Shown: in pieces, positions 1 through 64,000 of the stretch
Layout of the letters: each line of letters opens with the position of its first letter
Position numbering within the stretch: position 1 is the stretch's first letter
Assembly (NCBI GenBank): GCA_965226495.1
Contig: OZ245365.1
Span: 1,856,001-1,920,000 of the forward strand
Direction of reading: 5' to 3'
From: Candidatus Marinacidobacterales bacterium
GTDB taxonomy: Bacteria; Acidobacteriota; Vicinamibacteria; Marinacidobacterales; DATDRI01
DNA: 64,000 nucleotides
The notes under the pieces: generated by a model
What the model was told of the DNA's origin: nothing
The model's database searches: none
Seen by the model: only the letters and a program-made list of their open reading frames with translations
Made by a program: the position numbers and the translations under genes

Positions 1-1455
1 GGTGACTTCGGGGAGATCAAGCGGAGTCGGGAGGTCGTCATGAGGGTGGTGGTCGACGAATCCCGTCCGATCGCAGCGCCTCGATGGCGTGGTGCGTCCT
101 ACGATCGATATGCCGATGGCCAGTGGAGCAAGACCCTGAATGGTATGTCGGAGCTTCCCAGGTCGCCCGATGGTCAGTTCCTGTTGGAGCGTCCGACGGG
201 TGAGGAAGGGATCGCGAGCGAAGTGTTTCTCGAGCCTTTGGATACAGACCTCATTTTCCTTCCGCCCGGCTCTCAACGCCTATCGACACCGCTGCCGTAC
301 GTTTTCGTGGATCCATACCTGGCTGTGCGGACCGGAAGGTCCCGAAGGGCCGGTCGGCGCTACACCGTCGAGTGGCAGCCCGACGCGCCTGCGGACTCAT
401 CCTCTCTCGGAGCTGTGTGGCTGGGCTACGAAGCACGGCAGTTTTACCTCCAGGTCCCACCGTTCTCCGACGATTTCCATGGGCTGGTGCGCGACGTCGT
501 TCCGGAGGGCAGATCGATACAGGAGACTGCTTTCGCGGTGGAGGAGTATCTCGAAGGGGAGTACGGGTACACTCTCAACACACCACAGCGCCGTCGTGAG
601 GATCCGTTGGAAGACTTTTTATTCGAGATCCGAGCCGGGCATTGCGAATTTTTCGCGACTGCAATGGTGATGTTTTTGAGAGCCCGAGGCGTGCCGGCAC
701 GTATCGTGACGGGTTTCCTGGGAGGTGAGCTCAACGATATCGGCAACTTCGAGGTGGTGCGAAAAGAGGACGCCCACGCGTGGGTCGAAGTCTTCGATCG
801 ACAACGGGGTTGGATAAGCTTCGACCCTACGCCTCCTGCGCTCGGTGGCAACGAGACCCGTACTTTCGAGTTCGTCGCCAAGAGCATCGATTCCCTCCGG
901 ATGTTGTGGGACATGTACGTAATCACGTTCGACTACGAGCGGCAACGCGGGGTCCTGAGGGGGGCGGGCGGAGTACTCGCATGGACGGTAGGCTTGGCGG
1001 GCAAGGCGATCGCCCTCGCCAAGGAGAAGGCCAAGTGGTTGGCCTTGATTGGTGGCTTGATCGTGTTAGTCATGGTTGTCGCAAAGACGCGATTCGGTAG
1101 GAAGTGGTGGACGAAGCTCCATCTGCGTTGGCCCTTCAAGCCGTTTGCGTTTGGTGGCGTAGGTCCGGCATCCGCGGTTCGGTTCTACGGAGAGTTGCTG
1201 GCAAGGTTAGAGAAAATGGGATTCGCTCGCGCTCCTGGAGTGACGCCGGCCGAATACGCTCAGTTACTGGAAGGCCGATTGCCGGGACTGACCGAGCTGA
1301 CCCAAATTTACTATCATGTTCGTTTCGGAGGCCTCGAGCTTGATCGAGGCGAGCAGGTGCGCGCCGAGCGCTTGGCTACCACGATACGGGTCGCCGCTCT
1401 GAGCGACGCCGATCTGGCTGTCATTTCTTCTTCCCTTCAACACGATCCGCGATAA
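1..1455 (+). CDS. Transglutaminase-like membrane protein (TgpA/DUF3488-DUF4129 type), 5' part outside window
   Basis: Triad motifs GHCEFFA, HAWVE, FDPTP; TM segment followed by DUF4129-like C-terminus; frame open to window edge. Confidence 0.85.
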   Translation, partial: GDFGEIKRSREVVMRVVVDESRPIAAPRWRGASYDRYADGQWSKTLNGMSELPRSPDGQFLLERPTGEEGIASEVFLEPLDTDLIFLPPGSQRLSTPLPYVFVDPYLAVRTGRSRRAGRRYTVEWQPDAPADSSSLGAVWLGYEARQFYLQVPPFSDDFHGLVRDVVPEGRSIQETAFAVEEYLEGEYGYTLNTPQRRREDPLEDFLFEIRAGHCEFFATAMVMFLRARGVPARIVTGFLGGELNDIGNFEVVRKEDAHAWVEVFDRQRGWISFDPTPPALGGNETRTFEFVAKSIDSLRMLWDMYVITFDYERQRGVLRGAGGVLAWTVGLAGKAIALAKEKAKWLALIGGLIVLVMVVAKTRFGRKWWTKLHLRWPFKPFAFGGVGPASAVRFYGELLARLEKMGFARAPGVTPAEYAQLLEGRLPGLTELTQIYYHVRFGGLELDRGEQVRAERLATTIRVAALSDADLAVISSSLQHDPR

Positions 1456-1504
1456 AGTAGACGGTCCCGCGCTAACTGGACGCGCGACTATAACCAAATC
1501 TGCC

Positions 1505-2749
1505 ATGAACAGTTCGGCCGAAGTGCGAAAGATGTGGGTCCTCCTCATGGCCGCCTTCGTCGACATGATGGGCTACGCGATGGTGTTTCCATTGCTCCCG
1601 TTTTATGCGGTGCGGTTCGGTGGCAGCCCGCAAGTCATCGGGTGGATGGTGGCCTCCTTCTCGATTGCCCAGGTTGCCGCTTCACCTCTTTGGGGTCGTT
1701 TCTCCGACAACTGGGGCCGGCGACCTGGACTCCTGATTGGTTTGGGAGGGTCCGCGGTGGCTTTCCTCATTTTTGGATTCGCCGACTCGCTCTGGCTTTT
1801 ATTTGTCTCGCGCATTGCACAGGGGGTGAGCGGAGGGACGACCGGGATCATGCAGGCCTACGTTGGCGATTCGGTTCCACCGGAGGATCGGGCGAAGGCG
1901 TTGGGCTGGCTTTCCGCCGCTACCAGCGCCGGTGTCATGATCGGGCCGGCGATCGGATCGTTGAGCAACTCGCGGCTGGGGCCGGAGGCTCCGGGCGTCA
2001 TTGCCGCCGGCCTTTGCGTCATTAATCTCATTTTCGCATGGCGTTGGCTCCCGGAATCGAAGCCGCGTGAGTGGGAGCCGTCTACCGAAGAGGTCGAGGT
2101 TGGCACGCTGGCCGAAACGGTCGATCCCAACGCAGCGCAGCAGAGAACGAGGAAAACTGTATCGGCGATGCTATGGGAGACGCTTCGGTACCCAAGGAGA
2201 GAAACATCGGAGCTGATTTGGATCTACTCGGTGGCCATGATGGCGTTCAGTGCTCTCACCGCCGTTTTGGGACTCTTCTTGATGGAGCGTTTCCAAATGA
2301 CGGAAGCCAACATCGGTTACATTTTTCTCTACGTGGGGAGCATCTCGGTTGTCATGCGTGCAGGTGTACTGGGTAGTGTCGTTCGTGCCTTTGGTGAGGT
2401 TCGGGTCATGCGTCTCGGGGCCATCTTGTTGGCGCTCGGCCTCATCGCTTACCCGCTGCCAGAGAGTTTCTCGGTATTGTTGTTGGTTATGGTTCTCGTG
2501 CCGATCGGCACTGCACTTCTTTTCCCTTCGACGACCGGACTGCTATCGCGAAGAGGTGGAAAGGATCAGTTGGGGCAACTCATGGGAGTGCAGCAAGCGT
2601 TCGGCAGTGTGGCGCGAATCGTAGGGCCGCTTTGGGCGGGTGCGCTTTTCCAGCACGTGAGCCCCAACGCTCCCTTCTTTGCAGCTGGAGCGGTCGTGGC
2701 GTTGGCTGCGATCCTGGCGGGACGTCTCCGCCCCCAGCCTCGTGGTTAG
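1505..2749 (+). CDS. MFS transporter, TetA/DHA1-like
   Basis: About 12 hydrophobic segments; motif A WGRFSDNWGRRP; motif C-like GVMIGPAIG. Confidence 0.9.
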   Translation: MNSSAEVRKMWVLLMAAFVDMMGYAMVFPLLPFYAVRFGGSPQVIGWMVASFSIAQVAASPLWGRFSDNWGRRPGLLIGLGGSAVAFLIFGFADSLWLLFVSRIAQGVSGGTTGIMQAYVGDSVPPEDRAKALGWLSAATSAGVMIGPAIGSLSNSRLGPEAPGVIAAGLCVINLIFAWRWLPESKPREWEPSTEEVEVGTLAETVDPNAAQQRTRKTVSAMLWETLRYPRRETSELIWIYSVAMMAFSALTAVLGLFLMERFQMTEANIGYIFLYVGSISVVMRAGVLGSVVRAFGEVRVMRLGAILLALGLIAYPLPESFSVLLLVMVLVPIGTALLFPSTTGLLSRRGGKDQLGQLMGVQQAFGSVARIVGPLWAGALFQHVSPNAPFFAAGAVVALAAILAGRLRPQPRG

Positions 2750-2847
2750 GGCCTCCGATTTGTCGTCTCCGCCGCTCGCCGTTAGGATCACTCGAGGATA
2801 GGAGGGAGTTGTGCGTTGGTCTTGCGAGAGGCGGTGAGGTTGGCAGC

Positions 2848-3627
2848 ATGACTAGATTAAAAGTCGGAATTTGTGAGCTACACCCGGAGTTGGCTCCGGG
2901 CTCGGAGGCGTGGTCGCGTTTTGTAAACCAAGTGAGCGCGGAGAAGCCGGACGTTTTCCTGCTCAATGAAATGCCGTTCGGGTCCTGGATCTCGGCGGGG
3001 GAGAAATTCGTTCCGGAGGCCTGGAAGGCGGCTTGTGATGTGCACGCAAAGGGAGTCTCCCTACTCGGCGAGCTTGGCGCCAAGGTAGTGCTGGGGAGTC
3101 GTGCCACCGAGCTCGATGGTCGCCGCGTCAACGAGGCGTTTGTATGGACTAAGGATGATGGGTTGGTCGGAGTGCACACAAAGCAGTTCTTCCCCAACGA
3201 GGCGGGCTACTATGAAGCGCGTTGGTTCGAGCCGGGAGAGCGTCACTTCCATGTAGTGGAGGCGGGCTCGCTCAGAGTCGGCTTCCTCATTTGCACGGAG
3301 GTAATGTTTAACGAGCATGCTCGCCGCTACGGCCGCAGCGGTGCTCACCTCATTGCGGTCCCCCGTGCGACTCCGCGCGGCACCACCCGTCGATGGATGA
3401 CGGCCATGCAAATGGCGGCAATCGCGTCGGGCTGTTACGTGGTTTCGTCGAATCGAGGTGGAGTCGACTCGCGCGGCCAAAAGTTCGGCGGCACCGGGTG
3501 GGTCGTAGATCCGATTGGCGACATGATGGCCCAGACATCGACCAGCACGCCCGTGGTCTATTACGACCTGGATACGGAGCTCGTCGCCCAAGCCCAGCGT
3601 GAGTACCCCTGCAACGTAAAGGAATAG
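2848..3627 (+). CDS. Carbon-nitrogen hydrolase (nitrilase superfamily)
   Basis: E-K-C triad: LNEM, HTKQFF, LICTE; start moved to ATG 2848 after GAGGT. Confidence 0.88.
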   Translation: MTRLKVGICELHPELAPGSEAWSRFVNQVSAEKPDVFLLNEMPFGSWISAGEKFVPEAWKAACDVHAKGVSLLGELGAKVVLGSRATELDGRRVNEAFVWTKDDGLVGVHTKQFFPNEAGYYEARWFEPGERHFHVVEAGSLRVGFLICTEVMFNEHARRYGRSGAHLIAVPRATPRGTTRRWMTAMQMAAIASGCYVVSSNRGGVDSRGQKFGGTGWVVDPIGDMMAQTSTSTPVVYYDLDTELVAQAQREYPCNVKE

Positions 3628-3631
3628 GATC

Positions 3632-4740
3632 GGGGTCAGATCCAGAAATATTACAAGGGTCTGATCCAAAAATGTGCACGGGAGGCGGATCTCGATGGCC
3701 GTCGGGAGTCGGATCTTGGGAAGGAGCGACTCAGCTGTGTGGTATCTGGGCGTTCCGTGTCGGGAACCGGCGTTCACTTCAAGGTTGTTCGAATTGCCTG
3801 ATTGCTCGGCTGACTGTCGTGTAGTGGACGCCGAAATGGGCGGCGACCGTTTGCTGGGAGTAACCGCCGCTAAGGTAGGCCTTGGCCATCGCCTCGTAGC
3901 GATTCGGGAAGTTTTCCTCGAACCAGGAGAGGGGCTTTACAAGAGGACGGAGCTGCGACCGTGACACTCCCCGCAGGTCCTCTGGACTAACCAGCGCTTG
4001 CATTCGCTCCACGAACGCGTCCGAGCCCAGATAGAACTCGTTTCGGAGGTCGGTCCAAACGCTCTCTCGATCCTTGCCCGCGTTTACGAACCGCCTATAG
4101 GATCCAATCGCGTCATCGCGAGCGTCTCCGAACTGGCGGAGTAGCCAGTCTGTTTCCAACCACGGAGGGGATGGGGCCTCACCGCATGTTGCTCTATAGC
4201 TGCTCCACTGCCAATCCTCGGGGTGCAGCGTAAGGCCGGCGCGGACTGGGTTCAGAACGATATAGCGTGCGAGCTCCATCAAGTACGCTTCTTTTTCCAC
4301 GAGGATTGCCTTATAAGGTCCCTCAAAGACGTGACCAGTGCGGTCGTGCGCACGGTTGAAGCGCTGGCCGTACATCCCGTTTAGCCGCTGCATGCCCCGA
4401 CTTAAGTTGGGTTCTGGCGTCTGCACGAGGCCGTGGTAATGGTTGGTCATCAAGCAGTACCCATGGCAAGTCCAACCCCCGCGTTCGACGACGTCGCCGA
4501 ACAGGCGCAGGAAGTCCAACCGGTCCCGTTCGGTTAGGTAGATGTCTTGGCGAGCGTTTCCGCGCGAGGTGACGTGGTACAACGCACCTGGGAACTCTAT
4601 TCTCAGTGGTCGAGCCATCCTGTAGAGACGGACGAAATTGATGGCTCTAGGCCTCCCTCACCAATTCCTTTGATACCGATTGCGGCTGGAGATTGCACAA
4701 AACTGGATCAGACCCCTGTGATAAAACTGGATCAGACCCC
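3632..4740. mobile_element. RAYT element bounded by 47-bp imperfect inverted repeats, each with two GGGTC(A/T)GATCC units
   Basis: 3632-3678 vs reverse complement of 4694-4740; 24-bp unit spacing on both sides. Confidence 0.75.
3779..4618 (-). CDS. REP-associated tyrosine (Y1/HUH) transposase with C-terminal HTH
   Basis: MARPLR..YHVTSRGN, HUH motif MTNHYH, YIVLNPVRAG, WSSY. Confidence 0.92.
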   Translation of the reverse strand: MARPLRIEFPGALYHVTSRGNARQDIYLTERDRLDFLRLFGDVVERGGWTCHGYCLMTNHYHGLVQTPEPNLSRGMQRLNGMYGQRFNRAHDRTGHVFEGPYKAILVEKEAYLMELARYIVLNPVRAGLTLHPEDWQWSSYRATCGEAPSPPWLETDWLLRQFGDARDDAIGSYRRFVNAGKDRESVWTDLRNEFYLGSDAFVERMQALVSPEDLRGVSRSQLRPLVKPLSWFEENFPNRYEAMAKAYLSGGYSQQTVAAHFGVHYTTVSRAIRQFEQP

Positions 4741-4815
4741 TTCTTTGCTTCTTCAAGACCTGGGTTCGGCTGTTTTCTTGGCATATCCGCTAGATACTGG
4801 GATAAGCTTTGGCCT

Positions 4816-7713
4816 ATGAACGGGCCATTCCTGAAGAGGGTCGCGATCTTCCTGGCCATTTATTTCGTGGGGTCGCGGCTCGGACTCCTGGTCACTCTCG
4901 GGCCCGGCCAGGTCTCACCCGTTTGGCCCCCCACGGGTATCGCGTTGGCCGCGATCCTATTACTTGGATACCGCTTCTGGCCCATCGTTGCTCTGGCGGT
5001 GGTGGTCGACCACGCGCTCCGGCTACCGCTCGGAGTTACGGCCATCATTGCCGTGGGTAAGACCGTTGAGGCGTTGCTCGGTGCCTATCTGCTTCGCCGG
5101 TTCGTAGGCTTCTCGAATCGTCTTGCTCGTGTCAGAGATGTTCTGGGCCTAGCGGCCGTCGGGGCGGTCTTTTCAACGTTGGTTGGCGCCATCATTTGCG
5201 TGGTCGGCCTGGTCCTTGCGAGCGTGGCTTCGTGGGCCGACTTCGTTTCGCTCTTGTGGCTTTGGTGGCTTGGAGACGGCATGGGCGTCCTGCTTGCGGC
5301 GCCGCCGATGCTCGTCTGGGCGGCCCGGCCGTCCGTCCGGCTCGACCGACGCACGGTTGCCGAACTGGCCCTCCTGATGACCTCGCTGCTCGTTGCTTGC
5401 GAGGCGGCGTTTGGCGGCCACCTCGCACCTTCGGAGTTCGACTTGCCGCTGGCCTACATGCCTTTCCCGTTCGTCATCTGGGCCGCCCTCCGCTTCGGCA
5501 TGCACGGTGCCGTGACCTCGGCCCTTTTAACCTCCATCCACGCCATCGCGGGTACTGTTCATGGGCACGGTCCGTTCGTGCGATCCTCGCCAATAGAGAA
5601 CTTGATTCTATTGCAGGCATTCGTCGCGGTCATCGTTCTTACTGCACTCGTGCTGGGAGCCGTAACCACCGAGCGAGGGCGGGTCGCCAGGGAGCTCAGG
5701 AAGAGTCAGGGTCGCTACAATTTGGCCACCACCGCTGGGGCGGTCGGCGTCTGGGATTGGGATCTCGAGACCAATGAGATTTATGTCGACCCCGTCCTAA
5801 AGGGCATTCTTGGATATCAGGACCACGAGATTCAAAACCATATTAGTGATTGGGACAAACTCGTTCACCCGGACGACGTGGAACGCGTCCGGGCGGAAGT
5901 GATGAGCCATCAAGTTGCAGAGGCGCCTCACTACGAGGTTGCCCATCGTGCCGTTCACAAGGACGGCAGCACACGCTGGTTTCTGGTCCGCGGGAACGCG
6001 CGACGCGACAAGGACGGCCGGCCGGTTCGCATGACGGGAACCAGCATCGACATTACGACAAATCGTCAGGCCGAAGAGGCCTTGGAGCAAAGCGAGCGGC
6101 GAGCCCGCAAGCAGCTCGCCGAACTGGAGCACCTCTATCAGACTGCCCCGGTCGGCTTGTGCCTCGTGGATCGCGAGCTTCGGTGGGTCCGCATCAACGA
6201 ACGGTTGGCCGGCTTCCACGGGAAACCTGTGTCCGAGCACATCGGCCGCCGAATGAAGGACCTGATACCGGAGATCGCGGCGAAATCAGAGCCCGTTTAC
6301 CGCAAGGTGTTCGAAACCGGGGAACCCATCGTGGACGCCGAGGTAAGCGGTGTCACCCCTGCCGACCCGGATAGCGAGAGGCACTGGCTAGCCAGCTTCT
6401 ACCCCCTTAAACTCGACGATGGGACGGTCTACGCCGTTAGCAATGTTGTTCAAGACATTACTTCCCGAAAGCGCGCGGAGATGTTGCAAACGGGGAATAG
6501 CCGCGTGCTCGAGCTGCTTGCCGAAGACCGCGACATCGTCGAGGTCTTCGAGGAGTTGGCCCGCACGGTAGAAAGCCAACTTGGTGCTTCGTCACGTTGC
6601 TCGATTCTGTTGGTCGACCGGCAAAAGAAACACCTCCGTTTTTGCGCTGCACCGAATCTCCCCAAAGAGTTCCACGAGAGCGTCGATGGTTTGCCGATCG
6701 GCGCCTCCGAGGGCTCGTGCGGTACCGCGGCGTATCGTCACCAAACGGTCATTGTGGCGGACATGATGAACGATCCCCTGTGGGAAAAATACCGAGAGGT
6801 GGCGCGGCGTTTCAACCTCAAGTCGAGTTGGTCGGTGCCGGTTCTCTCCGAATCCGACCAAGTACTGGGCACGCTATGTGTCTTCCACACTCGACGCCAC
6901 GAGCCGACCAGTCGGGAGACGGATGTCACCCAGAAGGCTGCCTCGCTAGCAAGAGTTGCTATCGAGCACACGAAAGCACTGGCAGCGCTTCAGGATCGAG
7001 AAACGGCGCTCCGACAGAGCCACGCCAAGATCCAGGATCTGGCTGGACGGCTCATAGTCGCGCAGGAGGAAGAACGGCGACGGCTGTCGCGGGAGCTACA
7101 CGATGGTCTCAATCAGCACCTGGCTGCCCTATCCTTCGAAATAGGATTCCTTCGGTCGCGGCTACCCGAGCAGAATGCCGACATGCGTGAGCGTCTTCTT
7201 GCGCTTCAGACGAGGGCGGCTCTAGTAATCGAGGATGTCAGACATATGTCTCGCGAGCTTCACCCCGCGTCACTGGAGCACTTGGGACTCGTATCGGCGT
7301 TGAGAACTCACTGCCTCGAGATCGAAAAACAAGAACCGATTCGGGCCAAGCTGACTCTAGTCAAGGTACCCGAGGATATTCCTCGGGAGGTTGCACTCTG
7401 TCTGTACCGCGTGGCGCAGGAGGCCCTTCGCAATGCGGTCAAGCATTCTGGAGCGCCAGAGGTCCGCGTGACCCTGACCGGCGCCGAAGGAGGCTTGGAG
7501 CTTTACGTTGCCGACAGCGGTTCGGGTTTCGATAGGGAGGGGACTCACGGAGGGCTAGGACTCGTAAGCATGGAGGAACGAGTGCGACTCCTCGGGGGGA
7601 GCTTCCGGCTTACATCGCAGCCCCGGCTCGGGACGCGCCTGGAAGTTCGTGTGCCGGTGAGTCAGACCCAAGAGCCGGTAGGGGACCCCACGGTTCAGAA
7701 ACACCGCGCCTGA
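4816..7713 (+). CDS. MASE1-PAS-PAS-GAF sensor histidine kinase (HisKA_3/NarX type)
   Basis: VWPPTG MASE1 motif, PAS repeats, GAF (GSCGTAA), H-box ERRRLSRELHD, QEALRNAVKH, GLGLVSMEER. Confidence 0.92.
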   Translation: MNGPFLKRVAIFLAIYFVGSRLGLLVTLGPGQVSPVWPPTGIALAAILLLGYRFWPIVALAVVVDHALRLPLGVTAIIAVGKTVEALLGAYLLRRFVGFSNRLARVRDVLGLAAVGAVFSTLVGAIICVVGLVLASVASWADFVSLLWLWWLGDGMGVLLAAPPMLVWAARPSVRLDRRTVAELALLMTSLLVACEAAFGGHLAPSEFDLPLAYMPFPFVIWAALRFGMHGAVTSALLTSIHAIAGTVHGHGPFVRSSPIENLILLQAFVAVIVLTALVLGAVTTERGRVARELRKSQGRYNLATTAGAVGVWDWDLETNEIYVDPVLKGILGYQDHEIQNHISDWDKLVHPDDVERVRAEVMSHQVAEAPHYEVAHRAVHKDGSTRWFLVRGNARRDKDGRPVRMTGTSIDITTNRQAEEALEQSERRARKQLAELEHLYQTAPVGLCLVDRELRWVRINERLAGFHGKPVSEHIGRRMKDLIPEIAAKSEPVYRKVFETGEPIVDAEVSGVTPADPDSERHWLASFYPLKLDDGTVYAVSNVVQDITSRKRAEMLQTGNSRVLELLAEDRDIVEVFEELARTVESQLGASSRCSILLVDRQKKHLRFCAAPNLPKEFHESVDGLPIGASEGSCGTAAYRHQTVIVADMMNDPLWEKYREVARRFNLKSSWSVPVLSESDQVLGTLCVFHTRRHEPTSRETDVTQKAASLARVAIEHTKALAALQDRETALRQSHAKIQDLAGRLIVAQEEERRRLSRELHDGLNQHLAALSFEIGFLRSRLPEQNADMRERLLALQTRAALVIEDVRHMSRELHPASLEHLGLVSALRTHCLEIEKQEPIRAKLTLVKVPEDIPREVALCLYRVAQEALRNAVKHSGAPEVRVTLTGAEGGLELYVADSGSGFDREGTHGGLGLVSMEERVRLLGGSFRLTSQPRLGTRLEVRVPVSQTQEPVGDPTVQKHRA

Positions 7714-7719
7714 CGGTTC

Positions 7720-7800
7720 CTACTCATGGCGCAGCGCGAGGACGGGGTCCAAGCTTGCCGCTCGCCGGGCCGGCACATAGCTCGCCGCTAGCGAAACACC
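7720..7800 (-). pseudogene. C-terminal remnant of an ABC/ADOP-type (MacB/FtsX) permease
   Basis: Reads LAASYVPARRAASLDPVLALRHE*, the typical C-terminus of these permeases; no upstream gene body. Confidence 0.75.
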
Positions 7801-7929
7801 AGGCTGAAAGTCATCGCGCCGAACTCCATTTGCGTCCGCGAGCGGCCATTCGAGTGTCCGGAATTGAACAAAGCCCGACCCTCGACGCTCGCGTCGAACT
7901 TGAGCTATGCTGACGCCGCAAGAGCCAGC

Positions 7930-8754
7930 ATGATCGTACAGACTGCTCCCGAAGGTGCACCGCATTTCATCATTACGATGGCGGAGCATACGAGCTTCGC
8001 CGGACAGCTCGCGAGGATTTTCGGCAACGAGAGCTTCGAGCCGGTGGAGCCCCGGGAGGAAATGCTCTACTTGATCGATCATCACGATCAAGGATGGCGG
8101 GAGCTGGATGCCGAGGCCCCCATGGATCCCAAGACCCGGCTTCCTTATCATCTCGTGGAGACGCCTCTAGAGAAGATCGTCAAAACCAGCGAGCGCTCTC
8201 CGACACTGAATTCCGAAAGGCACCCCTATTGTGGGCTGCTTTCGAGTATGCACACATGGGGGCTCTACAACGGCCGCTATGGGCTATCCGACATGGTGCT
8301 GCTCGACTCGATCTCGGAAGCATCGAGACCGCTGGTCCAGTCGATGTTGGACGGTGAGCTCGAGCGGCAGGAGCGCCTGAAGGCACAACTCGCCGCGAGC
8401 CCGGAAACCGCGAAATGGATTGATGAACCCCGGCTGATGCAGAACTACAAACAGCTTCAGTTTTTCGACACCGCTGCACTCTATTTTCAGATGCGACACG
8501 ACGACGCCCGGAGCGCAGGGATATTCGACCACGTCGCGTTAAACGCAGAGGAAGACGTCGAGGTTGCAGTAACTCGTCAAGCACCGGGCCTCTATGGCTT
8601 CGCGCCGTTCCCGTTCAGCGAAGAGGGGGTGGAGGTTTCGTTCACCGGACGCTACCTTGCGCCCCTTGCCGAACAAGAGGACCGGGATCTCGCCGGAGTG
8701 TTGGCGGCGCTGCCGGAGAGCTCGCAGACGGTCAAGCTGGTTTCGGGAAGCTAG
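7930..8754 (+). CDS. DUF3891-family protein
   Basis: Conserved pattern EH..AG.LA..FGN, HHDQGW, LLSSMH, QFFD. Confidence 0.7.
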   Translation: MIVQTAPEGAPHFIITMAEHTSFAGQLARIFGNESFEPVEPREEMLYLIDHHDQGWRELDAEAPMDPKTRLPYHLVETPLEKIVKTSERSPTLNSERHPYCGLLSSMHTWGLYNGRYGLSDMVLLDSISEASRPLVQSMLDGELERQERLKAQLAASPETAKWIDEPRLMQNYKQLQFFDTAALYFQMRHDDARSAGIFDHVALNAEEDVEVAVTRQAPGLYGFAPFPFSEEGVEVSFTGRYLAPLAEQEDRDLAGVLAALPESSQTVKLVSGS

Positions 8755-10228
8755 GTTTTTGACTCTGGTCGGAAACTGGAACGAAGACCTCTAGTTCCGT
8801 TCCTCCTCCTGGGCGAGACTCGATCCGAAAGGAACCGTTCAAGAGGCGGACTCGTTCTTCCATGCTGAGCAGGCCTACGCCCTGAGCGGGCCGAGCTTCC
8901 TTGATATCGAAGCCGACGCCGTCATCTGAGATAGCGAGGTGCAGTCCGTTTTTCTCTGCTGCGAGCCGCACCGTTGCGGATGCCGCGCCGGAGTGCCGCT
9001 GAATGTTGCGAAGCGATTCTTCGGTAATTCGGTACAAACACAAGGCGATATCGAAGGGAACCGGGTCGGGAGAATCGCGGCATCGATTTGGATAGAGATG
9101 CTCTCCTTCTTCCTGAAATCCTGGCAAAGCGACTTCAGGCCGGCGGCGACTCCTACATGCTCGATCCCCGCGGGATGGAGCTCCTGAGACAGGTGGCGTA
9201 CGTCGTCGATGAGGGCCACCGTTCGTTCCTGAAGGGCGCCGACCGTCTTTCGAACAGACTCGGCGGGCCCGGAAAGCTCTCTTTCCAACATGCTCAGAGC
9301 TTCTCGACAAGGCCGCCAACTTTTGGTTCACGTCCTCGTGCAGCTCCAGGGCGACGTGCCTACGTTCGGTTTCTTGCGTTTTGATGAGCTCTCCGGCCAA
9401 GTATTGAATCTTCTCGTGACCGAGGCGAAGGGCGGCCTCGCTCTCCCGCAACACCTCTTCCGCGTGCTTGCGTTCGGTGATGTCGAGCATAAAACCCCTC
9501 AAGATGTGCGGTCTGCCGTGCCGGCGCTCCACGCTTACGTGATCTTGGACCCAAACCACGTCGCCATCGGCGGAGATCATTGATACTCGTCCGCGTAGGC
9601 GTCGCTCGCCTCTTGCATTTGGATGACGTGGGCGACGATCCACTCTCGGTCTTCGGGGTGAAGGTGCTCGACCCAGAAGTCCTTTTCGAACCATTTCTCC
9701 ACAGGGTAGTCGAGGATGGTGCTCGTCTGAGGGCCCACGTAGCGCGTTTGCCACGTTTCGGCGTCGGCCTCCCACGGAATCACGTCGGTCCGCTCCACGA
9801 GCAGTTGAAAGCGCGCCTCACTCTCCTTGAGCGCATCTGCTGCTCGACGTCGCTCCGTTATGTCTCGAACTACGGCGCTAATGCCCCACACCGTGCCGCA
9901 GTCTCCGATCAAGGGGTAGTAGCTGGCATAGCCAGTCTCGGCGGCCGTCCGGATCGGTCGGGGATGGGCCGCAGACTTCGAGATCCAGGACCGGCTGCCC
10001 ATTTTCGAGTATTTGGCGAAGCACCGGCTCCAGTCGCGGTGCGACCTCCGGGATCACCTCATGAAAGTGGCGACCGATGTGCTTTGAGACCGGCTTACCA
10101 TTAATCTGAGCCAGTCTCTCGTTGACGCGTTGGTAACGCAGCTCGCCAAGCCGAAGGGGGCGGTGTCGTATAGGTGCAACAGCTCGAAGGACCTCGTCTT
10201 CGGGCCTCAGCTTTTCAGGGGCAGCCAT
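8732..10228 (-). pseudogene. PAS-PAS HisKA_3 sensor kinase split by multiple frameshifts (or assembly errors)
   Basis: Successive frames give PAS (RVNERLAQINGKP), HPEDRE, ERRHVALELHE, LSQELHP, EESLRNIQRHS, GVGLLSMEER; paralogous to 4816-7713. Confidence 0.8.
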
Positions 10229-10249
10229 GTGTCTCGGATTCGTCTCTTC

Positions 10250-11032
10250 TCAGGGCGTGGGAAGCTGTGCGTCGGGGCCGAGCGGCGCTTGAACCTCCCA
10301 TACGCCGCGATCGAAGTCTCGAACCAACGTCCTCATGTGGTCCATCACTGTTTTGAATTCCGCTGTTCCGCCGATAGCCTCGGCGTCTTTGCGACGGGCC
10401 TCGGCGTTTGGATAGCCCATCTGCCAGATGACCTCCGGAAGCTCGCCAACCGGATCCACGATGCGATCCAGGACACGACCGCTCGGATACTTCAGCTGTT
10501 CGCGTACTTCACTCGCATGGATGCGATGACTCAGCATCGCACCGCGCTGGTCGGGGTTTGCGTAGTACCAGTTGGTAACGACGATCCCTCCCGGAGGCTG
10601 AGCGGTGGGGGAGAGTCCCGCCTTAGTGAGTATCACCGGTGACAACGGATCCTTAACCTGCCACAGGGTTCGCTCGAAACGCTGGATCAGAGTTCGCATA
10701 CGGTCCCGAACGCCTTCGAACGCGTCGCTTGCGGCACGTGCATCCATATCCCGATCGTGAGCGGCGATGTCGGCGAACTCACACTCCCAAATCACGTCCG
10801 GAAGCTTGTCGGCGTCGTTGATGCGCCGCAACACGCGGCCGCGAGGCAAACCAAGACGATCACGGACGACGGAGGCGTACAGACGGGTCTCCAGCACATC
10901 ATCGGCCATGCCGGGGTTGGCGTAATACATGTTGAAGACGACAAGGTGGCCGGAGTCGCCTTGGGCGTAACCCTTTTGGCAGGGCAACAAATTGAGGCCA
11001 AAGAGCACTAAAACGGTGCAAAAGGTTTTCAC
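10250..11032 (-). CDS. Exported protein with two tandem NIPSNAP-like domains
   Basis: Signal-like N-terminus; internal duplication YYANP..R..AS.VR..L..P.GRVL.R..LP.VIW..MRTL. Confidence 0.6.
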   Translation of the reverse strand: MKTFCTVLVLFGLNLLPCQKGYAQGDSGHLVVFNMYYANPGMADDVLETRLYASVVRDRLGLPRGRVLRRINDADKLPDVIWECEFADIAAHDRDMDARAASDAFEGVRDRMRTLIQRFERTLWQVKDPLSPVILTKAGLSPTAQPPGGIVVTNWYYANPDQRGAMLSHRIHASEVREQLKYPSGRVLDRIVDPVGELPEVIWQMGYPNAEARRKDAEAIGGTAEFKTVMDHMRTLVRDFDRGVWEVQAPLGPDAQLPTP

Positions 11033-11311
11033 TCGACTCCTCCCAGATCTGAGGCTGGATGTTAATAGAGCGGAGGCGATCCGGGCAACCGGCTCGCCTT
11101 TTCGAACCGTGTAGGTGAAAAATGCCGTGCGTGTCAACTCCCGAATCCCACACAAAACTCTGCTAAGATACCGCGGCCGTGAGAGGGAGCGCCATGAAAG
11201 AGAACCAAACGCTAGGATCTGGAAGAAACATCCCGGTGAGGAGCTCGGCGATACCGGGGGCTTGATATTTCCCGCAATTTGCCGGAAGATCTACGTCACC
11301 ACTACCAAAGG

Positions 11312-11389
11312 GGCGGGGTAGCTCAGTCTGGTTAGAGCGACGGACTCATAACCCGTAGGTCGGCGGTTCAAGTCCGCCCCCCGCTACCA
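11312..11389 (+). tRNA. tRNA-Met(CAT), elongator type
   Basis: Acceptor GGCGGGG/CCCCGCT, D-arm AGCTCAG..TAGAGC, anticodon loop CTCATAA, T-loop GTTCAAG, encoded CCA; lacks initiator C1:A72 and the three G-C anticodon pairs. Confidence 0.93.
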
Positions 11390-11394
11390 ACTTC

Positions 11395-11885
11395 CTCCGA
11401 TTCCATCTGTCGGAGCTTTTGCGGCAGTCCCGGCGTGTCGAGTCCGAGCTCGTCGCACATATTGCCGAGGTGGACGAGCGGCGACTCTATGCACGTGAAG
11501 CCTGCCCATCGACGTTCGCCTACTGCACCGAGTCCTTGAATATGTCGGAGGCCGAGGCCTATCTCCGAATTGGAGTGGCGCGCGCTTCGTGGAGACACAC
11601 AGTCAGCGTTGCACGGAACGTGACCAACTGCAGTTTCACCACCGGCGGCCCTACGTCCGTCGCGGCGACCACTCCCTGGAAAACATCCACTTGATGTGTC
11701 CCACGCACAACGCCTACCTTGCCGAGTGCGACTACGGCAAAGGAGTGATGGAGAAGTACAGGCGCTCTGGACGCTGTGTGCGGGAACCGGCGCCTGTCTG
11801 CTCCATCGAGACAACCGACTGGCACGGCCGAATCGGGGCGGTTATGTCACGTACACTGCCCAGCCACTATCAAGCAACTCGTTGA
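11395..11885 (+). pseudogene. Internally deleted DUF222-like/HNH endonuclease remnant
   Basis: N-terminal LVAHIAEVDERRLY..TFAYC joined out of frame to HNH motif QFHH..GDHSLENIHLMC.THN. Confidence 0.7.
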
Positions 11886-12602
11886 GGAACAAACCGCGAA
11901 TTAACTCGGGATAATCGTGCGCGGGACGGTACACGATGCACGGATTGAAAACGAGGCAATAGCCGAGCTGGTAGCCCGGGTGCTGACCGTCGCGCTTGCC
12001 GGGGATCGGCTCGCCCGGTGAGTCCCCATCTTCACGCATGTTCAGCTCCGGATTCGGTGTGTAAGAAAGTTTGGTGGGTGGATCATTGAGTAGGTAGTCG
12101 GAGGGCGCCTCCACCGACGATTCGGACGGTCCACTTTCGCACCGATGAGGGCTTCGGGTCACGTTCTCTGTAAGTCGTACCTGCCACTTGTTAGCCTATC
12201 TCGATTAAAACAGTCGGTGGGAGGTTTGACAGGAGCCTCAGAAGGGCCTGCCTGCTCCATTAGCTTTTGGGGCTTGAGAACCAGTCGGGTTTTGGAGCAA
12301 AATAATGGGGTCTCCGGACCCCGACCGGAGAGCAGGTAAAAATGGCAGGAGGAAACTCATGCGTATGAGGACGATAGCGCCGTCAATCATTGGCATTATT
12401 GTGGCGGCTAACTTCGCCGTAGGTCAGTCTCTCGCGGAGCTCGCAGAGAAAGAAAAGGAGAGGCGGAAGAGCAACGACCAGGAAGCAACCATCGTGGTCA
12501 AGAACAGGGGAGTATGGCTGGTCCCGGTGACCTGCTCCCTAAAAACTGTGACAAGTCGAAAGCAGAAGTGAGCTGAGATAATGGCCGGGAAAAGGAGCGG
12601 TC

Positions 12603-12869
12603 ATGAAGAAGAAGCGGTTCACAGAGGAGCAGATCATCGGGGTCTTGAAAGAGGCGGACGCGGGCATGGCGGTGACGGAGCTTTGCCGCAAGCACGGGAT
12701 GTCGAACCCGACGTTCTACAAGTGGCGAGCGAAGTACGGTGGCATGGACGTGCCGGATGCGCGACGTCTGAAACAACTCGAGGATGAGAACCGGCGCCTG
12801 AAGGGCTTGGTGGCAGACCAGGCGTTGGACATCCAGATGCTGAAAGCCGTGAACGCAAAAAAATGGTGA
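12603..12869 (+). CDS. IS3 OrfA
   Basis: [15 protein letters not shown]; A7 run just before the stop is a likely -1 frameshift site. Confidence 0.93.
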
Positions 12870-13687
12870 GTCCTGCCGTGAAGCGCGAGGCGGCGACGTG
12901 GCTGACGGAGAAATTCAGAGTCAGTCAACGTCGTGCGTGCAGGACGTTGGAGCTCAGCCTCGGTACATGCCGCTATATCAGTCGTCGCGACGATGGTGGT
13001 GTAATACGTGAACGGATGCTCGCCATGGCCGAACAACGCCCTCGGTTCGGATACCGTCGCCTCTGGGTTCTACTTCGCCGCGAAGGCCACCGGGTCAATG
13101 TGAAGCGCGTCTACCGTTTGTATCGTATTGAAGGACTGAAGCTTCGAACGAAGAAGCGCAAGCGGGTATCCCACGAACACCGGACGCCGTTGCGTGAACC
13201 CAACACGGTGAACGAGCGATGGTCGATGGATTTCGTCTCGGACCAGCTCGCCAACTCTCTCCGATTCCGTACGCTCAACGTCGTCGATGATTGCAGCCGC
13301 GAGGCGTTGGTGATCGAAGTCGCCAGATCCTTGCCCGGCTCAGCGGTTGTCAACGCGCTCGAAGCGGTCGCTGAACTACGCGGCTACCCAGAACAGATTG
13401 TCATCGACAACGGTCCGGAATTTCGAGGTCGCATCCTCGACGCCTGGGCCTACGAACATGGCGTCGAGCTCCGGTTCATCGAGCCTGGGAAGCCGACACA
13501 GAACGCGTTCGTAGAAAGTTTCAACGGTCGGTTCCGAGACGAGTGTCTCAACCAGCACTGGTTCGTCAGCCTGGCAGACGCCCAGCGCACAATCGAACAA
13601 TGGCGCCAGGATTACAACACGGCGCGACCCCACAGCTCGCTCGGCAATCGAACACCAGCTGAGTTTGCTCGGGAACGCGTCGCATGA
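12863..13687 (+). CDS. IS3 OrfB DDE transposase
   Basis: [22 protein letters not shown]. Confidence 0.95.
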
Positions 13688-14319
13688 TGGCCGTGTCTCG
13701 TGGATCTTCTGCCTTCGGGTCATACTAGAAAAAGGGGGCAGGTCACCGGAGGAGCCGGAGAGTGAGGACTCGGCGGAGCCCGTCGGCGAGTCTGAGAATG
13801 CCAAGGGGCGGGCTAGCAAGCAGGAAATCCCCGCAATAGAAGAGTGTAGGGTTGCCCAGGACACTCTCGGCGACTTGAAGCGCGACCAACGACAGTTAGA
13901 GACGCGGTACCTTCAACTCCGCAGGAAGGCACAGACCGCGAGAATTCTCGACACGCACGGACGCCGGGAGTTGGAAGAGGACGATTGGCGAGTTTCCCGC
14001 GATGAGGGTAACGAGATTCTCGGGGAGCTGACAGCGGTTAGGGCCGGGCTCAACGACACGAATACAAAGGTTGACACCTACTTGCAGAGGGTCTCAGAAA
14101 CCTGCCAATAGAGTTACCGAGCGGTGCTCTAGCTTGGTGTCTCCGCCGGGACTCGCCGTCGTTCACCGGCCCCCAGGTTTTCCTCGCCGGCGGGAGTATG
14201 TTACTTTCCCGATCGAGATTTGGTCTCCGAGTATCAAAACATAGCTACTACGGCCTCCGCGCCAGGCTTCAGGTAAGCTCTGGCTCGAAGCGTCTAAAAA
14301 AGAAGATGGCCCCCTTAAC

Positions 14320-14928
14320 GTGAAGCACCACATCAAACAATACCCTCTGGAGCAAGGCGCTTTGGAGATCGAGTTCATCGAAGAGTTTTTCGGAGAGTTC
14401 GACCGGAAGAAGCGCGCCGCGGAGATTATTGAACGCCTTGCCGATCGAAGTCACCTCATTCTTTTCGCCGAAGCGGCGCTGCCCCACGACCCGTCCCAAA
14501 CGGCTCCGGTTTCGTTCAAGGTAGCGCACGAGATCTTTCAGCATGAGAAAGACCCGTCCCTGGCCGACCTCGTGAAACGACTGGACGGTCCCGTTAACTT
14601 CTACGGCCGGCGCGTACTGTATAGCTGGATCGGTGGCACGCGCCGAGATTGGCGCGGACAAGGGCACTTCCGGGCACTCACCGAACAACAGGAAGTCTGG
14701 GCGGTGGGCCAGGGTTTTCACGAGGTGGTGGTCAAGACCAAGAACAAGTTCTATGAGATGCGCGGCACGCTCACGCATCTCTGTTTCGATGTCATCAAAT
14801 ACGAACGAGACCCGACCGCTAACCAGGAGTCCAAGGTCTACCTGAGCAAACAGCTCGGGTTGGATTTGCTCAAAGAACACCGGAGCGAGAAAACAGTCGT
14901 CCAAGCGGTTTCGAAGCCGAAGGACTAA
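14320..14928 (+). CDS. GNAT-like acetyltransferase
   Basis: YSWIGGTRRDWRGQG resembles acetyl-CoA binding motif A. Confidence 0.6.
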   Translation: MKHHIKQYPLEQGALEIEFIEEFFGEFDRKKRAAEIIERLADRSHLILFAEAALPHDPSQTAPVSFKVAHEIFQHEKDPSLADLVKRLDGPVNFYGRRVLYSWIGGTRRDWRGQGHFRALTEQQEVWAVGQGFHEVVVKTKNKFYEMRGTLTHLCFDVIKYERDPTANQESKVYLSKQLGLDLLKEHRSEKTVVQAVSKPKD

Positions 14929-15139
14929 CAGCCCCCCGCTAGTTTCGGTGGCCGATCCCGGAGACGCAAGTGGCGAGATGGGATCTGACCGTCGTCTGGC
15001 CACGCTTTTTCCTTGCACATCGTATTTTGACGGCAAAACAAGTGTCAGCGGGGCGGAACTGTTGGAAACCTCACATAAACGCAAGCTAGAGGACATGCTC
15101 GAACGGTAGCGAACGTATACTGGCGGGTGGAGGTGGTCG

Positions 15140-16129
15140 ATGCTTCTGCACGCAGTCGTCCTATACACGATGCTGGCTCCCAGCCAGAAGATCGTTCAGG
15201 TTGTTGAAAAAGACGCCATACCGGCGATCGATGATCCCAAGTTCGTGAGCGCTGAGGAGGGTGACAAGTTCCTGTCCGACAACGAGCTCGTCATCGGGCT
15301 CTTCGATGGGGAGGCGGCGAAGGCTTACTCCGCCTGGATACTCGATGGACACGAGATCGTGAACGACCGGCTCGGAGACACACCCGTCGCCGTTACTTGG
15401 TGACCACTCGCGCATACGGGCATCGTGTATGCCCGCGAAGTGGAAGGGGAGGAGCTCACCTTCGGTGTCAGCGGAAAGCTCATCGAGGATTCTTTGGTGA
15501 TGTACGATCGCGAGACCGATAGCCTCTGGCCGCAGATCGATGGGACCGCGATCTCGGGACGCTACGAAGGCAAGCAGCTTCGTTCCATCGCCTCCTCGCT
15601 CTTAACCTGGAAGGAATGGAAGAAGCTCCATCCGGAGACGCTCGTGCTCCACACCGGAGAACGCGCGCGCGGCTCGGCTTACGCGAGCTATTTCAATGAC
15701 CGTTCCATCGGGATCGGTTACGCGACGGTGACCGACAAACGCCTGCACGGGAAGGAAAAGGTGATCGGCGTCTACGTCGAGGGGCAAACGTTGGTATTTC
15801 CTCTGAAGAAGCTCAAGAAAAAAAAGTCGGCTCAAGTGCGGCTGGCCGGAGTGCCTTTGGTGGCGGCCTACGCCAAGGGTGCGAAGACCGCGGTGGCGTT
15901 TTTGGCCCGGTCGGAGAACGGCCGCGAGTTGACGTTCGGCGAAGTCGAGAAGGAAGACGATCGCCTGACGATGAAGGACGAGCAGACGGGTACGACATGG
16001 CTGGTCCTTTCGGGAGAAGCCATTGTCGGTCCTCTTAAGGGCGAGCACCTAGAGCCGGCCCGCGCTCTCGTTGCCTTTTGGTACGCGTGGCAGACCTTCA
16101 ACCGCGATTCCGAGATCTGGGGAGAGTAG
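15140..16129 (+). CDS. DUF3179-family protein, probable selenoprotein (UGA at 15401-15403)
   Basis: ORFs 15140-15403 and 15425-16129 share a frame; TW-U-PLAHTG aligns with the family motif TYCPLCxTG; DAIPAIDDP, FGVSGKL, MYDRETDSLW, FWYAW. Confidence 0.85.
15404..15443 (+). promoter_or_regulatory. SECIS-like hairpin immediately 3' of the UGA
   Basis: CCACT-CGCG-CATAC pairs with GTATG-CGCG-AGTGG; apical loop begins with G residues. Confidence 0.7.
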
Positions 16130-16141
16130 GAGGAACCGGCG

Positions 16142-16755
16142 TCAGGCGGCCGCTTGCGGCTCTTTGGGCTCTTCTTCTTCGATTGCCATCAAAAATGCGG
16201 CGGCGAGGCACTCCAATAGCAGCAGCATGCTCGTAAAGGACTTCGTCATGACGACGCTTTTTTCCGCCGCTTCCGCCACTAGCTTCCGCCGGCAGACGCC
16301 CGCCAACTGGCTGTCGGCGTGACAGGTTACGGCGACCGTCTCGGCCCCCATTTTTTTTCCCAGGAGCTCGGCCGCCCTAACCGCCTCCGTCGTTTCGCCG
16401 GACCGGGAGATGACGATTCCCGCCGGCTTACCGGTTCGGGAAAAGAGGGAGCTCGGATGCAGGAACACGTCGGAAGCTGTATTTGGATGGGTGCTAGAAA
16501 TTCTAGCGTCGAGAGGGATGATAGATGGCAAGACACGGTCACGGCGCGACCGGCGCGACCCGCGATGGCGGTCCAGGCCGACGCCGCAGAGAGGGCCAGG
16601 TAGTACGAGGTCCCGCAGCCGGTGAAGAGCAATCTCTTGTCGGCAAACCCTTCGAGCGTGGCCCGGATGTTCTCTCCATCCGAACGGAAGCGGTCGAACG
16701 TTTTAGCCCAAGCCTGGGGCTGCTCTTTGATTTCAGTCTCAGTAAAGGTGGTCAT
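16142..16755 (-). pseudogene. SIS-domain sugar isomerase (GlmS/AgaS-like), disrupted by a 59-bp insert and truncated
   Basis: EIKEQP, FTGCGTSY, ISRSGETTE, EKSVVMTKSFTS; removing 16478-16536 restores RAVT-ASDVF. Confidence 0.8.
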
Positions 16756-16767
16756 AGTCTTAGGGAA

Positions 16768-19076
16768 CTAGTAGTGTCGGGCGCAGAAGGCGCGGGGCTC
16801 GGTGCCGGTAATGAAAGTCTCGGACTGGGCGTTGGGGCAAGATGCTCGCGCGAGCTGCCCCGTTTCGGAATCGATTCGGGCGAAGGTCACGCCGCTGGGT
16901 GGCTCGAACACTCCGGTCTCTCGACCGGAGACCGCGGACTTCATGAAGCGGGTCCAAATAGGCAATGCCGCCTGGGAGCCGGTGAGTCCCAACGGCTTGT
17001 TGTCATCGTATCCCACCCATACGACGGCGAGAAGATCCGGGGTGAACCCCACGAACCAGGCATCGCGCGTATCGTTGGTGGTGCCGGTCTTGCCGGCAGC
17101 GACCGCTCTGAAACCGCGCGCACGGATCTCTCTCGCCGTGCCCTGGTCGATGACACTTCGCATCATGTCTGTTACCAGATAGGCGCTTGCGGGGTGAGCT
17201 ACGGCATGGCGGCCGGTCTCGACACTGTCGAGGGTCCGTCCCTTCGCGTCCTGGACCTCGACGAAGAATCGAGGGTCGACGCGAACACCATGGTTGGCGA
17301 TGACCGTGTAGGCGGTGGCCAGATCCAGTGGTGTCATCTCGAAGGCTCCGAGCACGACGGACGGGTATGGCTGGAGACTACTGTGCGTCCCGATCGCATC
17401 CCAGAGCTTGACCACTCGTTCGTAGCCGACTTCTTTTCCTACTTTTGCGGTCGCCACGTTGAGTGAGCGAGCCAAGGCGCGACGATAGGTGACGTCGCCG
17501 GAGAAGCGATGATCGTAGTTGGACGGGCGCCATGGCCTTCCTCCGTGCCAAATCGTTGTGGGCTCGTCGCGCACGATGCTGGCGGGCGTGAAGTATCGGG
17601 TCGAAGAACCGCCGATGCGCGTCAACTCGTAGCTTCGCTCGAAAGCGGCGAGGTAGACGAACGGTTTGAACGCACTTCCCGGCTGACGCCGTGCTTCGGT
17701 CGCGCGGTTGAATTGACTGAGGCCGTAGCTTCGTCCACCAACGAGTGCCAGGATGTCGCCGCGCGCCGGATCCATCGCAATGAGGGCGGCCTGGACGTTC
17801 CGGGGTTTGTTCTTTCCGGAGAGCTTCTCCTCGATCTCGGTGAGGCCTTCCGCCACCGCGCGCTGGGCGGCGGTCTGAAGATAACGATCCATCGTGGAGT
17901 GCACGGTTAGGGTCACCGTAGCTTCAGGTGGGTAGCGGTCGAAGAGCTCTTCCCGGAGGGCGTCTATGAAGTAGGGGGCCTCACCGACGTCCACCGCACC
18001 CGGCTCGATGGCAAGTGGCCTCGCGGCGGCCGTCTCGGCGGCGGCTCTCTCGATGAACCCATGGCGTGCCATCTGGCCAAGCACGATGTCCCTACGCGCC
18101 CGGGCCTTGTCCGCATGGCGGAAAGGGGATGCGGCATTGGGCGCACGGATGAGGGCGGCCAAGAGGGCGGCTTCTTCGAGCTCCAGGTTCTTGACGTCTT
18201 TACCGAAAAAAATCTTGGCGGCTTGACCGACACCGCTGATTCCGAACGAGCCGCGTTGGCCCAAATACACATCGTTGAGATAGAGCTGGAGGATCTCTTC
18301 CTTTCCCGCGCGGTTTTCCAGGATGATGGCGAGAAAAGCCTCCAAGGCTTTCCGCCGCACGGTTTTTTCCGGGGTCAAGAAGTAGTTCTTGACCAGCTGC
18401 TGGCTGAGGGTGCTGCCACCTTGTTTTACTTCGCCGCTCTTGATGTCCAGCCAGGCGGCTCTCACGATTCCGATGGGATCGAGGCCGGTGTGCTGGAAGA
18501 ACCGACGGTCCTCGGTCGCCAGCACCGCCTGGATCAGGACCGTCGGGATCTCGTCGAGAGACACCCACCTCTGTTTGGTCCGCTCTTCTCCGAAGAGCGT
18601 CGTCACCGGGACGGCCTCGAGGTCTACCTTCGCGAGGGCGTTTCCATTGGGGAACTCTCGAATGGCTTGTACCGACTTGTCCCAAAAACGAACGCCGATG
18701 ATGTGTGGGGAGTCGCTTTTTCCGGAGTGGCCTAAATGTACGCGAACTTCGTCCTTCGCTTTATAAAACGTGCCCGGCTCTTGCACCGAGCTCTTGGTTC
18801 GCTGGTAGCGAACTGAGTTCAGAAGGTCAATGAACTCAGATTCCAGCAGTCTCTGCTGGTAGCGTAGCTCGAAGGGTTGCGCGTAAACCCAGTTGGGCTT
18901 CGCCAGCCGTTCGCCTTCGAGCCGTAGACCGATCTCACGAGAGAACCGGAAGTAGTGGACGATGAGAGTCGCGACCACATAAAAGAGCGCGATGCTGAGA
19001 AGGGTGAGCGCGGCGAAGGTAATTTTGAAGCGAAGGGCGAATAGCGCCGCCGCCGGGACCGACGTTTTTTGCTCAA
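16768..19076 (-). CDS. mrcB: Bifunctional class A penicillin-binding protein (PBP1b-like); apparent 1-bp frameshift near the N-terminus
   Basis: EDRRFFQH, GGSTLSQQLVKN, SAFK, SLN, KTG motifs; UB2H-like region; basic MSKKRRSRRRR head is out of frame with the TM segment. Confidence 0.82.
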
Positions 19077-19096
19077 GTCGGCCTATTATAAAAGAT

Positions 19097-20512
19097 CTAG
19101 AACCGATAAATCTTCATCATATTGGTGGCGCCCTCGATGGTGGTCGTGCCACAGACCAGAATCGCGATGTCGCCGGAATCAACCCTGCCCATTGTCGAAA
19201 GAAGTTTCATGCCCGACTCCAGCATCTCGTCCGTCGTTTCGTAGTGGCGGGACCGCACCGGAGTCGCCCCCCACGTCAGAGCGAGTTGGCGATAGACACG
19301 CTCCTGGGGCGTGAAGGCGAGGACCGCCGAGCCGGGTCGGCAGTAGCTGACGAGCCGAGCCGTGGAGCCGGACTCCGTGAAGACGACGAGGTAGCGGGCT
19401 CCGAGCTGTTCGGCGGCGCGACAAGCGCCAACCGCGACCGCCCTCGCAATCGGGGACCCTTCGAGAGAGGCGGAGTCGGAGCGTCGACGGCGTGGCCCCA
19501 AACGTTGCTCGGTGTACTCGGCAATGCGCGCCATGGTAGCTACCGACTCGACGGGATACTTACCGGACGCCGTCTCGGCGGAGAGCATAAGCGCGTCGGT
19601 CCCGTCCAAGATCGCGTTGGCGACGTCGGTAGCCTCCGCCCTGGTGGGACGATGATGGTCCACCATCGACTCCAGCATTTGGGTCGCGGTAATAACGGTC
19701 CGCCCCCTTTCATTCGCAGCGGCGATAATTTCCTTTTGAAGCATGGGTATCTGCTCGGTCGGGAGCTCCACGCCGAGATCACCGCGCGCCACCATGACCC
19801 CATCGGAGACATCGAGGATGTCGGATAGATTTTCGACCGCGCCCGGTTTTTCGATCTTTGCGATGATCGGCATGTCGGCGCGCCCTTGTTCGTGCAGGAG
19901 GTTCCGCAGCTCTTCCACGTTCTTCTTGCTTCTGACGAAGGATTGAGCGACGAAGTCGACGTCGAGCGATAATCCGAACTCGAGGTCATCCCGATCCTTT
20001 TGAGTCAACGAAGGGATGGAGAGTCGAACCCCCGGCAGATTGATGCCCTTTTTCGATTTCAAGCGGCCGCCACTCACGACCTTGGTCTTCACGTCTCCAC
20101 CAGAGATTGTTTCTACCTCCAACTCGATGAGACCATCGTCGAGGAGGATGCGCTTGCCCGGCCGAACATCCTGAGGAAGATGCCGGTAGGTCGTGGACAC
20201 ACGCTCGGCGGTTCCAACCATGTCTTCGGTCGTCAGGGTTAAACTCGCCCCTTCCTTCAAGAGGACGCCCTTCTTGTCCGAAACGTCGCCGGTTCGAATC
20301 TTGGGGCCAGAGAGGTCTTGGAGACAGGCGACCGCCTGGCCGAGCCGTTTCGCGGTACCGCGCACGGTTTCGATGGCCTTTTGGTGTTGCCGGTGGCTGC
20401 CGTGCGAAAAATTGAGTCGGAATACGTTCACCCCGCTTTCGATGAGACGCTCGATGATCTCGGCATCGTAAGACGCCGGCCCGAGGGTGGCGACGATCTT
20501 GGTTCGTCGCAT
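19097..20512 (-). CDS. pyk: Pyruvate kinase
   Basis: RRTKIVATLGPAS, RLNFSHG, IIAKIE, MVARGDLGVE, ATQMLESM. Confidence 0.97.
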   Translation of the reverse strand: MRRTKIVATLGPASYDAEIIERLIESGVNVFRLNFSHGSHRQHQKAIETVRGTAKRLGQAVACLQDLSGPKIRTGDVSDKKGVLLKEGASLTLTTEDMVGTAERVSTTYRHLPQDVRPGKRILLDDGLIELEVETISGGDVKTKVVSGGRLKSKKGINLPGVRLSIPSLTQKDRDDLEFGLSLDVDFVAQSFVRSKKNVEELRNLLHEQGRADMPIIAKIEKPGAVENLSDILDVSDGVMVARGDLGVELPTEQIPMLQKEIIAAANERGRTVITATQMLESMVDHHRPTRAEATDVANAILDGTDALMLSAETASGKYPVESVATMARIAEYTEQRLGPRRRRSDSASLEGSPIARAVAVGACRAAEQLGARYLVVFTESGSTARLVSYCRPGSAVLAFTPQERVYRQLALTWGATPVRSRHYETTDEMLESGMKLLSTMGRVDSGDIAILVCGTTTIEGATNMMKIYRF

Positions 20513-20513
20513 A

Positions 20514-21248
20514 TCAACGTGGGAGAAGCGGGGTCCCCTCATGGAGGGGGGCGGCGTCTGGCACGGGAGCCAGACGACAGCGAAGGATAGTAGTGATGAT
20601 CTTCCAGCCTGCCAGGACCGTTCCCTTTACGGTACCGGTGATCTTCGAGCGGCCGATGCGGCGGTGATAGCTGACCGGGACTTCTGTCGAAGGTACTCCG
20701 GCTCGGGAAGCCTTGGCTTGCATTTCGGCGGTCCAGCCGTAATTCCGGTCTTCCATTTCTAACGAGAGCAGAGTCGTATATCGGATGGCGCGAAATGGCC
20801 CGAGATCGGTAAAACGCACGCCGTAGAGTAGACGGATCATCCAGGTCGCAAGCCAATTCCCCCAACGGGCGTGCGGTGCCAGTGCGCCGGGTTCCCGTAC
20901 TCCCAAGACGCGCGAGCCGATGACCAGGTCCGCGGCATCGGTGAGGATTGGATCGATCAGCTGGGGCAGCTCCGAGGGCCGGTCGCTATAGTCGGCGTCC
21001 ACAAAGACGACGATGTCGGGTGGATTGGAATTCAATGCCGCGATGCCGGTCAAACAAGCCTGCCCGTAGCCTTGCCTTGGCTCCGCTACCAGCGTCGCGC
21101 CACCGGCGCGCGCAACGTCGGCGGTGCGATCCCGACTCCCGTTGTCGACGACAACGACCTCATTGACCAGCGGGTGCGGTATGTCGGCCAAAACGGAAGG
21201 CAGGGATCGTTCTTCGTCGAGCGCCGGGATCACAACGACGATGCGCAT
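20514..21248 (-). CDS. Glycosyltransferase family 2
   Basis: IPALDEE, VVDNGSRD, DAD, IGSR. Confidence 0.92.
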   Translation of the reverse strand: MRIVVVIPALDEERSLPSVLADIPHPLVNEVVVVDNGSRDRTADVARAGGATLVAEPRQGYGQACLTGIAALNSNPPDIVVFVDADYSDRPSELPQLIDPILTDAADLVIGSRVLGVREPGALAPHARWGNWLATWMIRLLYGVRFTDLGPFRAIRYTTLLSLEMEDRNYGWTAEMQAKASRAGVPSTEVPVSYHRRIGRSKITGTVKGTVLAGWKIITTILRCRLAPVPDAAPLHEGTPLLPR

Positions 21249-21298
21249 GTGGGCTCCAGTATAGCCCATCCGCTTTAGGGCGACTCCCGAGTGCCGGA

Positions 21299-21760
21299 TC
21301 AGAGTTGCTTGGTATAGACGGTCTGGGTTGGAAAGGCAAAATCGAGCCCGGCTTGGTTGAACTCCGTTAGGATCGCCATATTCACATCCGTCGTCGTGCC
21401 CGAGATGTCGGTGCCCGGTTTGATGTAATAGATGAATAGAATGTTCATCGCGAAATCTCCGAAGGCGTTGAAGAACGTGAGTACCTTTTCCTCGAGGTTT
21501 TCGTTCTTGGTTGCGATCGCCTTCAGTAGCGTCATCGCCCGGCTCATCTGGTCCGTCGTCGTGTCATAGGTCAGGCCCAGGTTCAAGACGACCTTCGTTG
21601 AGGGCTCCGCGCTCACGTTTTCGACCGGGGAGTCCGAGAAGGTCGAGTTCGGAATGGTCACGATGCGGCCCTCGAGGGTTTCCAGTCGAGTGCTTCGGAC
21701 TCCGATCTCCCGAATGAAGCCGTCGTAGCCGGCAACCTTCACGCGGTCGTTGAGCGTAAA
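21299..21760 (-). pseudogene. MscS-family channel, cytoplasmic half only (5'-truncated)
   Basis: DRVKVAGYDG..IGVRST..IPNS..FAFPTQ; no TM helices or start upstream. Confidence 0.75.
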
Positions 21761-21866
21761 ATGATTGCGTATGAGACTAGATGCCAGGGCCGTTGCTGAG
21801 GGAGGCTGGATAGGTGCGGGCCAGGGTTTCCCCCGGCCCGCGGTTTCCTACGGACTAACTGTGGGT

Positions 21867-22109
21867 TTAGGCTTTCTTGAGTAGACCAACAATGAAGAGT
21901 AGGGCGCAGGCTCCGACCACGGCCATGATGATGGAACCGAGCGCACCGTATGCCGAAAGGCCGAGTGCGCCAAAAACCCAGCCGCCCACCACTGCGCCTA
22001 CAACTCCCACGACGAGGTTGCCGATGAGCCCGAAACCGGCCCCTTTCATAATCTGGCCAGCGAGCCAGCCAGCGATGATGCCTATGACTGCGAAATAAAT
22101 AAGGTTCAT
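21867..22109 (-). CDS. GlsB/YeaQ/YmgE stress-response membrane protein
   Basis: IGIIAGWLAG..GVVGAVVGG..AVVGA; RBS GGAGG. Confidence 0.9.
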   Translation of the reverse strand: MNLIYFAVIGIIAGWLAGQIMKGAGFGLIGNLVVGVVGAVVGGWVFGALGLSAYGALGSIIMAVVGACALLFIVGLLKKA

Positions 22110-22173
22110 GAATCGTCCCTCCTATAGTGTTCTCGACTGAGAACGAATTGCATTTCTCCTCGTTGCCTGGCGA

Positions 22174-22614
22174 TCAGGCCTGGGGAGGAATGCGAAGCAC
22201 CTGACCCGGATAGATCAGATCTGGGTCTTTTAGCATCGGGCGGTTGGCCTCGAAGATGACAGGGTATTTCATTGCGTCGCCGTACTGCCCCTTGGCGATT
22301 TTCGACAGCGTGTCGCCCTTCTCCACGGTGTAGAAGTTCGCTTTGGGTTCTTTCTTTACTTCGATTTGGTCGTCGACTCGGGCAATTCCCGCTGTGTTGC
22401 CTACTGCCAGAACAACCTTTTCGCGTTCTTGTTGCGATTCCACTTTTCCAGACACCGTGGCGACGTCGCCAGCGATGTCGATCTTGAGCTGTTCGATCTC
22501 GAGTCCCATCTTCCGGACGTAGTTTTCGAGCTTGGCGGAGCTTTCTTGATCCACTTTGGCCTCTCCACCGAAGAGTTTTTCACCTGCACTCTTTACGAAA
22601 TCTATGAGTCCCAC
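22174..22614 (-). CDS. kbp: BON-LysM protein (Kbp/YgaU)
   Basis: GLIDFVKSAGEKLF, BON domain, LysM YTVEKGDTLSKIA..IYPGQVLRIP; GTG start after GGAGG. Confidence 0.9.
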   Translation of the reverse strand: MGLIDFVKSAGEKLFGGEAKVDQESSAKLENYVRKMGLEIEQLKIDIAGDVATVSGKVESQQEREKVVLAVGNTAGIARVDDQIEVKKEPKANFYTVEKGDTLSKIAKGQYGDAMKYPVIFEANRPMLKDPDLIYPGQVLRIPPQA

Positions 22615-22792
22615 TTTGTACCTCCATTGAAGATGCCGGTCTTTTCGCGAGTCCGATGGCTCGCGCGCCCCCCAGTGGGGGAGGCGGGTTATATAGGATA
22701 GTCGGCCTCGCGGCATAGCGACGCCAAGAATGGGCCTCGTTGACTTCCCGCGGGGCTGGTCCTATCATTGATCGAAAGGCGATAAGCTGCCC

Positions 22793-24226
22793 TTGAAGAC
22801 GAAAACGAAGATCCAAACGCCGCCGGCCAAGTCAGGACCTCCTGCCCAGGCGGACATTTGCAACAACATCCTGGCGACGATCGGTAATACACCGCTTATC
22901 CAGCTAAACTCGGTCACCCGTGGCATAAAGGCCACGATCCTTGCGAAAGCGGAGTTCTTGAATCCCGGTGGTTCGGTCAAGGACCGCATCGGGATGGCGA
23001 TCATCGAGGAGGCCGAGCGTCGCGGTGACCTCCGACCGGGCGGCACCATCGTAGAGGCCACGTCGGGTAACACCGGCGTGGGATTAGCGATTGGCGCGGT
23101 CATCAAGGGATACAAGTGTGTTTTCGTCATGCCGGATAAGATGAGTGACGAGAAAATCCGGCTGCTGCATTCTTTTGGTGCCCGGGTCGTCATCACGCCG
23201 ACTGCGGTCGAGCCCGAGGATCCGCGAAGCTACTACTCGGTTTCCCGCAAGATCGCGGACGAGACTCCCAACGCCGTCTACGCGAACCAGTACCACAATC
23301 CGGTGAACCCACAGGTGCACTACCACACAACCGGTCCCGAGATCTGGAAGCAGACCGGTGGCAAGATCGATGTCCTGGTCGTCGGTATGGGCACCGGCGG
23401 TACCATCAGTGGCACCGGGAGGTACTTGAAGGAGCAGAACCCCGAGGTCCAGGTGGTTGGTGCCGATCCGGTAGGCTCCCTGTACTACGAGTACTTCAAG
23501 ACCGGGAAGCTGGGTGCGGCGCACACCTACAAAGTAGAAGGCGTGGGGGAGGACTTCTTACCCTCCACGATGGACTTCGACGTCGTTGACGATGTCGTTC
23601 AAGCGAGCGACCAGGAGTCTTTCTTGATGGCGCGTCGCCTCGTGAAGGAGGAGGCGATGTTCGTCGGTGGGTCCGCGGGAACGGCGGTGGCAGCGGCGCT
23701 GCGCTATTCCAAAGACTTGCCGGCGGGGAAGATGGTGGTAGTCGTGCTTCCCGACTCCGGCTCGCGCTATTTGTCCAAATTCTTCAACGACGACTGGATG
23801 CGGCAGAACCGATTCTTGGAGTCCGATCTAGTGGAGGGGACGGTTCAGGACATTCTGAGAATCAAGCGACTGAGCAAGATCATCGTCGTGTCCCCGCATG
23901 AACGGATGATGGATGTCATCCGCACCATGAAGAAGCACAATATCTCGCAGGTTCCGGTGGTGGACAGGGGCGATCTCAAAGGGATGATCACCGAGGTCGA
24001 TCTCCTGAATCACATGGTGCATGAGGCGCCCCACCAGAAAGACGAGACCATCGCCCCGCTGGTGACGACCGAGCACATGGAAGTCGTCGGGCCGCGAACG
24101 TCACTCGAGGCCCTGGCAGAGATCTTCGCCCGGGGGCACGTTGCCGTCGTTTTGGACAGTCAGGATGTTGTGGGCATCGTCGCCAAGATCGACCTCATCG
24201 ACTTTCTCGCCGCCCACATCAAGTAG
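22793..24226 (+). CDS. cbs: Cystathionine beta-synthase with CBS domains
   Basis: NPGGSVKDR (PLP Lys), EATSGNTG, GTGGT, C-terminal CBS pair. Confidence 0.92.
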   Translation: MKTKTKIQTPPAKSGPPAQADICNNILATIGNTPLIQLNSVTRGIKATILAKAEFLNPGGSVKDRIGMAIIEEAERRGDLRPGGTIVEATSGNTGVGLAIGAVIKGYKCVFVMPDKMSDEKIRLLHSFGARVVITPTAVEPEDPRSYYSVSRKIADETPNAVYANQYHNPVNPQVHYHTTGPEIWKQTGGKIDVLVVGMGTGGTISGTGRYLKEQNPEVQVVGADPVGSLYYEYFKTGKLGAAHTYKVEGVGEDFLPSTMDFDVVDDVVQASDQESFLMARRLVKEEAMFVGGSAGTAVAAALRYSKDLPAGKMVVVVLPDSGSRYLSKFFNDDWMRQNRFLESDLVEGTVQDILRIKRLSKIIVVSPHERMMDVIRTMKKHNISQVPVVDRGDLKGMITEVDLLNHMVHEAPHQKDETIAPLVTTEHMEVVGPRTSLEALAEIFARGHVAVVLDSQDVVGIVAKIDLIDFLAAHIK

Positions 24227-24227
24227 C

Positions 24228-25256
24228 TCAGTCCAACCAGATCGTCTGCACTAATTCGGATAGCGGGACGTCTTTCTTCGACGAGAGTAAGAGGAAGCTC
24301 CCCACCTTTCCCTTGGCACCTTTCTCGTCGAGAAACGTACCGCAGTTCCAAACACTGAGTGCCTGTTCGCGAGGGCGAGCGATTGTCGCCTCGCCGGCTC
24401 GATGCGTGTGGCCGAAGACAAATCCGTCCACTCTACGTCCTCGGCAGCAGAATCGGGTGTAGGCGAGGATGTTTTGTTTGAGGCCACGATCGATAGGGCG
24501 TCCCCGCGCCCTGGCTCCGGTCAACTCGTTGAGCTTCGTGATCGCGTGAACCGCACCGACCGCACGCCGATAGATTCCCTGCCTGACCTGGAAATTGACG
24601 GCGCCGCCGTCTACGATGCTTTGGTAGAGTCCTACCCGTCGAAAGAAATATTGACGGGCCTTGGTCACGGCCTTGGTGTCCTTGGGATCGACCTTGTCGA
24701 AGGCGCGTCGCGCGTCGATGCCTAGACCTTGGCTCGCGTCGAGATAGTGCCCGTGGCCTAGAACCAACCGATGCCCGGCTAGACGAAGCTCGAGGTGCGG
24801 GTATCGGACTTCGAAGGAAACGTCGCCGCCGGCGAGGATGCCGCGCAGAAACGGGTCCCGCCAGTGACGATAGAAGCTCACCTTGCCGTGCAATCGCTTC
24901 CCGGTAGCGACCCTGGCCATTAGATACCGTTCGACGGATAGGTAGTCGAAGACTCGGTAGTCGTGATTCCCGGGGATGTAATGAACTTGGCGTGCTTCGG
25001 TCTCGCGGACCAACTCGTTCAGGAATCGGCGGAAACCCACCGAGCGGCGTCCACCGGTTCCCTCGGGAATGCCCTCGATGGCCATCGACCAATTGCCGAT
25101 CTGGAGATCGAGTATGTCTCCGAGGAGGACGACGCGCCGGATCGGCCGATGCGCACGAGCGATCGCGAGAAGTTTCTCGAGATGGCGAGAGTTATGGAGT
25201 AGGGATCGCGGATCTCCGAAGTGCAGATCGGAAAAAACGATGGCTTCTGTGCTCAT
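24228..25256 (-). CDS. Calcineurin-like metallophosphoesterase
   Basis: SDLH, GDILD, GNHD, GHGH, GHTH. Confidence 0.88.
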   Translation of the reverse strand: MSTEAIVFSDLHFGDPRSLLHNSRHLEKLLAIARAHRPIRRVVLLGDILDLQIGNWSMAIEGIPEGTGGRRSVGFRRFLNELVRETEARQVHYIPGNHDYRVFDYLSVERYLMARVATGKRLHGKVSFYRHWRDPFLRGILAGGDVSFEVRYPHLELRLAGHRLVLGHGHYLDASQGLGIDARRAFDKVDPKDTKAVTKARQYFFRRVGLYQSIVDGGAVNFQVRQGIYRRAVGAVHAITKLNELTGARARGRPIDRGLKQNILAYTRFCCRGRRVDGFVFGHTHRAGEATIARPREQALSVWNCGTFLDEKGAKGKVGSFLLLSSKKDVPLSELVQTIWLD

Positions 25257-25272
25257 CGGCGCCCATCGAGGT

Positions 25273-25680
25273 CTACCTTAGTTCCTTCTCGGTATCGAAC
25301 AGCAAACCACTTTGGGATAATCGTCCGATCGCCTGCTGCAGACTCGAGTCACGGTCGGGTTCATCACGAATCATCAGACCGTAGCCGGGCTTCTCTGAAG
25401 ACGGGTCGCGTCGTTCGGCTCCGCTTCGCCAGACCGTGAGGCCACGAAGACTCAAGCGGCCTCCCGCGCCGGTTGGCAAGCCCAAGACCATCTTGACCTC
25501 TTCGCCGACCCACACGTCGGCGTCCAGCGTCAAAAACGCGCCCCGGGGGCTGAGGTTGTGGACGTGACCCGCCTGCCAGTTGCCGGCCGTCTGTACTAAT
25601 ACTGGAATCGGTTCTTTGGCTTCAAAGCGGTATCTTCTTCTAGCCGTTGGATTGGCGCCATGTCCGGAAGAAAGAGTCAC
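25273..25680 (-). CDS. PilZ-domain protein
   Basis: RRRYR and NLSPRGA motifs. Confidence 0.75.
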   Translation of the reverse strand: MTLSSGHGANPTARRRYRFEAKEPIPVLVQTAGNWQAGHVHNLSPRGAFLTLDADVWVGEEVKMVLGLPTGAGGRLSLRGLTVWRSGAERRDPSSEKPGYGLMIRDEPDRDSSLQQAIGRLSQSGLLFDTEKELR

Positions 25681-25778
25681 AGAGATCTCCTCTAATAATC
25701 TGGGTTGGGTTCACTAAGTCTACCGTTTTTCGCGTTGCTAGGCTAGTGGGACGGGCCGGCCAAGTCCATCTGTGATAG

Positions 25779-26156
25779 TTATTTCGTTTTTCGTTTGTAC
25801 TTGACGCCGGGGATCCCTTCGAAGTCCGAGTCCTGGGTCCAGAGGGTGGCTTGGTAGAGGTGAGCGGTGGCCAATATAAGGCTGTCGGCCATTGGCAGTC
25901 GCAAACGGACACCGAGTTTCGCAGCTTTGATCGCCGTCACGGTATCCAGGTCCACGATACGGCCCTGTTGTATGAGCGCGGTCGCCTCAAGCGCAGCACC
26001 TTCATTGCGTTGCTGCAAGACGCGCTTGAAAACTTCGGCGACGCTGATGGTTGGAACGATCAGGTCTTTCGTCGATCGGATCGGGCTTGCAAAGAAGCCA
26101 GCATTGGGGCCATCCGCGAAGTATTCAAGCCAACCGCTAGAATCGACTAGGTTCAC
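25779..26156 (-). CDS. vapC: VapC PIN-domain toxin
   Basis: VDSSGWLEY, ADSLILATA, TQDSDF. Confidence 0.9.
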   Translation of the reverse strand: MNLVDSSGWLEYFADGPNAGFFASPIRSTKDLIVPTISVAEVFKRVLQQRNEGAALEATALIQQGRIVDLDTVTAIKAAKLGVRLRLPMADSLILATAHLYQATLWTQDSDFEGIPGVKYKRKTK

Positions 26157-26359
26157 AAGCGATCTTCATCCCTTTGGACCGTTGTGTCGATTCCCTTGAG
26201 GAATCCGCGCATTTTCCGGAGGTCTTTCACGCGCACCAGCTCGATCCGGCCCTCGAACTCGAACACCTGTACTTTTTCACCCGGTTTGAGCCCCAAGGAT
26301 TCGCGAATCTCCCGCGGTATGACCACTTGATACTTGGGTGAAACCGTTACCGTCGCCAT
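26153..26359 (-). CDS. vapB: AbrB/MazE-type antitoxin
   Basis: TVSPKYQVVIPREIRESLGLKPG; 4-bp overlap with the toxin. Confidence 0.9.
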   Translation of the reverse strand: MATVTVSPKYQVVIPREIRESLGLKPGEKVQVFEFEGRIELVRVKDLRKMRGFLKGIDTTVQRDEDRL

Positions 26360-26430
26360 AGGTATGCTCCGTCCCTTATCGATAATGCACTTGTAATACG
26401 ATATCATGATCGATGGTTCAAGGCAAGACC

Positions 26431-26665
26431 GCCCGTGGGTGTGGGGCCCCACGCGCACTAGCGGGCCGGAGGCCCGTCGGCCGCGAGGAATTGCGAAAGT
26501 GAAGTGGAGCGCGCAAGGGAAGCGGCCGGGTTTTAGGCCCGAGCGCAGCCTTGAGCCGATGCGTAGTCGCGCAGTCGACGGAGCGTCTTGCGTTGGGGGT
26601 GGGGCCCCAACGCAGTTATCGAGGAGCGAGGGGCAGCGCGTGGGGGTGGGGCCCCACGCGCAGTA
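26431..26665. repeat. Cluster of three REP-like palindromes, consensus GCGTGGGGGTGGGGCCCCACGCGCA
   Basis: Copies near 26432, 26589 and 26636; in the second copy the stem changes covary (CGTTGGGG/CCCCAACG). Confidence 0.8.
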
Positions 26666-26674
26666 ACTGGATAA

Positions 26675-28312
26675 CTACATGCGGTTGTACTTGGTGCCGG
26701 CGCCACCTTCGCGCGCCTTCCATCGTGGACCCAGGACGTCGGTAGTCTTGCAATCGACGCAGTTGGAGGCGTTGACGACCAGCTTTCCGCTCTGACGCTC
26801 GTAGACCGACGCAGGACACATGTGCTCGTAGAACTCGGCGACCTCAGGGGGAACGTCGGGAGTGACGTCGAGGTGCGAAGGCATGTCGTCGCGTGTGTTG
26901 TTGCCGGACCGGAAGACACCGTCCAGCTTGCTAAAGGTGAGTTTCCCGTCCGGCTTGCGCTCAGAAGCGGGAACGACGTCTTTCCGTTCAGCCGCGTCTT
27001 CCTCGACGTGGATCTTACCCCCAGGAAAAGCACCCTTGGTGACGGTCATGAGGCCCGCCTTGATGCCTCCGGTGTAGAAACCGGATTTGAAAGCGAGTCG
27101 CATATTTCGAGTGCGGTAGAGATCGTCGTGAATGTAACTCTCTTTGAGGGCGACGTCGAACGCGCTAAGCGCTTTCGACGACGTGTCGTCGGCCTTTAGT
27201 GCCTTGAAGATCGTTCGTGCGGCGAGAATCCCCGACATCATCGCATAGTGAATACCCTTCAACGACGGTACGTCGACGAAACCGGCTGTATCCCCCGCCA
27301 TCAAAAGACCGTCGCCATGAAAGCGTTCCGGGAGCGAATAGTATCCGCCCTCGGGAATCGTCTTCGCTCCCCACTCCAACATCTCGCCACCTTCCAGGTA
27401 GGGTCGAAAAAGCGGATGGGTCTTCAGGCTCTGTAAGAGCTCGTGCACGTCGAGCGAGTGCTCCCGGTAGTCGAGTCCGACGACGATGCCCAGTGAGACC
27501 AAGTTTTCTCCCATCGGGTAGAAGAAGCTGCCGCCGAAGGCGTCGAGGGGAAGTGGCCACCCGAGGGTATGGACGACGGCATCCAAAGGACGCTTTACCT
27601 CCCACAGCTCCTTCACTCCCAGGGCGAAAATCTGTGGATTCGGTGTGCCGATTTGTTGCCAGCCCAAGTAAGCCTGAGTAAGGGGGCCACGCGTTCCCTC
27701 CGAGAGCACGGTGACGCGGGCGGTTACATCGGTGGGGGGGACGAAGGCGCCACCTGGCTGGCCGTCTTTGTTGAGGCCTCCCGGGGTCGTCCGGACGCCT
27801 CGCACGCCCTTACCCTCGACCAGCAGCGAGTCAACGGGGAAGCCGGTGAAAACATTGATCCCGAGCTCGTCTGCCCTCTCCCCAAGCCAGCGCGTGACCT
27901 CGCAAATCGAGGCGACGTAGAATCCGTGGTTCTGCATCGTCGGAGGAGTTGGGAGCCGAAACTGACCGCTTTCCGTCATCAAGTAGACACGTTCTTTTTC
28001 GACCTGAGTGCGGAAAGGGAAGTCCTTGTCCTCGAGCTCGGGGTAAAGCTCGCGAAAGGCAATCGGGTTGACCACCGCGCCGGACAAACAATGATCGCCG
28101 AGGCGCTCCGCCTTTTCCATGACGCCTATCTCGAGCTCGGTGCCGTCCTTCTTGGCGAGGCGCGCCAATTCGATGGCACCGGCCAGGCCCGCGGGTCCGC
28201 CGCCCACGAACACGACGTCCATTGGAACGGCTTCCTCGCCCGGGGCCTCTGCGAGGATCAGTTTGTCCATCGGTAGCTTCGCTTGGTAATCGGCGGGTCT
28301 CAACGTCTTCAT
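26675..28312 (-). CDS. Electron transfer flavoprotein-ubiquinone oxidoreductase
   Basis: GGGPAG FAD motif, LSGAV, GAKTIPEGG, KGIHYAM, C-terminal CPASVY..NCVDCKT. Confidence 0.9.
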   Translation of the reverse strand: MKTLRPADYQAKLPMDKLILAEAPGEEAVPMDVVFVGGGPAGLAGAIELARLAKKDGTELEIGVMEKAERLGDHCLSGAVVNPIAFRELYPELEDKDFPFRTQVEKERVYLMTESGQFRLPTPPTMQNHGFYVASICEVTRWLGERADELGINVFTGFPVDSLLVEGKGVRGVRTTPGGLNKDGQPGGAFVPPTDVTARVTVLSEGTRGPLTQAYLGWQQIGTPNPQIFALGVKELWEVKRPLDAVVHTLGWPLPLDAFGGSFFYPMGENLVSLGIVVGLDYREHSLDVHELLQSLKTHPLFRPYLEGGEMLEWGAKTIPEGGYYSLPERFHGDGLLMAGDTAGFVDVPSLKGIHYAMMSGILAARTIFKALKADDTSSKALSAFDVALKESYIHDDLYRTRNMRLAFKSGFYTGGIKAGLMTVTKGAFPGGKIHVEEDAAERKDVVPASERKPDGKLTFSKLDGVFRSGNNTRDDMPSHLDVTPDVPPEVAEFYEHMCPASVYERQSGKLVVNASNCVDCKTTDVLGPRWKAREGGAGTKYNRM

Positions 28313-28348
28313 TGGATTCTTTTCCGTCCTGCGTCGTGAGGCCGAGAG

Positions 28349-30376
28349 CTATAAGCCGTATAACTCGGGCTTCCACGAGAGCGAAAGCTCGCTGGGCGGG
28401 GCCATGTAACCGAGTAGCGCGGAGGAGGCTACCACGGCGGGGCTTGCAAGAAAACCCTCGCCGCCGAGTCCCATGCGGTTTTGCCAGTTACGGTTGAACG
28501 AGGTGATGGCGCGCTCGCCCGGCTCCAATGCATCGGGACCTTGACCGAAGCAAGGCCCGCACCAGGAATCTCGGATCTGTCCGCCCACCGAACGCAAGAC
28601 GTCCGCAATGGATTCCCCGTTCAGACGAGGCTCCGGATTCTCGATGAGCTTCTTGACACCTCCGGAGCCGGGAAAAATCACGAAGTCCCGCGCCGCCTTT
28701 TTGTGTCCCGCCTCGCGCGCCGCCCGGATCACGAGCGCGGCTTGAAGCAGATCTTCGTAACTGCCGTTGGTGCACGAGCCGATGTAGGCTTTGTCGAACG
28801 AAAGCCGTTCCTTCGCGACTTCGTCGGCCGGAAACGCGTTGCCCGGGCTAAAGGGCTTCGCAATCATGGGCCTGACACTCGATAGGTCGAATTCTTCATC
28901 GATCTCATAGACGGCATCGGTCCCAGGCTGAACGACCGGGTAGGGGAGCTCGATCCCCTTCTCGCGGTACCATGCCAGTGTCGTGTCGTCAGCCGCGAAG
29001 ATGCCGTTTTGAGCCTCGCCTTCCGCCATCATATTGGCGATGGTGTTACGGTAAGCGATGGGAAGCTGCCGGTCCTTGTCTACGAACTCGACGGACATAC
29101 CTTGCGACTGCCCCGCGCCCCAGCGTTCGAGAAGCTTGAGCACGATGTCCTTGCCGCTGACCCAAGGCTGAAGCTCGCCGGTGAAGACGAGGCGTCGCGC
29201 CTTGGCGAGTGTGAAGTAGACGTAACCGGTCGACCAACCGAATCCCAGGGTTGTCGAACCGACACCGATCCCAACCGCGCCGTAGGCTCCGTAAGCGCGG
29301 CTATGTGAGTCGGCTCCCGGTACGAACTGTCCAGGCAGGATCAATCCCTGCTCGGGGAAGTAGAAATGAAAGATGCCGTCACCGGGGGTGGCATAGTAGG
29401 GCCTCTCCATCTCATGCATCTTGGCGAAGGCGCGGCCGATAGACGTTTGTTTGTCGTCGGAGTCCTTGCCGGTGAAGACGAAATGGTCGTTGGCGATGGC
29501 GGCCTGGCGCGGATAAATCGTGTTTCCGTCTGTGATCTGGTTGAACGTGTGGATGGCGAATGGGGCGGTGCCATCCGATGCCGGGAGCAGATCGGCATAG
29601 ACTCGCAAGGTGGCTCCCGGGCGGACCTCGGCGTTCTTGTCGACGCGATGCGCCCAGACGATTTGCTCGGTCGTGGTCAATCGGCGCACGGTGTTGGCAT
29701 CGGGCCACTCGATCACCGGAGGCTGCTCCACCGAACGTCGAAACTCACGTTGGCCTACCGCGAAGATGCCGCCGGTCCGGCGGATCTCGTCTTCCTTTGG
29801 AGTCAACGGATGCGGCTCGTACGTCCGCTGTTGTGTCTCGTTGGTGAGAGCGCGTGTCGTGGGATTGAAGCTGAGAATATCGTCGTCTTGCGCATCTGCG
29901 ACGGCTTCTGGAGATTGGACCACTTGCAGCCCCAGGTTCAACGCGTTGCGACGGAATATGTCACCCATGTTGTTTCCGCAGACCACGACGAGCTCTAGCC
30001 CGACTTCCTCGCCAACGGCCTTCAGTCCGGCCGGGCTCATTTCCCGTGAGGAGCCGATGGCGAAGCGGTCGCCCGCAATAACGAACGTCTCGCCAGTGTG
30101 AACTCTTTCCCGGAAGTCGGGCATCAGGTAACGGAAGGTCCCGACCTTCCATTTCTCGTCCAGCTTGTCGAGACTCTCCGATACGCAGTCTTTGGCGGGA
30201 GTGATTTGGTCGGTATCAATAGCGTCTAGCTTCTTGCCCGGTCGCTTGGCGTCCCAGAAAATGAGGGCTTTTCCCTGGATGAGGGCTCGACCGGCTTCGG
30301 TCGTGGGCTGGCTCGCAGCAGGGAGATCGTCTGCAGTCACGCCGGATTTCAGTTTAGCGGGTTGGATCGTGTGCAA
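28349..30376 (-). CDS. Aconitase-family hydratase, swivel (LeuD-like) domain fused N-terminal to the large domain
   Basis: IDTDQITP, GSSRE, IFRRNALN, then ANDH, DSHS, GSCTNG, CGPCFG, NRNW. Confidence 0.88.
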   Translation of the reverse strand: MHTIQPAKLKSGVTADDLPAASQPTTEAGRALIQGKALIFWDAKRPGKKLDAIDTDQITPAKDCVSESLDKLDEKWKVGTFRYLMPDFRERVHTGETFVIAGDRFAIGSSREMSPAGLKAVGEEVGLELVVVCGNNMGDIFRRNALNLGLQVVQSPEAVADAQDDDILSFNPTTRALTNETQQRTYEPHPLTPKEDEIRRTGGIFAVGQREFRRSVEQPPVIEWPDANTVRRLTTTEQIVWAHRVDKNAEVRPGATLRVYADLLPASDGTAPFAIHTFNQITDGNTIYPRQAAIANDHFVFTGKDSDDKQTSIGRAFAKMHEMERPYYATPGDGIFHFYFPEQGLILPGQFVPGADSHSRAYGAYGAVGIGVGSTTLGFGWSTGYVYFTLAKARRLVFTGELQPWVSGKDIVLKLLERWGAGQSQGMSVEFVDKDRQLPIAYRNTIANMMAEGEAQNGIFAADDTTLAWYREKGIELPYPVVQPGTDAVYEIDEEFDLSSVRPMIAKPFSPGNAFPADEVAKERLSFDKAYIGSCTNGSYEDLLQAALVIRAAREAGHKKAARDFVIFPGSGGVKKLIENPEPRLNGESIADVLRSVGGQIRDSWCGPCFGQGPDALEPGERAITSFNRNWQNRMGLGGEGFLASPAVVASSALLGYMAPPSELSLSWKPELYGL

Positions 30377-30434
30377 GCAGTCGTCCTCCGTTCATCATTA
30401 TACTCGGAGGACTTCCGCGGACGCATCGTGAGTA

Positions 30435-32621
30435 CTACTGGTAGTTCTCGATGACGTAAGTGTCCGACTGATCGGCGTCGCGGGTATAGAAGATCTTTTT
30501 CCCATCCGGAGACCAGCCACCGTTGTGAGGGTGCCATCGGCCTCGACCCTCCGTGATCTGACCGGTGGTCCCGCGGGTTCTGGCAGCTCTCCCGGCGCGG
30601 AAGGCGGGGTTAGGGGCGATGTAGAGCTCCTGGCCGAAATGGCTGGGCCCCTTGCAGTAGGCGACGGCGCGGCCGTCCGGAGAGACGGCCATCTCGATGG
30701 TCGCACCTTCAAGTAGCCTGGCCTCTCTGCCGGTGGTCAGGTTCCTGACCACCATTTCCCGTCCACTGCCGTCGGAGACCATACGAGAGTAAATTACATG
30801 TTGGCTGTCCAGATACCAATCAAAGTAGAGGACATCGGTTAGCACCGGCCCTGCGACATCATCGTCTCGGGACACGACCCAGAGCGAAACTCCCGAATCG
30901 TCAATGGCCAGGGCGGCGATGGCCTTCCCGTCGGGAGACCACCGCGTGCCTGCCCGCACCAGGTTCGGACCGCTCTGGCCAGCCGTTTGAATCGGCTGCT
31001 CGTGTATAAGGGTTGGCGAGGTACCGTCGATCGACATCATCCAGAATTGGTATTGCCCCTCTCGGTTGGACAGGAACGCAATCTCGCTTCCGTCCGGAGA
31101 CCAGGAAGCGCCCATGTCGTTGGCTGTATTCTCTGTGAGCTGTCGCTCCGACCCGCTTTCCAGGTCCATGAGCCAGATCTCGTTATTGCCGGTACGATTC
31201 GAGCTGTACAGCAGGCTATGCCCGTCGGGAGAAGGACGCGGGTAGAAATTGTCTCGAGTGTGATGAGTGAGGCGCTCCTCCCGAGCCGTCTCGACGTGTG
31301 TCCAATATAGGTCGGTCTGATGACTGAACGGAGCGTAGACGAGAGGCCCCTTGCTTGAAACGGCGACCGAGAGATCCCACTCGCTGGTAGTGAGCTGACG
31401 TAGTTGGCCGGATCGAATATTGATGTCCCAAATGTTTTGCATACCGGCGCGGTGAGAACGGAAGAGGACACGCTGACTGTCGGCGGAGAAGGCCGCCTCG
31501 ACATTGACGTACGGCTCGTCGACGAGGGGTTGGGGCTCGCCCCCATTGGCTGGCAAGAGCCATATCGCCGGGGGGTGCTCCTTGCTCATGCGCGTGAAGG
31601 TAATCCATTCGCCGTCGAAGGACCAGGAGGGAAGGATATCGCCGGCGTGAGGAGGTGGCTCAGTGATTGGAGATTCTCGACCGGTTTCGACATGGACCTT
31701 CCAGAGCCCCATCTGTCCGGTTGGAAGCGGACGTGAGAACAAGAGCTCCTTTCCGTCAGGCGACCAGGGCGCCGCGCCCATGACACTGAAAGCTTCCCAG
31801 AACCGTTCCAGGTAAGGAATTGTCGTCTCGACAAGCGCTTTCGGGGTGCCACCGAGTGGAGGGACGAGGTATATGTTCGTGCCGCTCCCGGGATCGGAAG
31901 CAAACGCGATGTAGCGGCCGTCGGGTGACCAGCGCGGAATGATCTCGTCGGTTTCGTCCTCCGTCAGGCGAATCGCGTCACCACCGGAGGAAGGCATCAC
32001 GAAAACATCAAGGTTCCCGAACGCATCATGGCTAAAGGCAACGAGTGAACCGTCCGGAGACCACGAGGGAAACAATTCGACACCATCGAAGCTGGTGAGC
32101 GGCCTGATTTCCCAGCCAGGTCCCCGGTCACGCGACGTGAGAAGGAGGGCGGATATCGTCGCGCCGGCGGCTAACAACACCAGCACGAAGCTCGCTGCCG
32201 GTCTAAGCCACCTAACACGTGGCTCTGCTCTAGGCGCGTCCCCCTCGACAGCGGGTGTCACGATCCCGTTGAAGACGTAGCCTTTCTTCGGGACCGTCTG
32301 GATCAATCCGGAGTCGTTCGCCTCCTCGCCAAACGCCCGGCGCAGCTTCCCGATCGCGTTGGTGAGCACCTCATCGGTGACGAATGTACCCTCCCAAACC
32401 GCCTCGAGGATCTGTTCCCGCGAGACCACCTCGCCGGCGTGCTCGACCAGATAGGCGAGCACCTGCATCGCCCGTGGCTCGATTTTGATTCTATTGCCGT
32501 GTGTTTCGATCAGATCTCGCCGTAGATCGACGAGCGATTCACCGACGTAGAAGGCATTCCGGATCAGAGCTGGCCTCCTGAATCCGTATGCCGGGAGTCT
32601 AACATCCCATCCGCTTTTCAC
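30435..32621 (-). CDS. Membrane-anchored regulator: OmpR/CadC-type wHTH + TM + PD40/TolB-like beta-propeller (copy 1)
   Basis: IEPRAMQVLAYL..VSREQILEAVW..IQTVPKKGY, one TM, many WSPDG repeats; compensating indels at ~30560-30620. Confidence 0.9.
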   Translation of the reverse strand: MKSGWDVRLPAYGFRRPALIRNAFYVGESLVDLRRDLIETHGNRIKIEPRAMQVLAYLVEHAGEVVSREQILEAVWEGTFVTDEVLTNAIGKLRRAFGEEANDSGLIQTVPKKGYVFNGIVTPAVEGDAPRAEPRVRWLRPAASFVLVLLAAGATISALLLTSRDRGPGWEIRPLTSFDGVELFPSWSPDGSLVAFSHDAFGNLDVFVMPSSGGDAIRLTEDETDEIIPRWSPDGRYIAFASDPGSGTNIYLVPPLGGTPKALVETTIPYLERFWEAFSVMGAAPWSPDGKELLFSRPLPTGQMGLWKVHVETGRESPITEPPPHAGDILPSWSFDGEWITFTRMSKEHPPAIWLLPANGGEPQPLVDEPYVNVEAAFSADSQRVLFRSHRAGMQNIWDINIRSGQLRQLTTSEWDLSVAVSSKGPLVYAPFSHQTDLYWTHVETAREERLTHHTRDNFYPRPSPDGHSLLYSSNRTGNNEIWLMDLESGSERQLTENTANDMGASWSPDGSEIAFLSNREGQYQFWMMSIDGTSPTLIHEQPIQTAGQSGPNLVRAGTRWSPDGKAIAALAIDDSGVSLWVVSRDDDVAGPVLTDVLYFDWYLDSQHVIYSRMVSDGSGREMVVRNLTTGREARLLEGATIEMAVSPDGRAVAYCKGPSHFGQELYIAPNPAFRAGRAARTRGTTGQITEGRGRWHPHNGGWSPDGKKIFYTRDADQSDTYVIENYQ

Positions 32622-32644
32622 AAAGAAAAACCCCCTTTTGTAGC

Positions 32645-32688
32645 GTTTTGGGGATGGTTTGGGAACCGTTTGGAAACGGTTTGGTGGC
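32645..32688 (+). promoter_or_regulatory. Four 11-bp direct repeats, candidate wHTH operator
   Basis: GTTTTGGGGAT GGTTTGGGAAC CGTTTGGAAAC GGTTTGGTGGC. Confidence 0.65.
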
Positions 32689-32781
32689 CTTCGGGATTCC
32701 TTTCCTCGCCCCTTGTTACTCCTCGGTGCGACGGCGGCGGCCGGCCTTGAGCGACCGTCGCATCAACGAGGAGGGTCAGCA

Positions 32782-33474
32782 ATGAGAAAACGAGATGTTC
32801 GCTTCTGTTGTAGCGCTTTCTGCATGTTGTGTGCCCTGATTCTTGTGGGTACCAGCGCCGCCTCTGCGCCGCAGAATGACGTGGTAAACCCCAAACCCCA
32901 ACTGAATGTCACCTGGCTCGACCCCGCCAATCTGTTTCCATCCGGGGCGCAAAGAGTCGGTCAGCATGTGAAGTGGATATTCGAGAATATCGAGGTGTCG
33001 ACCTCCTGGCGGATTGGAAGTATAGCGATCTCGAACGATCCATCTGCCTTTGGGCTTCGCGTGGTTCTCATGCCGTCCGATCCGACCTCCTGGGGGTTGT
33101 CCGATCGCGTGATGGGACTCGTCCCTAAGAAGGAACCGCGAGAGGCGATTTACGTATTCTATCCCGCCATTCTGCGGGCACTAGGCTACGAGGGAGATGG
33201 GGTAGCCAGCGGTCCTCGGTTGGAGACGTGGGTAAGGCGCCATTGGAGGGAAGTGTCTCTCGCACTCAGCCGGGTCGTAGTGCACGAGGTCGTTCATGCG
33301 GTATTACCGGCCCTCGACCACCACCCCAAGGGATTGATGAGATCCAAACTGAATGAGGCGACGCTGATTCAATACCGGGCGGCAATCGATCCTCATCTCG
33401 CGGCATTACTTCGGGTGGGCTTGACTAATCCGTCGTCGACGAGGGTGGTAGCCGCAAACACTCGACCAAATTGA
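32782..33474 (+). CDS. Exported zincin-like protein
   Basis: Signal peptide; HEVVHAVLPALDHHPKGLM = HExxH, third His and Met-turn-like; RBS GGAGG. Confidence 0.7.
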   Translation: MRKRDVRFCCSAFCMLCALILVGTSAASAPQNDVVNPKPQLNVTWLDPANLFPSGAQRVGQHVKWIFENIEVSTSWRIGSIAISNDPSAFGLRVVLMPSDPTSWGLSDRVMGLVPKKEPREAIYVFYPAILRALGYEGDGVASGPRLETWVRRHWREVSLALSRVVVHEVVHAVLPALDHHPKGLMRSKLNEATLIQYRAAIDPHLAALLRVGLTNPSSTRVVAANTRPN

Positions 33475-33477
33475 CTG

Positions 33478-33640
33478 GCGCCCCAGCGCTTCAACGGATC
33501 GACGAAACTCTCTTCGGCCAATGACGAAGATGCCGCCGATACGCCGGATTTCGTCTTCCCCGGCGGTCAGGGGCAGCCGCTAGCAAGTTCGGCCTTAAGT
33601 CTCGTTGGTCAGAGCTCGTGTGATGGGATCGAAGGTCTGG
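33478..33640 (-). pseudogene. Degenerate internal fragment of the aconitase-family gene
   Basis: FDPITRALTNET*..EDEIRRIGGIFVIGRREFRRSVE vs FNPTTRALTNETQ..EDEIRRTGGIFAVGQREFRRSVE in 28349-30376. Confidence 0.85.
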
Positions 33641-33711
33641 ATCACCCACCGAAATCTAGAAGCATGATGTCGCCCGCGGCTTTCGTTGAGCGTTTCCGGC
33701 CGTTGGCGCCA

Positions 33712-34836
33712 TCATTGGTAGTTTTCGATGACGTAAATATCGGACTGATCGGTGTCGCGGGTGTAGAAGATCTTTTGCCCATCCGGAGACCAGCCACCGT
33801 TGTGAGGGTGCCATCGCTCTCGACCCTCCGTGATCTGCACCGGCAGTCCCGCGGGCTCCGGCAGCTCTTCCGGCGCGGAAGGCGGGGTTAGGGGCAACAC
33901 GTAGAGCTCTTGGCCGAAATGGCTGGGCCCCTTGCAGTAGGCGACGGCGCGGCCGTCCGGAGAGACGGCCATCTCGATGGTCGCACCTTCAAGTAGCCTG
34001 GCCTCTCTGCCGGTGGTCAGGTTCCTGACCACCATTTCCCGTCCACTGCCGTCGGAGACCATACGAGAGTAAATTACATGTTGGCTGTCCAGATACCAAT
34101 CAAAGTAGAGGACATCGGTTAGCACCGGCCCTGCGACATCATCGTCTCGGGACACGACCCAGAGCGAAACTCCCGAATCGTCAATGGCCAGGGCGGCGAT
34201 GGCCTTCCCGTCGGGAGACCACCGCGTGCCTGCCCGCACCAGGTTCGGACCCTGCTGGCCAGCCGTTTGAATCGGCTCCTCGTGTAAAAGGCTTGGGGAG
34301 GTACCGTCGATCGACACTGTCCAGAATTGGTATTGCCCCTCTCGGTTGGACAGGAACGCGATCTCGCCTCCGTCCGGAGACCAGGAGGCGCCGATGTCGT
34401 TTGCTGGATTTTCTGCGAGCTGGCGCTCCGACCCGCTCTCCAGGTCCATGAGCCAGATCTCGTTATTGCCGGTGCGATTCGAGCTATACAGTAGGCTGTG
34501 CCCGTCGGGGGAAAGACGTGGGTAGAAATTGCTTCGAGTGTGATGAGTGAGGCGTTCTTCCCTAGCTGTCTCGACGTGTGTCCAGTATAGGTCGGTTTGA
34601 TGACTGAACGGAGCGTACACGAGAGGCCCCTTGCTTGAAACGGCGAGCGAGAGATCCCACTCGCTGGTAGTGAGCTGACGTAGTTGGCCGGATCGAATAT
34701 TGATGTCCCAAATGTTTTGCATACCGGCGCGGTGAGAACGGAAGAGGACACGCTGACTGTCGGCGGAGAAGGCCGCCTCGACATTGACGTACGGCTCGTC
34801 GACGAGGGGTTGGGGCTCGCCCCCATTGGCTGGCAA
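33712..34836 (-). pseudogene. 5'-truncated second copy of the PD40 regulator
   Basis: Near-identical to 30435-31555; lacks wHTH and TM. Confidence 0.85.
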
Positions 34837-35018
34837 CCCGAAAACTGCTCGAAGATGTTCTCCACGAGCTCGACTTGGTCGGGCTCGCCATCAACCATAA
34901 CCTCCTGTCCCCGAGTCACAATCTTGACGTTCAGAGCGTTCTCGATGGATTTTAGATTCTCGTCTTGAGTGCCAAAGAGTGCGAGGGTTCCCTCTACCGG
35001 GACGGTGATTTTCTTCAT
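34837..35018 (-). pseudogene. phoH: N-terminal fragment of a PhoH-family protein
   Basis: LALFGTQDENLKSIENALNVKIVTRG..V.G resembles the PhoH/YbeZ N-terminus; joined out of frame to the PD40 copy. Confidence 0.7.
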
Positions 35019-35633
35019 AAAGTGAGCGGCGTTACCCCTTGGCGGAAGACTCCTTTGGGGACGGGTCTGCCTCCCGTCTAGACGGCACGATTCTTTCTCT
35101 AATTAGGCAATGGGAAAAATTCGACTGCCGGGGACTGGTGGAAAGAAGGGGCCGGGACGGGACGATAAAGAGCCCGAATAAGCTGATTCATCTCCTGAAA
35201 AGGATGCTAGCACGGGCCTCTAAACCGTCAAATATACGTGCTGGCCTAACCTGACCGCTGATTGCCGCCAAAAAAAGGGGGTTGGAGCCAACCGGCATGG
35301 CCGGGGGCTAGATCGTGTCTTCGCCGCCGCCGGGACCTGGAAGCGGGGGCTCTAGGGAGACCGGCGGGATGGTCATTTTCGGTGTGATCGGGAGAGGCGA
35401 GATAACCGGGGGCGGGGCGTGTGCCTCGATAGCGGCCCCGTATGAGGCCCTGCTTGGTGCGCCGCTCTTGGCTCCCGAGACCGCAATCGATCCCGTGCCT
35501 GTTCCTTGAGCTTCTCGGCCATCGCCTCGGCGAGTCGATCGGCGAGCGGGCAAGTGTCACACCCACGTTGGCACCGCTTGCAATTGCGGAGAGATAGTTG
35601 CTATCTCGGTTATTTTGCCCAGTGTCGATTCAC

Positions 35634-37802
35634 TCAGAACTTTTCGAGAGTGAGCAGCCAGATGTCGGATTCGCGACTGACCAGTGAGAAATAGATCGCG
35701 CGATCGTCCGTTGTGGTGCGAGAGACGCGGGTCAGTTCGACTGGGTGTCCCATAAGAGCACCCGGCGCAAATATCTCGCGATATTCTTTGGACTCACTAT
35801 CGAGAATGAAGAACTTGCCCTGAGTACGCTCGGTAAAAAGGAGTCTGTGGCTATCGTTGAGCCAGACCGGCCTTGTTCCGAAATCCGTTAACTGGCGGTA
35901 TTCCTTCGACTCGAGATCGTAAAGGATGATGCTTTCGTCGAGCGAATGGAGGGCCAGACGCCGCCCATCGGGAGACCATGACATCACCTGCAATCTCTCA
36001 CTCTTGCCCTCAAACGGCGGCATAGCTTCCGGAAGCGTTTCAGTCCACGGCTTGCCCAGCTCGACGACATAAGACCAGACTTGAGGAAAGAGAGTGTAGG
36101 CTATGCGCAAGCCATCCGCCGACCAGACGGGAAAAGAAGCATCGTAGCCCGGGGTGTTGGTGACTTGCTGAAGGCCGCTACCGTCCGGATTCACGATCCA
36201 GATCTCGGACGTACCGCTCCGGTACGACTGAAAAGCGATCCGCTCGCCGTCGGGGGACCATTGGGGATGACGATCCCTAGCGTCCGTGAGCTGGCGGATC
36301 CCGGTGCCATCCGTACGGATGAGGGAGATGCCATGCGGTGGTCTACGCGAAGAGAAGGCGAGCCATTCACCGTCGGGTGAGGCACTGGGGCCGATGGCCG
36401 TGTTGGAACCTCGAGTGATGGCGACCGGTTCACCCTGAACTTTTTCTGCCGTCTCATCGAAGGCAATCTTGTAGAGATTGAAGTTCTCGACCCCCCGCGA
36501 CGCGTAAGCAATTCTTCGCCCGTCCCCAGACAGCGTCGGATGTACCGCCGAAGCGCCCGCACCGGTGGTCACCGGTTCCGGCTCACTAAGGATCTTGCCC
36601 GATTCCTCTTCAATCGCGACTCGCCATAGGTTCATGCTGCCGCTCCGGTCGCTGGAAAAGTAGATGTAGCTCCCGTCCGGAGACCAGACCGGGTTCCAAT
36701 TTACATAGGCACCGTCCGTGACCCGTAGCGCTTCACCCCCCTTCGCCGATATGGTCCAGATGCCTGGGTGATCGGTCTTCTTGGAGAAATTCTTAGAGAA
36801 ATAGGCAACCCGGTGACCGTGAGGCGACCAGCGGGGCTGAGACGCGTCCTTTCCGGCAATCAGCCGTCTCTCGCCCGTGGCAATATCGATCGCCCAAAGC
36901 TCGCTGACCTTCCATCGCACCGGCCACCAAGTAGGCGCGGTGGCGAAGAGGATTTCCCTGCCATCGGGCGACCAGACCGGGTCGTAACCGAAATCCGTCA
37001 AGCGCCTGACCGATTCGCCAGTCGCCCCCATCAAGAAAATGCCGCCACCGTCTCGCTCGGAGCGGAACACAATGAGCTCGCCATCCGGGGAGAAGGCCGG
37101 TTGTGTGTCATCGGCGGGAGAATCCGGAGTCAGGTTAGTGGCGTTCCGCCCCTGCACCCTTCGGACGTAGACGTCCCAGTTGCCGGCGGCCCGGCTGGTG
37201 TAGGCGATGAATCTTCCGTCCGGCGACAGGCTGGGGAAGAGCTCCTCACCAGGTTCTGAAGTCAATTGGGAGAAGGTTCCCTGGACCGCAGAGGCTCCGA
37301 TTTGCCTGGTATCTCGGGCGAGCGGCACTGCCAGATAGACTGCGACCGCAGAGATAACGGCTCCTAGGGCTGCCCAAAGAGCCCGCCGGCTGATGCGCTT
37401 CGGCTCGGGCAGGCCCCGTTCCTCGAAAGCGAACGAACCCTCCACCGGCGAGACCGAAGCATTGAGTCGGTAGCCTTTTTTCGGAACCGTCTGGATCAAT
37501 CCGGAGTCGTTCGCCTCCTCGCCAAACGCCCGGCGCAGCTTCCCGATCGCGTTGGTGAGCACCTCATCGGTGACGAACGTACCCTCCCAAACCGCCTCGA
37601 GGATCTGTTCCCGCGAGACCACCTCGCCAGCGTTCTCAACCAGATAGGCGAGCACCTGCATCGCCCGTGGTTCGATTTTGATTGTGTTGCCGTGTCGTTC
37701 GATGAGGTCTCGCCGCGGATCGACGAGCGATTCACCGACGTGGAAGGCATTCTGGATCAGAGCTGGCCTCCTGATCCTACTATGGCCGGAGTCTAGCACC
37801 AT
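35634..37802 (-). CDS. wHTH-TM-PD40 regulator (copy 3)
   Basis: wHTH nearly identical to copy 1; divergent propeller with WSPDG repeats. Confidence 0.9.
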   Translation of the reverse strand: MVLDSGHSRIRRPALIQNAFHVGESLVDPRRDLIERHGNTIKIEPRAMQVLAYLVENAGEVVSREQILEAVWEGTFVTDEVLTNAIGKLRRAFGEEANDSGLIQTVPKKGYRLNASVSPVEGSFAFEERGLPEPKRISRRALWAALGAVISAVAVYLAVPLARDTRQIGASAVQGTFSQLTSEPGEELFPSLSPDGRFIAYTSRAAGNWDVYVRRVQGRNATNLTPDSPADDTQPAFSPDGELIVFRSERDGGGIFLMGATGESVRRLTDFGYDPVWSPDGREILFATAPTWWPVRWKVSELWAIDIATGERRLIAGKDASQPRWSPHGHRVAYFSKNFSKKTDHPGIWTISAKGGEALRVTDGAYVNWNPVWSPDGSYIYFSSDRSGSMNLWRVAIEEESGKILSEPEPVTTGAGASAVHPTLSGDGRRIAYASRGVENFNLYKIAFDETAEKVQGEPVAITRGSNTAIGPSASPDGEWLAFSSRRPPHGISLIRTDGTGIRQLTDARDRHPQWSPDGERIAFQSYRSGTSEIWIVNPDGSGLQQVTNTPGYDASFPVWSADGLRIAYTLFPQVWSYVVELGKPWTETLPEAMPPFEGKSERLQVMSWSPDGRRLALHSLDESIILYDLESKEYRQLTDFGTRPVWLNDSHRLLFTERTQGKFFILDSESKEYREIFAPGALMGHPVELTRVSRTTTDDRAIYFSLVSRESDIWLLTLEKF

Positions 37803-37876
37803 ATCCTTCGCAAGGGAAAACCCATTCTTTTCGTGGAGGCGCCGTTCGTCTCCAAGTCCTGGCCAGGATGGAACTT

Positions 37877-37909
37877 CGTTTGGGAATCGTTTGGGAATCG
37901 TTAGGAGTT
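37877..37909 (+). promoter_or_regulatory. Three 11-bp direct repeats, candidate wHTH operator
   Basis: CGTTTGGGAAT CGTTTGGGAAT CGTTAGGAGTT, same position relative to the divergent leader as at 32645. Confidence 0.7.
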
Positions 37910-38002
37910 TTTCGGGACTCGATTGTCGACTCCTTGCTACTCATCACTAGGACGACGGCGGCCGGCGCTCTGCGACCGCCGAATCGACGAGGAGGGTCAG
38001 CA

Positions 38003-38140
38003 ATGAGAAAACGAGATGTCCGCTTCCGGCATAGCGCTTTCTGCATGTTGTGTGCACTGATTCTTGCGGGTACCGCCGCGCACAATGGTCCTGGAACAAG
38101 TTGTAGCCCGCAAAAGTCTATTGAAAGGAGAATAAGGTGA
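38003..38140 (+). pseudogene. Truncated leader homologous to the 32782 gene (45 aa)
   Basis: MRKRDVRFRHSAFCMLCALILAGT vs MRKRDVRFCCSAFCMLCALILVGT; stop overlaps the next start (GTGA). Confidence 0.7.
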
Positions 38141-39636
38141 ACCTAATGAACGCCTTGCGAGGAACTCGATGGACGAAAATCGCCGCGTTCGCTCTATGCT
38201 CGTGCGTGGCGGGGGTGCTCGTCGCCACGCCACAAAAGGGAAAAAAACCCGAGAAGCCTGCGAGCTCATGCGACGTGATTCAACCCCTGAACCCAGACTT
38301 CACCCTGGTGGCCACGCTGCAAGCCAGCATCCCGATGGCGAACGTCGGGTTTGGCGGGGGCGTTAGTGCGACGTCCTTCGGAACGGAGGTCGTGGTCGCA
38401 GTGGGGTCCTTTTTCGAGACGGACACGGTGGAGGTCTTCCAGTTGAATCTCGACGGGTCGCCGGCGGCGGCCCAAGTCACCCTAACTGTCCCTGTCTCCG
38501 GGCGGTACGACAATGTTGTTATCGCTGCCGTGAACACCGATAACTTTCCAGACATCGTCGTTGGAGACGGCAAGAGTGCGTTCTTGTTCCTCGCCGATGC
38601 CTATGGAAATGGTGGATACGAAGCTCCCATCGAGCTCCTGCCCTCCGAGGCCAGCTTAGGCTTTGGTTCTTCGATTGCCGTCGGAGATCTCATCGAGGAT
38701 GGAATGAATAATCCGGATGGTTATCCCGACATCGTCGTCGGCGCTCCCGCCAGCGGCACCAAAGACAGTGGCAAGGTGTTCATTTTCGAGCCGTCGGGAG
38801 CGATGTTCCCCTCCTCCAGCCTCACGATTGACGGGGCGGATCGACCCGGCGCCCAGAGCGGTGATCGGTTTGGCCAGAGCGTAGCGGTCGGAGATGTCAC
38901 GGGGGCGTCCATGAACGAAGATCTCATTGTATCCGCTGACCGTGCCGATGAAGGCAAAGGCAAACACAACGTCGGCAAAGTGTGGGTGTTCCCGGGAGCT
39001 CTTAACGGCTCCCCCTTTCTGCTCGCCCAAGGGGAAAAGAGTGCCTCTCTGGGGAACAAGGTGGCGGCGGCAGATCTTACCAACAGCGGGTTCCGCGATG
39101 TGGTGGTCACAGATTTGGGTGAGGAGGCGCTGGTCTTTCCAGGTCTGGTTCCAAACGGCCCTGTCCCAGTCGTCCTTCTCCCCGATCCTAGCCTCGCCGG
39201 GACCGGAGGCTATGGGCAAGCCATAGCGGCGGGCGACATCGATGGGGACGGGCGTCCGGATCTGATCGTGGGGGCCAGGCTAGCCAGACCACCGGGGTGC
39301 AACCGCAACATTGGAGCGGCTCAGGTCTACTTGTCCGACGTCGCCGATTCTAAGCCCTATGGATTCCTCTTGCAGCCGCCAGACACAGAGGGCGGCAATT
39401 ACGGAGTTGGCGTGGCGGTCGCCTCTGGACTCGTCTTCGTCGGCGAGTTTGGTCGCGATGCAGTCGATGGCGGCAATTTACTCGATGCCGCCGGTCTGGT
39501 TTACGTGTACGGGCTGGTGGACACCGATGGTGATGGTGTTCCGGACGTCCAGGATAACTGCCCTCTGGTGTCCAACCCTCTTCAACTGGATGCCGACGGG
39601 GACGGTGTCGGAGATGCCTGCGACCCGACTCCATAA
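38137..39636 (+). CDS. Exported FG-GAP/integrin-alpha-like propeller with C-terminal thrombospondin type 3 repeat
   Basis: FG.S.A.GD..DG.PD.VVGAP repeats; [29 protein letters not shown]. Confidence 0.88.
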
Positions 39637-39807
39637 GGGCTAAGTACGCGACAACACTGAGCGCGAGTCCGGGAGCCTCACTTCGGCTGAGGCCCCCGAT
39701 TTGCTTCGTGTGCGCCAGGAAGGGTGGGCTGTCACTACCACCTAGGTTGGAGGTATCGAGATCTCAAGAGATCCACATACCTTGGGGCTACGCGTGCTTC
39801 TCATGCT

Positions 39808-41010
39808 CGTAGGGTCAAAATACTCATGCGGCCTTCCGGTAGTAGAATTTCAGCAGCCCGCCGAGACGTTCGCGACAGCGAATCGCTCCGTCTGCCGCGT
39901 TCGTCTGGCCCACACGGGGAAACAACAACAGATTGTTCTTGCCTTGATGATTCCTCTCGTGATGATGATGTGCGACGTACTCCTTCAGCGCGTGACGAAG
40001 CGACCTCTCCCCGAACAAGATAAGCTTCGAGAGACATTCCTCTTTGACGGACTTCACCCAGCGCTCCGCGAACGAGTTCAAATCCGGGCTCCGCGCGGGC
40101 AGCTTGACAGGCGTGACGCCGACCGACTCAATGGTGGCCCGGAACGACTCGCAGAACTTGGAATCCCGGTCGTGGATAAGATATCGGCTCGAGGACAGAA
40201 AGCCGACATCGGCCATCGTCACGTTGCGGGCCACTTGAGTCATCCACTGTTCGTTCGGATGCGGCGTGATGCCGGCAATGTAGACGCGTCGCGTAGCCAG
40301 GTGGATGAAGAACAGAACGTAGTACGTCACCAACCCGCCCTGAGCCCACACCTCCGCGGTGAAGAAATCTGTCGCCGCGAGGACATCCATGTGCGAGCGA
40401 ATGAACTCCGTCCAGGTGCTGGCCTTCTTTCGCTCAGGGGCAGGTGGTATGCCGTGACGCCTCAGGATGTTACCTACGGCTGGGTCGCTGACTTCATGCC
40501 CGAGATTGGCTAACGCCCCGGCAATCCGGTCGTAACCCCAGGACTTGTTCTCCTTGGCGAGATGCACCACCAGCTCTTCGATGTCGGCGTCGACCCGCGG
40601 CCGCCCTGGATACTGACGGTTCTTGGAGCCGTCGAACTTCTTCGCAACAAGCCTCCGGTGCCAGCCCAGGATCGTCTCGGGCTTCACGATGCTCGCTACT
40701 TCGTCGAGCGCTCGTTTGCCGAGCTGTTTTCCGATCTCGGCCAGAGACCGCCGTTCGCCATCGGTCAGGCGCAAACGACCCTGGATCTGATCTCGAAGAA
40801 TTCGATTCTCGGCCACAAGATACTCGTTCCGCAGGAGCAACTCCTCATCCACGGATCCTGAGATGTAGGCCAGCATGGTCTTCCAGTCCATCGCGACTCC
40901 TTCCGGTGAACCGGTGTTATACGTATCCGACCGCGATGGCGGATTCAAGCCACCTTTGGGAAGGTGCAAACTGCTGACCCGGCTGGGCGTTCGAGTATTT
41001 TGACCAGACG
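39808..41010 (-). mobile_element. Integrase-core (DDE) transposase element, CDS 39824-40891, with 18-bp inverted ends
   Basis: DFFT, IHDRDSKF, NSFAERWVKSVKEECL; CGTAGGGTCAAAATACTC / GAGTATTTTGACCAGACG (16/18). Confidence 0.85.
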
Positions 41011-41084
41011 GGAATGGCATCCCGTCCCCTACGTCGATTCTCACAAAGATTCTCACAAAGCCGAGCTCGTATATTCGGCACAAG

Positions 41085-41205
41085 CTCCTGTGTCTTCTTC
41101 GAGACCGTGGGCTCGTTTCCCGTCTATCCCAGCGACACCAAGGGATTGCACAAGCTCGCTTGTTATCTCATGCGGGCTCACGTGAACCTGTCCCGACTTC
41201 GGCTC
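41085..41205 (+). pseudogene. IS91-family transposase remnant
   Basis: VYPSDTKGLHKLACYLMRAHVNLSRL resembles VWPQNTEGLERLCRYLLRCPLSLSRI at 59.3 kb. Confidence 0.6.
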
Positions 41206-41259
41206 TTCGTCCTCGACCGCCGCGGCCCGCCCGGGCAAGTGTAATAATATGTAACATTG

Positions 41260-41288
41260 TTGACAGGCATCCGCAATTCTGTTAGGAT
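41260..41288 (+). promoter_or_regulatory. Sigma70-type promoter of the XRE-ino1-IPCT/DIPPS operon
   Basis: TTGACA-17 bp-TAGGAT with extended -10 TG; overlapping inverted repeat TGACAG..CTGTTA. Confidence 0.7.
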
Positions 41289-41322
41289 ACCGTTTCCATG
41301 AGAAGGAGCGGGGAGACCAGCC

Positions 41323-42645
41323 ATGGCCCAGAAGCTTAAGGATATAGGTAGTATTCTCCAGGAGGCGCGGACGTCACGCGGTTTCACTCAGGCTGACATT
41401 GCACCTCGGCTTGGTGTATCGCGAGCCACCGTCGCTCAGATCGAGACAGGGCGGCGATCCTTGAAGGCTGAAGACCTGCGCCGGCTAGCTGCCTTCTATG
41501 GTTGTAGCCCCAGCGAGCTCCTGCCCCGGGCTACCGACGACGAGGAAGTGGATGGCGTCGCCGAGCTGTTCCGCTCCCATCCTGATCTCGCGGAAGATCA
41601 GGGGCCGAGTTCCTTCGCCGGTGTGTGCGCGATGGCGAGAGCTCTCACCCATCTGGAAGCAAGACTCGAGATCGACGCCCTTGCACACCCGCTTCCTCTG
41701 TACCGAATTGAGCGCGCAGATACGCCGTGGCAAGCGGCGCAGCAAGGACATCGCATTGCGGAGGATGAGCGGCGGCGCCTAGCACTTGGAGAGGGGCCCG
41801 TCCGTTTCGTCGATGAACTGCTCATGACGTCGGGCGTTCGTTCGGCCAAGGCAACTCTGCCTAAAGGAATCATCTCGATTTCGATCGCTCACCCGGACCA
41901 CGGGCTTCTCGTTGTGGTCGACAAGAATCTTAGTCTCGAACACCGCCGCTTCAGATACGCACACGGACTTGCCCATTTCTTGTTCGATACCGAAGCGCCG
42001 TGGCGCGTATGCATTTCTAGCGTGGCGCCTGATCTTGCGGAGCTGAGGGCCGACGCTTTCGCAAGCGGCCTTCTGATTCCCCAGCATGGCCTGCGTCGAT
42101 ACGTGGAGACCCTCGGCAAAGAGACATTGGGACGCGCTGGTCCCACGGTGCTCTCCGTGTTTTCAGAGGGCGACGGTCGCGACACGACGGGCGAGAGCCG
42201 TCGGGTGGATGGTCGCCAGCGCAAGGGTTGTACCCCGATCACCTTGTCGGATGTCCTACGCACGGCTCACTACTACGGCACGAGCCCTAGAGTGGCTGCG
42301 CATCGTTTGAGGAACCTCCGGCTCTTAACGGACCGGGAACTCGATCAACTAGAAACGATGATGCAAAGTGAAAAGCATACGCCAATCGAAAGGGAATTTG
42401 CGCTACCGCCAGCACTCCATGAGATGGACTCCCTTTGTTCTCGACTGGCAGCGCTGGCGGCCAGTGCACTCCATCGGGGAAGTATCAATGTCCCCAGATT
42501 CAACGAACTAGCGGATCTCGCGGGAGTTCGCGTGGCCGACCGAGAGCGTATCTTGGCCATTACGGCGACGCCTCCACGACAAGAGCGTGAGACTTCTAGC
42601 CAAACATCCGAGGCGACCACCTCACAGGAGAAGGAGCATTCATGA
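41323..42645 (+). CDS. XRE-HTH + ImmA/IrrE-like domain regulator (HExxH degenerate to HGxxH)
   Basis: TQADIA..GVSRATVAQIETG; RRFRYAHGLAHFLFD; ELRADAFASGLLIP. Confidence 0.88.
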   Translation: MAQKLKDIGSILQEARTSRGFTQADIAPRLGVSRATVAQIETGRRSLKAEDLRRLAAFYGCSPSELLPRATDDEEVDGVAELFRSHPDLAEDQGPSSFAGVCAMARALTHLEARLEIDALAHPLPLYRIERADTPWQAAQQGHRIAEDERRRLALGEGPVRFVDELLMTSGVRSAKATLPKGIISISIAHPDHGLLVVVDKNLSLEHRRFRYAHGLAHFLFDTEAPWRVCISSVAPDLAELRADAFASGLLIPQHGLRRYVETLGKETLGRAGPTVLSVFSEGDGRDTTGESRRVDGRQRKGCTPITLSDVLRTAHYYGTSPRVAAHRLRNLRLLTDRELDQLETMMQSEKHTPIEREFALPPALHEMDSLCSRLAALAASALHRGSINVPRFNELADLAGVRVADRERILAITATPPRQERETSSQTSEATTSQEKEHS

Positions 42646-43916
42646 AAAGTGAAATCAAGATTGCAATCGCGGGCGTTGGCAACTGTGCCAGCTCCCTGGT
42701 TCAGGGACTTGAGTACTATCGGCACCACGATACCTCAGAAGCTGCCGGGCTTATCCATCCTGAACTTGGTGGCTACCGAATCGAGCACGTCGAGGTCGTT
42801 GCTGCATTCGATGTGGATCGGCGAAAAGTAGGGCGGCCCCTTCACGAGGCGGTTTTTGCCAAACCCAACTGCACAACAGTGTTCCAACGAGAACTTTCCG
42901 AGACTAGCGTCACTGTCCAGATGGGGCCCGTCTTGGACGGGATTGCGGGTCACATGGATCGCTATCCCAACGACCGGGCCTTTCGTCTGTCCGATGCCGA
43001 GCCGGTTGATATTTTGGAAGCGCTCAATGCATGCGGCGCGGAGATCCTCGTCTGCTACCTGCCGGTAGGTTCGGAGCAGGCCGTGCGACACTACGCGAAG
43101 GCGTGCCTCGATGCTGGTGTCGCCATGGTCAACTGCGTGCCGGTGTTCATCGCCTCTCATCCGGAGTTCGCCGAGGAGTTCAAGAAGAAAGGACTTCCGA
43201 TAGTAGGCGACGATATCAAGAGCCAGTTCGGCGCCACGCTCCTGCACCGAATCATCACGCGCACACTCGGCGACCGTGGCGTGAAGATCGAGCGTACCTA
43301 CCAACTCAACACGGGCGGCAATACCGACTTCCTGAATATGTTGGAACAGACCCGACTCGCGACCAAGAAAGTCTCAAAGACGGAATCGGTGCAGTCTCAG
43401 CTCGACCAACGCCTCGCGGACGAGAACATTCACATCGGCCCCTCCGACTACGTGCCCTGGCAGAACGACAACAAGGTCTGCTTTCTTCGCATGGAATGGC
43501 GCGGCTTCGGCGACGTTCCGATGAACCTCGAGGCGCGGCTCTCCGTTGAAGACTCGCCGAACTCCGCGGGCGTGGTGATCGACGCCATCCGGTGCGCCAA
43601 GCTGGCACTCGACCGAAAGATCGGCGGGCCGCTGGATGCTGCATCCGCCTGCATGATGAAGCACCCGCGGAAGCAGATGCGCGACAGCGAAGCATTTATT
43701 GCACTGGAGCGGTTCATTCGAGGGCAAGATGGCATGACCAGCGCCCCGTTCCACGACACATCGACGGACTCTCAGGAGACGCTGACGTTGCTGAGGCCGC
43801 ATCAAGTGGATTCCCTACAGGTGCTCGATCAGGTTCGACCTGGGCTGGACCAGAGGGAAGCAGTTGGTGTGAATGCCAAGGGCGATGACCAGCTTGATCG
43901 CGGCGGCAAGCTCTGA
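42642..43916 (+). CDS. ino1: myo-Inositol-1-phosphate synthase
   Basis: GVGNCASSLVQG, YLPVGS, GDDIKSQFG, GGNTDFLNM, DSPNSAGV; ATGA overlap with the regulator. Confidence 0.95.
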   Translation: MKSEIKIAIAGVGNCASSLVQGLEYYRHHDTSEAAGLIHPELGGYRIEHVEVVAAFDVDRRKVGRPLHEAVFAKPNCTTVFQRELSETSVTVQMGPVLDGIAGHMDRYPNDRAFRLSDAEPVDILEALNACGAEILVCYLPVGSEQAVRHYAKACLDAGVAMVNCVPVFIASHPEFAEEFKKKGLPIVGDDIKSQFGATLLHRIITRTLGDRGVKIERTYQLNTGGNTDFLNMLEQTRLATKKVSKTESVQSQLDQRLADENIHIGPSDYVPWQNDNKVCFLRMEWRGFGDVPMNLEARLSVEDSPNSAGVVIDAIRCAKLALDRKIGGPLDAASACMMKHPRKQMRDSEAFIALERFIRGQDGMTSAPFHDTSTDSQETLTLLRPHQVDSLQVLDQVRPGLDQREAVGVNAKGDDQLDRGGKL

Positions 43917-43936
43917 GCTCGCAAAGGAGATCGTTG

Positions 43937-45388
43937 ATGTCCTCGATAATACCGATTACTGACGCTAAGAAAAACAATTCCGGCAGCCTCCCTGTCGTCG
44001 TGTTGGCGGCCGGCAAGGGTTCCCGTGTAGCTTCGCTGGGCAATGGCCGCCCTAAGCCAACGCTTCGTTTGCTCGGCCTGTCCCTTGCCGAACGGATCAT
44101 CCTCTCCTACCAGGCAGCGGGTATTCAACGCTTCGTAGTGGTCCTGGGCGACCGTGCAGACGAGGTGCGTGAACACTTCCTGGATGTAGCGGTGCGGCGC
44201 GGCTGCGAGGTGGAGTGCGTCGTTGCCACCGACTGGCAGCTGGGAAACGGGGCCAGTGCTCTCGCCGCGTTTCGCATGGTGGAGGAGGAGCCCTTTCTGC
44301 TAACGATGGCCGACCATCTGATCGATCCCTCGCTGTTGGAGCAAGTTTTGGCCGCCCCTCCTGGCGAGGACGAGATTTGCCTGGCAGTGGATTCGAACAA
44401 AGAGAATCTCCTCGATCTCGAGGACGTGATGAAGGTGGACGTCGCAAACGGTCGGGTGGCCCGGATTGGAAAAGGCCTGAGGGATTGGGACGTAGCGGAC
44501 ACGGGAGTTTTCTACTGCACGCAGGTCCTTTTCGAGGGTATCCGGCAGGCATCGGCCAAGGGACAGTATGGGCTTTCGGACGCGGTCAGGGAGCTAGCGG
44601 CTGAGCGTCGGGTTCGCGTGGTCGACGTCACGGGGAAGCGATGGATTGATATGGACAACGCATTGGCATTCCGCCATGCGAAGCGGTGGCTTCTTTCCTC
44701 GGTCGTCAAGAACACGGACGATGGCTATGTTTCGGCGTATCTCAACCGTCCTCTCTCCTTACGGCTCTCGAGTCTGCTGGCCGAGGCGCGGATCTCTCCC
44801 AACCTCATTACCCTTGTCAGCTTCTTGCTTGCCCTGGGCGGCGCAGTGCTTTTCTCTCTACAGGGTTACATGGCGGGGCTGATGGGGGGACTCTTGGTTC
44901 AGTTCTCCTCGGTAGTGGACGGCTGTGATGGTGAGGTGGCTCGTCTCAGACAGATTGCCAGCCCCAGAGGAGGTTGGCTCGATACGATACTCGACCGCTA
45001 CGCGGAGCTTGCGGTGGTGCTGGCCATCACCTTTTCTTACTCCACCTCCCATCCGGGCCCTCTCGCCTGGATGGGGGGTCTCCTTTCCATTTCCGGGTAC
45101 TACATGGCAAGCTACGTGACCAAGGAGTTTGCCCTCCGGCACGGCAAAGCCTACCCGCCCAACTTCCTAAACCGCATTAAACGCCGGGACCTCCGCCTGT
45201 TAGGGATTTCGGTGGGGGCCGTATTGGGCATCGCGTTTGAAGCTATGGTTGGCCTTGGCGTGCTCAGCCACCTTTGCGTGGTGGGAATCTTGGTCCGCGG
45301 CTGGCGGCAAGGGGACCATTTCCAGCTAGCCGCATCATCAAAACGTGCACTCGACCTGGAAAAGGCGCCGGGCCCAGCGGTCATCTGA
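43937..45388 (+). CDS. Bifunctional NTP-transferase / CDP-alcohol phosphotransferase (IPCT/DIPPS-like)
   Basis: LAAGKGSR..PKP, MADH, DTGVF; LNRPLS, SPNLIT, DGCDGEVAR..GGWLDTILDRY. Confidence 0.9.
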   Translation: MSSIIPITDAKKNNSGSLPVVVLAAGKGSRVASLGNGRPKPTLRLLGLSLAERIILSYQAAGIQRFVVVLGDRADEVREHFLDVAVRRGCEVECVVATDWQLGNGASALAAFRMVEEEPFLLTMADHLIDPSLLEQVLAAPPGEDEICLAVDSNKENLLDLEDVMKVDVANGRVARIGKGLRDWDVADTGVFYCTQVLFEGIRQASAKGQYGLSDAVRELAAERRVRVVDVTGKRWIDMDNALAFRHAKRWLLSSVVKNTDDGYVSAYLNRPLSLRLSSLLAEARISPNLITLVSFLLALGGAVLFSLQGYMAGLMGGLLVQFSSVVDGCDGEVARLRQIASPRGGWLDTILDRYAELAVVLAITFSYSTSHPGPLAWMGGLLSISGYYMASYVTKEFALRHGKAYPPNFLNRIKRRDLRLLGISVGAVLGIAFEAMVGLGVLSHLCVVGILVRGWRQGDHFQLAASSKRALDLEKAPGPAVI

Positions 45389-45599
45389 AAGCTTATTCCA
45401 GCCCAGGTGGCTGGCACAGCCCGACCAACAAAATATTGGGCGGGCCGAGCGACCGACACTGCGGGAACGCCTACTCGCAAAAATAGTTGGGGAACTTACG
45501 GTCTGGCTGTAGTCTGAGGCTCACAAGGGTGCGTCCGCGGGGGTGGATGCACTGAATCAGCTGATCGACCTATGGCCGCTTTTTAGAAGGAGCCGTGTC

Positions 45600-46240
45600 A
45601 TGGCAATTCGTTTGGGAGATACGGCTCCAGATTTCAAAGCCGATACGACAGAGGATCCCTTCAATTTCACGACTGGATCGGGGATGGTTGGGCCGTGTTG
45701 TTCTCGCACCTCAAGGACTTCACGCCAGTCTGCACCACCGAGCTGGGTGAAGTAGCGAAGCTCAAGAGCGAGTTCGACAGGAGGAACGTCAAAGTCGTGT
45801 GGCTCAGCGTGGACAAAGTCGGCGATCACAGGAGGTGGTCCGAAGCCTTCAAGGAGACGCAGGGGGCGGCCGTCAACTTCCCCCTGATCGACGACGCCAA
45901 TTGGAAGGTGTCGGATCTCTACGACATGATCCATCCGGAAGCCGACAACACGATGACCGTGCGATCGGTTTTCGTGATAGGTCCGGACAAGAAAGTAAAG
46001 CTCAGCATTACGTACCCGGCGAGCACTTGACGCAATTTCGACGAGATCCTGCGCGTGATCGACTCTCTACAGCTGACTGCGAACTATCAGGTGGCGACAC
46101 CCGTGAACTGGAAGGACGGCGATGACGTCATCATCGTACCTGCGGTGAGCAACGAAGAGGCGAAAAAGAAGTTCCCCAAGGGCTTCAAAGAAGTAAAACC
46201 CTACTTGCGCGTGACCCCTCAACCGAATCGCGACGCGTAA
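45600..46240 (+). pseudogene. 1-Cys peroxiredoxin (Prx6) pseudogene
   Basis: DFTPVCTTE; frameshift near 45655; TGA at 46028 replaces Gly of YPASTGRNFDE; further P>L and G>W changes. Confidence 0.88.
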
Positions 46241-46552
46241 GCCCGCGTCCCAGGGAGCTTGTTAGGCGATCCCCGGCGTCAGGCCGGGGGATCCACATCA
46301 AAGAGCACCGATCCGTTCTGCACGAACGGTCCACGCGCTCGAACCCATCCGGATTAATAATGATGAGGGACAGGCCCACGGGCAATGCGCTCGGCGACTG
46401 TGTATCTAGCAGGGCCCGCGTCGATAACCTATACTCTTCTCGTACACGTCAGACTCATCGACCCGCGAAACGGGGGAGGCCTTTTATGTCGGGAAGGGGC
46501 AGAGCACCGGCTCTTCCCAGGCGTCGGGTGTGGAAGTGCAACTTTGAGCTCC

Positions 46553-48739
46553 ATGGTATTTGAGAACTACGGCGGTATATTCCAGCTGCGTCTGGAAACG
46601 GCTGAGGATCTCGCCTCTCTGGGGAAACTGAAAGAGTCCAGGTGGGCGGCAACGAGCGCGCTGGTTGACTGTTTTCGCTGCGATCCCGCCGTGCTGAAGT
46701 GTCTCGACCCCGATGAGACCGGACGCATCCGCACCCAAGACCTGAAAGATGCGCAAGAGTGCCTGTTTCACTTCTTGAGCAACCGCGAGGGTACCACCCA
46801 GCAGAGCGACGTTCTGCGTCTCGACGACTTGGACACGACCCACTCGGAAGGCTCCAAGCTGCAAGAAGTTTGTAAGTGGATTCTAGAACAACTCGAAAGG
46901 CAAGGGAGCAAGGAAATCTCCCTCAAGCAGATTCGCGCCTTTCGCGCCGGCTACGCTCGCGTCTTCCCGAACGGAGACGGCATCGTGCCGCTGGTCGATA
47001 TCGAAGCCGAAAACACCCGGGCGTTCTGCGCGGATGTCGTCAAATACGCGGGGGAAGTCAAGGACGCTGCCGGAAAGATCGGATACGGGAAGGAACAGCT
47101 CCAGCGCTTTCTTGATCGCGCGCGAGCCATGCGGGATTGGATGGTCGAGGGAAAGCAGACGGCGGCAGGCGAGCAACGCAGCTCGGAGCTCTGGACGTGG
47201 GGCGATGCCACGCCCGAAGCGACCGCCATCGTCTTCATTCTCGAAGCGAAGCTCGAGCAGTTCTTTTTGCAATGCGACTTGTTGAGGGTGGAGCCTCGTG
47301 CGGCGAGCCGATTCGAGCTGAGCGAGGAGGAGCTCGATGGATTCGAACTCGAGGACGCCCTCGCCATCGAAAAGAGATTGAGCATGGCCCCGCTCAGTCG
47401 TCCGAACGCAGCCGGAGAATTGAACCTGAATAGCGCTCTCAATCCCTGTTATGAAGAACGGGTCTGGGAGCTCCGAGACAAAGTCCTGAAGCGAGCCTTG
47501 GGAACGGAAGTGGAGAAGCTTACCCGCGAAGACTGGGAAAAGGTGAAGGCTCTTTTCGAGCCGCACAAAGCCTGGTATGACGCGAAACCGAAAGACGAGA
47601 TCGAGGCTCTCGGAGAGGAAAGACTGACCGCCTACCTTGAAGGCGAGCTGCCGACAGAAGCGGAGGTGCTCATCGAACGCGACTTGTCCGTCAGAGATGA
47701 GCTCGAGCAAATCGCCACGGTGGAGAAGCTCTGCCTGCTGCAGCGCTGGCTCCTGGAGCTCGCGAACAACTTCGTGAACTTCTCCCAGCTGTATGACCCC
47801 AATCGGCGATCCCTTTTCGAGGAAGGCACATTGGTCATCGACGGTCGCGAATTAGCGTTCAGCATGAAAGTGACGAACCGCTCCGAGCATAGGAAGATCG
47901 CCGAAACGAGCCGTATGTTTCTCATCTACGCCGAGATCACCTCCAAGGTAATCACTTCCTCGCATCGTGAAAAGTTCGAGCTCGTCGTGGCGGTAACGGC
48001 AGGCCAGCGAGGCGGCATTTCCGTCGGTAAACGAGGCGTCTTCTTCGACATCGAGGAGCGCGAATGGGACGCGCGCATCGTGGAAGTCGTGGAGAATCCC
48101 ATCAGCCTGTGGGAGGCGGTGAAAGCACCGTTTCAGCGAATCGCAGGACTGGCCGCTCAGAAAGTGGAGCGGATCGCCGCAAGAGAGACTGAATCGATCG
48201 AAAAGGCCACCGAAGCGGGCTTGGAGAAAATCGACGCCACACCTGCAAGAGAAGAAGCCGCCGCCCCGGTTCACAAAACGTCGGTTCGCGACCTTTTGCT
48301 CGGTGGCGGCCTTGTTTTCGCCGCAGTGGGCTCCTCGCTGGCGTTCATTGTCAAGACCCTCTCGGAAGTGAATCCTTTGCACCTGGGGGCGGTGGTTCTG
48401 GCCCTGGTAAGCATCGTCACGCTCTCGAGCGGACTTCTCGGCTACCTAAAACTGCGATCGCGCGACATGAGCGCCCTGCTAGAAGCGGCGGGTTGGGCGG
48501 TGAACTTCCGCATGAAGCTGACGCGACGTTTGGGCCGACTCTTCACCCACAGGCGGGAGTTGCCCAAAGACGCGGTCAAGAGACGTCGCGATCTCATCGA
48601 CGGTTTTCTCGCCGAAATCGACGTGGCACCGTCCAGGCGGGGGCGGATTCTTGCCCTGATCGCCGTGCTCTTGGTGGTGGTTCTCGGGGTACTGGCTTAC
48701 TTGAATCCGGAGGTCTTGGCGGACCTCTCGTTGTGGTGA
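46553..48739 (+). CDS. Large conserved hypothetical protein with C-terminal TM helices
   Basis: Long ORF; EF-hand-like DPDETGRIRTQD; three hydrophobic segments near the C-terminus. Confidence 0.7.
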   Translation: MVFENYGGIFQLRLETAEDLASLGKLKESRWAATSALVDCFRCDPAVLKCLDPDETGRIRTQDLKDAQECLFHFLSNREGTTQQSDVLRLDDLDTTHSEGSKLQEVCKWILEQLERQGSKEISLKQIRAFRAGYARVFPNGDGIVPLVDIEAENTRAFCADVVKYAGEVKDAAGKIGYGKEQLQRFLDRARAMRDWMVEGKQTAAGEQRSSELWTWGDATPEATAIVFILEAKLEQFFLQCDLLRVEPRAASRFELSEEELDGFELEDALAIEKRLSMAPLSRPNAAGELNLNSALNPCYEERVWELRDKVLKRALGTEVEKLTREDWEKVKALFEPHKAWYDAKPKDEIEALGEERLTAYLEGELPTEAEVLIERDLSVRDELEQIATVEKLCLLQRWLLELANNFVNFSQLYDPNRRSLFEEGTLVIDGRELAFSMKVTNRSEHRKIAETSRMFLIYAEITSKVITSSHREKFELVVAVTAGQRGGISVGKRGVFFDIEEREWDARIVEVVENPISLWEAVKAPFQRIAGLAAQKVERIAARETESIEKATEAGLEKIDATPAREEAAAPVHKTSVRDLLLGGGLVFAAVGSSLAFIVKTLSEVNPLHLGAVVLALVSIVTLSSGLLGYLKLRSRDMSALLEAAGWAVNFRMKLTRRLGRLFTHRRELPKDAVKRRRDLIDGFLAEIDVAPSRRGRILALIAVLLVVVLGVLAYLNPEVLADLSLW

Positions 48740-49118
48740 GACAAGTTGAGCGCCGGCCCTCTGTGCCAACGTGCGTGAGACAGGGAGACCCTTTGAGTTT
48801 AATGTAGAGGGCGGAGGAGTGATGTCCCATGAACGCCTCTCCCAGAGAAATGCAGTTTGAGGAAACCTCGGAAACGGAAGAAGCGGGTAGCGACAGACCA
48901 CGATGGCAGGTGGCGAGTCTCAATCTCGTAGGGCCCGGTTTGCATCCTCGTTGGTTTTCCTCTAGCATCACGGGCTTGTTGTAAACGGCATGGAAGGCAC
49001 CGCGTGCACGAAAAGGACCAGTCATTATTGGTTTGTCGTTCTCGTCAAGAGTGCTGACGCGGTCGAGCCTGAGTTTGTGGAACCACACTGAATCATCAGA
49101 CGACGAGGAGATTCCGAA

Positions 49119-49628
49119 ATGAGGATATACCCCCGTACCGAAAGTCCAAGGGGCTTTACCGCAATTCTGTTTTGCCTGATGGTGCTTGCTCTAGCCGTCG
49201 CTTGTGGCGGAGGCGGCGACTCGGGAGAGGAAGTCGCTGAACCCGGAACCACGGAGGAGCTCGCCGCCGAGGAGGAAAGCTCGGGCGCCCCGCGGGTGTT
49301 CTTCACCGAGCCGTCCGACGGCGCCACGGTGACGTCACCGGTGACGTTCACGTTCGGCCATGAGAATTACTCCATCGAGCCCAAGGGTGAAGTTCACGCA
49401 GGCGCCGGACACCATCACATCGGCCTCGACACCGACTGCCTCCCGCCGGGCGAGGCCATTCCGGAAGCGGCTCCGTGGGTCCATTTCGGTGATGGCTCGG
49501 CAACGATCGACATGCAGCTGCCTGCAGGTCAGCACACGCTGACGATTCAGATTGGCGACGGCGAGCACGTGACGTCGGACGAGCCTGGCCTCTGTCAGAG
49601 CATTACCATTACCGTCGAAGAAGGGTAG
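49119..49628 (+). CDS. DUF4399-family lipoprotein
   Basis: Lipobox LAVAC; GHHHI, VHFGDG, LPAGQHTL.IQIGDG.H. Confidence 0.8.
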   Translation: MRIYPRTESPRGFTAILFCLMVLALAVACGGGGDSGEEVAEPGTTEELAAEEESSGAPRVFFTEPSDGATVTSPVTFTFGHENYSIEPKGEVHAGAGHHHIGLDTDCLPPGEAIPEAAPWVHFGDGSATIDMQLPAGQHTLTIQIGDGEHVTSDEPGLCQSITITVEEG

Positions 49629-50063
49629 AACGTTTCATTAACTTGGTCACCCTCCGCTGGCAGATGAGGACCACCGTCAGCGGGAGAGGCTCTTGGCCAG
49701 TCGCGCTCGCGTCTTGGTCGGCGAGTTTGGCGGTGCGGGGAGCACCCTCGCTTCGTTGGGCCCAGTCGGGCTTCAGGTACAAGAGCTTCTCCTGAAGAAC
49801 CTCGATCTGGCGGCTCCAGCCATACCGGTGAAAACCGTCGGGGCAGATGTGATTGCGGTCGGCGGCACCGGCGCGCCTTCCGGAGCGTTGGCGCTCTTCC
49901 AGCCGCCGGTCGATCCCTTGGTGGCACCTCTGGTCTACACGCCACCCCTTCAGATCTTTGCCCACCGGGTGGCGTACGGCTGGGTCGCCCCATCGACCGA
50001 CCACGAGGCTTCAAAAAGGTGGTAGGAGAAGCCTAATCACCATAAACGGGAGTCAAGCCCTTT

Positions 50064-50290
50064 CTATTTGAAATTTTTCCTAAGGGGCGGCTCGATGCCC
50101 GCGAGCGCGGTCGCAAGCCAGCGCTGGCGTTGGCTCGAGTTTTCCAGCGGTCGACTTTCGCGCAGCGTTCTTCGACGAGCGCATGCACGGCCTTCGAGGC
50201 AGTTCGCCGTTTTCAGCAAGCGGCCCAGCACCCCGTACACGCCGAGCCGATGCAACGTCATGGTCTCCTCGAGAAACTCTTCGTCAGTGA
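50064..50290 (-). pseudogene. IS256-family transposase C-terminal remnant
   Basis: LEETMTLHRLGV..LKTANCLE..QRWLATAL..IEP. Confidence 0.7.
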
Positions 50291-50433
50291 CCTGGCCTCT
50301 AGATTCGATTCCATATCTCTGGTAAATTCGCGCCACTTCCGCGGCAATGGGATTCACCCAGACGTAGAAGAAGGACAGCCCTGTGTCACACTTGACATGG
50401 TCATTCGGATTGGCAACAAGAAGGAGGCCCGTT

Positions 50434-51489
50434 ATGGATTTTTTTGCCAACATAAAAGAGCTCAGCGCCTATTTTAGGGACCCTTGGATCCAGTCCTTGG
50501 GGACCGTCATCCTTTCGCTGGTTCTGACCCTCGCCCTGCGCTGGACCCTGCGGTTTATCGTGTTGCCATTGGTTCACAAGACCAAAACTGAGGTGGATGA
50601 TATTACGATAAGGGCGGTCAAAGGGATTCTGACCTATTTGATCCCCTTGATTGGCCTGATGGTGGCCCTCATCCCTTTGTCTTTACCCACACCGATTCCT
50701 CAGCGTGCTCTTTTTTCTTTGCTTGCCATACTGTTGATGCGCAGCGCAATTGGGTTCGTAGATGTGCTGTCCAAGTGGCTGAAAACAACATGGGTGACTC
50801 GTACCCAGTCTACTTTAGATGATGCTCTGCTGCCTCTTATGGGCAAAGCCATAAAGGTAGTTGTGGTGCTTCTCGGTGTGTTGCTAATCTTGCAGCGATG
50901 GGAAATTGAAATTGCTCCCATGTTGGGCGCCCTCGGTATTGGCGGTTTGGCCATTGGCTTGGCTTTGAACAGCAGCCTCTCCAATATCTTTGGCGGCATT
51001 CAGCTTATTTTGGATCGTTCCATCAATGTTGGCGACAAGATCATGCTGGAAAGTGGTGAAGTGGGGGTGGTGCAGGACATTGGCCTTCGTAGCACCAAAT
51101 TACGGACCTATGACAACGAGTTGCTCTCTCTTCCCAATTCGCAACTATCCAATGCGCGGGTCAAGAATTTCACCAAACCCGATGTCAGTATTAGAGTAAC
51201 AGTCAATTTTGGGGTGGCTTACGGCAGTGATGTGGCTCGGGTCAAAGAGCTTGTCGTGGATGCAATTAGCAACTTGGACGATATTTCGCGAGAACCTGGA
51301 CCCCAGGTACTGTTCTTGAATATGAGTGATTTTTCCCTAGATATGTCGGCTCGAGTGTGGGTGGATGATTACGACAAGCAGTTTGCTAGAAAGCTTGAAA
51401 TGACAGAGTTGGTCTACAATACTCTTAACAAAAATGGCATCGAAATCCCTTTCCCCACTCGCACGGTATATATGAAACAATCCGAGTGA
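50434..51489 (+). CDS. MscS-family mechanosensitive channel
   Basis: GALGIGGLAIGLA..SNIFGG, IGLRSTK, IEIPFP; visibly more AT-rich than its neighbours. Confidence 0.92.
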   Translation: MDFFANIKELSAYFRDPWIQSLGTVILSLVLTLALRWTLRFIVLPLVHKTKTEVDDITIRAVKGILTYLIPLIGLMVALIPLSLPTPIPQRALFSLLAILLMRSAIGFVDVLSKWLKTTWVTRTQSTLDDALLPLMGKAIKVVVVLLGVLLILQRWEIEIAPMLGALGIGGLAIGLALNSSLSNIFGGIQLILDRSINVGDKIMLESGEVGVVQDIGLRSTKLRTYDNELLSLPNSQLSNARVKNFTKPDVSIRVTVNFGVAYGSDVARVKELVVDAISNLDDISREPGPQVLFLNMSDFSLDMSARVWVDDYDKQFARKLEMTELVYNTLNKNGIEIPFPTRTVYMKQSE

Positions 51490-51568
51490 TCGGCTTCATC
51501 AGCGATCCCACGTCATTTTGCCATGGGGTAGTCCTTCGAAGTAGCCCGGCAACATTTGATTCCTTCGA

Positions 51569-51660
51569 AAAAGGATAGGAAATTTCATACGTGTCCGGCC
51601 CCGGTCCGCTCGAAATTTCCCCTCTGGGAAGGGGCTGTGCCGTCCAACTGAGTCCTGGTG
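51569..51660 (-). mobile_element. Isolated IS91/ISCR oriIS-like end
   Basis: ~90 bp matching 57001 and 58603; minus strand TATGAAATTTCCTATCC resembles the oriIS consensus. Confidence 0.75.
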
Positions 51661-51833
51661 TGGGTTGTCCCTCGTCATTATTGATCCGGAAACGACCTCG
51701 GCCTACGTGAAACTGCGAAGAGCGAGGCGGCCGGGGTCGATGAGTGCGAGATAATCCTAGGATCGCACCCACAGGTTCAAGCCATTGAGTGCGTCGTTGT
51801 TAAAGGGATCGAGCTGAGCGACGAAGGACGGCT

Positions 51834-52571
51834 TTACGCCGCTTCCCGCCACTCGTATCGGTGGTGCAGTCCGCCGACGCGCGGCAGCGCCACAACCTTC
51901 GCGTTGGGTGACGGTCTTGGGGTGACCGGTCTTCTTTCTGGCGTGTCTTTGTCGAGCCCCAGGTGACAACGGTCTTCATGGTAGTAAGCGGTGTACGAGC
52001 GCACGAGTCGGACGAGATGCCGCTCGCCGAAGATGAACACGTGCTCGAGGAGCTCGCGTCGACAACAGCCGATCCAACGCTCGGCGGTTCCGTTCTGCCA
52101 CGGGCTGCGATACGAAATGCGAACAGGCTTTGTGCCCATGGCCCGTATGAACTCGCCCACCCCAGAGCTGAAGATCGAGTCGCGGTCGAAGATGAGATAT
52201 CCAGGCGCGGTTTCGTAAGGAAACGCGTCGCGCAGTTGCTGGATCACCCAGGCGGGCGTCGGATTGAATGTGGCGTTGAAGTGAACGATGTGGCGGCGAC
52301 CATGCTCGATGACGAAGAAACCGTATAGGAGCCGGAGCGACGCGGTCGGTACGGTGAACAGGTCCATCGCAGCAATGTCGTCCTTGTTGTTACGTAGAAA
52401 CGCCACCCATCGCTTCAGCTGGTCAGGCTCCGCAGACCGCCGCGGCAGATATCGCGATACTGTCACCTCGGACACGATGAACCCGAGCTTAGCGAGCTCG
52501 GCATGGATGCGCGTCGCGCCCCAGCCATCCTGAGCCATGGTCCGGATCAGCTGACGAATCTGGGCGTCCAC
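51834..52571 (-). mobile_element. Integrase-core (DDE) transposase, 5' part broken
   Basis: MDLFTV, IFDRDSIF, QNGTAERWIG, GGLHHRY. Confidence 0.82.
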
Positions 52572-53171
52572 GCGCGGCCGTCCGGGATGACGTTGCTGAG
52601 AAATCTTCGCCCAGCCCGGCCACGACTCCCGAAGAGCGACCCAGAACGCTCGGTCCGTATCATCGAGCGGCCGGCCGAGGACGCTCCTTCTTCAGTGCCG
52701 TGACTTGCTGCCGAAGAGCCAGATTCTCAAGCACGAGGTCCGCGCGGCGACGGCATATCGCGCGAATTACATGCGCACCAATGGAAACGAGGAAAGTGAC
52801 AACGCGGAGCATAGCGGCGGAGTTTGCCCTTCCGGGGCCGGGATCTCAAGCGACCGAGGGTCGTTAGGCGACTCGAAGCCGAGGCTCGTAAGTGTCTGAT
52901 TTTAGGAGCCGACGAGTTTTGACGAGAGACAGGACTCGCCACTCACGCAGGCCCATCGGGAGAACCGATGGGCGAAACCGTCGAGGCGAGTTCCAGCGAA
53001 GATTTCTCGTCCAAATTACGCGAACGCTGATTGGCGCGCGGCGGAGCCAACCTAGCCCGGACTAGCTTCTAATAAACGAGACCCAATAGCGCGCTGCAAA
53101 AATGTTCCAAATGCGAGGCGCGCTAGATTCCTCCGTTTTTTACTAATGAGGTTGGCGACGCAAGCGACCGT

Positions 53172-54674
53172 TCAGGTCAGCGTGCCAGACCTTTCGGCGT
53201 CCTGGTCGAGCGGAAAGATCGGCCTCGGCACGTTCCGGTACGGTAGGCGTTCATAGTGCACCGTGCAAAGGGCGCCACTATCGCAGACGATGACGCGGCC
53301 GGCGATGGGTTCAAAAGCGGCGCGGAAATGCTGCATCGATTTGAGCGCGATGACGTGTTTGCGTTCGGGCTCGATACCGAACGATTTGAACTGTTGCAGG
53401 TCGAGCATCTGCTGGGCAATCGTGACGACCAGGATATCGATTCCCTCAACGCGCACGACGGCGCTGGGGCCATAGGAGCGATGCAGCCCGCCAAGGATGG
53501 GTCCGTCCCCGACGAAGTGGCCGTCGCTGATCGAGAGCAATTCAGCTTCGAGCGTCAACGGGCCACCACCAAACTCGGCATCGGTCTTACCGCCGAGAAC
53601 GATATCAACGCGCTCACCGAGCTCAACGCGGTGAAGCGCCTGAACTGCCTCGCCGTCGACCATCGGCCCAAAGCAGGCGTCGGTTACGCCTGCCGTGAGG
53701 AGTGCGCCAAGCAGCGCGGTCGAGTCGCCGTAGCCGCCCGCGCCCGGATTGTCGGCATAGTCGGCGATCACGAGTGGACCGCTTTGAGGATCGAACTCGG
53801 CGGCGAGGGCGGCGGCAGCCTCAACGGTGAGGTATTCATTTAGCGCTTCATGACGCCGCGCCCAAATGTCGTCGGCCAGCGTTTCAGCGAAGGCAATGTG
53901 CGCGTCGAGATCGCCCTGGCCGGTGACGAGAACGGTGGGCCCGACATCGGCGACATCGGTGCTGGCAAAGCCTGCGTTGACACTAACGGCGAACACGTCG
54001 GCTTGCCCTTCGTAGTCTCTGGCTGACGCCAGGCGAGCGATCATCGGGCCGACATCGGTGCGCCCGCCATTCGTTTCCTCGAGCATCGGGAGGCAGACGC
54101 GGATCGTTTGCGGCCTGATCTCGCCTGCCATCGCCCGTTGCAGGATCGCACCCGCCCGGCGTCCGGTTTCGCGCATATCGATATGGGGATACGTCCGGAA
54201 GGCAACAATGATATCGGCCAGCTCGCACATTTGCTGACTAACATTCGCATGCGGGTCGAGGGTGATGGCAATCGGGGTCTTGCCGCTGAGTGAGGCTCGA
54301 ATGCGGCGCAAGATTTCGCCGTCACCGTCCTCGCAGAAATCAAGGACCATCGCGCCATGTAGGCCGAGGAGAATACCATCGAACCCGCCACGCTCGGCAG
54401 CGGCGACGATCGGATCGCAAAACCATTCGAACGCCGCGCGCTCGACTTTGGCGCTCGGCCCCGCCGCCGCGCTGAGGACATGTTCGATTTGCCAGCCATG
54501 CGCCCGGCCAGCGTCAAGGAAACCGGCGAGCTCGGTATTGGCCTCGCTTCGTGCGGCGATAGCCTCGTCTCCGATCAAGACATAACGGTCCTTGAATGCC
54601 TGTGCACCGGTCGCACGGCGACTGAAGGTGTTGGTCTCGTGCGAGAGTTCTGCGCTAAGGACCCGGAATGTCAT
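53172..54674 (-). CDS. M81-family metallopeptidase (MlrC-like)
   Basis: HETNTF, LHGAM, LDPHAN, YPHID, DNPGAG, KSMQHF. Confidence 0.9.
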   Translation of the reverse strand: MTFRVLSAELSHETNTFSRRATGAQAFKDRYVLIGDEAIAARSEANTELAGFLDAGRAHGWQIEHVLSAAAGPSAKVERAAFEWFCDPIVAAAERGGFDGILLGLHGAMVLDFCEDGDGEILRRIRASLSGKTPIAITLDPHANVSQQMCELADIIVAFRTYPHIDMRETGRRAGAILQRAMAGEIRPQTIRVCLPMLEETNGGRTDVGPMIARLASARDYEGQADVFAVSVNAGFASTDVADVGPTVLVTGQGDLDAHIAFAETLADDIWARRHEALNEYLTVEAAAALAAEFDPQSGPLVIADYADNPGAGGYGDSTALLGALLTAGVTDACFGPMVDGEAVQALHRVELGERVDIVLGGKTDAEFGGGPLTLEAELLSISDGHFVGDGPILGGLHRSYGPSAVVRVEGIDILVVTIAQQMLDLQQFKSFGIEPERKHVIALKSMQHFRAAFEPIAGRVIVCDSGALCTVHYERLPYRNVPRPIFPLDQDAERSGTLT

Positions 54675-54929
54675 CACACAGTTCCGTCCGGTAGCGCCGC
54701 TTCGCATGGCTCCGTCTTGAAATAATCGTGCGACACCGGCATGGCGTTACTTTCATCCTGAGCTCTGGATTGGTGAGGTTCGTCGATGAGCGGCCTCAGC
54801 TCGACTAGCTAGCTAGTCTACCCGCTTTCGACGCTCAGATCGATTCTGTTTCACGATCATCGGTTGAATATCGAACCGATCGACGTCTTCGGACGACGCT
54901 GTGATCAGCACCCAATGCATCTGTGGATG

Positions 54930-56037
54930 GGCGTTGGTGCACGAATCGCTCTTGACTCCGGCAAGCGCTTCGACTCAGCTTCTCGATGAAGATCGAGGAG
55001 ATGAACCCATGGCGGCGCGCAAGTCCCCAGAGTGAACCGCAAATACAAGACGAAGTACCGCGTGACCAACTGGCGGGAGTACGAGCGCGGCCTCAGGAGC
55101 CGTGGCGACATCACTGTCTGGTTCAGCGAGGAGGCGGTCGAAGCTTGGACGCCACCGAAGAACGGCCGCCGCGGTGGCCAGCCGCGCTACTCGAATCTGG
55201 CAATCGTGACGGCGTTGACGTTGCGCATGGTCTTTCACCTTCCGCTCCGACAGACCGAGGGGTTCCTCGACTCGTTGTTGCGGTTGATGGAGCTCGACCT
55301 GAAAGCGCCGGACCACACCACGCTGTCGCGGCGGAACAAAGACGTCGACGTGTCTTCGCCTACCATGGTGCATGATGGCCCGATTCAGCTGATCGTCGAT
55401 TCCACGGGACTGAAGATCTCGGGTGCCGGCGAGTGGCACGCCCACAGGCACAAGAGCTCGAAGGCGCGTCGAGTATGGCGGAAGCTGCATGTTGGCGTGG
55501 ATGACGACGGCTTCATCGTGGCGGCGAAGCTCACGAAGAGCAGCGAGGACGATCCGTCCACCGTCCCGGAGCTTCTGGAACAGGTCGACTCTCCAATCCA
55601 GCGCTTCACGGCCGATGGAGCCTACGATACGCGCTCAGTGTACGAGTTGCTCGGCGAGGTCGGCACCGCGGATATCAAGATCGTGATCCCACCTCGACGA
55701 GGGGCGGTGCCTTCGGGCTGCGCCGAGGGCACGTGGGCGCAGGGGAACGCGACCCTCGAGACGATTCGCAAAGTCGGGCGCCAAGGCTGGCAGCGGGAGT
55801 CACGGTATCGCCGACAGGGTGCAGTCGAGAATCTTTTCTTCAGGTACAAGCGGACGCTCGGAGACAGCCTTCGCGCGTGCGGCTACGAATCGCAGAAGCG
55901 GGAGGCAAGGATCCGGTGCAACGTATTGAACCGGATGGCTCAGCTGGGCAAGCCTGAGTCCCAAGCGATCGGCGGGGAGTAAGTCGGGCCGCCAAAAGGT
56001 TCCGTGCGTGTCCCGAACTGATTCATGCACCAACGCC
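54930..56037 (+). mobile_element. IS5-family (IS903-like) element, transposase 55032-55982
   Basis: IRs GGCGTTGGTGCACGAATC / GATTCATGCACCAACGCC (17/18); NWREYE..RGD, VDSTG, ADGAYD. Confidence 0.93.
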
Positions 56038-56139
56038 GTACAACTAACCTAGTACGGCAACGATAACAGACCCAAGGGATAAGCGGGCGAAGAAGTCGTG
56101 AATCGTAACCAATAGTGCACACCTTTGAATCGAGTCCGG

Positions 56140-56958
56140 TTAGCGAAGCGGCGTGCCGATTCGAGATCGGTCGCTCGCCCAGTAGACGTAAAGCACTCGC
56201 CCGAGTAGGTTATCGACTGGTAATGGACCCCAAAACCGGCTATCGAGACTGTTATCGCGGTTGTCCCCCATAACGAAATAATGCCCTCGTGGAACAACCA
56301 CCGCCGGCATGTTGTCACGCCGGGCGTCCGCAAAGACCGCGGTAGACTCAGACAAATAGGCGTAGGGTTCCTCGAGCGGCTCATCGTTGACGAATACCTG
56401 TCGATCAACGATCCGTAGCGTCTCACCGGGGAGACCGACGACACGGTGCATGAAATCGCGACTTGGATCTAGTGGATACTCGTAGACGACGAGCTCGCCG
56501 CGCTCCGGCGCTCGCGTTTGGTAAACGCCAAACCGAACCATAACGCGGTCTCCCGAGTGAATCGTAGGTTGCATGGATCCGGATGAAAAACGGTAGCTCT
56601 TGTAGATCTTGGCGGGCGACAGGCTGTACGACGCTATGAACGCCACGCCGATCACGACGAGGTACACGTACCACCGATTGTAGGCCCTTAACTTGTAACT
56701 GCGCTTGCGGCGCGCCTGCACGACGGCGTCGACAATCGCGTAGCCAGCCACGAAGAGCGCGCAAAGCAAGATCGCAATGCTAAGGACGAAACCCATGAAG
56801 GTCTCGCGAAGCCCACTCCGCGAGGCGGTGATCCAAAGACTCCACACCGCGGAAAAAAATATCAGTCCCTTCAGCGGCTCACCGTTGTAGAGCTGACCGA
56901 GGCCCGACGTGCCGAAGGAAAGTATGGCCGCGAGGATCGGCCGGCGTCGGCGAGTCAT
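56140..56958 (-). CDS. lepB: Signal peptidase I paralog with extra N-terminal TM region
   Basis: SGSMQPT, FMHRVVGLPGE (His at the usual Lys position), GDNRDNSLDSRFWG. Confidence 0.85.
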   Translation of the reverse strand: MTRRRRPILAAILSFGTSGLGQLYNGEPLKGLIFFSAVWSLWITASRSGLRETFMGFVLSIAILLCALFVAGYAIVDAVVQARRKRSYKLRAYNRWYVYLVVIGVAFIASYSLSPAKIYKSYRFSSGSMQPTIHSGDRVMVRFGVYQTRAPERGELVVYEYPLDPSRDFMHRVVGLPGETLRIVDRQVFVNDEPLEEPYAYLSESTAVFADARRDNMPAVVVPRGHYFVMGDNRDNSLDSRFWGPLPVDNLLGRVLYVYWASDRSRIGTPLR

Positions 56959-57000
56959 GCCTTCGGTCCTCGATGTCTCAATCGGAAAATATTGGCGCAA

Positions 57001-57795
57001 AAAAGGATAGGAAATTTCATACGTGTCCGTCCCCGGTCCGCTCGAAATTTCCCCGCTGGGAAGGGGCTGTGCCGTCCGAGTGAGTCCTGGTGAGGGTAGC
57101 AGAGCTCGAGCAATCAGGGCAAGGCGGTTGAGAGGTGTCTCCCGCCGGGGGGATGGAAGTGAAGAAACACTCCGAGCGTTCTCGTGTCGGGGTATTCGGA
57201 CAAGTGGGTTTTTCGGAAGTCAGTGGCTAGGGCTCGGGTGGCGAGCGCGAGTCGCTTTTTCTTATTTCGAGATGAGCCAAAATTTTCCGAATCACCTTGT
57301 GCTCGGTAATGAAGGCGATGACGCGATAGGTACCCCCGCAGTCGCACCGGAGAGGGTCGGTCTGATGAACGCGCCTGATGAGCTTGATGAGCTGTGCCCA
57401 TCTTTTTCTGAGCGCGGCGCGCTTTTTTGGAGGACAGCTTCGGCTCAGAGTCGGCTTTGGGGTTTTGTTGTCCGGTGAGCGATTGCAGGGGGCGGTTTTT
57501 CCTTTTTCGAAAGGCGCGCGCTCTCGAGGAGTAGGCGCCCATGTAGTGGACGCCGTGTTGGCGAGGCTTGGGGATTTGGGTGAGGACTCGGGCCAGAAAC
57601 TCGAAGACATCGAGGGTCTCGCCTTGCGGATGAGAAGCGAGGGGGGTCGTCATGTGAGCCTTTCGCTTCATAGAAGAGCGTCTTTGCGCCCGGTGTCCAG
57701 TGAATGCGAGACAGGCTGAGGGGGCAGCGAAGTAGGTCCGGCAGAGGCGCTCGAGCCCTTCGGTGTTCTGAGGCCAAACGGTCACGGATGTGTCG
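57001..57795 (-). mobile_element. Truncated IS91/ISCR-like copy (3' part of transposase plus oriIS)
   Basis: Near-identical to 58603-59397 with extra indels; homology stops at GATGTGTCG 57795. Confidence 0.85.
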
Positions 57796-58003
57796 CTCGT
57801 CCCTTTACCGGGCAGGGTTGATGTGCGGCTTCCTCGCCGCCCCGCCGGGTCCGATCAGGAGGGTTTCCGTCACGATGGCTCTACATCATGCTTCCCCCCT
57901 CCCAGGACTTTCCCTGGCGCAATGAGACCTGACCCCCGGCCCGGTGTCCCCCCATTCTCGGCGTAGGCGCGACCCTCTGCAGCGTGCGGCGGCCCTCGCC
58001 CCA

Positions 58004-58474
58004 CTACCAGACGAAAAACGCGCCGCCATCTAGGAACGCGACCAGCTTTCGAACGAACTCCTCGTGCAGCTCAAGTCCCCCGCTTGCCTCTTCGTCACTG
58101 AGCCACTCACCCGTATCTTGGAAGAAGAAATCCTTGATGCTCTGGCTCAGCTTGCGTACAACCTCAGCTTCCTTCTCCTGCCTCCGCGGATCGGCAAGCG
58201 CCCGCCGCAAGGCTTTCGCAAGTTCGATAGCATCAGTCTGGGTGACTTCTTGGCCATCGTTTGTATTGTAGCCTCCATTCCACCGCCGCCTCGACCGACC
58301 CCGTGGCGCCGTGGTACCAAGGGGCGTCCATCCGTACTCCCTTGCAAGAGCCTGATAGAAATCCCATGGTCCACCTCGAATGTTCAGGGCGTCCCCTTGT
58401 CGCCTCTTGAAATCAAAGCTCACGGTCGTGTCGTCACGAAGGCACGTTTCACTCTTTAGACTCGCTCTCGACAA
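58004..58474 (-). CDS. Hypothetical protein
   Basis: 156-aa ORF with AREYGW.PLGT..YNTNDGQ.V...DA; no family recognised. Confidence 0.55.
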   Translation of the reverse strand: MSRASLKSETCLRDDTTVSFDFKRRQGDALNIRGGPWDFYQALAREYGWTPLGTTAPRGRSRRRWNGGYNTNDGQEVTQTDAIELAKALRRALADPRRQEKEAEVVRKLSQSIKDFFFQDTGEWLSDEEASGGLELHEEFVRKLVAFLDGGAFFVW

Positions 58475-58602
58475 GCGATTCTTCCGTCACGACCTCCATC
58501 GATCCCGCGGGCTCATCGTCCTCACCGAAGTCAATCTCCTCGCCAGCCTTGAGCTTCTGATGGATGGCAAACTCCTCGTCCGTTAGTTCCACGTCGCTCT
58601 CG

Positions 58603-59850
58603 AAAAGGATAGGAAATTTCATACGTGTCCGTCCCCGGTCCGCTCGAAATTTCCCCGCTGGGAAGGGGCTGTGCCGTCCGAGTGAGTCCTGGTGAGGGTA
58701 GCAGAGCTCGAGCAATCAGGGCAAGGCGGTTGAGAGGTGTCTCCCGCCGGGGGGATGGAAGTGAAGAGACACTCCGGGCGTTCTCGTGTCGGGGTATTCG
58801 GACAAGTGGGTTTTTCGGAAGTCAGTGGCTAGAGCTAGGGTGGCGAGCGCGAGTCGCTTTTTCTTATTTCGAGATGAGCTAAGATTTTCCGAATCACCTT
58901 GTGCTCGGTAATGAAGGCGATGACGCGATAGGTGCCTCCGCAGTCGCACCGGAGAGGGTCGGTCTGATGAACGCGCCTGATGAGCTTGATGAGCTGTGCC
59001 CATCTTTTTCTGAGCGCGGCGCGCTTTTTGGAGGACAGTTTCGGCTCAGAGTCGGCTTTGGGGTTTTGTCGTCCGGTGAGCGATTGCAGGGGGCGGTTTT
59101 TCCTTTTTCGAAAGGCGCGCGCTCTCGAAGAGTAGGCGCCCATGTAGTGGACGCCGTGTTGGCGAGGCTTGGGGATTTGGGTGAGGACTCGGGCCAGAAA
59201 CTCGAAGACATCGAGGGTCTCGCCTTGCGGATGAGAAGCGAGGGGGTCGTCATGTGAGCCTTTCGCTTCATAGAAGAGCGTCTTTGCGCCCGGTGTCCAG
59301 TGAATGCGAGACAGGCTGAGGGGGCAGCGAAGTAGGTACCGGCAGAGCCGCTCGAGCCCTTCGGTGTTCTGAGGCCAAACGGTGACGGATGTGTCGACGG
59401 AAAAGCCGCTATGTCGAAACGAATTGAGTAGCTCGATGCGTTCGTCACTCAAAAGGCCTTTGCCTTTCAGCAAATCAAGGATCTTGTGGCGAAATAACTT
59501 CTCCGCGGCGAAGGTATCGATGTAGGGGACAGGAATCCATTGTCCTTGTGCATCCCAAACCCCACGAGAAGCGAGGCAGTGGGCATGTGGATGTTGGTTC
59601 AGAACACTCCCAAACGTCTGTGGGACCACAACGACTCCGGGACGGGCGTGAGGATCGCCGAGACGGCTTCGAGCATCAACTCCTTGATGGTCTCATAAGC
59701 AAGGCGGGCCAGATCCCGCAGAAGCTCTCGCTGGCGCATGAAATAGGGTCTGAGCATCTTGGGAAGTGTAAATGTCCACAGACTATGGCCAACGTTTTCC
59801 AGCAGCTCGTCTTTAAGAAAACCAGCAAAGGCAGCGGCGCGTTTGGCGTC
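58603..59850 (-). mobile_element. IS91/ISCR-family rolling-circle transposase, 5'-truncated and frameshifted, with oriIS
   Basis: WTFTLPKMLR, QTFG..HPHAH (HUH), HSGFSVD, RY..R.P, YMGAY, C.CGG. Confidence 0.88.
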
Positions 59851-59860
59851 GCCGAAGTAG

Positions 59861-59940
59861 TCGTCTGCGGTGACGCCGGATTTCAGTTTAGCGGGTCGAA
59901 TCGAGTGCACTCAGTTGTCCTTTCAACGACATTATATTTT
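59861..59940 (-). repeat. Second copy of the aconitase-gene 5' end, RBS and -10 region
   Basis: MHSIRPAKLKSGVTADD vs MHTIQPAKLKSGVTADD; 24-bp identity 59873-59896 = 30339-30362. Confidence 0.85.
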
Positions 59941-60044
59941 CGTTAGCTTGCGCACACCACCGTCGTCGGAACGAGTTGGGAAAAACGAAGAGGACCCTCG
60001 GCCGTTGGGCGCGGCCGGGGTCCTCTCCCTCGCGACTCCCTCGT

Positions 60045-62672
60045 TCAGGGAACGAGGCGAACGGTAAGGGTGTTGGAATTGGGAAGGCCGATTGCTGCCC
60101 CGAGCAGTACGATGTGGTACATGCCGGGTTTGCTCAACTGGTAGCCGCCGCTGGCATTTAACACCACGCGAAGAGTGATCTGGGCGCCGGGCTGAAGCGG
60201 AATCGATTTCGGTGTAGCGGCATTGGTTGTCGGGTGCGGAGTGGCTTTCCAGCTCGTGTCGGCGACTTGGAATCGTGCCGTTCCGTCGATGGCGGATAGC
60301 CCGACGGGAACCTGGATCGTTTGGCTGGTGAGATTCGATATGGTGACCAGGATCTCGATCGGTTCTCCGACCCGGTAAGTCGTGCGGGCCGTCTCGATGC
60401 GGCAGGCCAAAATCCCTTTCTCGTCCCGGTCGTTCAGCGCGAAGCGGTCGCGCTCCTTCCGAGGCTGGCTTCCTTCCGTTACTCCCTCTCCCTCTGGGAG
60501 AGGGTGGGGTGAGGGAAACCGGACCGCCGACTCTCCGGGTCTGTTCCGCGCCGTGCGCGGCTGGCTTAACGAGGAGGCGTCGGGAGGTTCCTCTTCCAGC
60601 CGGCGAGCCGGTGCGGGCGACGTGGGGAGTATGGATGCGCTAAGCCTGCCTCCCACGTAGCCTTTGGCGGCTTGCTTCAATTTCTGCTCGCGCCCGAAGA
60701 CGCCTTCGTAGCTGACGCCCGCCGGCATCTCCACCGGGACTTCCACGAGCATCGGTTGCTCGGAGCCGGTCACGAGCTGTTTCTCGACCGCGACAAAGGA
60801 CGTATAGGCGGATACCAGTCGATGAGCAAGCGCCACCTTGGTGATCTCTTCGACGAGCTCTTGTCGAGGATGCACGATGTGCTGGTCGGAGAGATCCTCG
60901 ACGCGAGCCCGTGCCCACAGAGTACCGATCGCCTTTCCTTGCTTGCGTCGATCGGGAAGGTCGACTTTGATCTTCTGCTGATAGGGCTTGCCACCCAGCC
61001 GCGCGTGAAGCGTAACCGGGCCGCGGCCTGGCTCGGTGTACCGGCCGTGCACGACAACGGGCTGACCCAGGAAGAGGTCGGGGATTCGCTGAGGATAGAT
61101 GTCGGTGACCTCGAGGCCGTTCCAGTCGATCTCGATATCGGTCAGATACGGATTTCGGATGCGTTCGTAGAATCTCTGGACCGGCGCCTCGGCGTCGTCA
61201 TTGGGGAGCACGTACTCCACGGCACCTCTTCCGAATTCCGCCATCCTGTCCAACAGGAACCGGTTCACCGAGCTCCCGACGCCGAACGAGAAAAGCCGGG
61301 TTCGACCAAGGTTTTGTTCGAGGTAAGCCAGGACCTGACCCTCATTCCCGATGTATCCGTCGGTCATGAACGAGACGATGCGGAGTCGCTCGGGATCGTC
61401 GGTGTAGTCGAGGGCGGTCTTGACGCCCTCCAACATGATCGTGCCGCCGCGACCGGAAAGGCCCTCGACATAACCCAGCCCACGCTGGACGTTCTCGCGA
61501 GTCGCCGGCATCGGCAGCGGGGCGAAGGTCTCAGCCCGGTTGGAGAAGCGGACGATCTGGAACGTGTCCTGCGGGTTCAAGTTCTCGAGGGCGTGCCGCA
61601 TGGCTTCCTTAACCTTGTCCATGGGGGATCCACTCATCGAGCCCGAGCCGTCCACCACGAAGATCATCTCCTTGGGCGTGATCTTGGTGTCTGCTGGCTG
61701 GGCCTCCGGTTGGATGAGCATCAAAAAGTAGCCGTCGCCGTCCGTTCGGTGGGGGAGGAGAACGATTTTCGGGATGTTCCCATCGACCTGGTAGCGGAGA
61801 AGGAAGTCCTTGTTGGGAATGGAATCTTCCGGCTTGAGCTCGATGATCGCTCGCTCCTTACCCTTTCGCTGGATGTCGACTTCATGGGAAGGAGACATCA
61901 ACTGCTGCAGCTTCGTGCCAGGGTCGAGCGTTACCTTCACCGAAATGTCATGTCCCGAACGCTGGCCTGGCTTGAGAACCGGGGGGGTGATGCGTGAAGC
62001 GTCCGACACGTCGGCGGTGTTAGGAGCCCAGCCTCGGTTCCCGGCTGATGTGGGCGCACCGGGGATGAATCGCGGTCCGACAACCATAGGAAACGAGAAC
62101 TCGTAGGAGCTCGATTGATAGGGGAGTGTCTCGACGTAGCGGATCTTCACTTCGACTTCATTACCCGGGAGGATGTTGGCCACCGATTGCGTGAAGAGGT
62201 TCGGTCGGTCTTGATCGAGGAGCGCGGCGACGTGCCCGGCTTTTCGCGCCGCCTCATAAGCCCGGCGAGCCTCGTCCCGTTTCTTGATGACGCCCTGGAT
62301 GGTTCGCTCTCCCACCAAGATCGTCATGTCGTCGACGGCGGCTTTGTTGGGGAGGGGGAACACATAGACTGCCTCGATTTTCTTGTCGTAAGGGTTGTGG
62401 AAGCTCTGAGTGACTTCGACTCGGGCGACGTTTCCAACGATCTCGACGCGAACGTGGGTGTGTTTGAGTGGAAAGCTCTGTACCCCCGAGCCGCCGTCGA
62501 TGACTCGCAGGTCGCCGCCCGAGATCTTGTCTGGGTCGGGTGGGGTGACCGGCGCCGTTTCGAAAGAGGCTGGGGTAGGGGCAGGTTTAGACGTCGGCTC
62601 GGCGTCCACTCCGACGCAAGCGACGGAAAAAAGAACGAAGCCGACCAGGGCTGAGCTCGAGAATGGGTTCAT
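60045..62672 (-). CDS. VIT + vWA domain (lipo)protein
   Basis: Lipobox-like SVAC; VIT (EAVYVFPLP, LFTQSVANI); MIDAS DGSGSM, FMTDG. Confidence 0.9.
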   Translation of the reverse strand: MNPFSSSALVGFVLFSVACVGVDAEPTSKPAPTPASFETAPVTPPDPDKISGGDLRVIDGGSGVQSFPLKHTHVRVEIVGNVARVEVTQSFHNPYDKKIEAVYVFPLPNKAAVDDMTILVGERTIQGVIKKRDEARRAYEAARKAGHVAALLDQDRPNLFTQSVANILPGNEVEVKIRYVETLPYQSSSYEFSFPMVVGPRFIPGAPTSAGNRGWAPNTADVSDASRITPPVLKPGQRSGHDISVKVTLDPGTKLQQLMSPSHEVDIQRKGKERAIIELKPEDSIPNKDFLLRYQVDGNIPKIVLLPHRTDGDGYFLMLIQPEAQPADTKITPKEMIFVVDGSGSMSGSPMDKVKEAMRHALENLNPQDTFQIVRFSNRAETFAPLPMPATRENVQRGLGYVEGLSGRGGTIMLEGVKTALDYTDDPERLRIVSFMTDGYIGNEGQVLAYLEQNLGRTRLFSFGVGSSVNRFLLDRMAEFGRGAVEYVLPNDDAEAPVQRFYERIRNPYLTDIEIDWNGLEVTDIYPQRIPDLFLGQPVVVHGRYTEPGRGPVTLHARLGGKPYQQKIKVDLPDRRKQGKAIGTLWARARVEDLSDQHIVHPRQELVEEITKVALAHRLVSAYTSFVAVEKQLVTGSEQPMLVEVPVEMPAGVSYEGVFGREQKLKQAAKGYVGGRLSASILPTSPAPARRLEEEPPDASSLSQPRTARNRPGESAVRFPSPHPLPEGEGVTEGSQPRKERDRFALNDRDEKGILACRIETARTTYRVGEPIEILVTISNLTSQTIQVPVGLSAIDGTARFQVADTSWKATPHPTTNAATPKSIPLQPGAQITLRVVLNASGGYQLSKPGMYHIVLLGAAIGLPNSNTLTVRLVP

Positions 62673-62980
62673 TGGTATTCCTCCTCCTTCGGTTTCGGAG
62701 GGGTTACCAGGCCGGCGAGACCTTTATTCCACTTTTTATTCGGCGTAAGTGTGGGAGAACCAGCCTTTAACGGCGAGTAGAATTTGGGCGAAACTTAATG
62801 GGGAAGGTGAGACGGAAGTCCCACCCCGGTGTTGGGGACGATTTTGGGAAGCCCCTCAAAAAGGCGCTAGACCCAGAGAATACCCTTTTGACCCAACCTA
62901 AACCTCCAATTACTTGGAGCGTATTTTCGACCGATTTTGAGGCTTTGTCAACCATTTTTTGGGGTATTTGTAGGGTCGAC

Positions 62981-63035
62981 CCCCAACATATAGTGGGTGT
63001 GGGATTTTAACAACGATCAAACATGTTATGCACAA
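62981..63035. promoter_or_regulatory. Candidate NrdR box (62981-62996) and DnaA box TTATGCACA
   Basis: CCCCAACATATAGTGG vs consensus acaCwAtATaTwGtgt; TTATNCACA match near 63026. Confidence 0.45.
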
Positions 63036-63264
63036 GTTTTCAAGAGGTTTTCCACGCGCCCACCAACCGCGGTCGCTTTTCACGGGCTAGAGCGCCCGGG
63101 AGATGAGCGAAAGCCGGGGAGTCGCTCTAGCTCGCGAACCACTTCGTCCGGAAACATGGACTTGGTCTCAACATGAACTGCTATTTTTCGACATGGGCTG
63201 CGGTTTTTGTAGCGTGAGCCGCTAAATTTGAGCATGAACTGTTACGAGGCGCGAATTCATAAAG

Positions 63265-63487
63265 TAAGTGCAACACAGCTCCCGGATGAGGTGACCTGGA
63301 ATGTGCCACGATTCCTCAAACGACCAAGAATGGGGACTCGCTAATGACTTATTACCAGATCACCTCGGAAGAACGCTACACCATCGCGGCGCTGCGACGG
63401 GAGGGATTTTGCTCGGCCGAGATCGCGCGGCGCCTGGGGCGCCACCGGAGCACCATCTCGAGAGAGGTCAGGAGGAACAGCTCACCT
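63265..63487 (+). mobile_element. IS30-family 5' fragment, interrupted
   Basis: MTYYQITSEERYTI..EIARRLGRHRSTISREVRRN HTH. Confidence 0.82.
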
Positions 63488-64000
63488 AGCAGCCCGGTGA
63501 AAAAGTCCCGATTCTGCTCACGGAGAAAGTTTGGTGGGCAAGTTCAAGGAAGATGTGATTCGGCGGAACGGCCAAGTTGAGACGCCCAATGGATTGCAGC
63601 GGGGCAAAACGTGCGCCTATGGTCGAGACGAAGCGCAATAAAGCAGCGATCAGACTGGCGTTGAGCTCCGCGTATTCCTTCGGCGTGGCCTTGCCGATGA
63701 GATTGCGCATCAGAATCCCGAGATTGAATCCGGCCACGTGCGTGAGGAGGCGCTTGAGTATATTTTCGTGTCTTCGCAAATGCGTTCGTCGCATGCCTCC
63801 CGCTTCGAGGTAGTGCGCGAAAGGTCGTTCGAGTAACTCGCCGCGACGGCGTATTAATCGCTTACCTCGAGTCCCGCGAATGCGACGTCGGTTCGCGTAG
63901 GTGGCGGCTTGCTCGGCCTGTTTGTCCTTCCATTTGCGGCCACCTCGCTCTGGCTCCGAAATGTAGCTCCGGTATTCTTGTTCGACCAGCTCAACCAGGA
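63486..64000 (-). mobile_element. IS1182/IS5-like DDE transposase 3' end, inserted in the IS30 fragment
   Basis: RRGELLERPFAH..GGMRRTHLR..NILKRLL.HVAGFNL; end CAGCCCGGTGAAAAAGT next to CTAG. Confidence 0.75.

Follow-up and report, generated by a model that had tools for sequence, protein, structure and literature searches.

Among transmembrane signalling proteins, the ToxR-like regulators are the simplest; ToxS, TcpH and LysP are partners of regulators of this kind. Accessory proteins and proteases clip or hold the ectodomains of ToxR, TcpP and CadC. To our knowledge, a handful of proteobacterial examples, with small sensor domains, account for nearly everything that has been learned about ToxR-like regulators, and we know of almost no signals for receptors of the PD40/TPR type. 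The pho boxes recognised by PhoB are 11-bp direct repeats in which the core is conserved and the spacer varies, and work by Blanco et al. from 2002 is reportedly the source for sites of this type. In the polysaccharide utilisation loci of Bacteroides, hybrid two-component sensors place a periplasmic beta-propeller at the inner membrane, with an exported hydrolase and a TonB-dependent receptor encoded nearby. Monomers of ToxR occupy DNA in tandem, at a distance of exactly 10 bp (PMC10629549).

We analysed a 64,000-nt stretch (the window) of the 6.3-Mb genome of Candidatus Marinacidobacterales bacterium (GCA_965226495.1 OZ245365.1:1856001-1920000), a soil-type bacterium, and compared it across 55 genomes of the order, that is, its own genome and 54 relatives. 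The region 30435..39636 contains two modules, the first consisting of reg1, array 1 and out1 and the second of reg2, array 2, a leader remnant and out2. The explanation that accounts best for the whole, which we hold with moderate confidence, is that reg1, a phased array and the metzincin-like out1 belong to one pathway and that module 2 is a rewired copy. The modules carry the same ToxR-like head on large propellers, with a clean operator candidate found nowhere else in the genome, and they amount to a natural experiment: one DNA-reading surface and one operator sequence are common to two different sensors.

Analysis with Pfam, hydropathy, AF2 and Foldseek identified reg1 (30435-32621, minus strand, 728 aa) as a CadC/ToxR-like one-component regulator, and reg2 (35634-37802, minus strand, 722 aa) as its chimeric paralogue. 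In reg1, a wHTH at residues ~24-123 is followed by a membrane helix at 138-164 and an all-beta PD40 ectodomain at ~171-725. This is the part order of CadC from Escherichia coli and ToxR/TcpP from Vibrio cholerae, namely an N-terminal OmpR/PhoB-type wHTH in the cytoplasm, then one membrane helix, then a sensor in the periplasm; however, the periplasmic domains of CadC and ToxR are small, whereas the PD40 beta-propeller region of reg1 and reg2 spans ~550 residues. Pfam detected Trans_reg_C (E 2.7e-19 in reg1 and 1.5e-19 in reg2) and PD40 repeats (E 1.8e-50 and 3.1e-60) in both proteins, with seven PD40 matches in the intact 722-codon ORF of reg2. One hydrophobic window per protein was observed by hydropathy (residues 138-164 in reg1 and 140-163 in reg2). 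The AF2 model of reg1 (mean pLDDT 73) placed the helix at 143-163 and predicted an all-beta propeller ectodomain, which Foldseek matched to the propellers of TolB, S9 peptidase and tricorn. The closest solved sequence relative of the wHTH was the DNA-binding domain of CadC (5ju7, E 6.4e-17; ToxR, E 1.2e-6). No Response_reg or kinase domain was found in reg1 or reg2 by Pfam (E<=0.01), nor were the histidine kinase, receiver and AraC domains of the Bacteroides hybrid sensors; since CadC, ToxR/TcpP and the two regulators all lack a receiver domain, a phosphorelay is not expected in reg1 or reg2. Genome-wide, Pfam tallied 16 Trans_reg_C and 96 Pkinase matches. These results support the assignment of reg1 and reg2 as CadC/ToxR-like membrane-spanning sensors, for which DNA binding is predicted from the domain.

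The wHTH domains of reg1 and reg2 are 89% identical in amino acids, and the linker, membrane helix and PD40 ectodomain of reg2 differ from those of reg1. The two ectodomains are no more than distantly alike: in BLASTP the top segment, to which the near-identical wHTH belongs, had 41% identity and the remaining segments 25-28%. Comparison of wHTH codons 63-115 between the copies revealed three synonymous and no non-synonymous differences; in the AF2 model this stretch is the DNA-reading half, with helices 68-76 and 83-96 and the wing strands.

Both modules contain an array of direct repeats next to the regulator gene. Array 1 (32645..32699, plus strand), a putative operator, comprises four to five phased TTTGGGA-like units, and array 2 (37866..37920, plus strand), found with TRF and pattern searches, would be a copy of that operator. 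The consensus-like unit at both sites is GTTTGGGAA, with an 11-bp period. The units of array 1 are, in order, GTTTTGGGGATG, GTTTGGGAACC, GTTTGGAAACG, GTTTGGTGGC and CTTCGGGATTC, at spacings of 12, 11, 11 and 10, and those of array 2 are GTTTGGGAATC, GTTTGGGAATC, GTTAGGAGTT and TTTCGGGACTC; in contigs from four other public runs, position 37875 is followed by 7 additional bases, which form a further unit, CTTGGGGAATC. TRF reported period 11 both in array 1 (32657-32684, 2.5 copies, score 42) and in array 2 (37876-37902, 2.5 copies, 100% matches, score 54). The distance from the start of the 11-bp core in array 1 to the start codon of reg1 is 36 bp, and the ATG of out1 follows 125 bp downstream of the same point; array 2 lies 126 bp upstream of the ATG of the leader remnant. 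The pattern GTTTGG-N5-GTTTGG (<=1 mismatch) occurred five times in the 64-kb window against 0.28 expected, a number reached in none of 100 shuffles, and its exact form was confined to these two loci in the whole genome. Three phased TTTGGGA units (<=3 mismatches in total) were likewise detected genome-wide only at the two modules, with no occurrence in the reversed-genome control. A preliminary description of this DNA, made from the sequence alone, had proposed two CadC/ToxR-like regulators with an extracytoplasmic propeller, near-identical wHTH domains on different propellers and 11-bp-period arrays at both loci, and all three proposals agree with our results.

The arrangement of direct repeats with period 11, a conserved core of 6-7 bp and a variable spacer of 4-5 bp is that of pho boxes and other tandem sites of the OmpR family. 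The arrays differ from PhoB sites in their core, TTTGGGA, and in that the regulator here is membrane-bound and not phosphorylated, and from the CadC and ToxR/TcpP systems in having a putative operator made up of four to five G/T-rich units in a row. Mismatches between array 1 and array 2 affected 1 of 18 positions in the GTTTGG cores and 8 of 15 in the spacers (Fisher p 0.004). Because the cores were kept between the copies and the spacers were not, and because the DNA-reading half shows no amino-acid change, the array is a probable candidate for the regulator's operator, and two different sensors therefore very probably address one operator sequence. This comparison comprises two copies, themselves related by descent. 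Between them the non-coding parts differ by 27-33%, while only 9 synonymous differences are seen over 101 codons of the coding parts, and therefore gene conversion, not selection, could explain part of the conservation pattern. A sigma-70 scan showed no promoter-like site in either intergenic region (one site in 6 kb, located elsewhere, against 1.6 expected). In the mechanism that we propose, the periplasmic PD40 propellers of reg1 would sense a signal and its cytoplasmic wHTH would bind the four to five phased TTTGGGA units as a head-to-tail row of monomers. From the array, situated between reg1 and the divergent out1, reg1 would control out1 and its own promoter, the direction of regulation being presumed, and reg1 and out1 would act in one envelope pathway.

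The out1 gene (32782..33474, plus strand) encodes an exported HExxH-x7-H protein of 230 aa with a predicted metzincin-like fold and a signal segment at residues 4-30 (hydropathy). In module 1 the place next to the regulator is taken by this metzincin-like protein and not by ToxS, TcpH or LysP. In its 5'UTR (32715..32781, plus strand) a hairpin is predicted in which CUCCUCG pairs with the Shine-Dalgarno sequence CGAGGAG (-32 kcal/mol, z -2.33; 4 of 200 shuffles folded as well); the module-2 counterpart gave -20.7 kcal/mol and z -0.37. The AF2 model of out1 (pLDDT 84.8) matches the fold of the metzincin catalytic domain (five-stranded sheet, active-site helix and C-terminal helix), in keeping with the earlier label of zincin-like protein. 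VIA comparison over residues 36-222 gave Z 12.3 to archaemetzincin (3lmc, 2x7m) and ~12 to adamalysins, with alignments of 147-153 residues and rmsd 3.3-3.4; the predicted fold also resembles that of snapalysin (1kuh). All 50 of the structure matches listed were metzincin-type zinc metallopeptidases or inactive ADAM relatives, and Foldseek yielded 34 matches at E<=1e-3. H168, E169, H172, H180 and G184 (out1 numbering) were invariant in all 24 family sequences, which share the motif HExxH-x7-H-x3-G-[LVI]-M. As in metzincins, HExxH is accompanied by a third His; a Met located 6 residues past it in 20 of the 24 sequences is a candidate for the Met-turn that metzincins have beneath the zinc site. 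In contrast to the metzincin motif HExxHxxGxxH/D, the family has no Gly at +3 after the second His, and proteins of the out1 type are small (~200 aa), with no recognised prodomain. None of 15 family members passed the Pfam cut-off (Peptidase_M10 appeared below threshold, E 0.03-0.2, in three of them) or matched NCBIfam, and out1 itself matched no model in either collection. The family comprises at least 368 clusters at 50% identity (profile search, E<=1e-30) and is commonest in Acidobacteriota. On the basis of the model, out1 appears to be an exported zinc-protease-like protein of a large unnamed family, with protease activity predicted from the fold and the zinc-site residues.

This family of small exported proteins tracks PD40/TPR receptors. 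In its own genome, all four full-length members adjoin genes of transmembrane PD40/TPR receptors, the partner being wHTH-PD40 once, wHTH-TPR twice and Ser/Thr kinase-PD40 once; in the last case (L079) the kinase-PD40 gene lies 77 bp downstream of the family member. Orthologues of two of these pairs occur, again as pairs, in congeneric genomes (L085, L088). Among metagenome loci, a wHTH or kinase gene was found within ~1.2 kb in 26 of 44. The adjacency is habitual, not universal: in 18 of 28 best-per-genome loci no signalling gene was detected within 1.5 kb, and in one family of the order (f3) one was observed in 0 of 12 cases, with DAO and DUF3810 genes adjoining or no identified neighbour. 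The output had earlier been regarded as swappable. The zincin-like gene is no arbitrary choice of output but habitually neighbours such receptors, whether their output is a wHTH or a Ser/Thr kinase. Given this adjacency, regulator and protease most likely share one envelope pathway. The layout of propeller sensor and exported hydrolase gene is analogous to that of the Bacteroides hybrid systems, and in four metagenome loci (L048, L054, L066, L069) the gene that comes after the out1-like one is of the CarboxypepD_reg or TonB-dependent-receptor-like type. However, the hydrolase there is a glycosidase and here protease-like, and the two modules of the window contain no TonB-dependent receptor gene.

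The exported HExxH protein could be more than a regulated output. It is possible, and we suggest it tentatively, that it serves the receptor ectodomain as a dedicated partner in the periplasm, making a peptide signal that the propeller reads, or clipping or holding the ectodomain; this would complement a common pathway of reg1 and out1 without excluding it. Members of the family also adjoin receptors whose cytoplasmic output cannot bind DNA, that is, the kinase-PD40 gene at L079, another at L055, and kinase together with ECF sigma genes at L089, and one accompanies a wHTH-kinase-PD40 fusion (L060). The paired receptors have the PD40 or TPR ectodomain in common, not the output domain, every zinc-site residue is invariant, and Foldseek shows a likeness of the PD40 ectodomain to the propellers that gate substrates in S9 peptidases and tricorn. 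The same adjacency also fits plain co-expression or a regulator-target relation, though; many family members have no receptor neighbour, and the neighbours at four metagenome loci (L035, L037, L039, L045) are ~125-aa wHTH ORFs without an ectodomain. Extended to the HExxH-x7-H family as a whole, a dedicated partnership with PD40/TPR ectodomains, whatever the cytoplasmic output (wHTH, Ser/Thr kinase or fused), is a similarly tentative proposal. If it were true, receptor and protease would form a two-protein envelope-sensing unit not described before, in which the small protease makes, or is, the signal of the propeller, and the window would show this unit rewired by duplication of the DNA-binding head and operator only. 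A functional pairing would also provide a handle on what abundant soil-bacterial receptors sense.

The DNA common to both modules amounts to ~0.6 kb (32277-32853 versus 37470-38074, 82.7% identity over 611 columns) and consists of the wHTH, the array, the 5'UTR and 24 leader codons, with nothing beyond. Identity was 98.1% in wHTH codons 63-115, 90.3% in codons 15-62, 67% in the array, 73% from the array to the ATG, 90.3% in leader codons 1-24 and about 40% in the flanks. The earlier proposal of a leader shared by the two output genes was right for these 24 codons; the module-2 leader is not the start of the FG-GAP/TSP3 gene but a remnant in another frame. This 45-codon ORF (38003..38140, plus strand, from ATG 38003 to TGA 38140) begins with 24 codons 90% identical to the out1 signal peptide, and its TGA overlaps the GTG of out2 at 38137 (GTGA). 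A 62%-identical homologue elsewhere (P0004) retains the same leader on a full-length gene. The out2 gene (38137..39636, plus strand) encodes a 499-aa FG-GAP/TSP3 repeat protein (Pfam FG-GAP 3.8e-15, TSP_3 3.3e-9) with its own hydrophobic N-terminal signal segment at residues 12-33 (hydropathy). No terminator-like site was found between 38003 and 38137 by scanning, and out2 is probably read from the captured module-2 promoter. Module 2 is a chimeric, partly decayed copy that has lost its original output gene apart from the 24 signal-peptide codons and lies amid gene debris, next to an IS element. In the order of events that we consider plausible, module 2 arose within the lineage of its own species when the ~0.6-kb core of wHTH, operator, 5'UTR and 24 protease codons was duplicated. 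At one end the core would have become fused to another propeller ectodomain, and at the other the protease gene would have been lost, so that the FG-GAP/TSP3 gene now adjoins. The outcome is that two different sensors have one DNA-reading surface and one operator sequence in common, with a regulated promoter probably captured by the FG-GAP/TSP3 gene.

The block occurs twice, both times in its own genome, among the 55 genomes of the order, and the array was found at none of the 12 other wHTH paralogues of this genome and in none of the 54 other genomes. With the block present only twice, the paralogues devoid of the array and module 2 deprived of its original output, the general cassette of swappable sensors and outputs put forward in the preliminary description is not supported. 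A design that recurrently recombines a constant wHTH and operator with exchangeable sensors and outputs is very improbable, even though closely related wHTH domains are joined to PD40 or TPR sensors across the wider family and module 2 represents one such exchange. It is the single exchange event seen, its new output arrived as the original partner gene was lost and is surrounded by debris, and no recombination sites or recombinase were tied to the block.

The same limited distribution would suit an origin of module 2 as neutral wreckage, produced by ectopic recombination or gene conversion between paralogues with the help of the nearby IS, in which case array 2 and the leader would be functionless and reg2 and the FG-GAP gene functionally unlinked. 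The surroundings of module 2 fit this reading. At 33491..33634 (strand not assigned) lies a short stretch of debris that matches positions 29727-29870, within an aconitase-family gene, at 73% identity. A propeller fragment (33712..34836, minus strand, 374 codons; PD40 alone by Pfam, with neither wHTH nor membrane helix) is a copy of the C-terminal half of reg1 (30439-31556) with 94.9% nucleotide identity. It abuts a gene fragment (34835..35234, minus strand) 83% identical to a gene elsewhere in the genome (4302577-4302987), which from its translation we take to be the N-terminus of a PhoH-like gene. The leader is cut and in the wrong frame, and the stepwise identity (98%, 90%, 70%, 90%) resembles a mosaic of conversion tracts. 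Nevertheless, we regard neutral wreckage as rather unlikely: the reg2 ORF with its PD40 repeats is intact, the array cores were kept while the spacers diverged, and the Shine-Dalgarno sequence, ATG and GTGA overlap of the remnant are preserved. Contigs from four runs, each of a different study, also showed this arrangement unchanged, though all represent the same near-clonal organism. The IS transposase gene (39824..41083, minus strand; HTH_32 and rve_3 by Pfam) lies directly beside out2, and in the four runs the summed contig depth of this element was ~50x that of neighbouring DNA.

The region consists of two divergent gene pairs, each with a regulator encoded on the minus strand (reg1, 30435-32621, 728 aa; reg2, 35634-37802, 722 aa). 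Pfam searches placed a Trans_reg_C winged helix-turn-helix (wHTH) domain at the N-terminus of both proteins (E 2.7e-19 for reg1 and 1.5e-19 for reg2) and a long PD40 region in the remainder (E 1.8e-50 and 3.1e-60), while hydropathy analysis showed a single hydrophobic helix between them, at residues 138-164 of reg1 and 140-163 of reg2. The closest solved relative of the wHTH was the DNA-binding domain of CadC (5ju7, E 6.4e-17), followed by those of ToxR (E 1.2e-6) and PhoB (E 2e-5). In the AF2 model of reg1 (mean pLDDT 73), the wHTH and a helix at 143-163 precede an ectodomain made up entirely of beta structure, for which Foldseek returned propellers, namely those of S9 peptidases, tricorn protease and TolB. 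The architecture of both regulators is CadC/ToxR-like, and the module is a variant of the ToxR-like kind. A literature search found nothing on wHTH-PD40 regulators or on the protease family described below, which is no proof of absence in print.

The two modules share one block only (32277-32853 and 37470-38074; 82.7% identity over 611 columns). Its left edge lies just past the wHTH; its right edge cuts the signal peptide of out1, the gene divergent from reg1, after 24 codons. Identity changed stepwise along the block: 98.1% in wHTH codons 63-115, 90.3% in codons 15-62, 69% from the regulator start to the array of direct repeats (where module 2 carries a 31-bp insertion), 67% in the array, 73% from the array to the ATG and 90.3% in leader codons 1-24, with about 40% in the flanks. 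Codons 15-115 of reg1 and reg2 showed nine synonymous and six non-synonymous differences. Since all six non-synonymous changes fall within codons 21-61, no amino-acid change affects the part of the model with helices 68-76 and 83-96 and the wing; the DNA-reading halves are identical in two regulators with different ectodomains.

Among the 14 tblastn matches to the wHTH in the same genome, reg2 was 88.6% identical and the next best 48%; the top match was 62% in 40 related genomes and 65%, to the N-terminus of reg2, among proteins outside the species in 5.8 billion sequences. The heads of reg1 and reg2 are thus each other's closest relatives, and the duplication is specific to this lineage. A public protein with 67% identity, P0010, was discarded as an outside homologue, being reg1 itself from another assembly. 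P0010 is reg1 without 22 residues within the wHTH and is otherwise identical; the gap probably stems from another assembly of this organism in which the duplicated block was collapsed. The surroundings of the modules agree with a history of rearrangement: three pieces lie between them, namely the C-terminal half of reg1 copied over 374 codons (94.9% nucleotide identity), a fragment with 83% identity to a gene at 4.30 Mb, and short debris that matches, at 73% identity, a portion of the aconitase-family gene located downstream of reg1. Next after the FG-GAP gene of module 2 comes an IS transposase gene.

Between each regulator and the opposite-strand gene, TRF detected a direct-repeat array with an 11-bp period. 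The units are GTTTTGGGGATG, GTTTGGGAACC, GTTTGGAAACG, GTTTGGTGGC and CTTCGGGATTC in array 1, and GTTTGGGAATC, GTTTGGGAATC, GTTAGGAGTT and TTTCGGGACTC in array 2. The pattern GTTTGG-N5-GTTTGG with at most one mismatch had five matches in the window against 0.28 expected, a number reached in 0 of 100 shuffles. Across all 6.34 Mb of the genome, the two module loci were the only sites of the exact two-unit pattern, and likewise of three phased units with at most three mismatches (reversed-genome control, 0). Among 55 genomes of the order Marinacidobacterales, a tally that counts the unpublished G007, the three-unit pattern was found solely in the window's own genome, with 0 in all reversed controls. 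When the three exact-period units were compared copy against copy, mismatches affected 1 of 18 positions in the six-base cores versus 8 of 15 in the five-base spacers (Fisher p 0.0044). The distance from array start to ATG is 125 bp in module 1 and 126 bp in module 2. The array enclosed by each divergent pair is unique to these loci, helically phased and conserved in its cores, and Pfam, hydropathy, TRF, the shuffles and the genome scan together bore out the preliminary description of two wHTH-TM-PD40 regulators facing 11-bp arrays. The array is likely to be an operator.

Four public runs, each from a different study, have contigs with seven additional bases (TGGGGAA) after 37875, which restore a further 11-bp unit, CTTGGGGAATC; array 2 is shorter in the window because these bases are absent there. 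Apart from the seven bases, the contigs comprised the same pieces as the window with 0 other letters, and the runs represent essentially the same organism, not independent lineages. A promoter scan of both intergenic regions found nothing, and the organism may use other promoter types.

The preliminary description had gone further and proposed a general signalling cassette with a constant DNA-binding head and operator and swappable sensor and output, which predicts arrays at other wHTH paralogues. None was found. TRF detected no period-11 GTTTGG array in the regions upstream of 44 wHTH matches, nor upstream of those of 44 out1-like metagenome loci whose upstream sequence reached 150 bp or more, and the genome scan and the 55-genome survey gave the same answer. 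A few short two-copy repeats with periods of 9-12 did occur upstream of other wHTH or out1-like loci; they were not counted as operators, and the case at one of the genome's own paralogues (3986856) falls within coding sequence. Comparative support for the operator thus comes from two copies related by descent. The shared head and operator remain likely and one exchange of sensor and output is real; the general cassette was dropped, since no other paralogue or examined related locus has a GTTTGG array.

The leader MRKRDVRF...CALIL of module 2 had been taken as the start of the FG-GAP/TSP3 protein, which proved wrong. It opens a 45-codon ORF (38003-38140) that follows the sequence of out1 for 24 codons and then diverges; its terminal TGA overlaps, in another frame, the GTG (38137) of the FG-GAP gene, whose product has its own hydrophobic N-terminus. 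A similar leader stands on the full-length gene of P0004, the closest out1 homologue from elsewhere (62% identity); the module-2 leader is therefore what remains of an out1-type gene that has been lost.

Of greater interest is an unnamed metzincin-like family that tends to lie beside PD40/TPR receptors with wHTH or kinase outputs. Its member in module 1, out1 (32782-33474, plus strand, 230 aa), is an exported HExxH protein with no Pfam or NCBIfam match. Word searches returned only two homologues outside the species, and a pattern scan of metagenome contigs found relatives at 44 loci (23-49% identity over the best segment); scanning species-genome contigs with alignment A2 yielded no relative, all 33 pattern matches being unconfirmed. 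H168, E169, H172, H180 and G184 are invariant in a 24-sequence alignment. The resulting motif, HExxH-x7-H-x3-G, departs from the HExxHxxGxxH of canonical metzincins; in 20 of 24 sequences [LVI]-M comes next. In the AF2 model built from this alignment (pLDDT 84.8, pTM 0.79), the whole mature domain matched metzincins (Foldseek, VIA-align), with Z 12.3 against 3lmc and archaemetzincin 2x7m and about 12 against adamalysins, over 140-153 residues at an rmsd of about 3. A profile search of 1.84 billion representatives gave 368 proteins at a cut-off of E<=1e-30, a number that rose to 1029 with E<=1e-10 and to 5034 with E<=1e-3; almost all are 170-300 aa in length. None of 15 members exceeded a Pfam or NCBIfam cut-off, and three of the 15 had sub-threshold Peptidase_M10 matches; the nearest ESM-Atlas clusters are labelled 'hypothetical protein' and are commonest in Acidobacteriota. 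Motif, fold, profile counts and the lack of a curated match thus place out1 in a large, unnamed, metzincin-like family, and reg1 has a metzincin-like exported neighbour with its zinc motif intact. Two short fragments in the same genome, at 3856410-3856604 (69 aa, E 2.2e-14, with stops) and 1388726-1388974 (E 0.0039), are possibly further remnants of family members.

All four full-length members in this genome adjoin a transmembrane signalling gene: out1 the divergent reg1 (wHTH-PD40), L077:6670-7314 a divergent wHTH-TPR gene, L078:6151-6894 an 881-aa wHTH-TPR gene directly upstream, and L079:5757-6818 a 969-aa Ser/Thr-kinase-PD40 gene upstream, at a distance of 77 bp. Trans_reg_C matches number 16 and Pkinase matches 96 in this genome. 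If it contains about 5,500 genes, as estimated from its size, chance is a very unlikely explanation for three members out of four lying next to one of the 16 wHTH genes. A wHTH or kinase gene was present within about 1.2 kb at 26 of the 44 metagenome loci, several of which are near-copies of each other; many of the other 18 are on contigs of 1-2 kb. One metagenome group has a small wHTH gene directly 3' of the protease gene and another a divergent wHTH regulator of 770-860 aa; in the latter, the gene after the protease gene is CarboxypepD_reg or TonB-dependent-receptor-like at L048, L054, L066 and L069. A kinase-PD40 gene lies near the out1-like gene of L055. At L060:2277-5486 (minus strand), a single 1070-aa frame divergent from the out1-like gene contains Trans_reg_C, protein kinase and PD40 matches, and may represent either a genuine triple fusion or two genes read through as one. 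In one metagenome group, the conserved intergenic blocks of divergent wHTH/protease pairs (L043, L044, L048-L054, L059, L066, L069) contain, by eye, CTGAG-type words at intervals of about 22 and 43-44 bp, multiples of 11; they form a putative operator different from GTTTGG.

The family was found in 48 of the 55 genomes of the order (G007 counted). Among 28 best-per-genome loci from genomes other than the window's own and G007, six had a wHTH gene within 1.5 kb, two a kinase gene, two a TPR or PQQ-propeller gene whose N-terminus was not classified, and 18 no signalling gene. The receptor-protease neighbourhood is recurrent, yet not universal. One family of the order, f3, contributed 12 loci from small genomes with mostly one copy each; its copies formed one clade in a quick tree (SH-aLRT 100), no receptor neighbour was seen, and the sole identified neighbours were FAD-oxidoreductase (DAO) and DUF3810 genes (L104, L105). 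DAO and/or DUF3810 genes, and no receptor, stand beside the HExxH-family gene at L091, L095 and L103-L105, two of these five being in f3. In the same tree, two of the genome's own copies paired with orthologous protease-wHTH pairs of congeneric genomes (L085, L088), and out1 fell near kinase-linked copies (support 91), a tentative placement given the long branches and the quick tree. Upstream of the HExxH domain, five f3 loci have long open frames (450-695 aa) in which Pfam recognised no domain; these probably reflect GC-rich DNA free of stops, and fused forms are not claimed.

The pho box has an 11-bp layout. For ToxR, tandem binding at 10-bp steps is described (PMC10629549). Going by what is established for OmpR/PhoB/ToxR-type wHTH domains, the row of TTTGGGA units would be bound head to tail by reg1 and reg2. 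So placed, they would control the promoter facing out1; in module 2, control would extend to the remnant ORF and then, by read-through, to the FG-GAP/TSP3 gene. Both regulators probably also control their own promoters, as the repeats begin only 36 bp (module 1) and 76 bp (module 2) from the regulator start codons. In the 5'UTR of module 1, CUCCUCG pairs with the Shine-Dalgarno sequence in a predicted fold (-32 kcal/mol, z -2.33), whose counterpart in module 2 is weak (z -0.37). That the sensed signal might be peptides or envelope proteins is only a lead, suggested by the resemblance between the ectodomain and peptide-gating propellers, by the protease partner and by the TonB-dependent receptor gene of some relatives. 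Complex prediction for the reg1 ectodomain (170-728) and out1 (30-222) gave a score of 0.00 against a mark of 0.32, and counts neither for nor against binding.

Several other features of the window and genome were observed. The gene at 41323-42645 (plus strand), which adjoins the IS element, encodes a 440-aa protein in which an Xre-type HTH (HTH_3, E 3.5e-15) is fused to a Peptidase_M78/ImmA-IrrE-like domain (E 2.5e-9). GC content falls to 0.524 at 50001-52000. A tandem duplication of about 1.6 kb with 98-100% identity occupies 57000-59337 (pairs 57001-57300/58603-58902, 57424-57645/59025-59246 and 57642-57737/59242-59337), and a related 98-nt element lies at 51568-51665. Many of the 96 protein-kinase domain matches in the 6.3-Mb genome are in open frames of about 900 aa, and a cluster around 4.51-4.56 Mb has at least nine matches between 4514816 and 4555806.

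Follow-up and report, generated by a model that had tools for sequence, protein, structure and literature searches.

A REG-type XRE/M78 regulator gene associated with predicted di-myo-inositol-phosphate genes in a Marinacidobacterales genome

Results

Organization of the locus

The window, a 64,000-nt stretch of contig OZ245365.1 from a Candidatus Marinacidobacterales bacterium, contains three consecutive forward-strand genes (Table 1). The first gene, here termed REG, encodes an XRE-type helix-turn-helix (HTH) and an M78/IrrE-like domain. It overlaps ino1 by an ATGA at 42642-45, and a 17-nt gap separates the ino1 ORF from a gene for a fused NTP-transferase/CDP-alcohol phosphotransferase (IPCT/DIPPS). 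These genes and the upstream promoter had been described in an initial annotation of the DNA and are present as described. A frameshifted peroxiredoxin lies near the locus. RNA-library contigs span the REG-ino1 junction in three of four runs from two studies; they derive from relatives that are 90-99% alike and are no proof of a single transcript, as DNA carry-over is possible. None of the RNA-library contigs listed bridges the ino1-DIPPS junction.

Table 1. Positions of genes, protein domains and candidate regulatory elements in the window.
Feature	Position	Strand	Description
IS element	about 39802..41016	-	DDE transposase ORF of the IS481/IS3 type between imperfect terminal inverted repeats of 38 nt
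Proposed operator O1	41240..41256	+	17-bp palindrome TGTwA-N7-TAACA, here TGTAATAATATGTAACA
Promoter TTGACA-17-TAGGAT	41260..41288	+	TTGACA 41260-41265, TAGGAT 41283-41288; preceding TG gives an extended -10
Third operator half-site TGTTA	41280-41284	+	overlaps the -10 element
REG	41323..42645	+	ORF of 440 aa; XRE-HTH/M78 gene
REG XRE helix-turn-helix	residues 1-70		HTH_3/HTH_31 match at 9-66, above Pfam cut-off
REG M78/IrrE-like domain	residues 194-265		Peptidase_M78 match, above Pfam cut-off; H214-G215-x-x-H218, E240
REG C-terminal domain			helical in model
ino1, full ORF	42642-43916	+	myo-inositol-1-phosphate synthase core and fused IMPase tail
ino1 core	42642..43727	+	residues 1-362; start codon overlaps REG stop (ATGA)
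IMPase type A remnant	43734..43892	+	first 53 codons, in-frame fusion to ino1
IMPase type B remnant	43893..43961	+	last ~22 codons, other frame; overlaps DIPPS start
IPCT/DIPPS type B	43934..45388	+	fused gene; start TTG 43934 or ATG 43937
Further transposase genes	51834-52571 and 55032-55982

The predicted enzymes and their product

Ino1 matches the MIPS models over their full length. TIGR03450 aligns residues 5-359 to positions 1-355 of 355 with 440 bits, a score that falls below the model's mycothiol-specific cut-off of 638, and PF01658 matches with 118.9 bits against a cut-off of 27. The gene is the only close MIPS gene of the genome. The IPCT/DIPPS protein has the fusion architecture of its family, with NTP_transf_3 at residues 21-157 and CDP-OH_P_transf at 288-417. 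The IPCT/DIPPS model NF041135, which was built for Thermococcales, aligns residues 22-455 to positions 4-415 of 419; its 242.8 bits do not reach the equivalog cut-off of 580, yet it is the best model. The C-terminal domain alone scores 107.5 bits with DIPPS, compared with 84 for archaetidylinositol-P synthase and 45-47 for two PIPS models. The A. fulgidus IPCT/DIPPS (4mnd) matches the window protein with an E value of 6.5e-52. CDP-alcohol phosphotransferases carry the motif D-x2-D-G-x2-A-R-x8-G-x3-D-x3-D, and in the 4mnd alignment this catalytic motif is intact (DGCDGEVAR LRQIASPR G GWL D TIL D, or DGCDGEVAR-x8-G-x3-D-x3-D). For the IMPases of such clusters, the best model is the archaeal FBPase/IMPase model.

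We consider it unlikely that the product of these enzymes is a membrane lipid derived from CDP-inositol, or a further CDP-inositol product such as glycerophosphoinositol, rather than di-myo-inositol-phosphate (DIP). A CDP-inositol route to phosphatidylinositol, with an NTP transferase and a CDP-alcohol phosphatidyltransferase beside MIPS, has been proposed, as yet unconfirmed, for Bacteroidetes in the account of PMC9246714, but the accompanying phosphatase is an IMPase of archaeal type, like that of DIP pathways, and not the HAD hydrolase described there. The score under the DIPPS equivalog cut-off, hosts that are probably not hyperthermophiles, and one related locus (L043) in which REG's neighbours are an aminotransferase and transferases that are split and divergent would fit a lipid. 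However, both the fusion and the best-matching model, the latter even for the membrane domain alone, are those of IPCT/DIPPS, and the same set of genes has been interpreted as a DIP pathway in reports on archaea of the cold deep sea and on Atribacteria (PMC7265257, PMC8397731, bioRxiv 10.1101/536078).

Linkage of REG to inositol genes in relatives

The initial annotation proposed a neighbourhood search, and the regulator's link to inositol genes proves not to be confined to this genome. The fused IPCT/DIPPS gene lies directly downstream of REG in 28 of 32 related loci, whose labelled taxa are Acidobacteriota, Gemmatimonadota, Krumholzibacteriota, UBP10 and 'Deltaproteobacteria' MAGs. A core unit of regulator, IMPase and IPCT/DIPPS occurs in 24 of the 32, arranged as REG-IMPase-IPCT/DIPPS (n=21) or REG-ino1-IMPase-IPCT/DIPPS (n=3); the layouts REG-ino1-IMPase remnant-DIPPS and REG-DIPPS occur twice each. 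The linked genes are co-stranded and overlap or are spaced by tens of bases. The annotated coupling of the regulator to ino1 thus holds for inositol genes in general, but the partners that stay constant are IMPase and IPCT/DIPPS, whereas ino1 is found in only 8/32 loci. Both partners persist down to 41-53% regulator identity, and REG, IMPase and DIPPS co-diverge. Across 190 pairs from 20 loci, REG identity and DIPPS identity correlate with r = 0.98, a value that is descriptive only because related loci are not independent. Of 41 relatives, five genomes have a full-length REG, and DIPPS is present in all five. As judged from gene order and sequence, REG is genuinely tied to the predicted inositol-solute genes well beyond its own genome.

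A mosaic junction in the phosphatase gene

The window had been described as lacking a phosphatase gene. No intact gene is present, but two IMPase remnants occupy the ino1/DIPPS junction. The type A remnant corresponds to Ino1 residues 365-417 and shares 77% identity with IMPase residues 10-62 of locus L033; the fused ORF stops at 43916. The overlap of the type B remnant with the DIPPS start is likewise present in an intact IMPase-IPCT/DIPPS pair, which lies 1.7 Mb from the window locus in the same genome and has 98% identity to it across the IPCT/DIPPS gene. Positions 43888-45386 of the window are 98.3% identical to G000 C1:3595331-3596829. On the other side of the junction, the operator, promoter, REG, ino1 and first 53 IMPase codons constitute a 2.65-kb module that recurs at 91-95% identity in five other genomes, in unrelated flanks. 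The window unit is a mosaic, in which this module is followed by the final codons of another IMPase and by the IPCT/DIPPS gene belonging to it. The junction lies inside IMPase, which leaves the window cluster without a phosphatase; the loss is a local rearrangement, not system design. A complete DIP cluster (ino1, IMPase and IPCT/DIPPS) is found in L036, L041 and L042, and all three enzymes are present genome-wide via L059:8521-9405. The intact pair could, from its sequence, supply the phosphatase step. Since the window holds the genome's only ino1, the entry step of the pathway would be placed under REG.

Decay is seen in the same order: REG contains in-frame stops in G001 and G020, an IS interrupts the module copy of G001, and DIPPS is missing beside the module in G014, G020 and L048. 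Such losses of REG and DIPPS in sister genomes, the reduction of IMPase to two remnants, the foreign 60-residue tail on ino1 and the nearby frameshifted peroxiredoxin and IS elements raise the rather unlikely alternative that the cluster in its own genome is a decaying relic, non-functional or unregulated after rearrangement, in which REG is irrelevant. The intact frames of REG, the ino1 core and DIPPS with their motifs, the identity of the module among genomes, and the coverage of REG and ino1 by RNA-library contigs of close relatives argue against a relic, as do the retention of the intact IMPase-DIPPS pair and of a sole ino1.

Mobile DNA around the locus

The 'IS remnants' of the initial annotation include an adjoining IS, but this element looks whole and is present as a single copy in the genome. 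It lies in the left flank, outside the conserved module; its transposase ORF is called at 39824-41083 and matches NF033577 (IS481) with 100.8 bits, below the cut-off. The placement 'inside mobile DNA' holds insofar as the region is IS-rich and the module moves horizontally, but of mobile-element genes the scan of ORFs between 28 and 57 kb found IS transposases only, and no integrase, phage or conjugation genes. By that scan, the locus does not have the make-up of a prophage/ICE regulatory module. A scan of viral contigs for REG relatives gave no true relative and one marginal 43-residue match.

It is very improbable that REG merely neighbours the inositol genes as a selfish regulator, for example an antitoxin or a mobile-element immunity repressor. 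Among NCBIfam models, REG weakly matches the spr1629 repressor/antitoxin and HTH models of the HipB/HigA type, and the flanking IS elements and the unrelated module flanks would suit such a role; toxin, integrase and phage genes were, however, not found beside REG in the loci examined, and the constant, co-diverging IMPase and IPCT/DIPPS partners speak against it.

Domains of REG and loss of the catalytic Glu

The M78 family profile PF06114 matches REG with 37.4 bits against a cut-off of 22, and a Pfam search of residues 265-440 gave no match. The predicted model has no strands after residue 231, and residues 268-302 form a long loop of low confidence. In structure comparisons, residues ~130-350 superimpose on CapP (7t5t; Z 14.4, rmsd 2.9, 162 aligned), REG resembles PprI/IrrE (8sln; Z 12.0), and residues 132-353 match PrpR (6d2s; Z 10.5). 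Profile and fold thus agree with the M78/ImmA-IrrE metallopeptidases, but the catalytic HExxH is absent: the motif reads H214-G215-L-A-H218, with Gly in place of the catalytic Glu. HGxxH is found in 29/29 aligned regulators of the DIPPS clade, whereas all four remote paralogs, which sit beside other neighbour genes, have HExxH. In a library of 50%-identity representatives, ten of the best 12 matches carry H(G/A)xxH and the other two (240 and 222 aa) do not show the full motif; HExxH is present in 123 of the best 150 matches. Across the aligned sequences, the change of the general-base Glu to Gly is fixed and clade-specific. REG keeps H214, H218 and E240, and through them may still bind metal or have a residual or different activity.

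ImmR/ImmA, DdrO/IrrE (PprI) and CapH/CapP are two-protein systems in which an active HExxH protease cleaves the repressor, and they govern mobile elements, DNA-damage or defence genes. REG shares with them the XRE DNA-binding module and the M78/COG2856 fold, but its parts are fused, its motif is HGxxH and it is linked to solute biosynthesis. The mobile-element-type switch envisaged in the initial annotation, taken as a phage/ICE-type protease switch, is not borne out, given the Gly in every clade member and the viral-contig result. More broadly, REG could still act as a protease-type switch like ImmA/ImmR, IrrE/DdrO or CapP/CapH, in which stress leads to self-cleavage or cleavage by another enzyme and frees the operon. 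The M78 match above cut-off, the active proteases CapP and PprI as best structural matches, the conserved two His and downstream Glu, a possible cleavage site in loop 268-302 and the HExxH mostly kept in the wider ~420-aa family speak for this mechanism, which is nevertheless improbable considering the invariant Gly, the absence of a separate XRE substrate gene from the loci and the lack of relatives found in viral contigs.

Promoter and proposed operator

Between 40900 and 46500, the promoter in front of REG is the sole sigma-70-like site, and no internal promoter-like site was seen within the REG-ino1-DIPPS unit. Shuffled sequences average 1.8 sites; one site does not exceed chance, so support for the promoter comes from its conservation in relatives. 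The -35 and extended -10 elements are near consensus in the window, and the -35 is weak in Gemmatimonadota loci. O1 forms the left edge of the DNA common to the window and its relatives. TAACA-N23-TGTTA occurs upstream of REG in ~18/28 regions and all three half-sites occur in 12/28, while spacers and far upstream flanks vary. The genome contains three TGTWA-N7-TWACA sites, and O1 alone has the third half-site. Exact half-sites are absent in the most distant loci, L049, L052 and L053. Part of the promoter conservation may stem from recent ancestry, since close relatives (regulators 76-93% identical) make up many of the 32 loci.

Discussion

REG is probably a dedicated one-component transcription factor for the DIP pathway. 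It is best read as autoregulated, comparable to PrpR/RamB rather than to a phage-type switch. The XRE domain would bind the palindromic operator beside the -35 and the half-site over the -10 of its own promoter, and binding there would control one transcript with REG and the downstream enzymes. The M78/IrrE-like domain and the helical C-terminal domain would most likely sense a small molecule or metal, by analogy with PrpR, whose IrrE-like cavity takes CoA; control by the signal may be a relief of repression rather than activation. Ino1 is predicted to form inositol-1-phosphate, IPCT/DIPPS to form CDP-inositol and then DIP-phosphate, and the archaeal-type IMPase to take off the last phosphate.

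PrpR/RamB of Mycobacterium and Corynebacterium (ScfR family) are known examples of one-component regulators with XRE and IrrE-like parts that control core metabolism. As described in PMC6765138, these proteins combine in one chain an XRE-type HTH and then an IrrE-like DUF955/M78 domain, which binds a metabolite without protease function, and they control an adjacent metabolic operon. In that account HEXXH is not conserved in PrpR, whereas REG keeps both His residues and the distal Glu. REG lacks the ScfR combination of HTH, DUF955 and GAF-like DUF2083: the model shows only helices in its C-terminal domain and no GAF-like part, and the RamB model matches the HTH alone (20.8 bits, cut-off 700), to which the sequence likeness is confined. 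Only two Cys are invariant in REG, so a PrpR-like 4Fe-4S site is unlikely. The controlled pathways also differ.

The hyperthermophile DIP sets and the hadal Thaumarchaeota island, as reported in PMC7265257 and PMC8397731, have the same enzymes with a fused IPCT/DIPPS; the island further shares an extra IMPase beside the synthase, a patchy, island-like spread and non-thermophilic deep-sea hosts. It carries genes for TBP (the protein that binds the TATA box) and for an AsnC-type regulator in those reports, and the window has a destroyed IMPase and a synthase that derives from a second lineage. In our literature search no paper connected an XRE/M78 regulator with DIP, and the DIP literature found describes no such regulator with a conserved operator.

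A more tentative proposal, possible at best, is that the M78 domain of an XRE clade became an HGxxH sensor dedicated to DIP and spread with its operator and promoter over at least five cold/deep-ocean phyla. In Marinacidobacterales, a truncated regulator-ino1 cassette might then move from genome to genome, capture resident IMPase-IPCT/DIPPS operons that lack a regulator via recombination in IMPase and place them under the signal, for example a pathway intermediate, pressure or salt.

DIP has long been seen as a marker of hot marine life. Its genes are now turning up in archaea and bacteria of the cold deep sea, in which it perhaps protects against pressure or salt. A dedicated regulator that is conserved and has a recognisable predicted operator offers a direct experimental handle, and the ligand of REG would reveal the signal that turns on DIP synthesis in non-thermophiles. 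The window documents the grafting of a regulator-gene cassette onto a resident operon. With its clean, clade-specific loss of the catalytic residue, REG would be a second, independent case, after PrpR/RamB, of the IrrE-like protease fold serving as the sensor of a one-component regulator.

Organization and transcription of the REG-inositol gene cluster

In the cluster region of the window, three ORFs in one orientation were called: REG, which encodes an XRE-HTH/M78 regulator, ino1, and the gene for a fused IPCT/DIPPS (CDP-inositol/DIPP synthase, where DIPP is the phosphorylated precursor from which di-myo-inositol phosphate, DIP, is made). The IPCT/DIPPS protein scores 243 bits with its NF041135 model, under the Thermococcales cut-off of 580. 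Against A. fulgidus IPCT/DIPPS, whose structure is solved (4mnd), it gives an E-value of 6.5e-52, and its catalytic Asp motif is intact. The REG stop and the ino1 start share the sequence cATGAaa (42642-45), a Shine-Dalgarno sequence lies within the 3´ end of REG, the ino1-DIPPS gap is 17 nt, and no internal promoter-like site was found in the cluster in a scan of 40900-46500; this arrangement fits an operon. The promoter, the XRE-M78 gene, the ATGA overlap with ino1 and the NTP-transferase/CDP-alcohol fusion reported in the initial annotation are all present in the window sequence. An Rfam scan of 38000-52000 returned no RNA family, and a terminator scan returned 7 sites versus 4.8 expected, none of them convincing between or after the cluster genes.

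REG and ino1 are covered by metatranscriptome contigs that are 90-99% alike (four runs, three studies), and the REG-ino1 junction is bridged in three of the four runs, from two studies (X15 record 2, X18 record 21 and X17 record 13). No contig in the four runs covers DNA upstream of 41314, and DIPPS cover is sparse. Such contigs do not show single transcripts, starts or levels, and DNA carry-over is possible, so that cover and bridging are supportive of REG-ino1 co-transcription but not proof.

Features of the REG region (window positions unless prefixed with a locus)
Feature	Position	Length	Description
Half-sites TGTwA near -83 and TAACA near -71	41240-41256	17 bp	Palindrome
Promoter	41260-41288		TTGACA-17-TAGGAT with TG; sole such site in 40900-46500; transcript start predicted near 41295
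Half-site TGTTA near -43	41280-41284		Over the -10 element
REG	41323-42645	440 aa	XRE-type HTH, residues 9-66; Peptidase_M78/IrrE-like, residues 194-265 (Pfam)
ino1	42642-43916	424 aa	MIPS model TIGR03450 matched over residues 5-359
IPCT/DIPPS	43934-45388	484 aa	NTP-transferase/CDP-alcohol-phosphotransferase fusion; NF041135 end to end
1-Cys peroxiredoxin, N-terminal piece	from 45600
1-Cys peroxiredoxin, AhpC-TSA piece	45695-46030
1-Cys peroxiredoxin, 1-cysPrx_C piece	46055-46240
ORF784	46385-48739	784 aa	No Pfam or NCBIfam family; Atlas clusters only unnamed or 'EF-hand'
MscS-type channel gene	50383-51489		Mechanosensitive channel
Paralogous large proteins	30435-32621 and 35634-37802 (minus strand)		OmpR-type Trans_reg_C DNA-binding domain and PD40 beta-propeller repeats
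Third PD40 protein	33712-34836
Full type B IMPase in G034	L026:5695-6549		Just upstream of the REG duplication

Several neighboring genes were also recorded. The 1-Cys peroxiredoxin gene (45600-46240) is split over three frames, as a pseudogene or through an assembly frameshift. The MscS-type gene, 5 kb downstream from the cluster of solute genes, falls in a 2-kb bin with a GC content of 0.52 versus ~0.59, and a tie of this channel to osmotic release is possible. Two paralogous large proteins and a third PD40 protein are encoded at 30-38 kb.

REG is coupled to IMPase and IPCT/DIPPS across genomes

REG has many close relatives, with 134 of the clusters scored as candidates reaching E ≤ 0.001, and a scan with one genome per species identified 32 related loci. 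Their hosts, all MAGs and named by record title, are Acidobacteriota (Candidatus Marinacidobacterales, Vicinamibacteria), Gemmatimonadota (Longimicrobiales), Krumholzibacteriota, UBP10, 'Delta-/Proteobacteria' and unclassified bacteria. Sorted by tblastn and Pfam, 21 loci carry REG-IMPase-IPCT/DIPPS, where IMPase is a phosphatase; three carry REG-ino1-IMPase-IPCT/DIPPS (L036, L041, L042), two REG-ino1-IMPase remnant-IPCT/DIPPS (L024, L026), two REG-IPCT/DIPPS (L044, L053), and three REG-ino1 with the synthase absent nearby (L023, L025, L048). At the remaining locus, L043, REG is followed by an aminotransferase and separate, divergent NTP- and CDP-alcohol transferases. Overall, a fused IPCT/DIPPS lies downstream of REG in 28/32 loci and a full intervening IMPase in 24/32, compared with ino1 in 8/32. 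The constant partner of REG is thus the IMPase and IPCT/DIPPS pair and not ino1. The regulator-inositol link proposed initially is real and conserved, and the neighborhood scan finds the regulator-ino1 link beyond the window genome, but ino1 does not hold as the fixed partner.

The best model for the cluster IMPases is the archaeal FBPase/IMPase, a type that takes the phosphate off DIPP. REG and DIPPS pairwise identities correlate with r = 0.98 (190 pairs from 20 complete loci), a descriptive value because kin are not independent; it shows joint inheritance of the genes at identities as low as ~47-50%. In a set of 41 genomes related to the window genome, a tally that includes the unpublished G007, which no claim here depends on, full-length REG is present in five and IPCT/DIPPS in eight; all five REG genomes carry the synthase.

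The REG at L043 (L043:8592-12436), which is 77% identical and has the same operator, heads a different gene set, composed of a class-V aminotransferase, a separate NTP transferase, a divergent CDP-alcohol phosphotransferase and an unknown 374-aa ORF. Its product may be another CDP-alcohol-derived compound.

The window copy is a mosaic that includes a mobile module

The ino1 core lacks its own stop, and the ORF continues through an IMPase remnant to 43916. Ino1 residues 365-417 align with 77% identity to positions 10-62 of the L033 IMPase, starting from the Met of that IMPase. From 43888 on, 1499 bp of the window match a second locus in its own genome (C1:3595331-3596829) with 98.3% identity, and 43893-43961 is thus the last ~22 codons of a type B IMPase, one of two IMPase lineages at this junction, in another frame. 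The second locus (L059) contains an intact IMPase gene (L059:8521-9405) overlapped by an IPCT/DIPPS gene (9356-10831); it has no regulator, and a search for a second REG target with a simple pattern found no operator-like site upstream of the pair. The window synthase, of type B, shares no more than ~47% identity with the synthases that usually follow REG, versus 81-84% for REG and its counterparts at those loci. Judged from these alignments, the window copy is a rearranged mosaic that lacks a phosphatase. The initial annotation had listed no phosphatase gene in the cluster, which is accurate for an intact IMPase, although the ino1/DIPPS junction holds two IMPase remnants. Since the second locus holds the intact pair and ino1 is the sole close MIPS gene of the genome, all three enzymes are encoded, in two places. 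The entry enzyme of the pathway sits behind REG in this genome.

The DNA from 41239/41240 to 43892, a module with the operator, the promoter, REG, ino1 and the opening 53 codons of the IMPase gene, is 90-95% identical in the relatives' genomes G001, G014, G034 and G020 and at locus L048, and its flanks are unrelated in those genomes, including the same-genus G001. L036 carries an intact four-gene version with 88% DNA identity. In G034, the module lies between a full-length type B IMPase gene and a repeat of the last ~45 codons of that gene, followed by a type B DIPPS; a tandem copy of the promoter with the first 89 codons of REG stands directly upstream of the full REG (L026:7001-7390). In G001, a Mutator/IS256-family element occupies the IMPase remnant (L024:9546-10856), and the flanking matches overlap by 11 bp. 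At this insertion, 66-72 nt immediately beyond the window-homologous DNA, presumably the end of the element, recur with 97-100% identity at no fewer than 11 sites in the window genome. On its left, the window cluster is flanked by a single-copy IS whose inverted ends measure 38 nt, and further transposase genes are located at 51.8 and 55 kb. No REG relative was found in viral contigs. The region is rich in IS elements and the module horizontally mobile, and nothing was seen of a prophage or ICE; the proposed location inside mobile DNA holds in the former sense but not in the latter.

In G034, ~135 bp lying between the module and the 3´ remnant of the IMPase (L015:10368-10503) resemble window-genome sites C1:6283424 and C1:1371610 with 76-79% identity and may be a small dispersed repeat. 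ORF784 appears to travel with the module: its DNA is ~90% identical beside REG in G020, in divergent orientation, and beside DIPPS fragments in G012, and L036 has a homologue with 35% identity downstream.

A putative operator precedes REG

The DNA upstream of REG in 28 loci contains three half-sites with fixed spacing; the sequences of the spacers and of the DNA farther upstream vary. All three half-sites are present in 12/28 regions, and about 18/28 have the TAACA-N23-TGTTA pair; the most distant loci have degenerate half-sites only. The promoter is near consensus in the window, and the Gemmatimonadota versions have poor -35 elements. The window genome contains three TGTWA-N7-TWACA sites in all. 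Only the site at REG has the third half-site, and REG looks like a local autoregulator acting at this putative operator.

The pathway product

The presence of a fused IPCT domain argues that CDP-inositol is the donor. The membrane domain alone scores 107.5 bits with the DIPPS model, compared with 84 for archaetidyl-inositol-phosphate synthase and 45-47 for phosphatidyl-inositol-phosphate synthases. A CDP-inositol lipid route could instead account for these genes, and one has been proposed for Bacteroidetes; that proposed route, however, uses a HAD hydrolase and not an IMPase (PMC9246714). We infer DIP as the product.

IPCT/DIPPS genes are described in cold hadal and sediment Thaumarchaeota (PMC7265257; PMC8397731) and in hydrate-sediment Atribacteria (bioRxiv 10.1101/536078). 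In one thaumarchaeal case they form an island that also carries a further IMPase, a TBP gene and a gene for an AsnC-type regulator; transcripts were measured at about 2 C (PMC7265257; PMC8397731). Fused homologues form 511 clusters at E ≤ 1e-20 among the candidates scored, with clusters from Planctomycetes and Thermoanaerobaculales MAGs included; by this count they are common in environmental bacteria. The IVYWREL fraction of the window genome, 0.411 over 2559 long ORFs, corresponds to about 50 C by a formula applied to a crude ORF set and subject to GC bias, and this estimate argues solely against hyperthermophily. Protein P0341 (753 aa) fuses an IMPase (PF00459) to IPCT/DIPPS, with the three late DIP activities in one chain.

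REG resembles metabolite-sensing regulators

In a 33-sequence alignment, all 29 DIPPS-clade REGs carry A-H-G-x-A-H, whereas all four remote paralogs, which share about 31-33% identity with REG and lie next to TraB/PrgY-like, AAA_21 or unknown genes, carry A-H-E-Y-x-H. Both His residues and E240 are retained in REG. A profile search of 1.84 billion representatives returned 293 relatives at E ≤ 1e-30. H(G/A)xxH is found in ten of the best 12 hits, the other two (240 and 222 aa) being without the full motif; the best 150 comprise 123 with HExxH, 12 with HGxxH and four with HAxxH. REG is accordingly classed, on its motif, as a predicted pseudo-peptidase.

In the AlphaFold2 model of REG (pLDDT 78), the HTH is followed by a helical linker, an alpha/beta M78 core and, at the C terminus, a domain made up of helices alone. 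The part spanning residues ~130-350 can be superposed on CapP (Z 14.4), on PprI (Z 12.0) and on PrpR of M. tuberculosis (Z 10.5), the last of which surfaced with VIA-align only and not with Foldseek. Foldseek returned CapP (E 1.7e-05) and IrrE (9.8e-03), and otherwise HTH proteins only. The REG profile matched the HTH alone among solved-structure sequences, and Pfam, run with E values of up to 10 on residues 70-196 and 265-440, gave nothing usable. The homodimer test gave a median score of 0.33, with the mark at 0.42, and speaks neither way on binding.

PrpR/RamB are described as XRE and IrrE-like one-component regulators of metabolic operons in which HEXXH is not conserved and a cavity binds CoA (PMC6765138). 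REG pairs these two domains in one chain and likewise departs from HExxH, but it is no sequence member of that family. Because PrpR/RamB control metabolic operons, tying XRE-ImmA/IrrE fusions to prophages, ICEs and DNA-damage responses was too narrow. The proposal that a mobile-element-type switch had been recruited is likewise disfavored by the HGxxH motif of all 29 clade members, the PrpR/RamB precedent and the lack of relatives in viral contigs.

AtiR, an XRE regulator of 85 aa, is unrelated to REG (bioRxiv 10.1101/536078). No paper linking an XRE or M78 regulator to DIP was found in the literature searched, in agreement with the earlier statement that no described system with this layout was known. 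By genomic comparison, the link between REG and inositol genes is real, conserved and undescribed in the literature found. We infer that REG works like a PrpR-type metabolite-sensing regulator and not like a phage-type switch.
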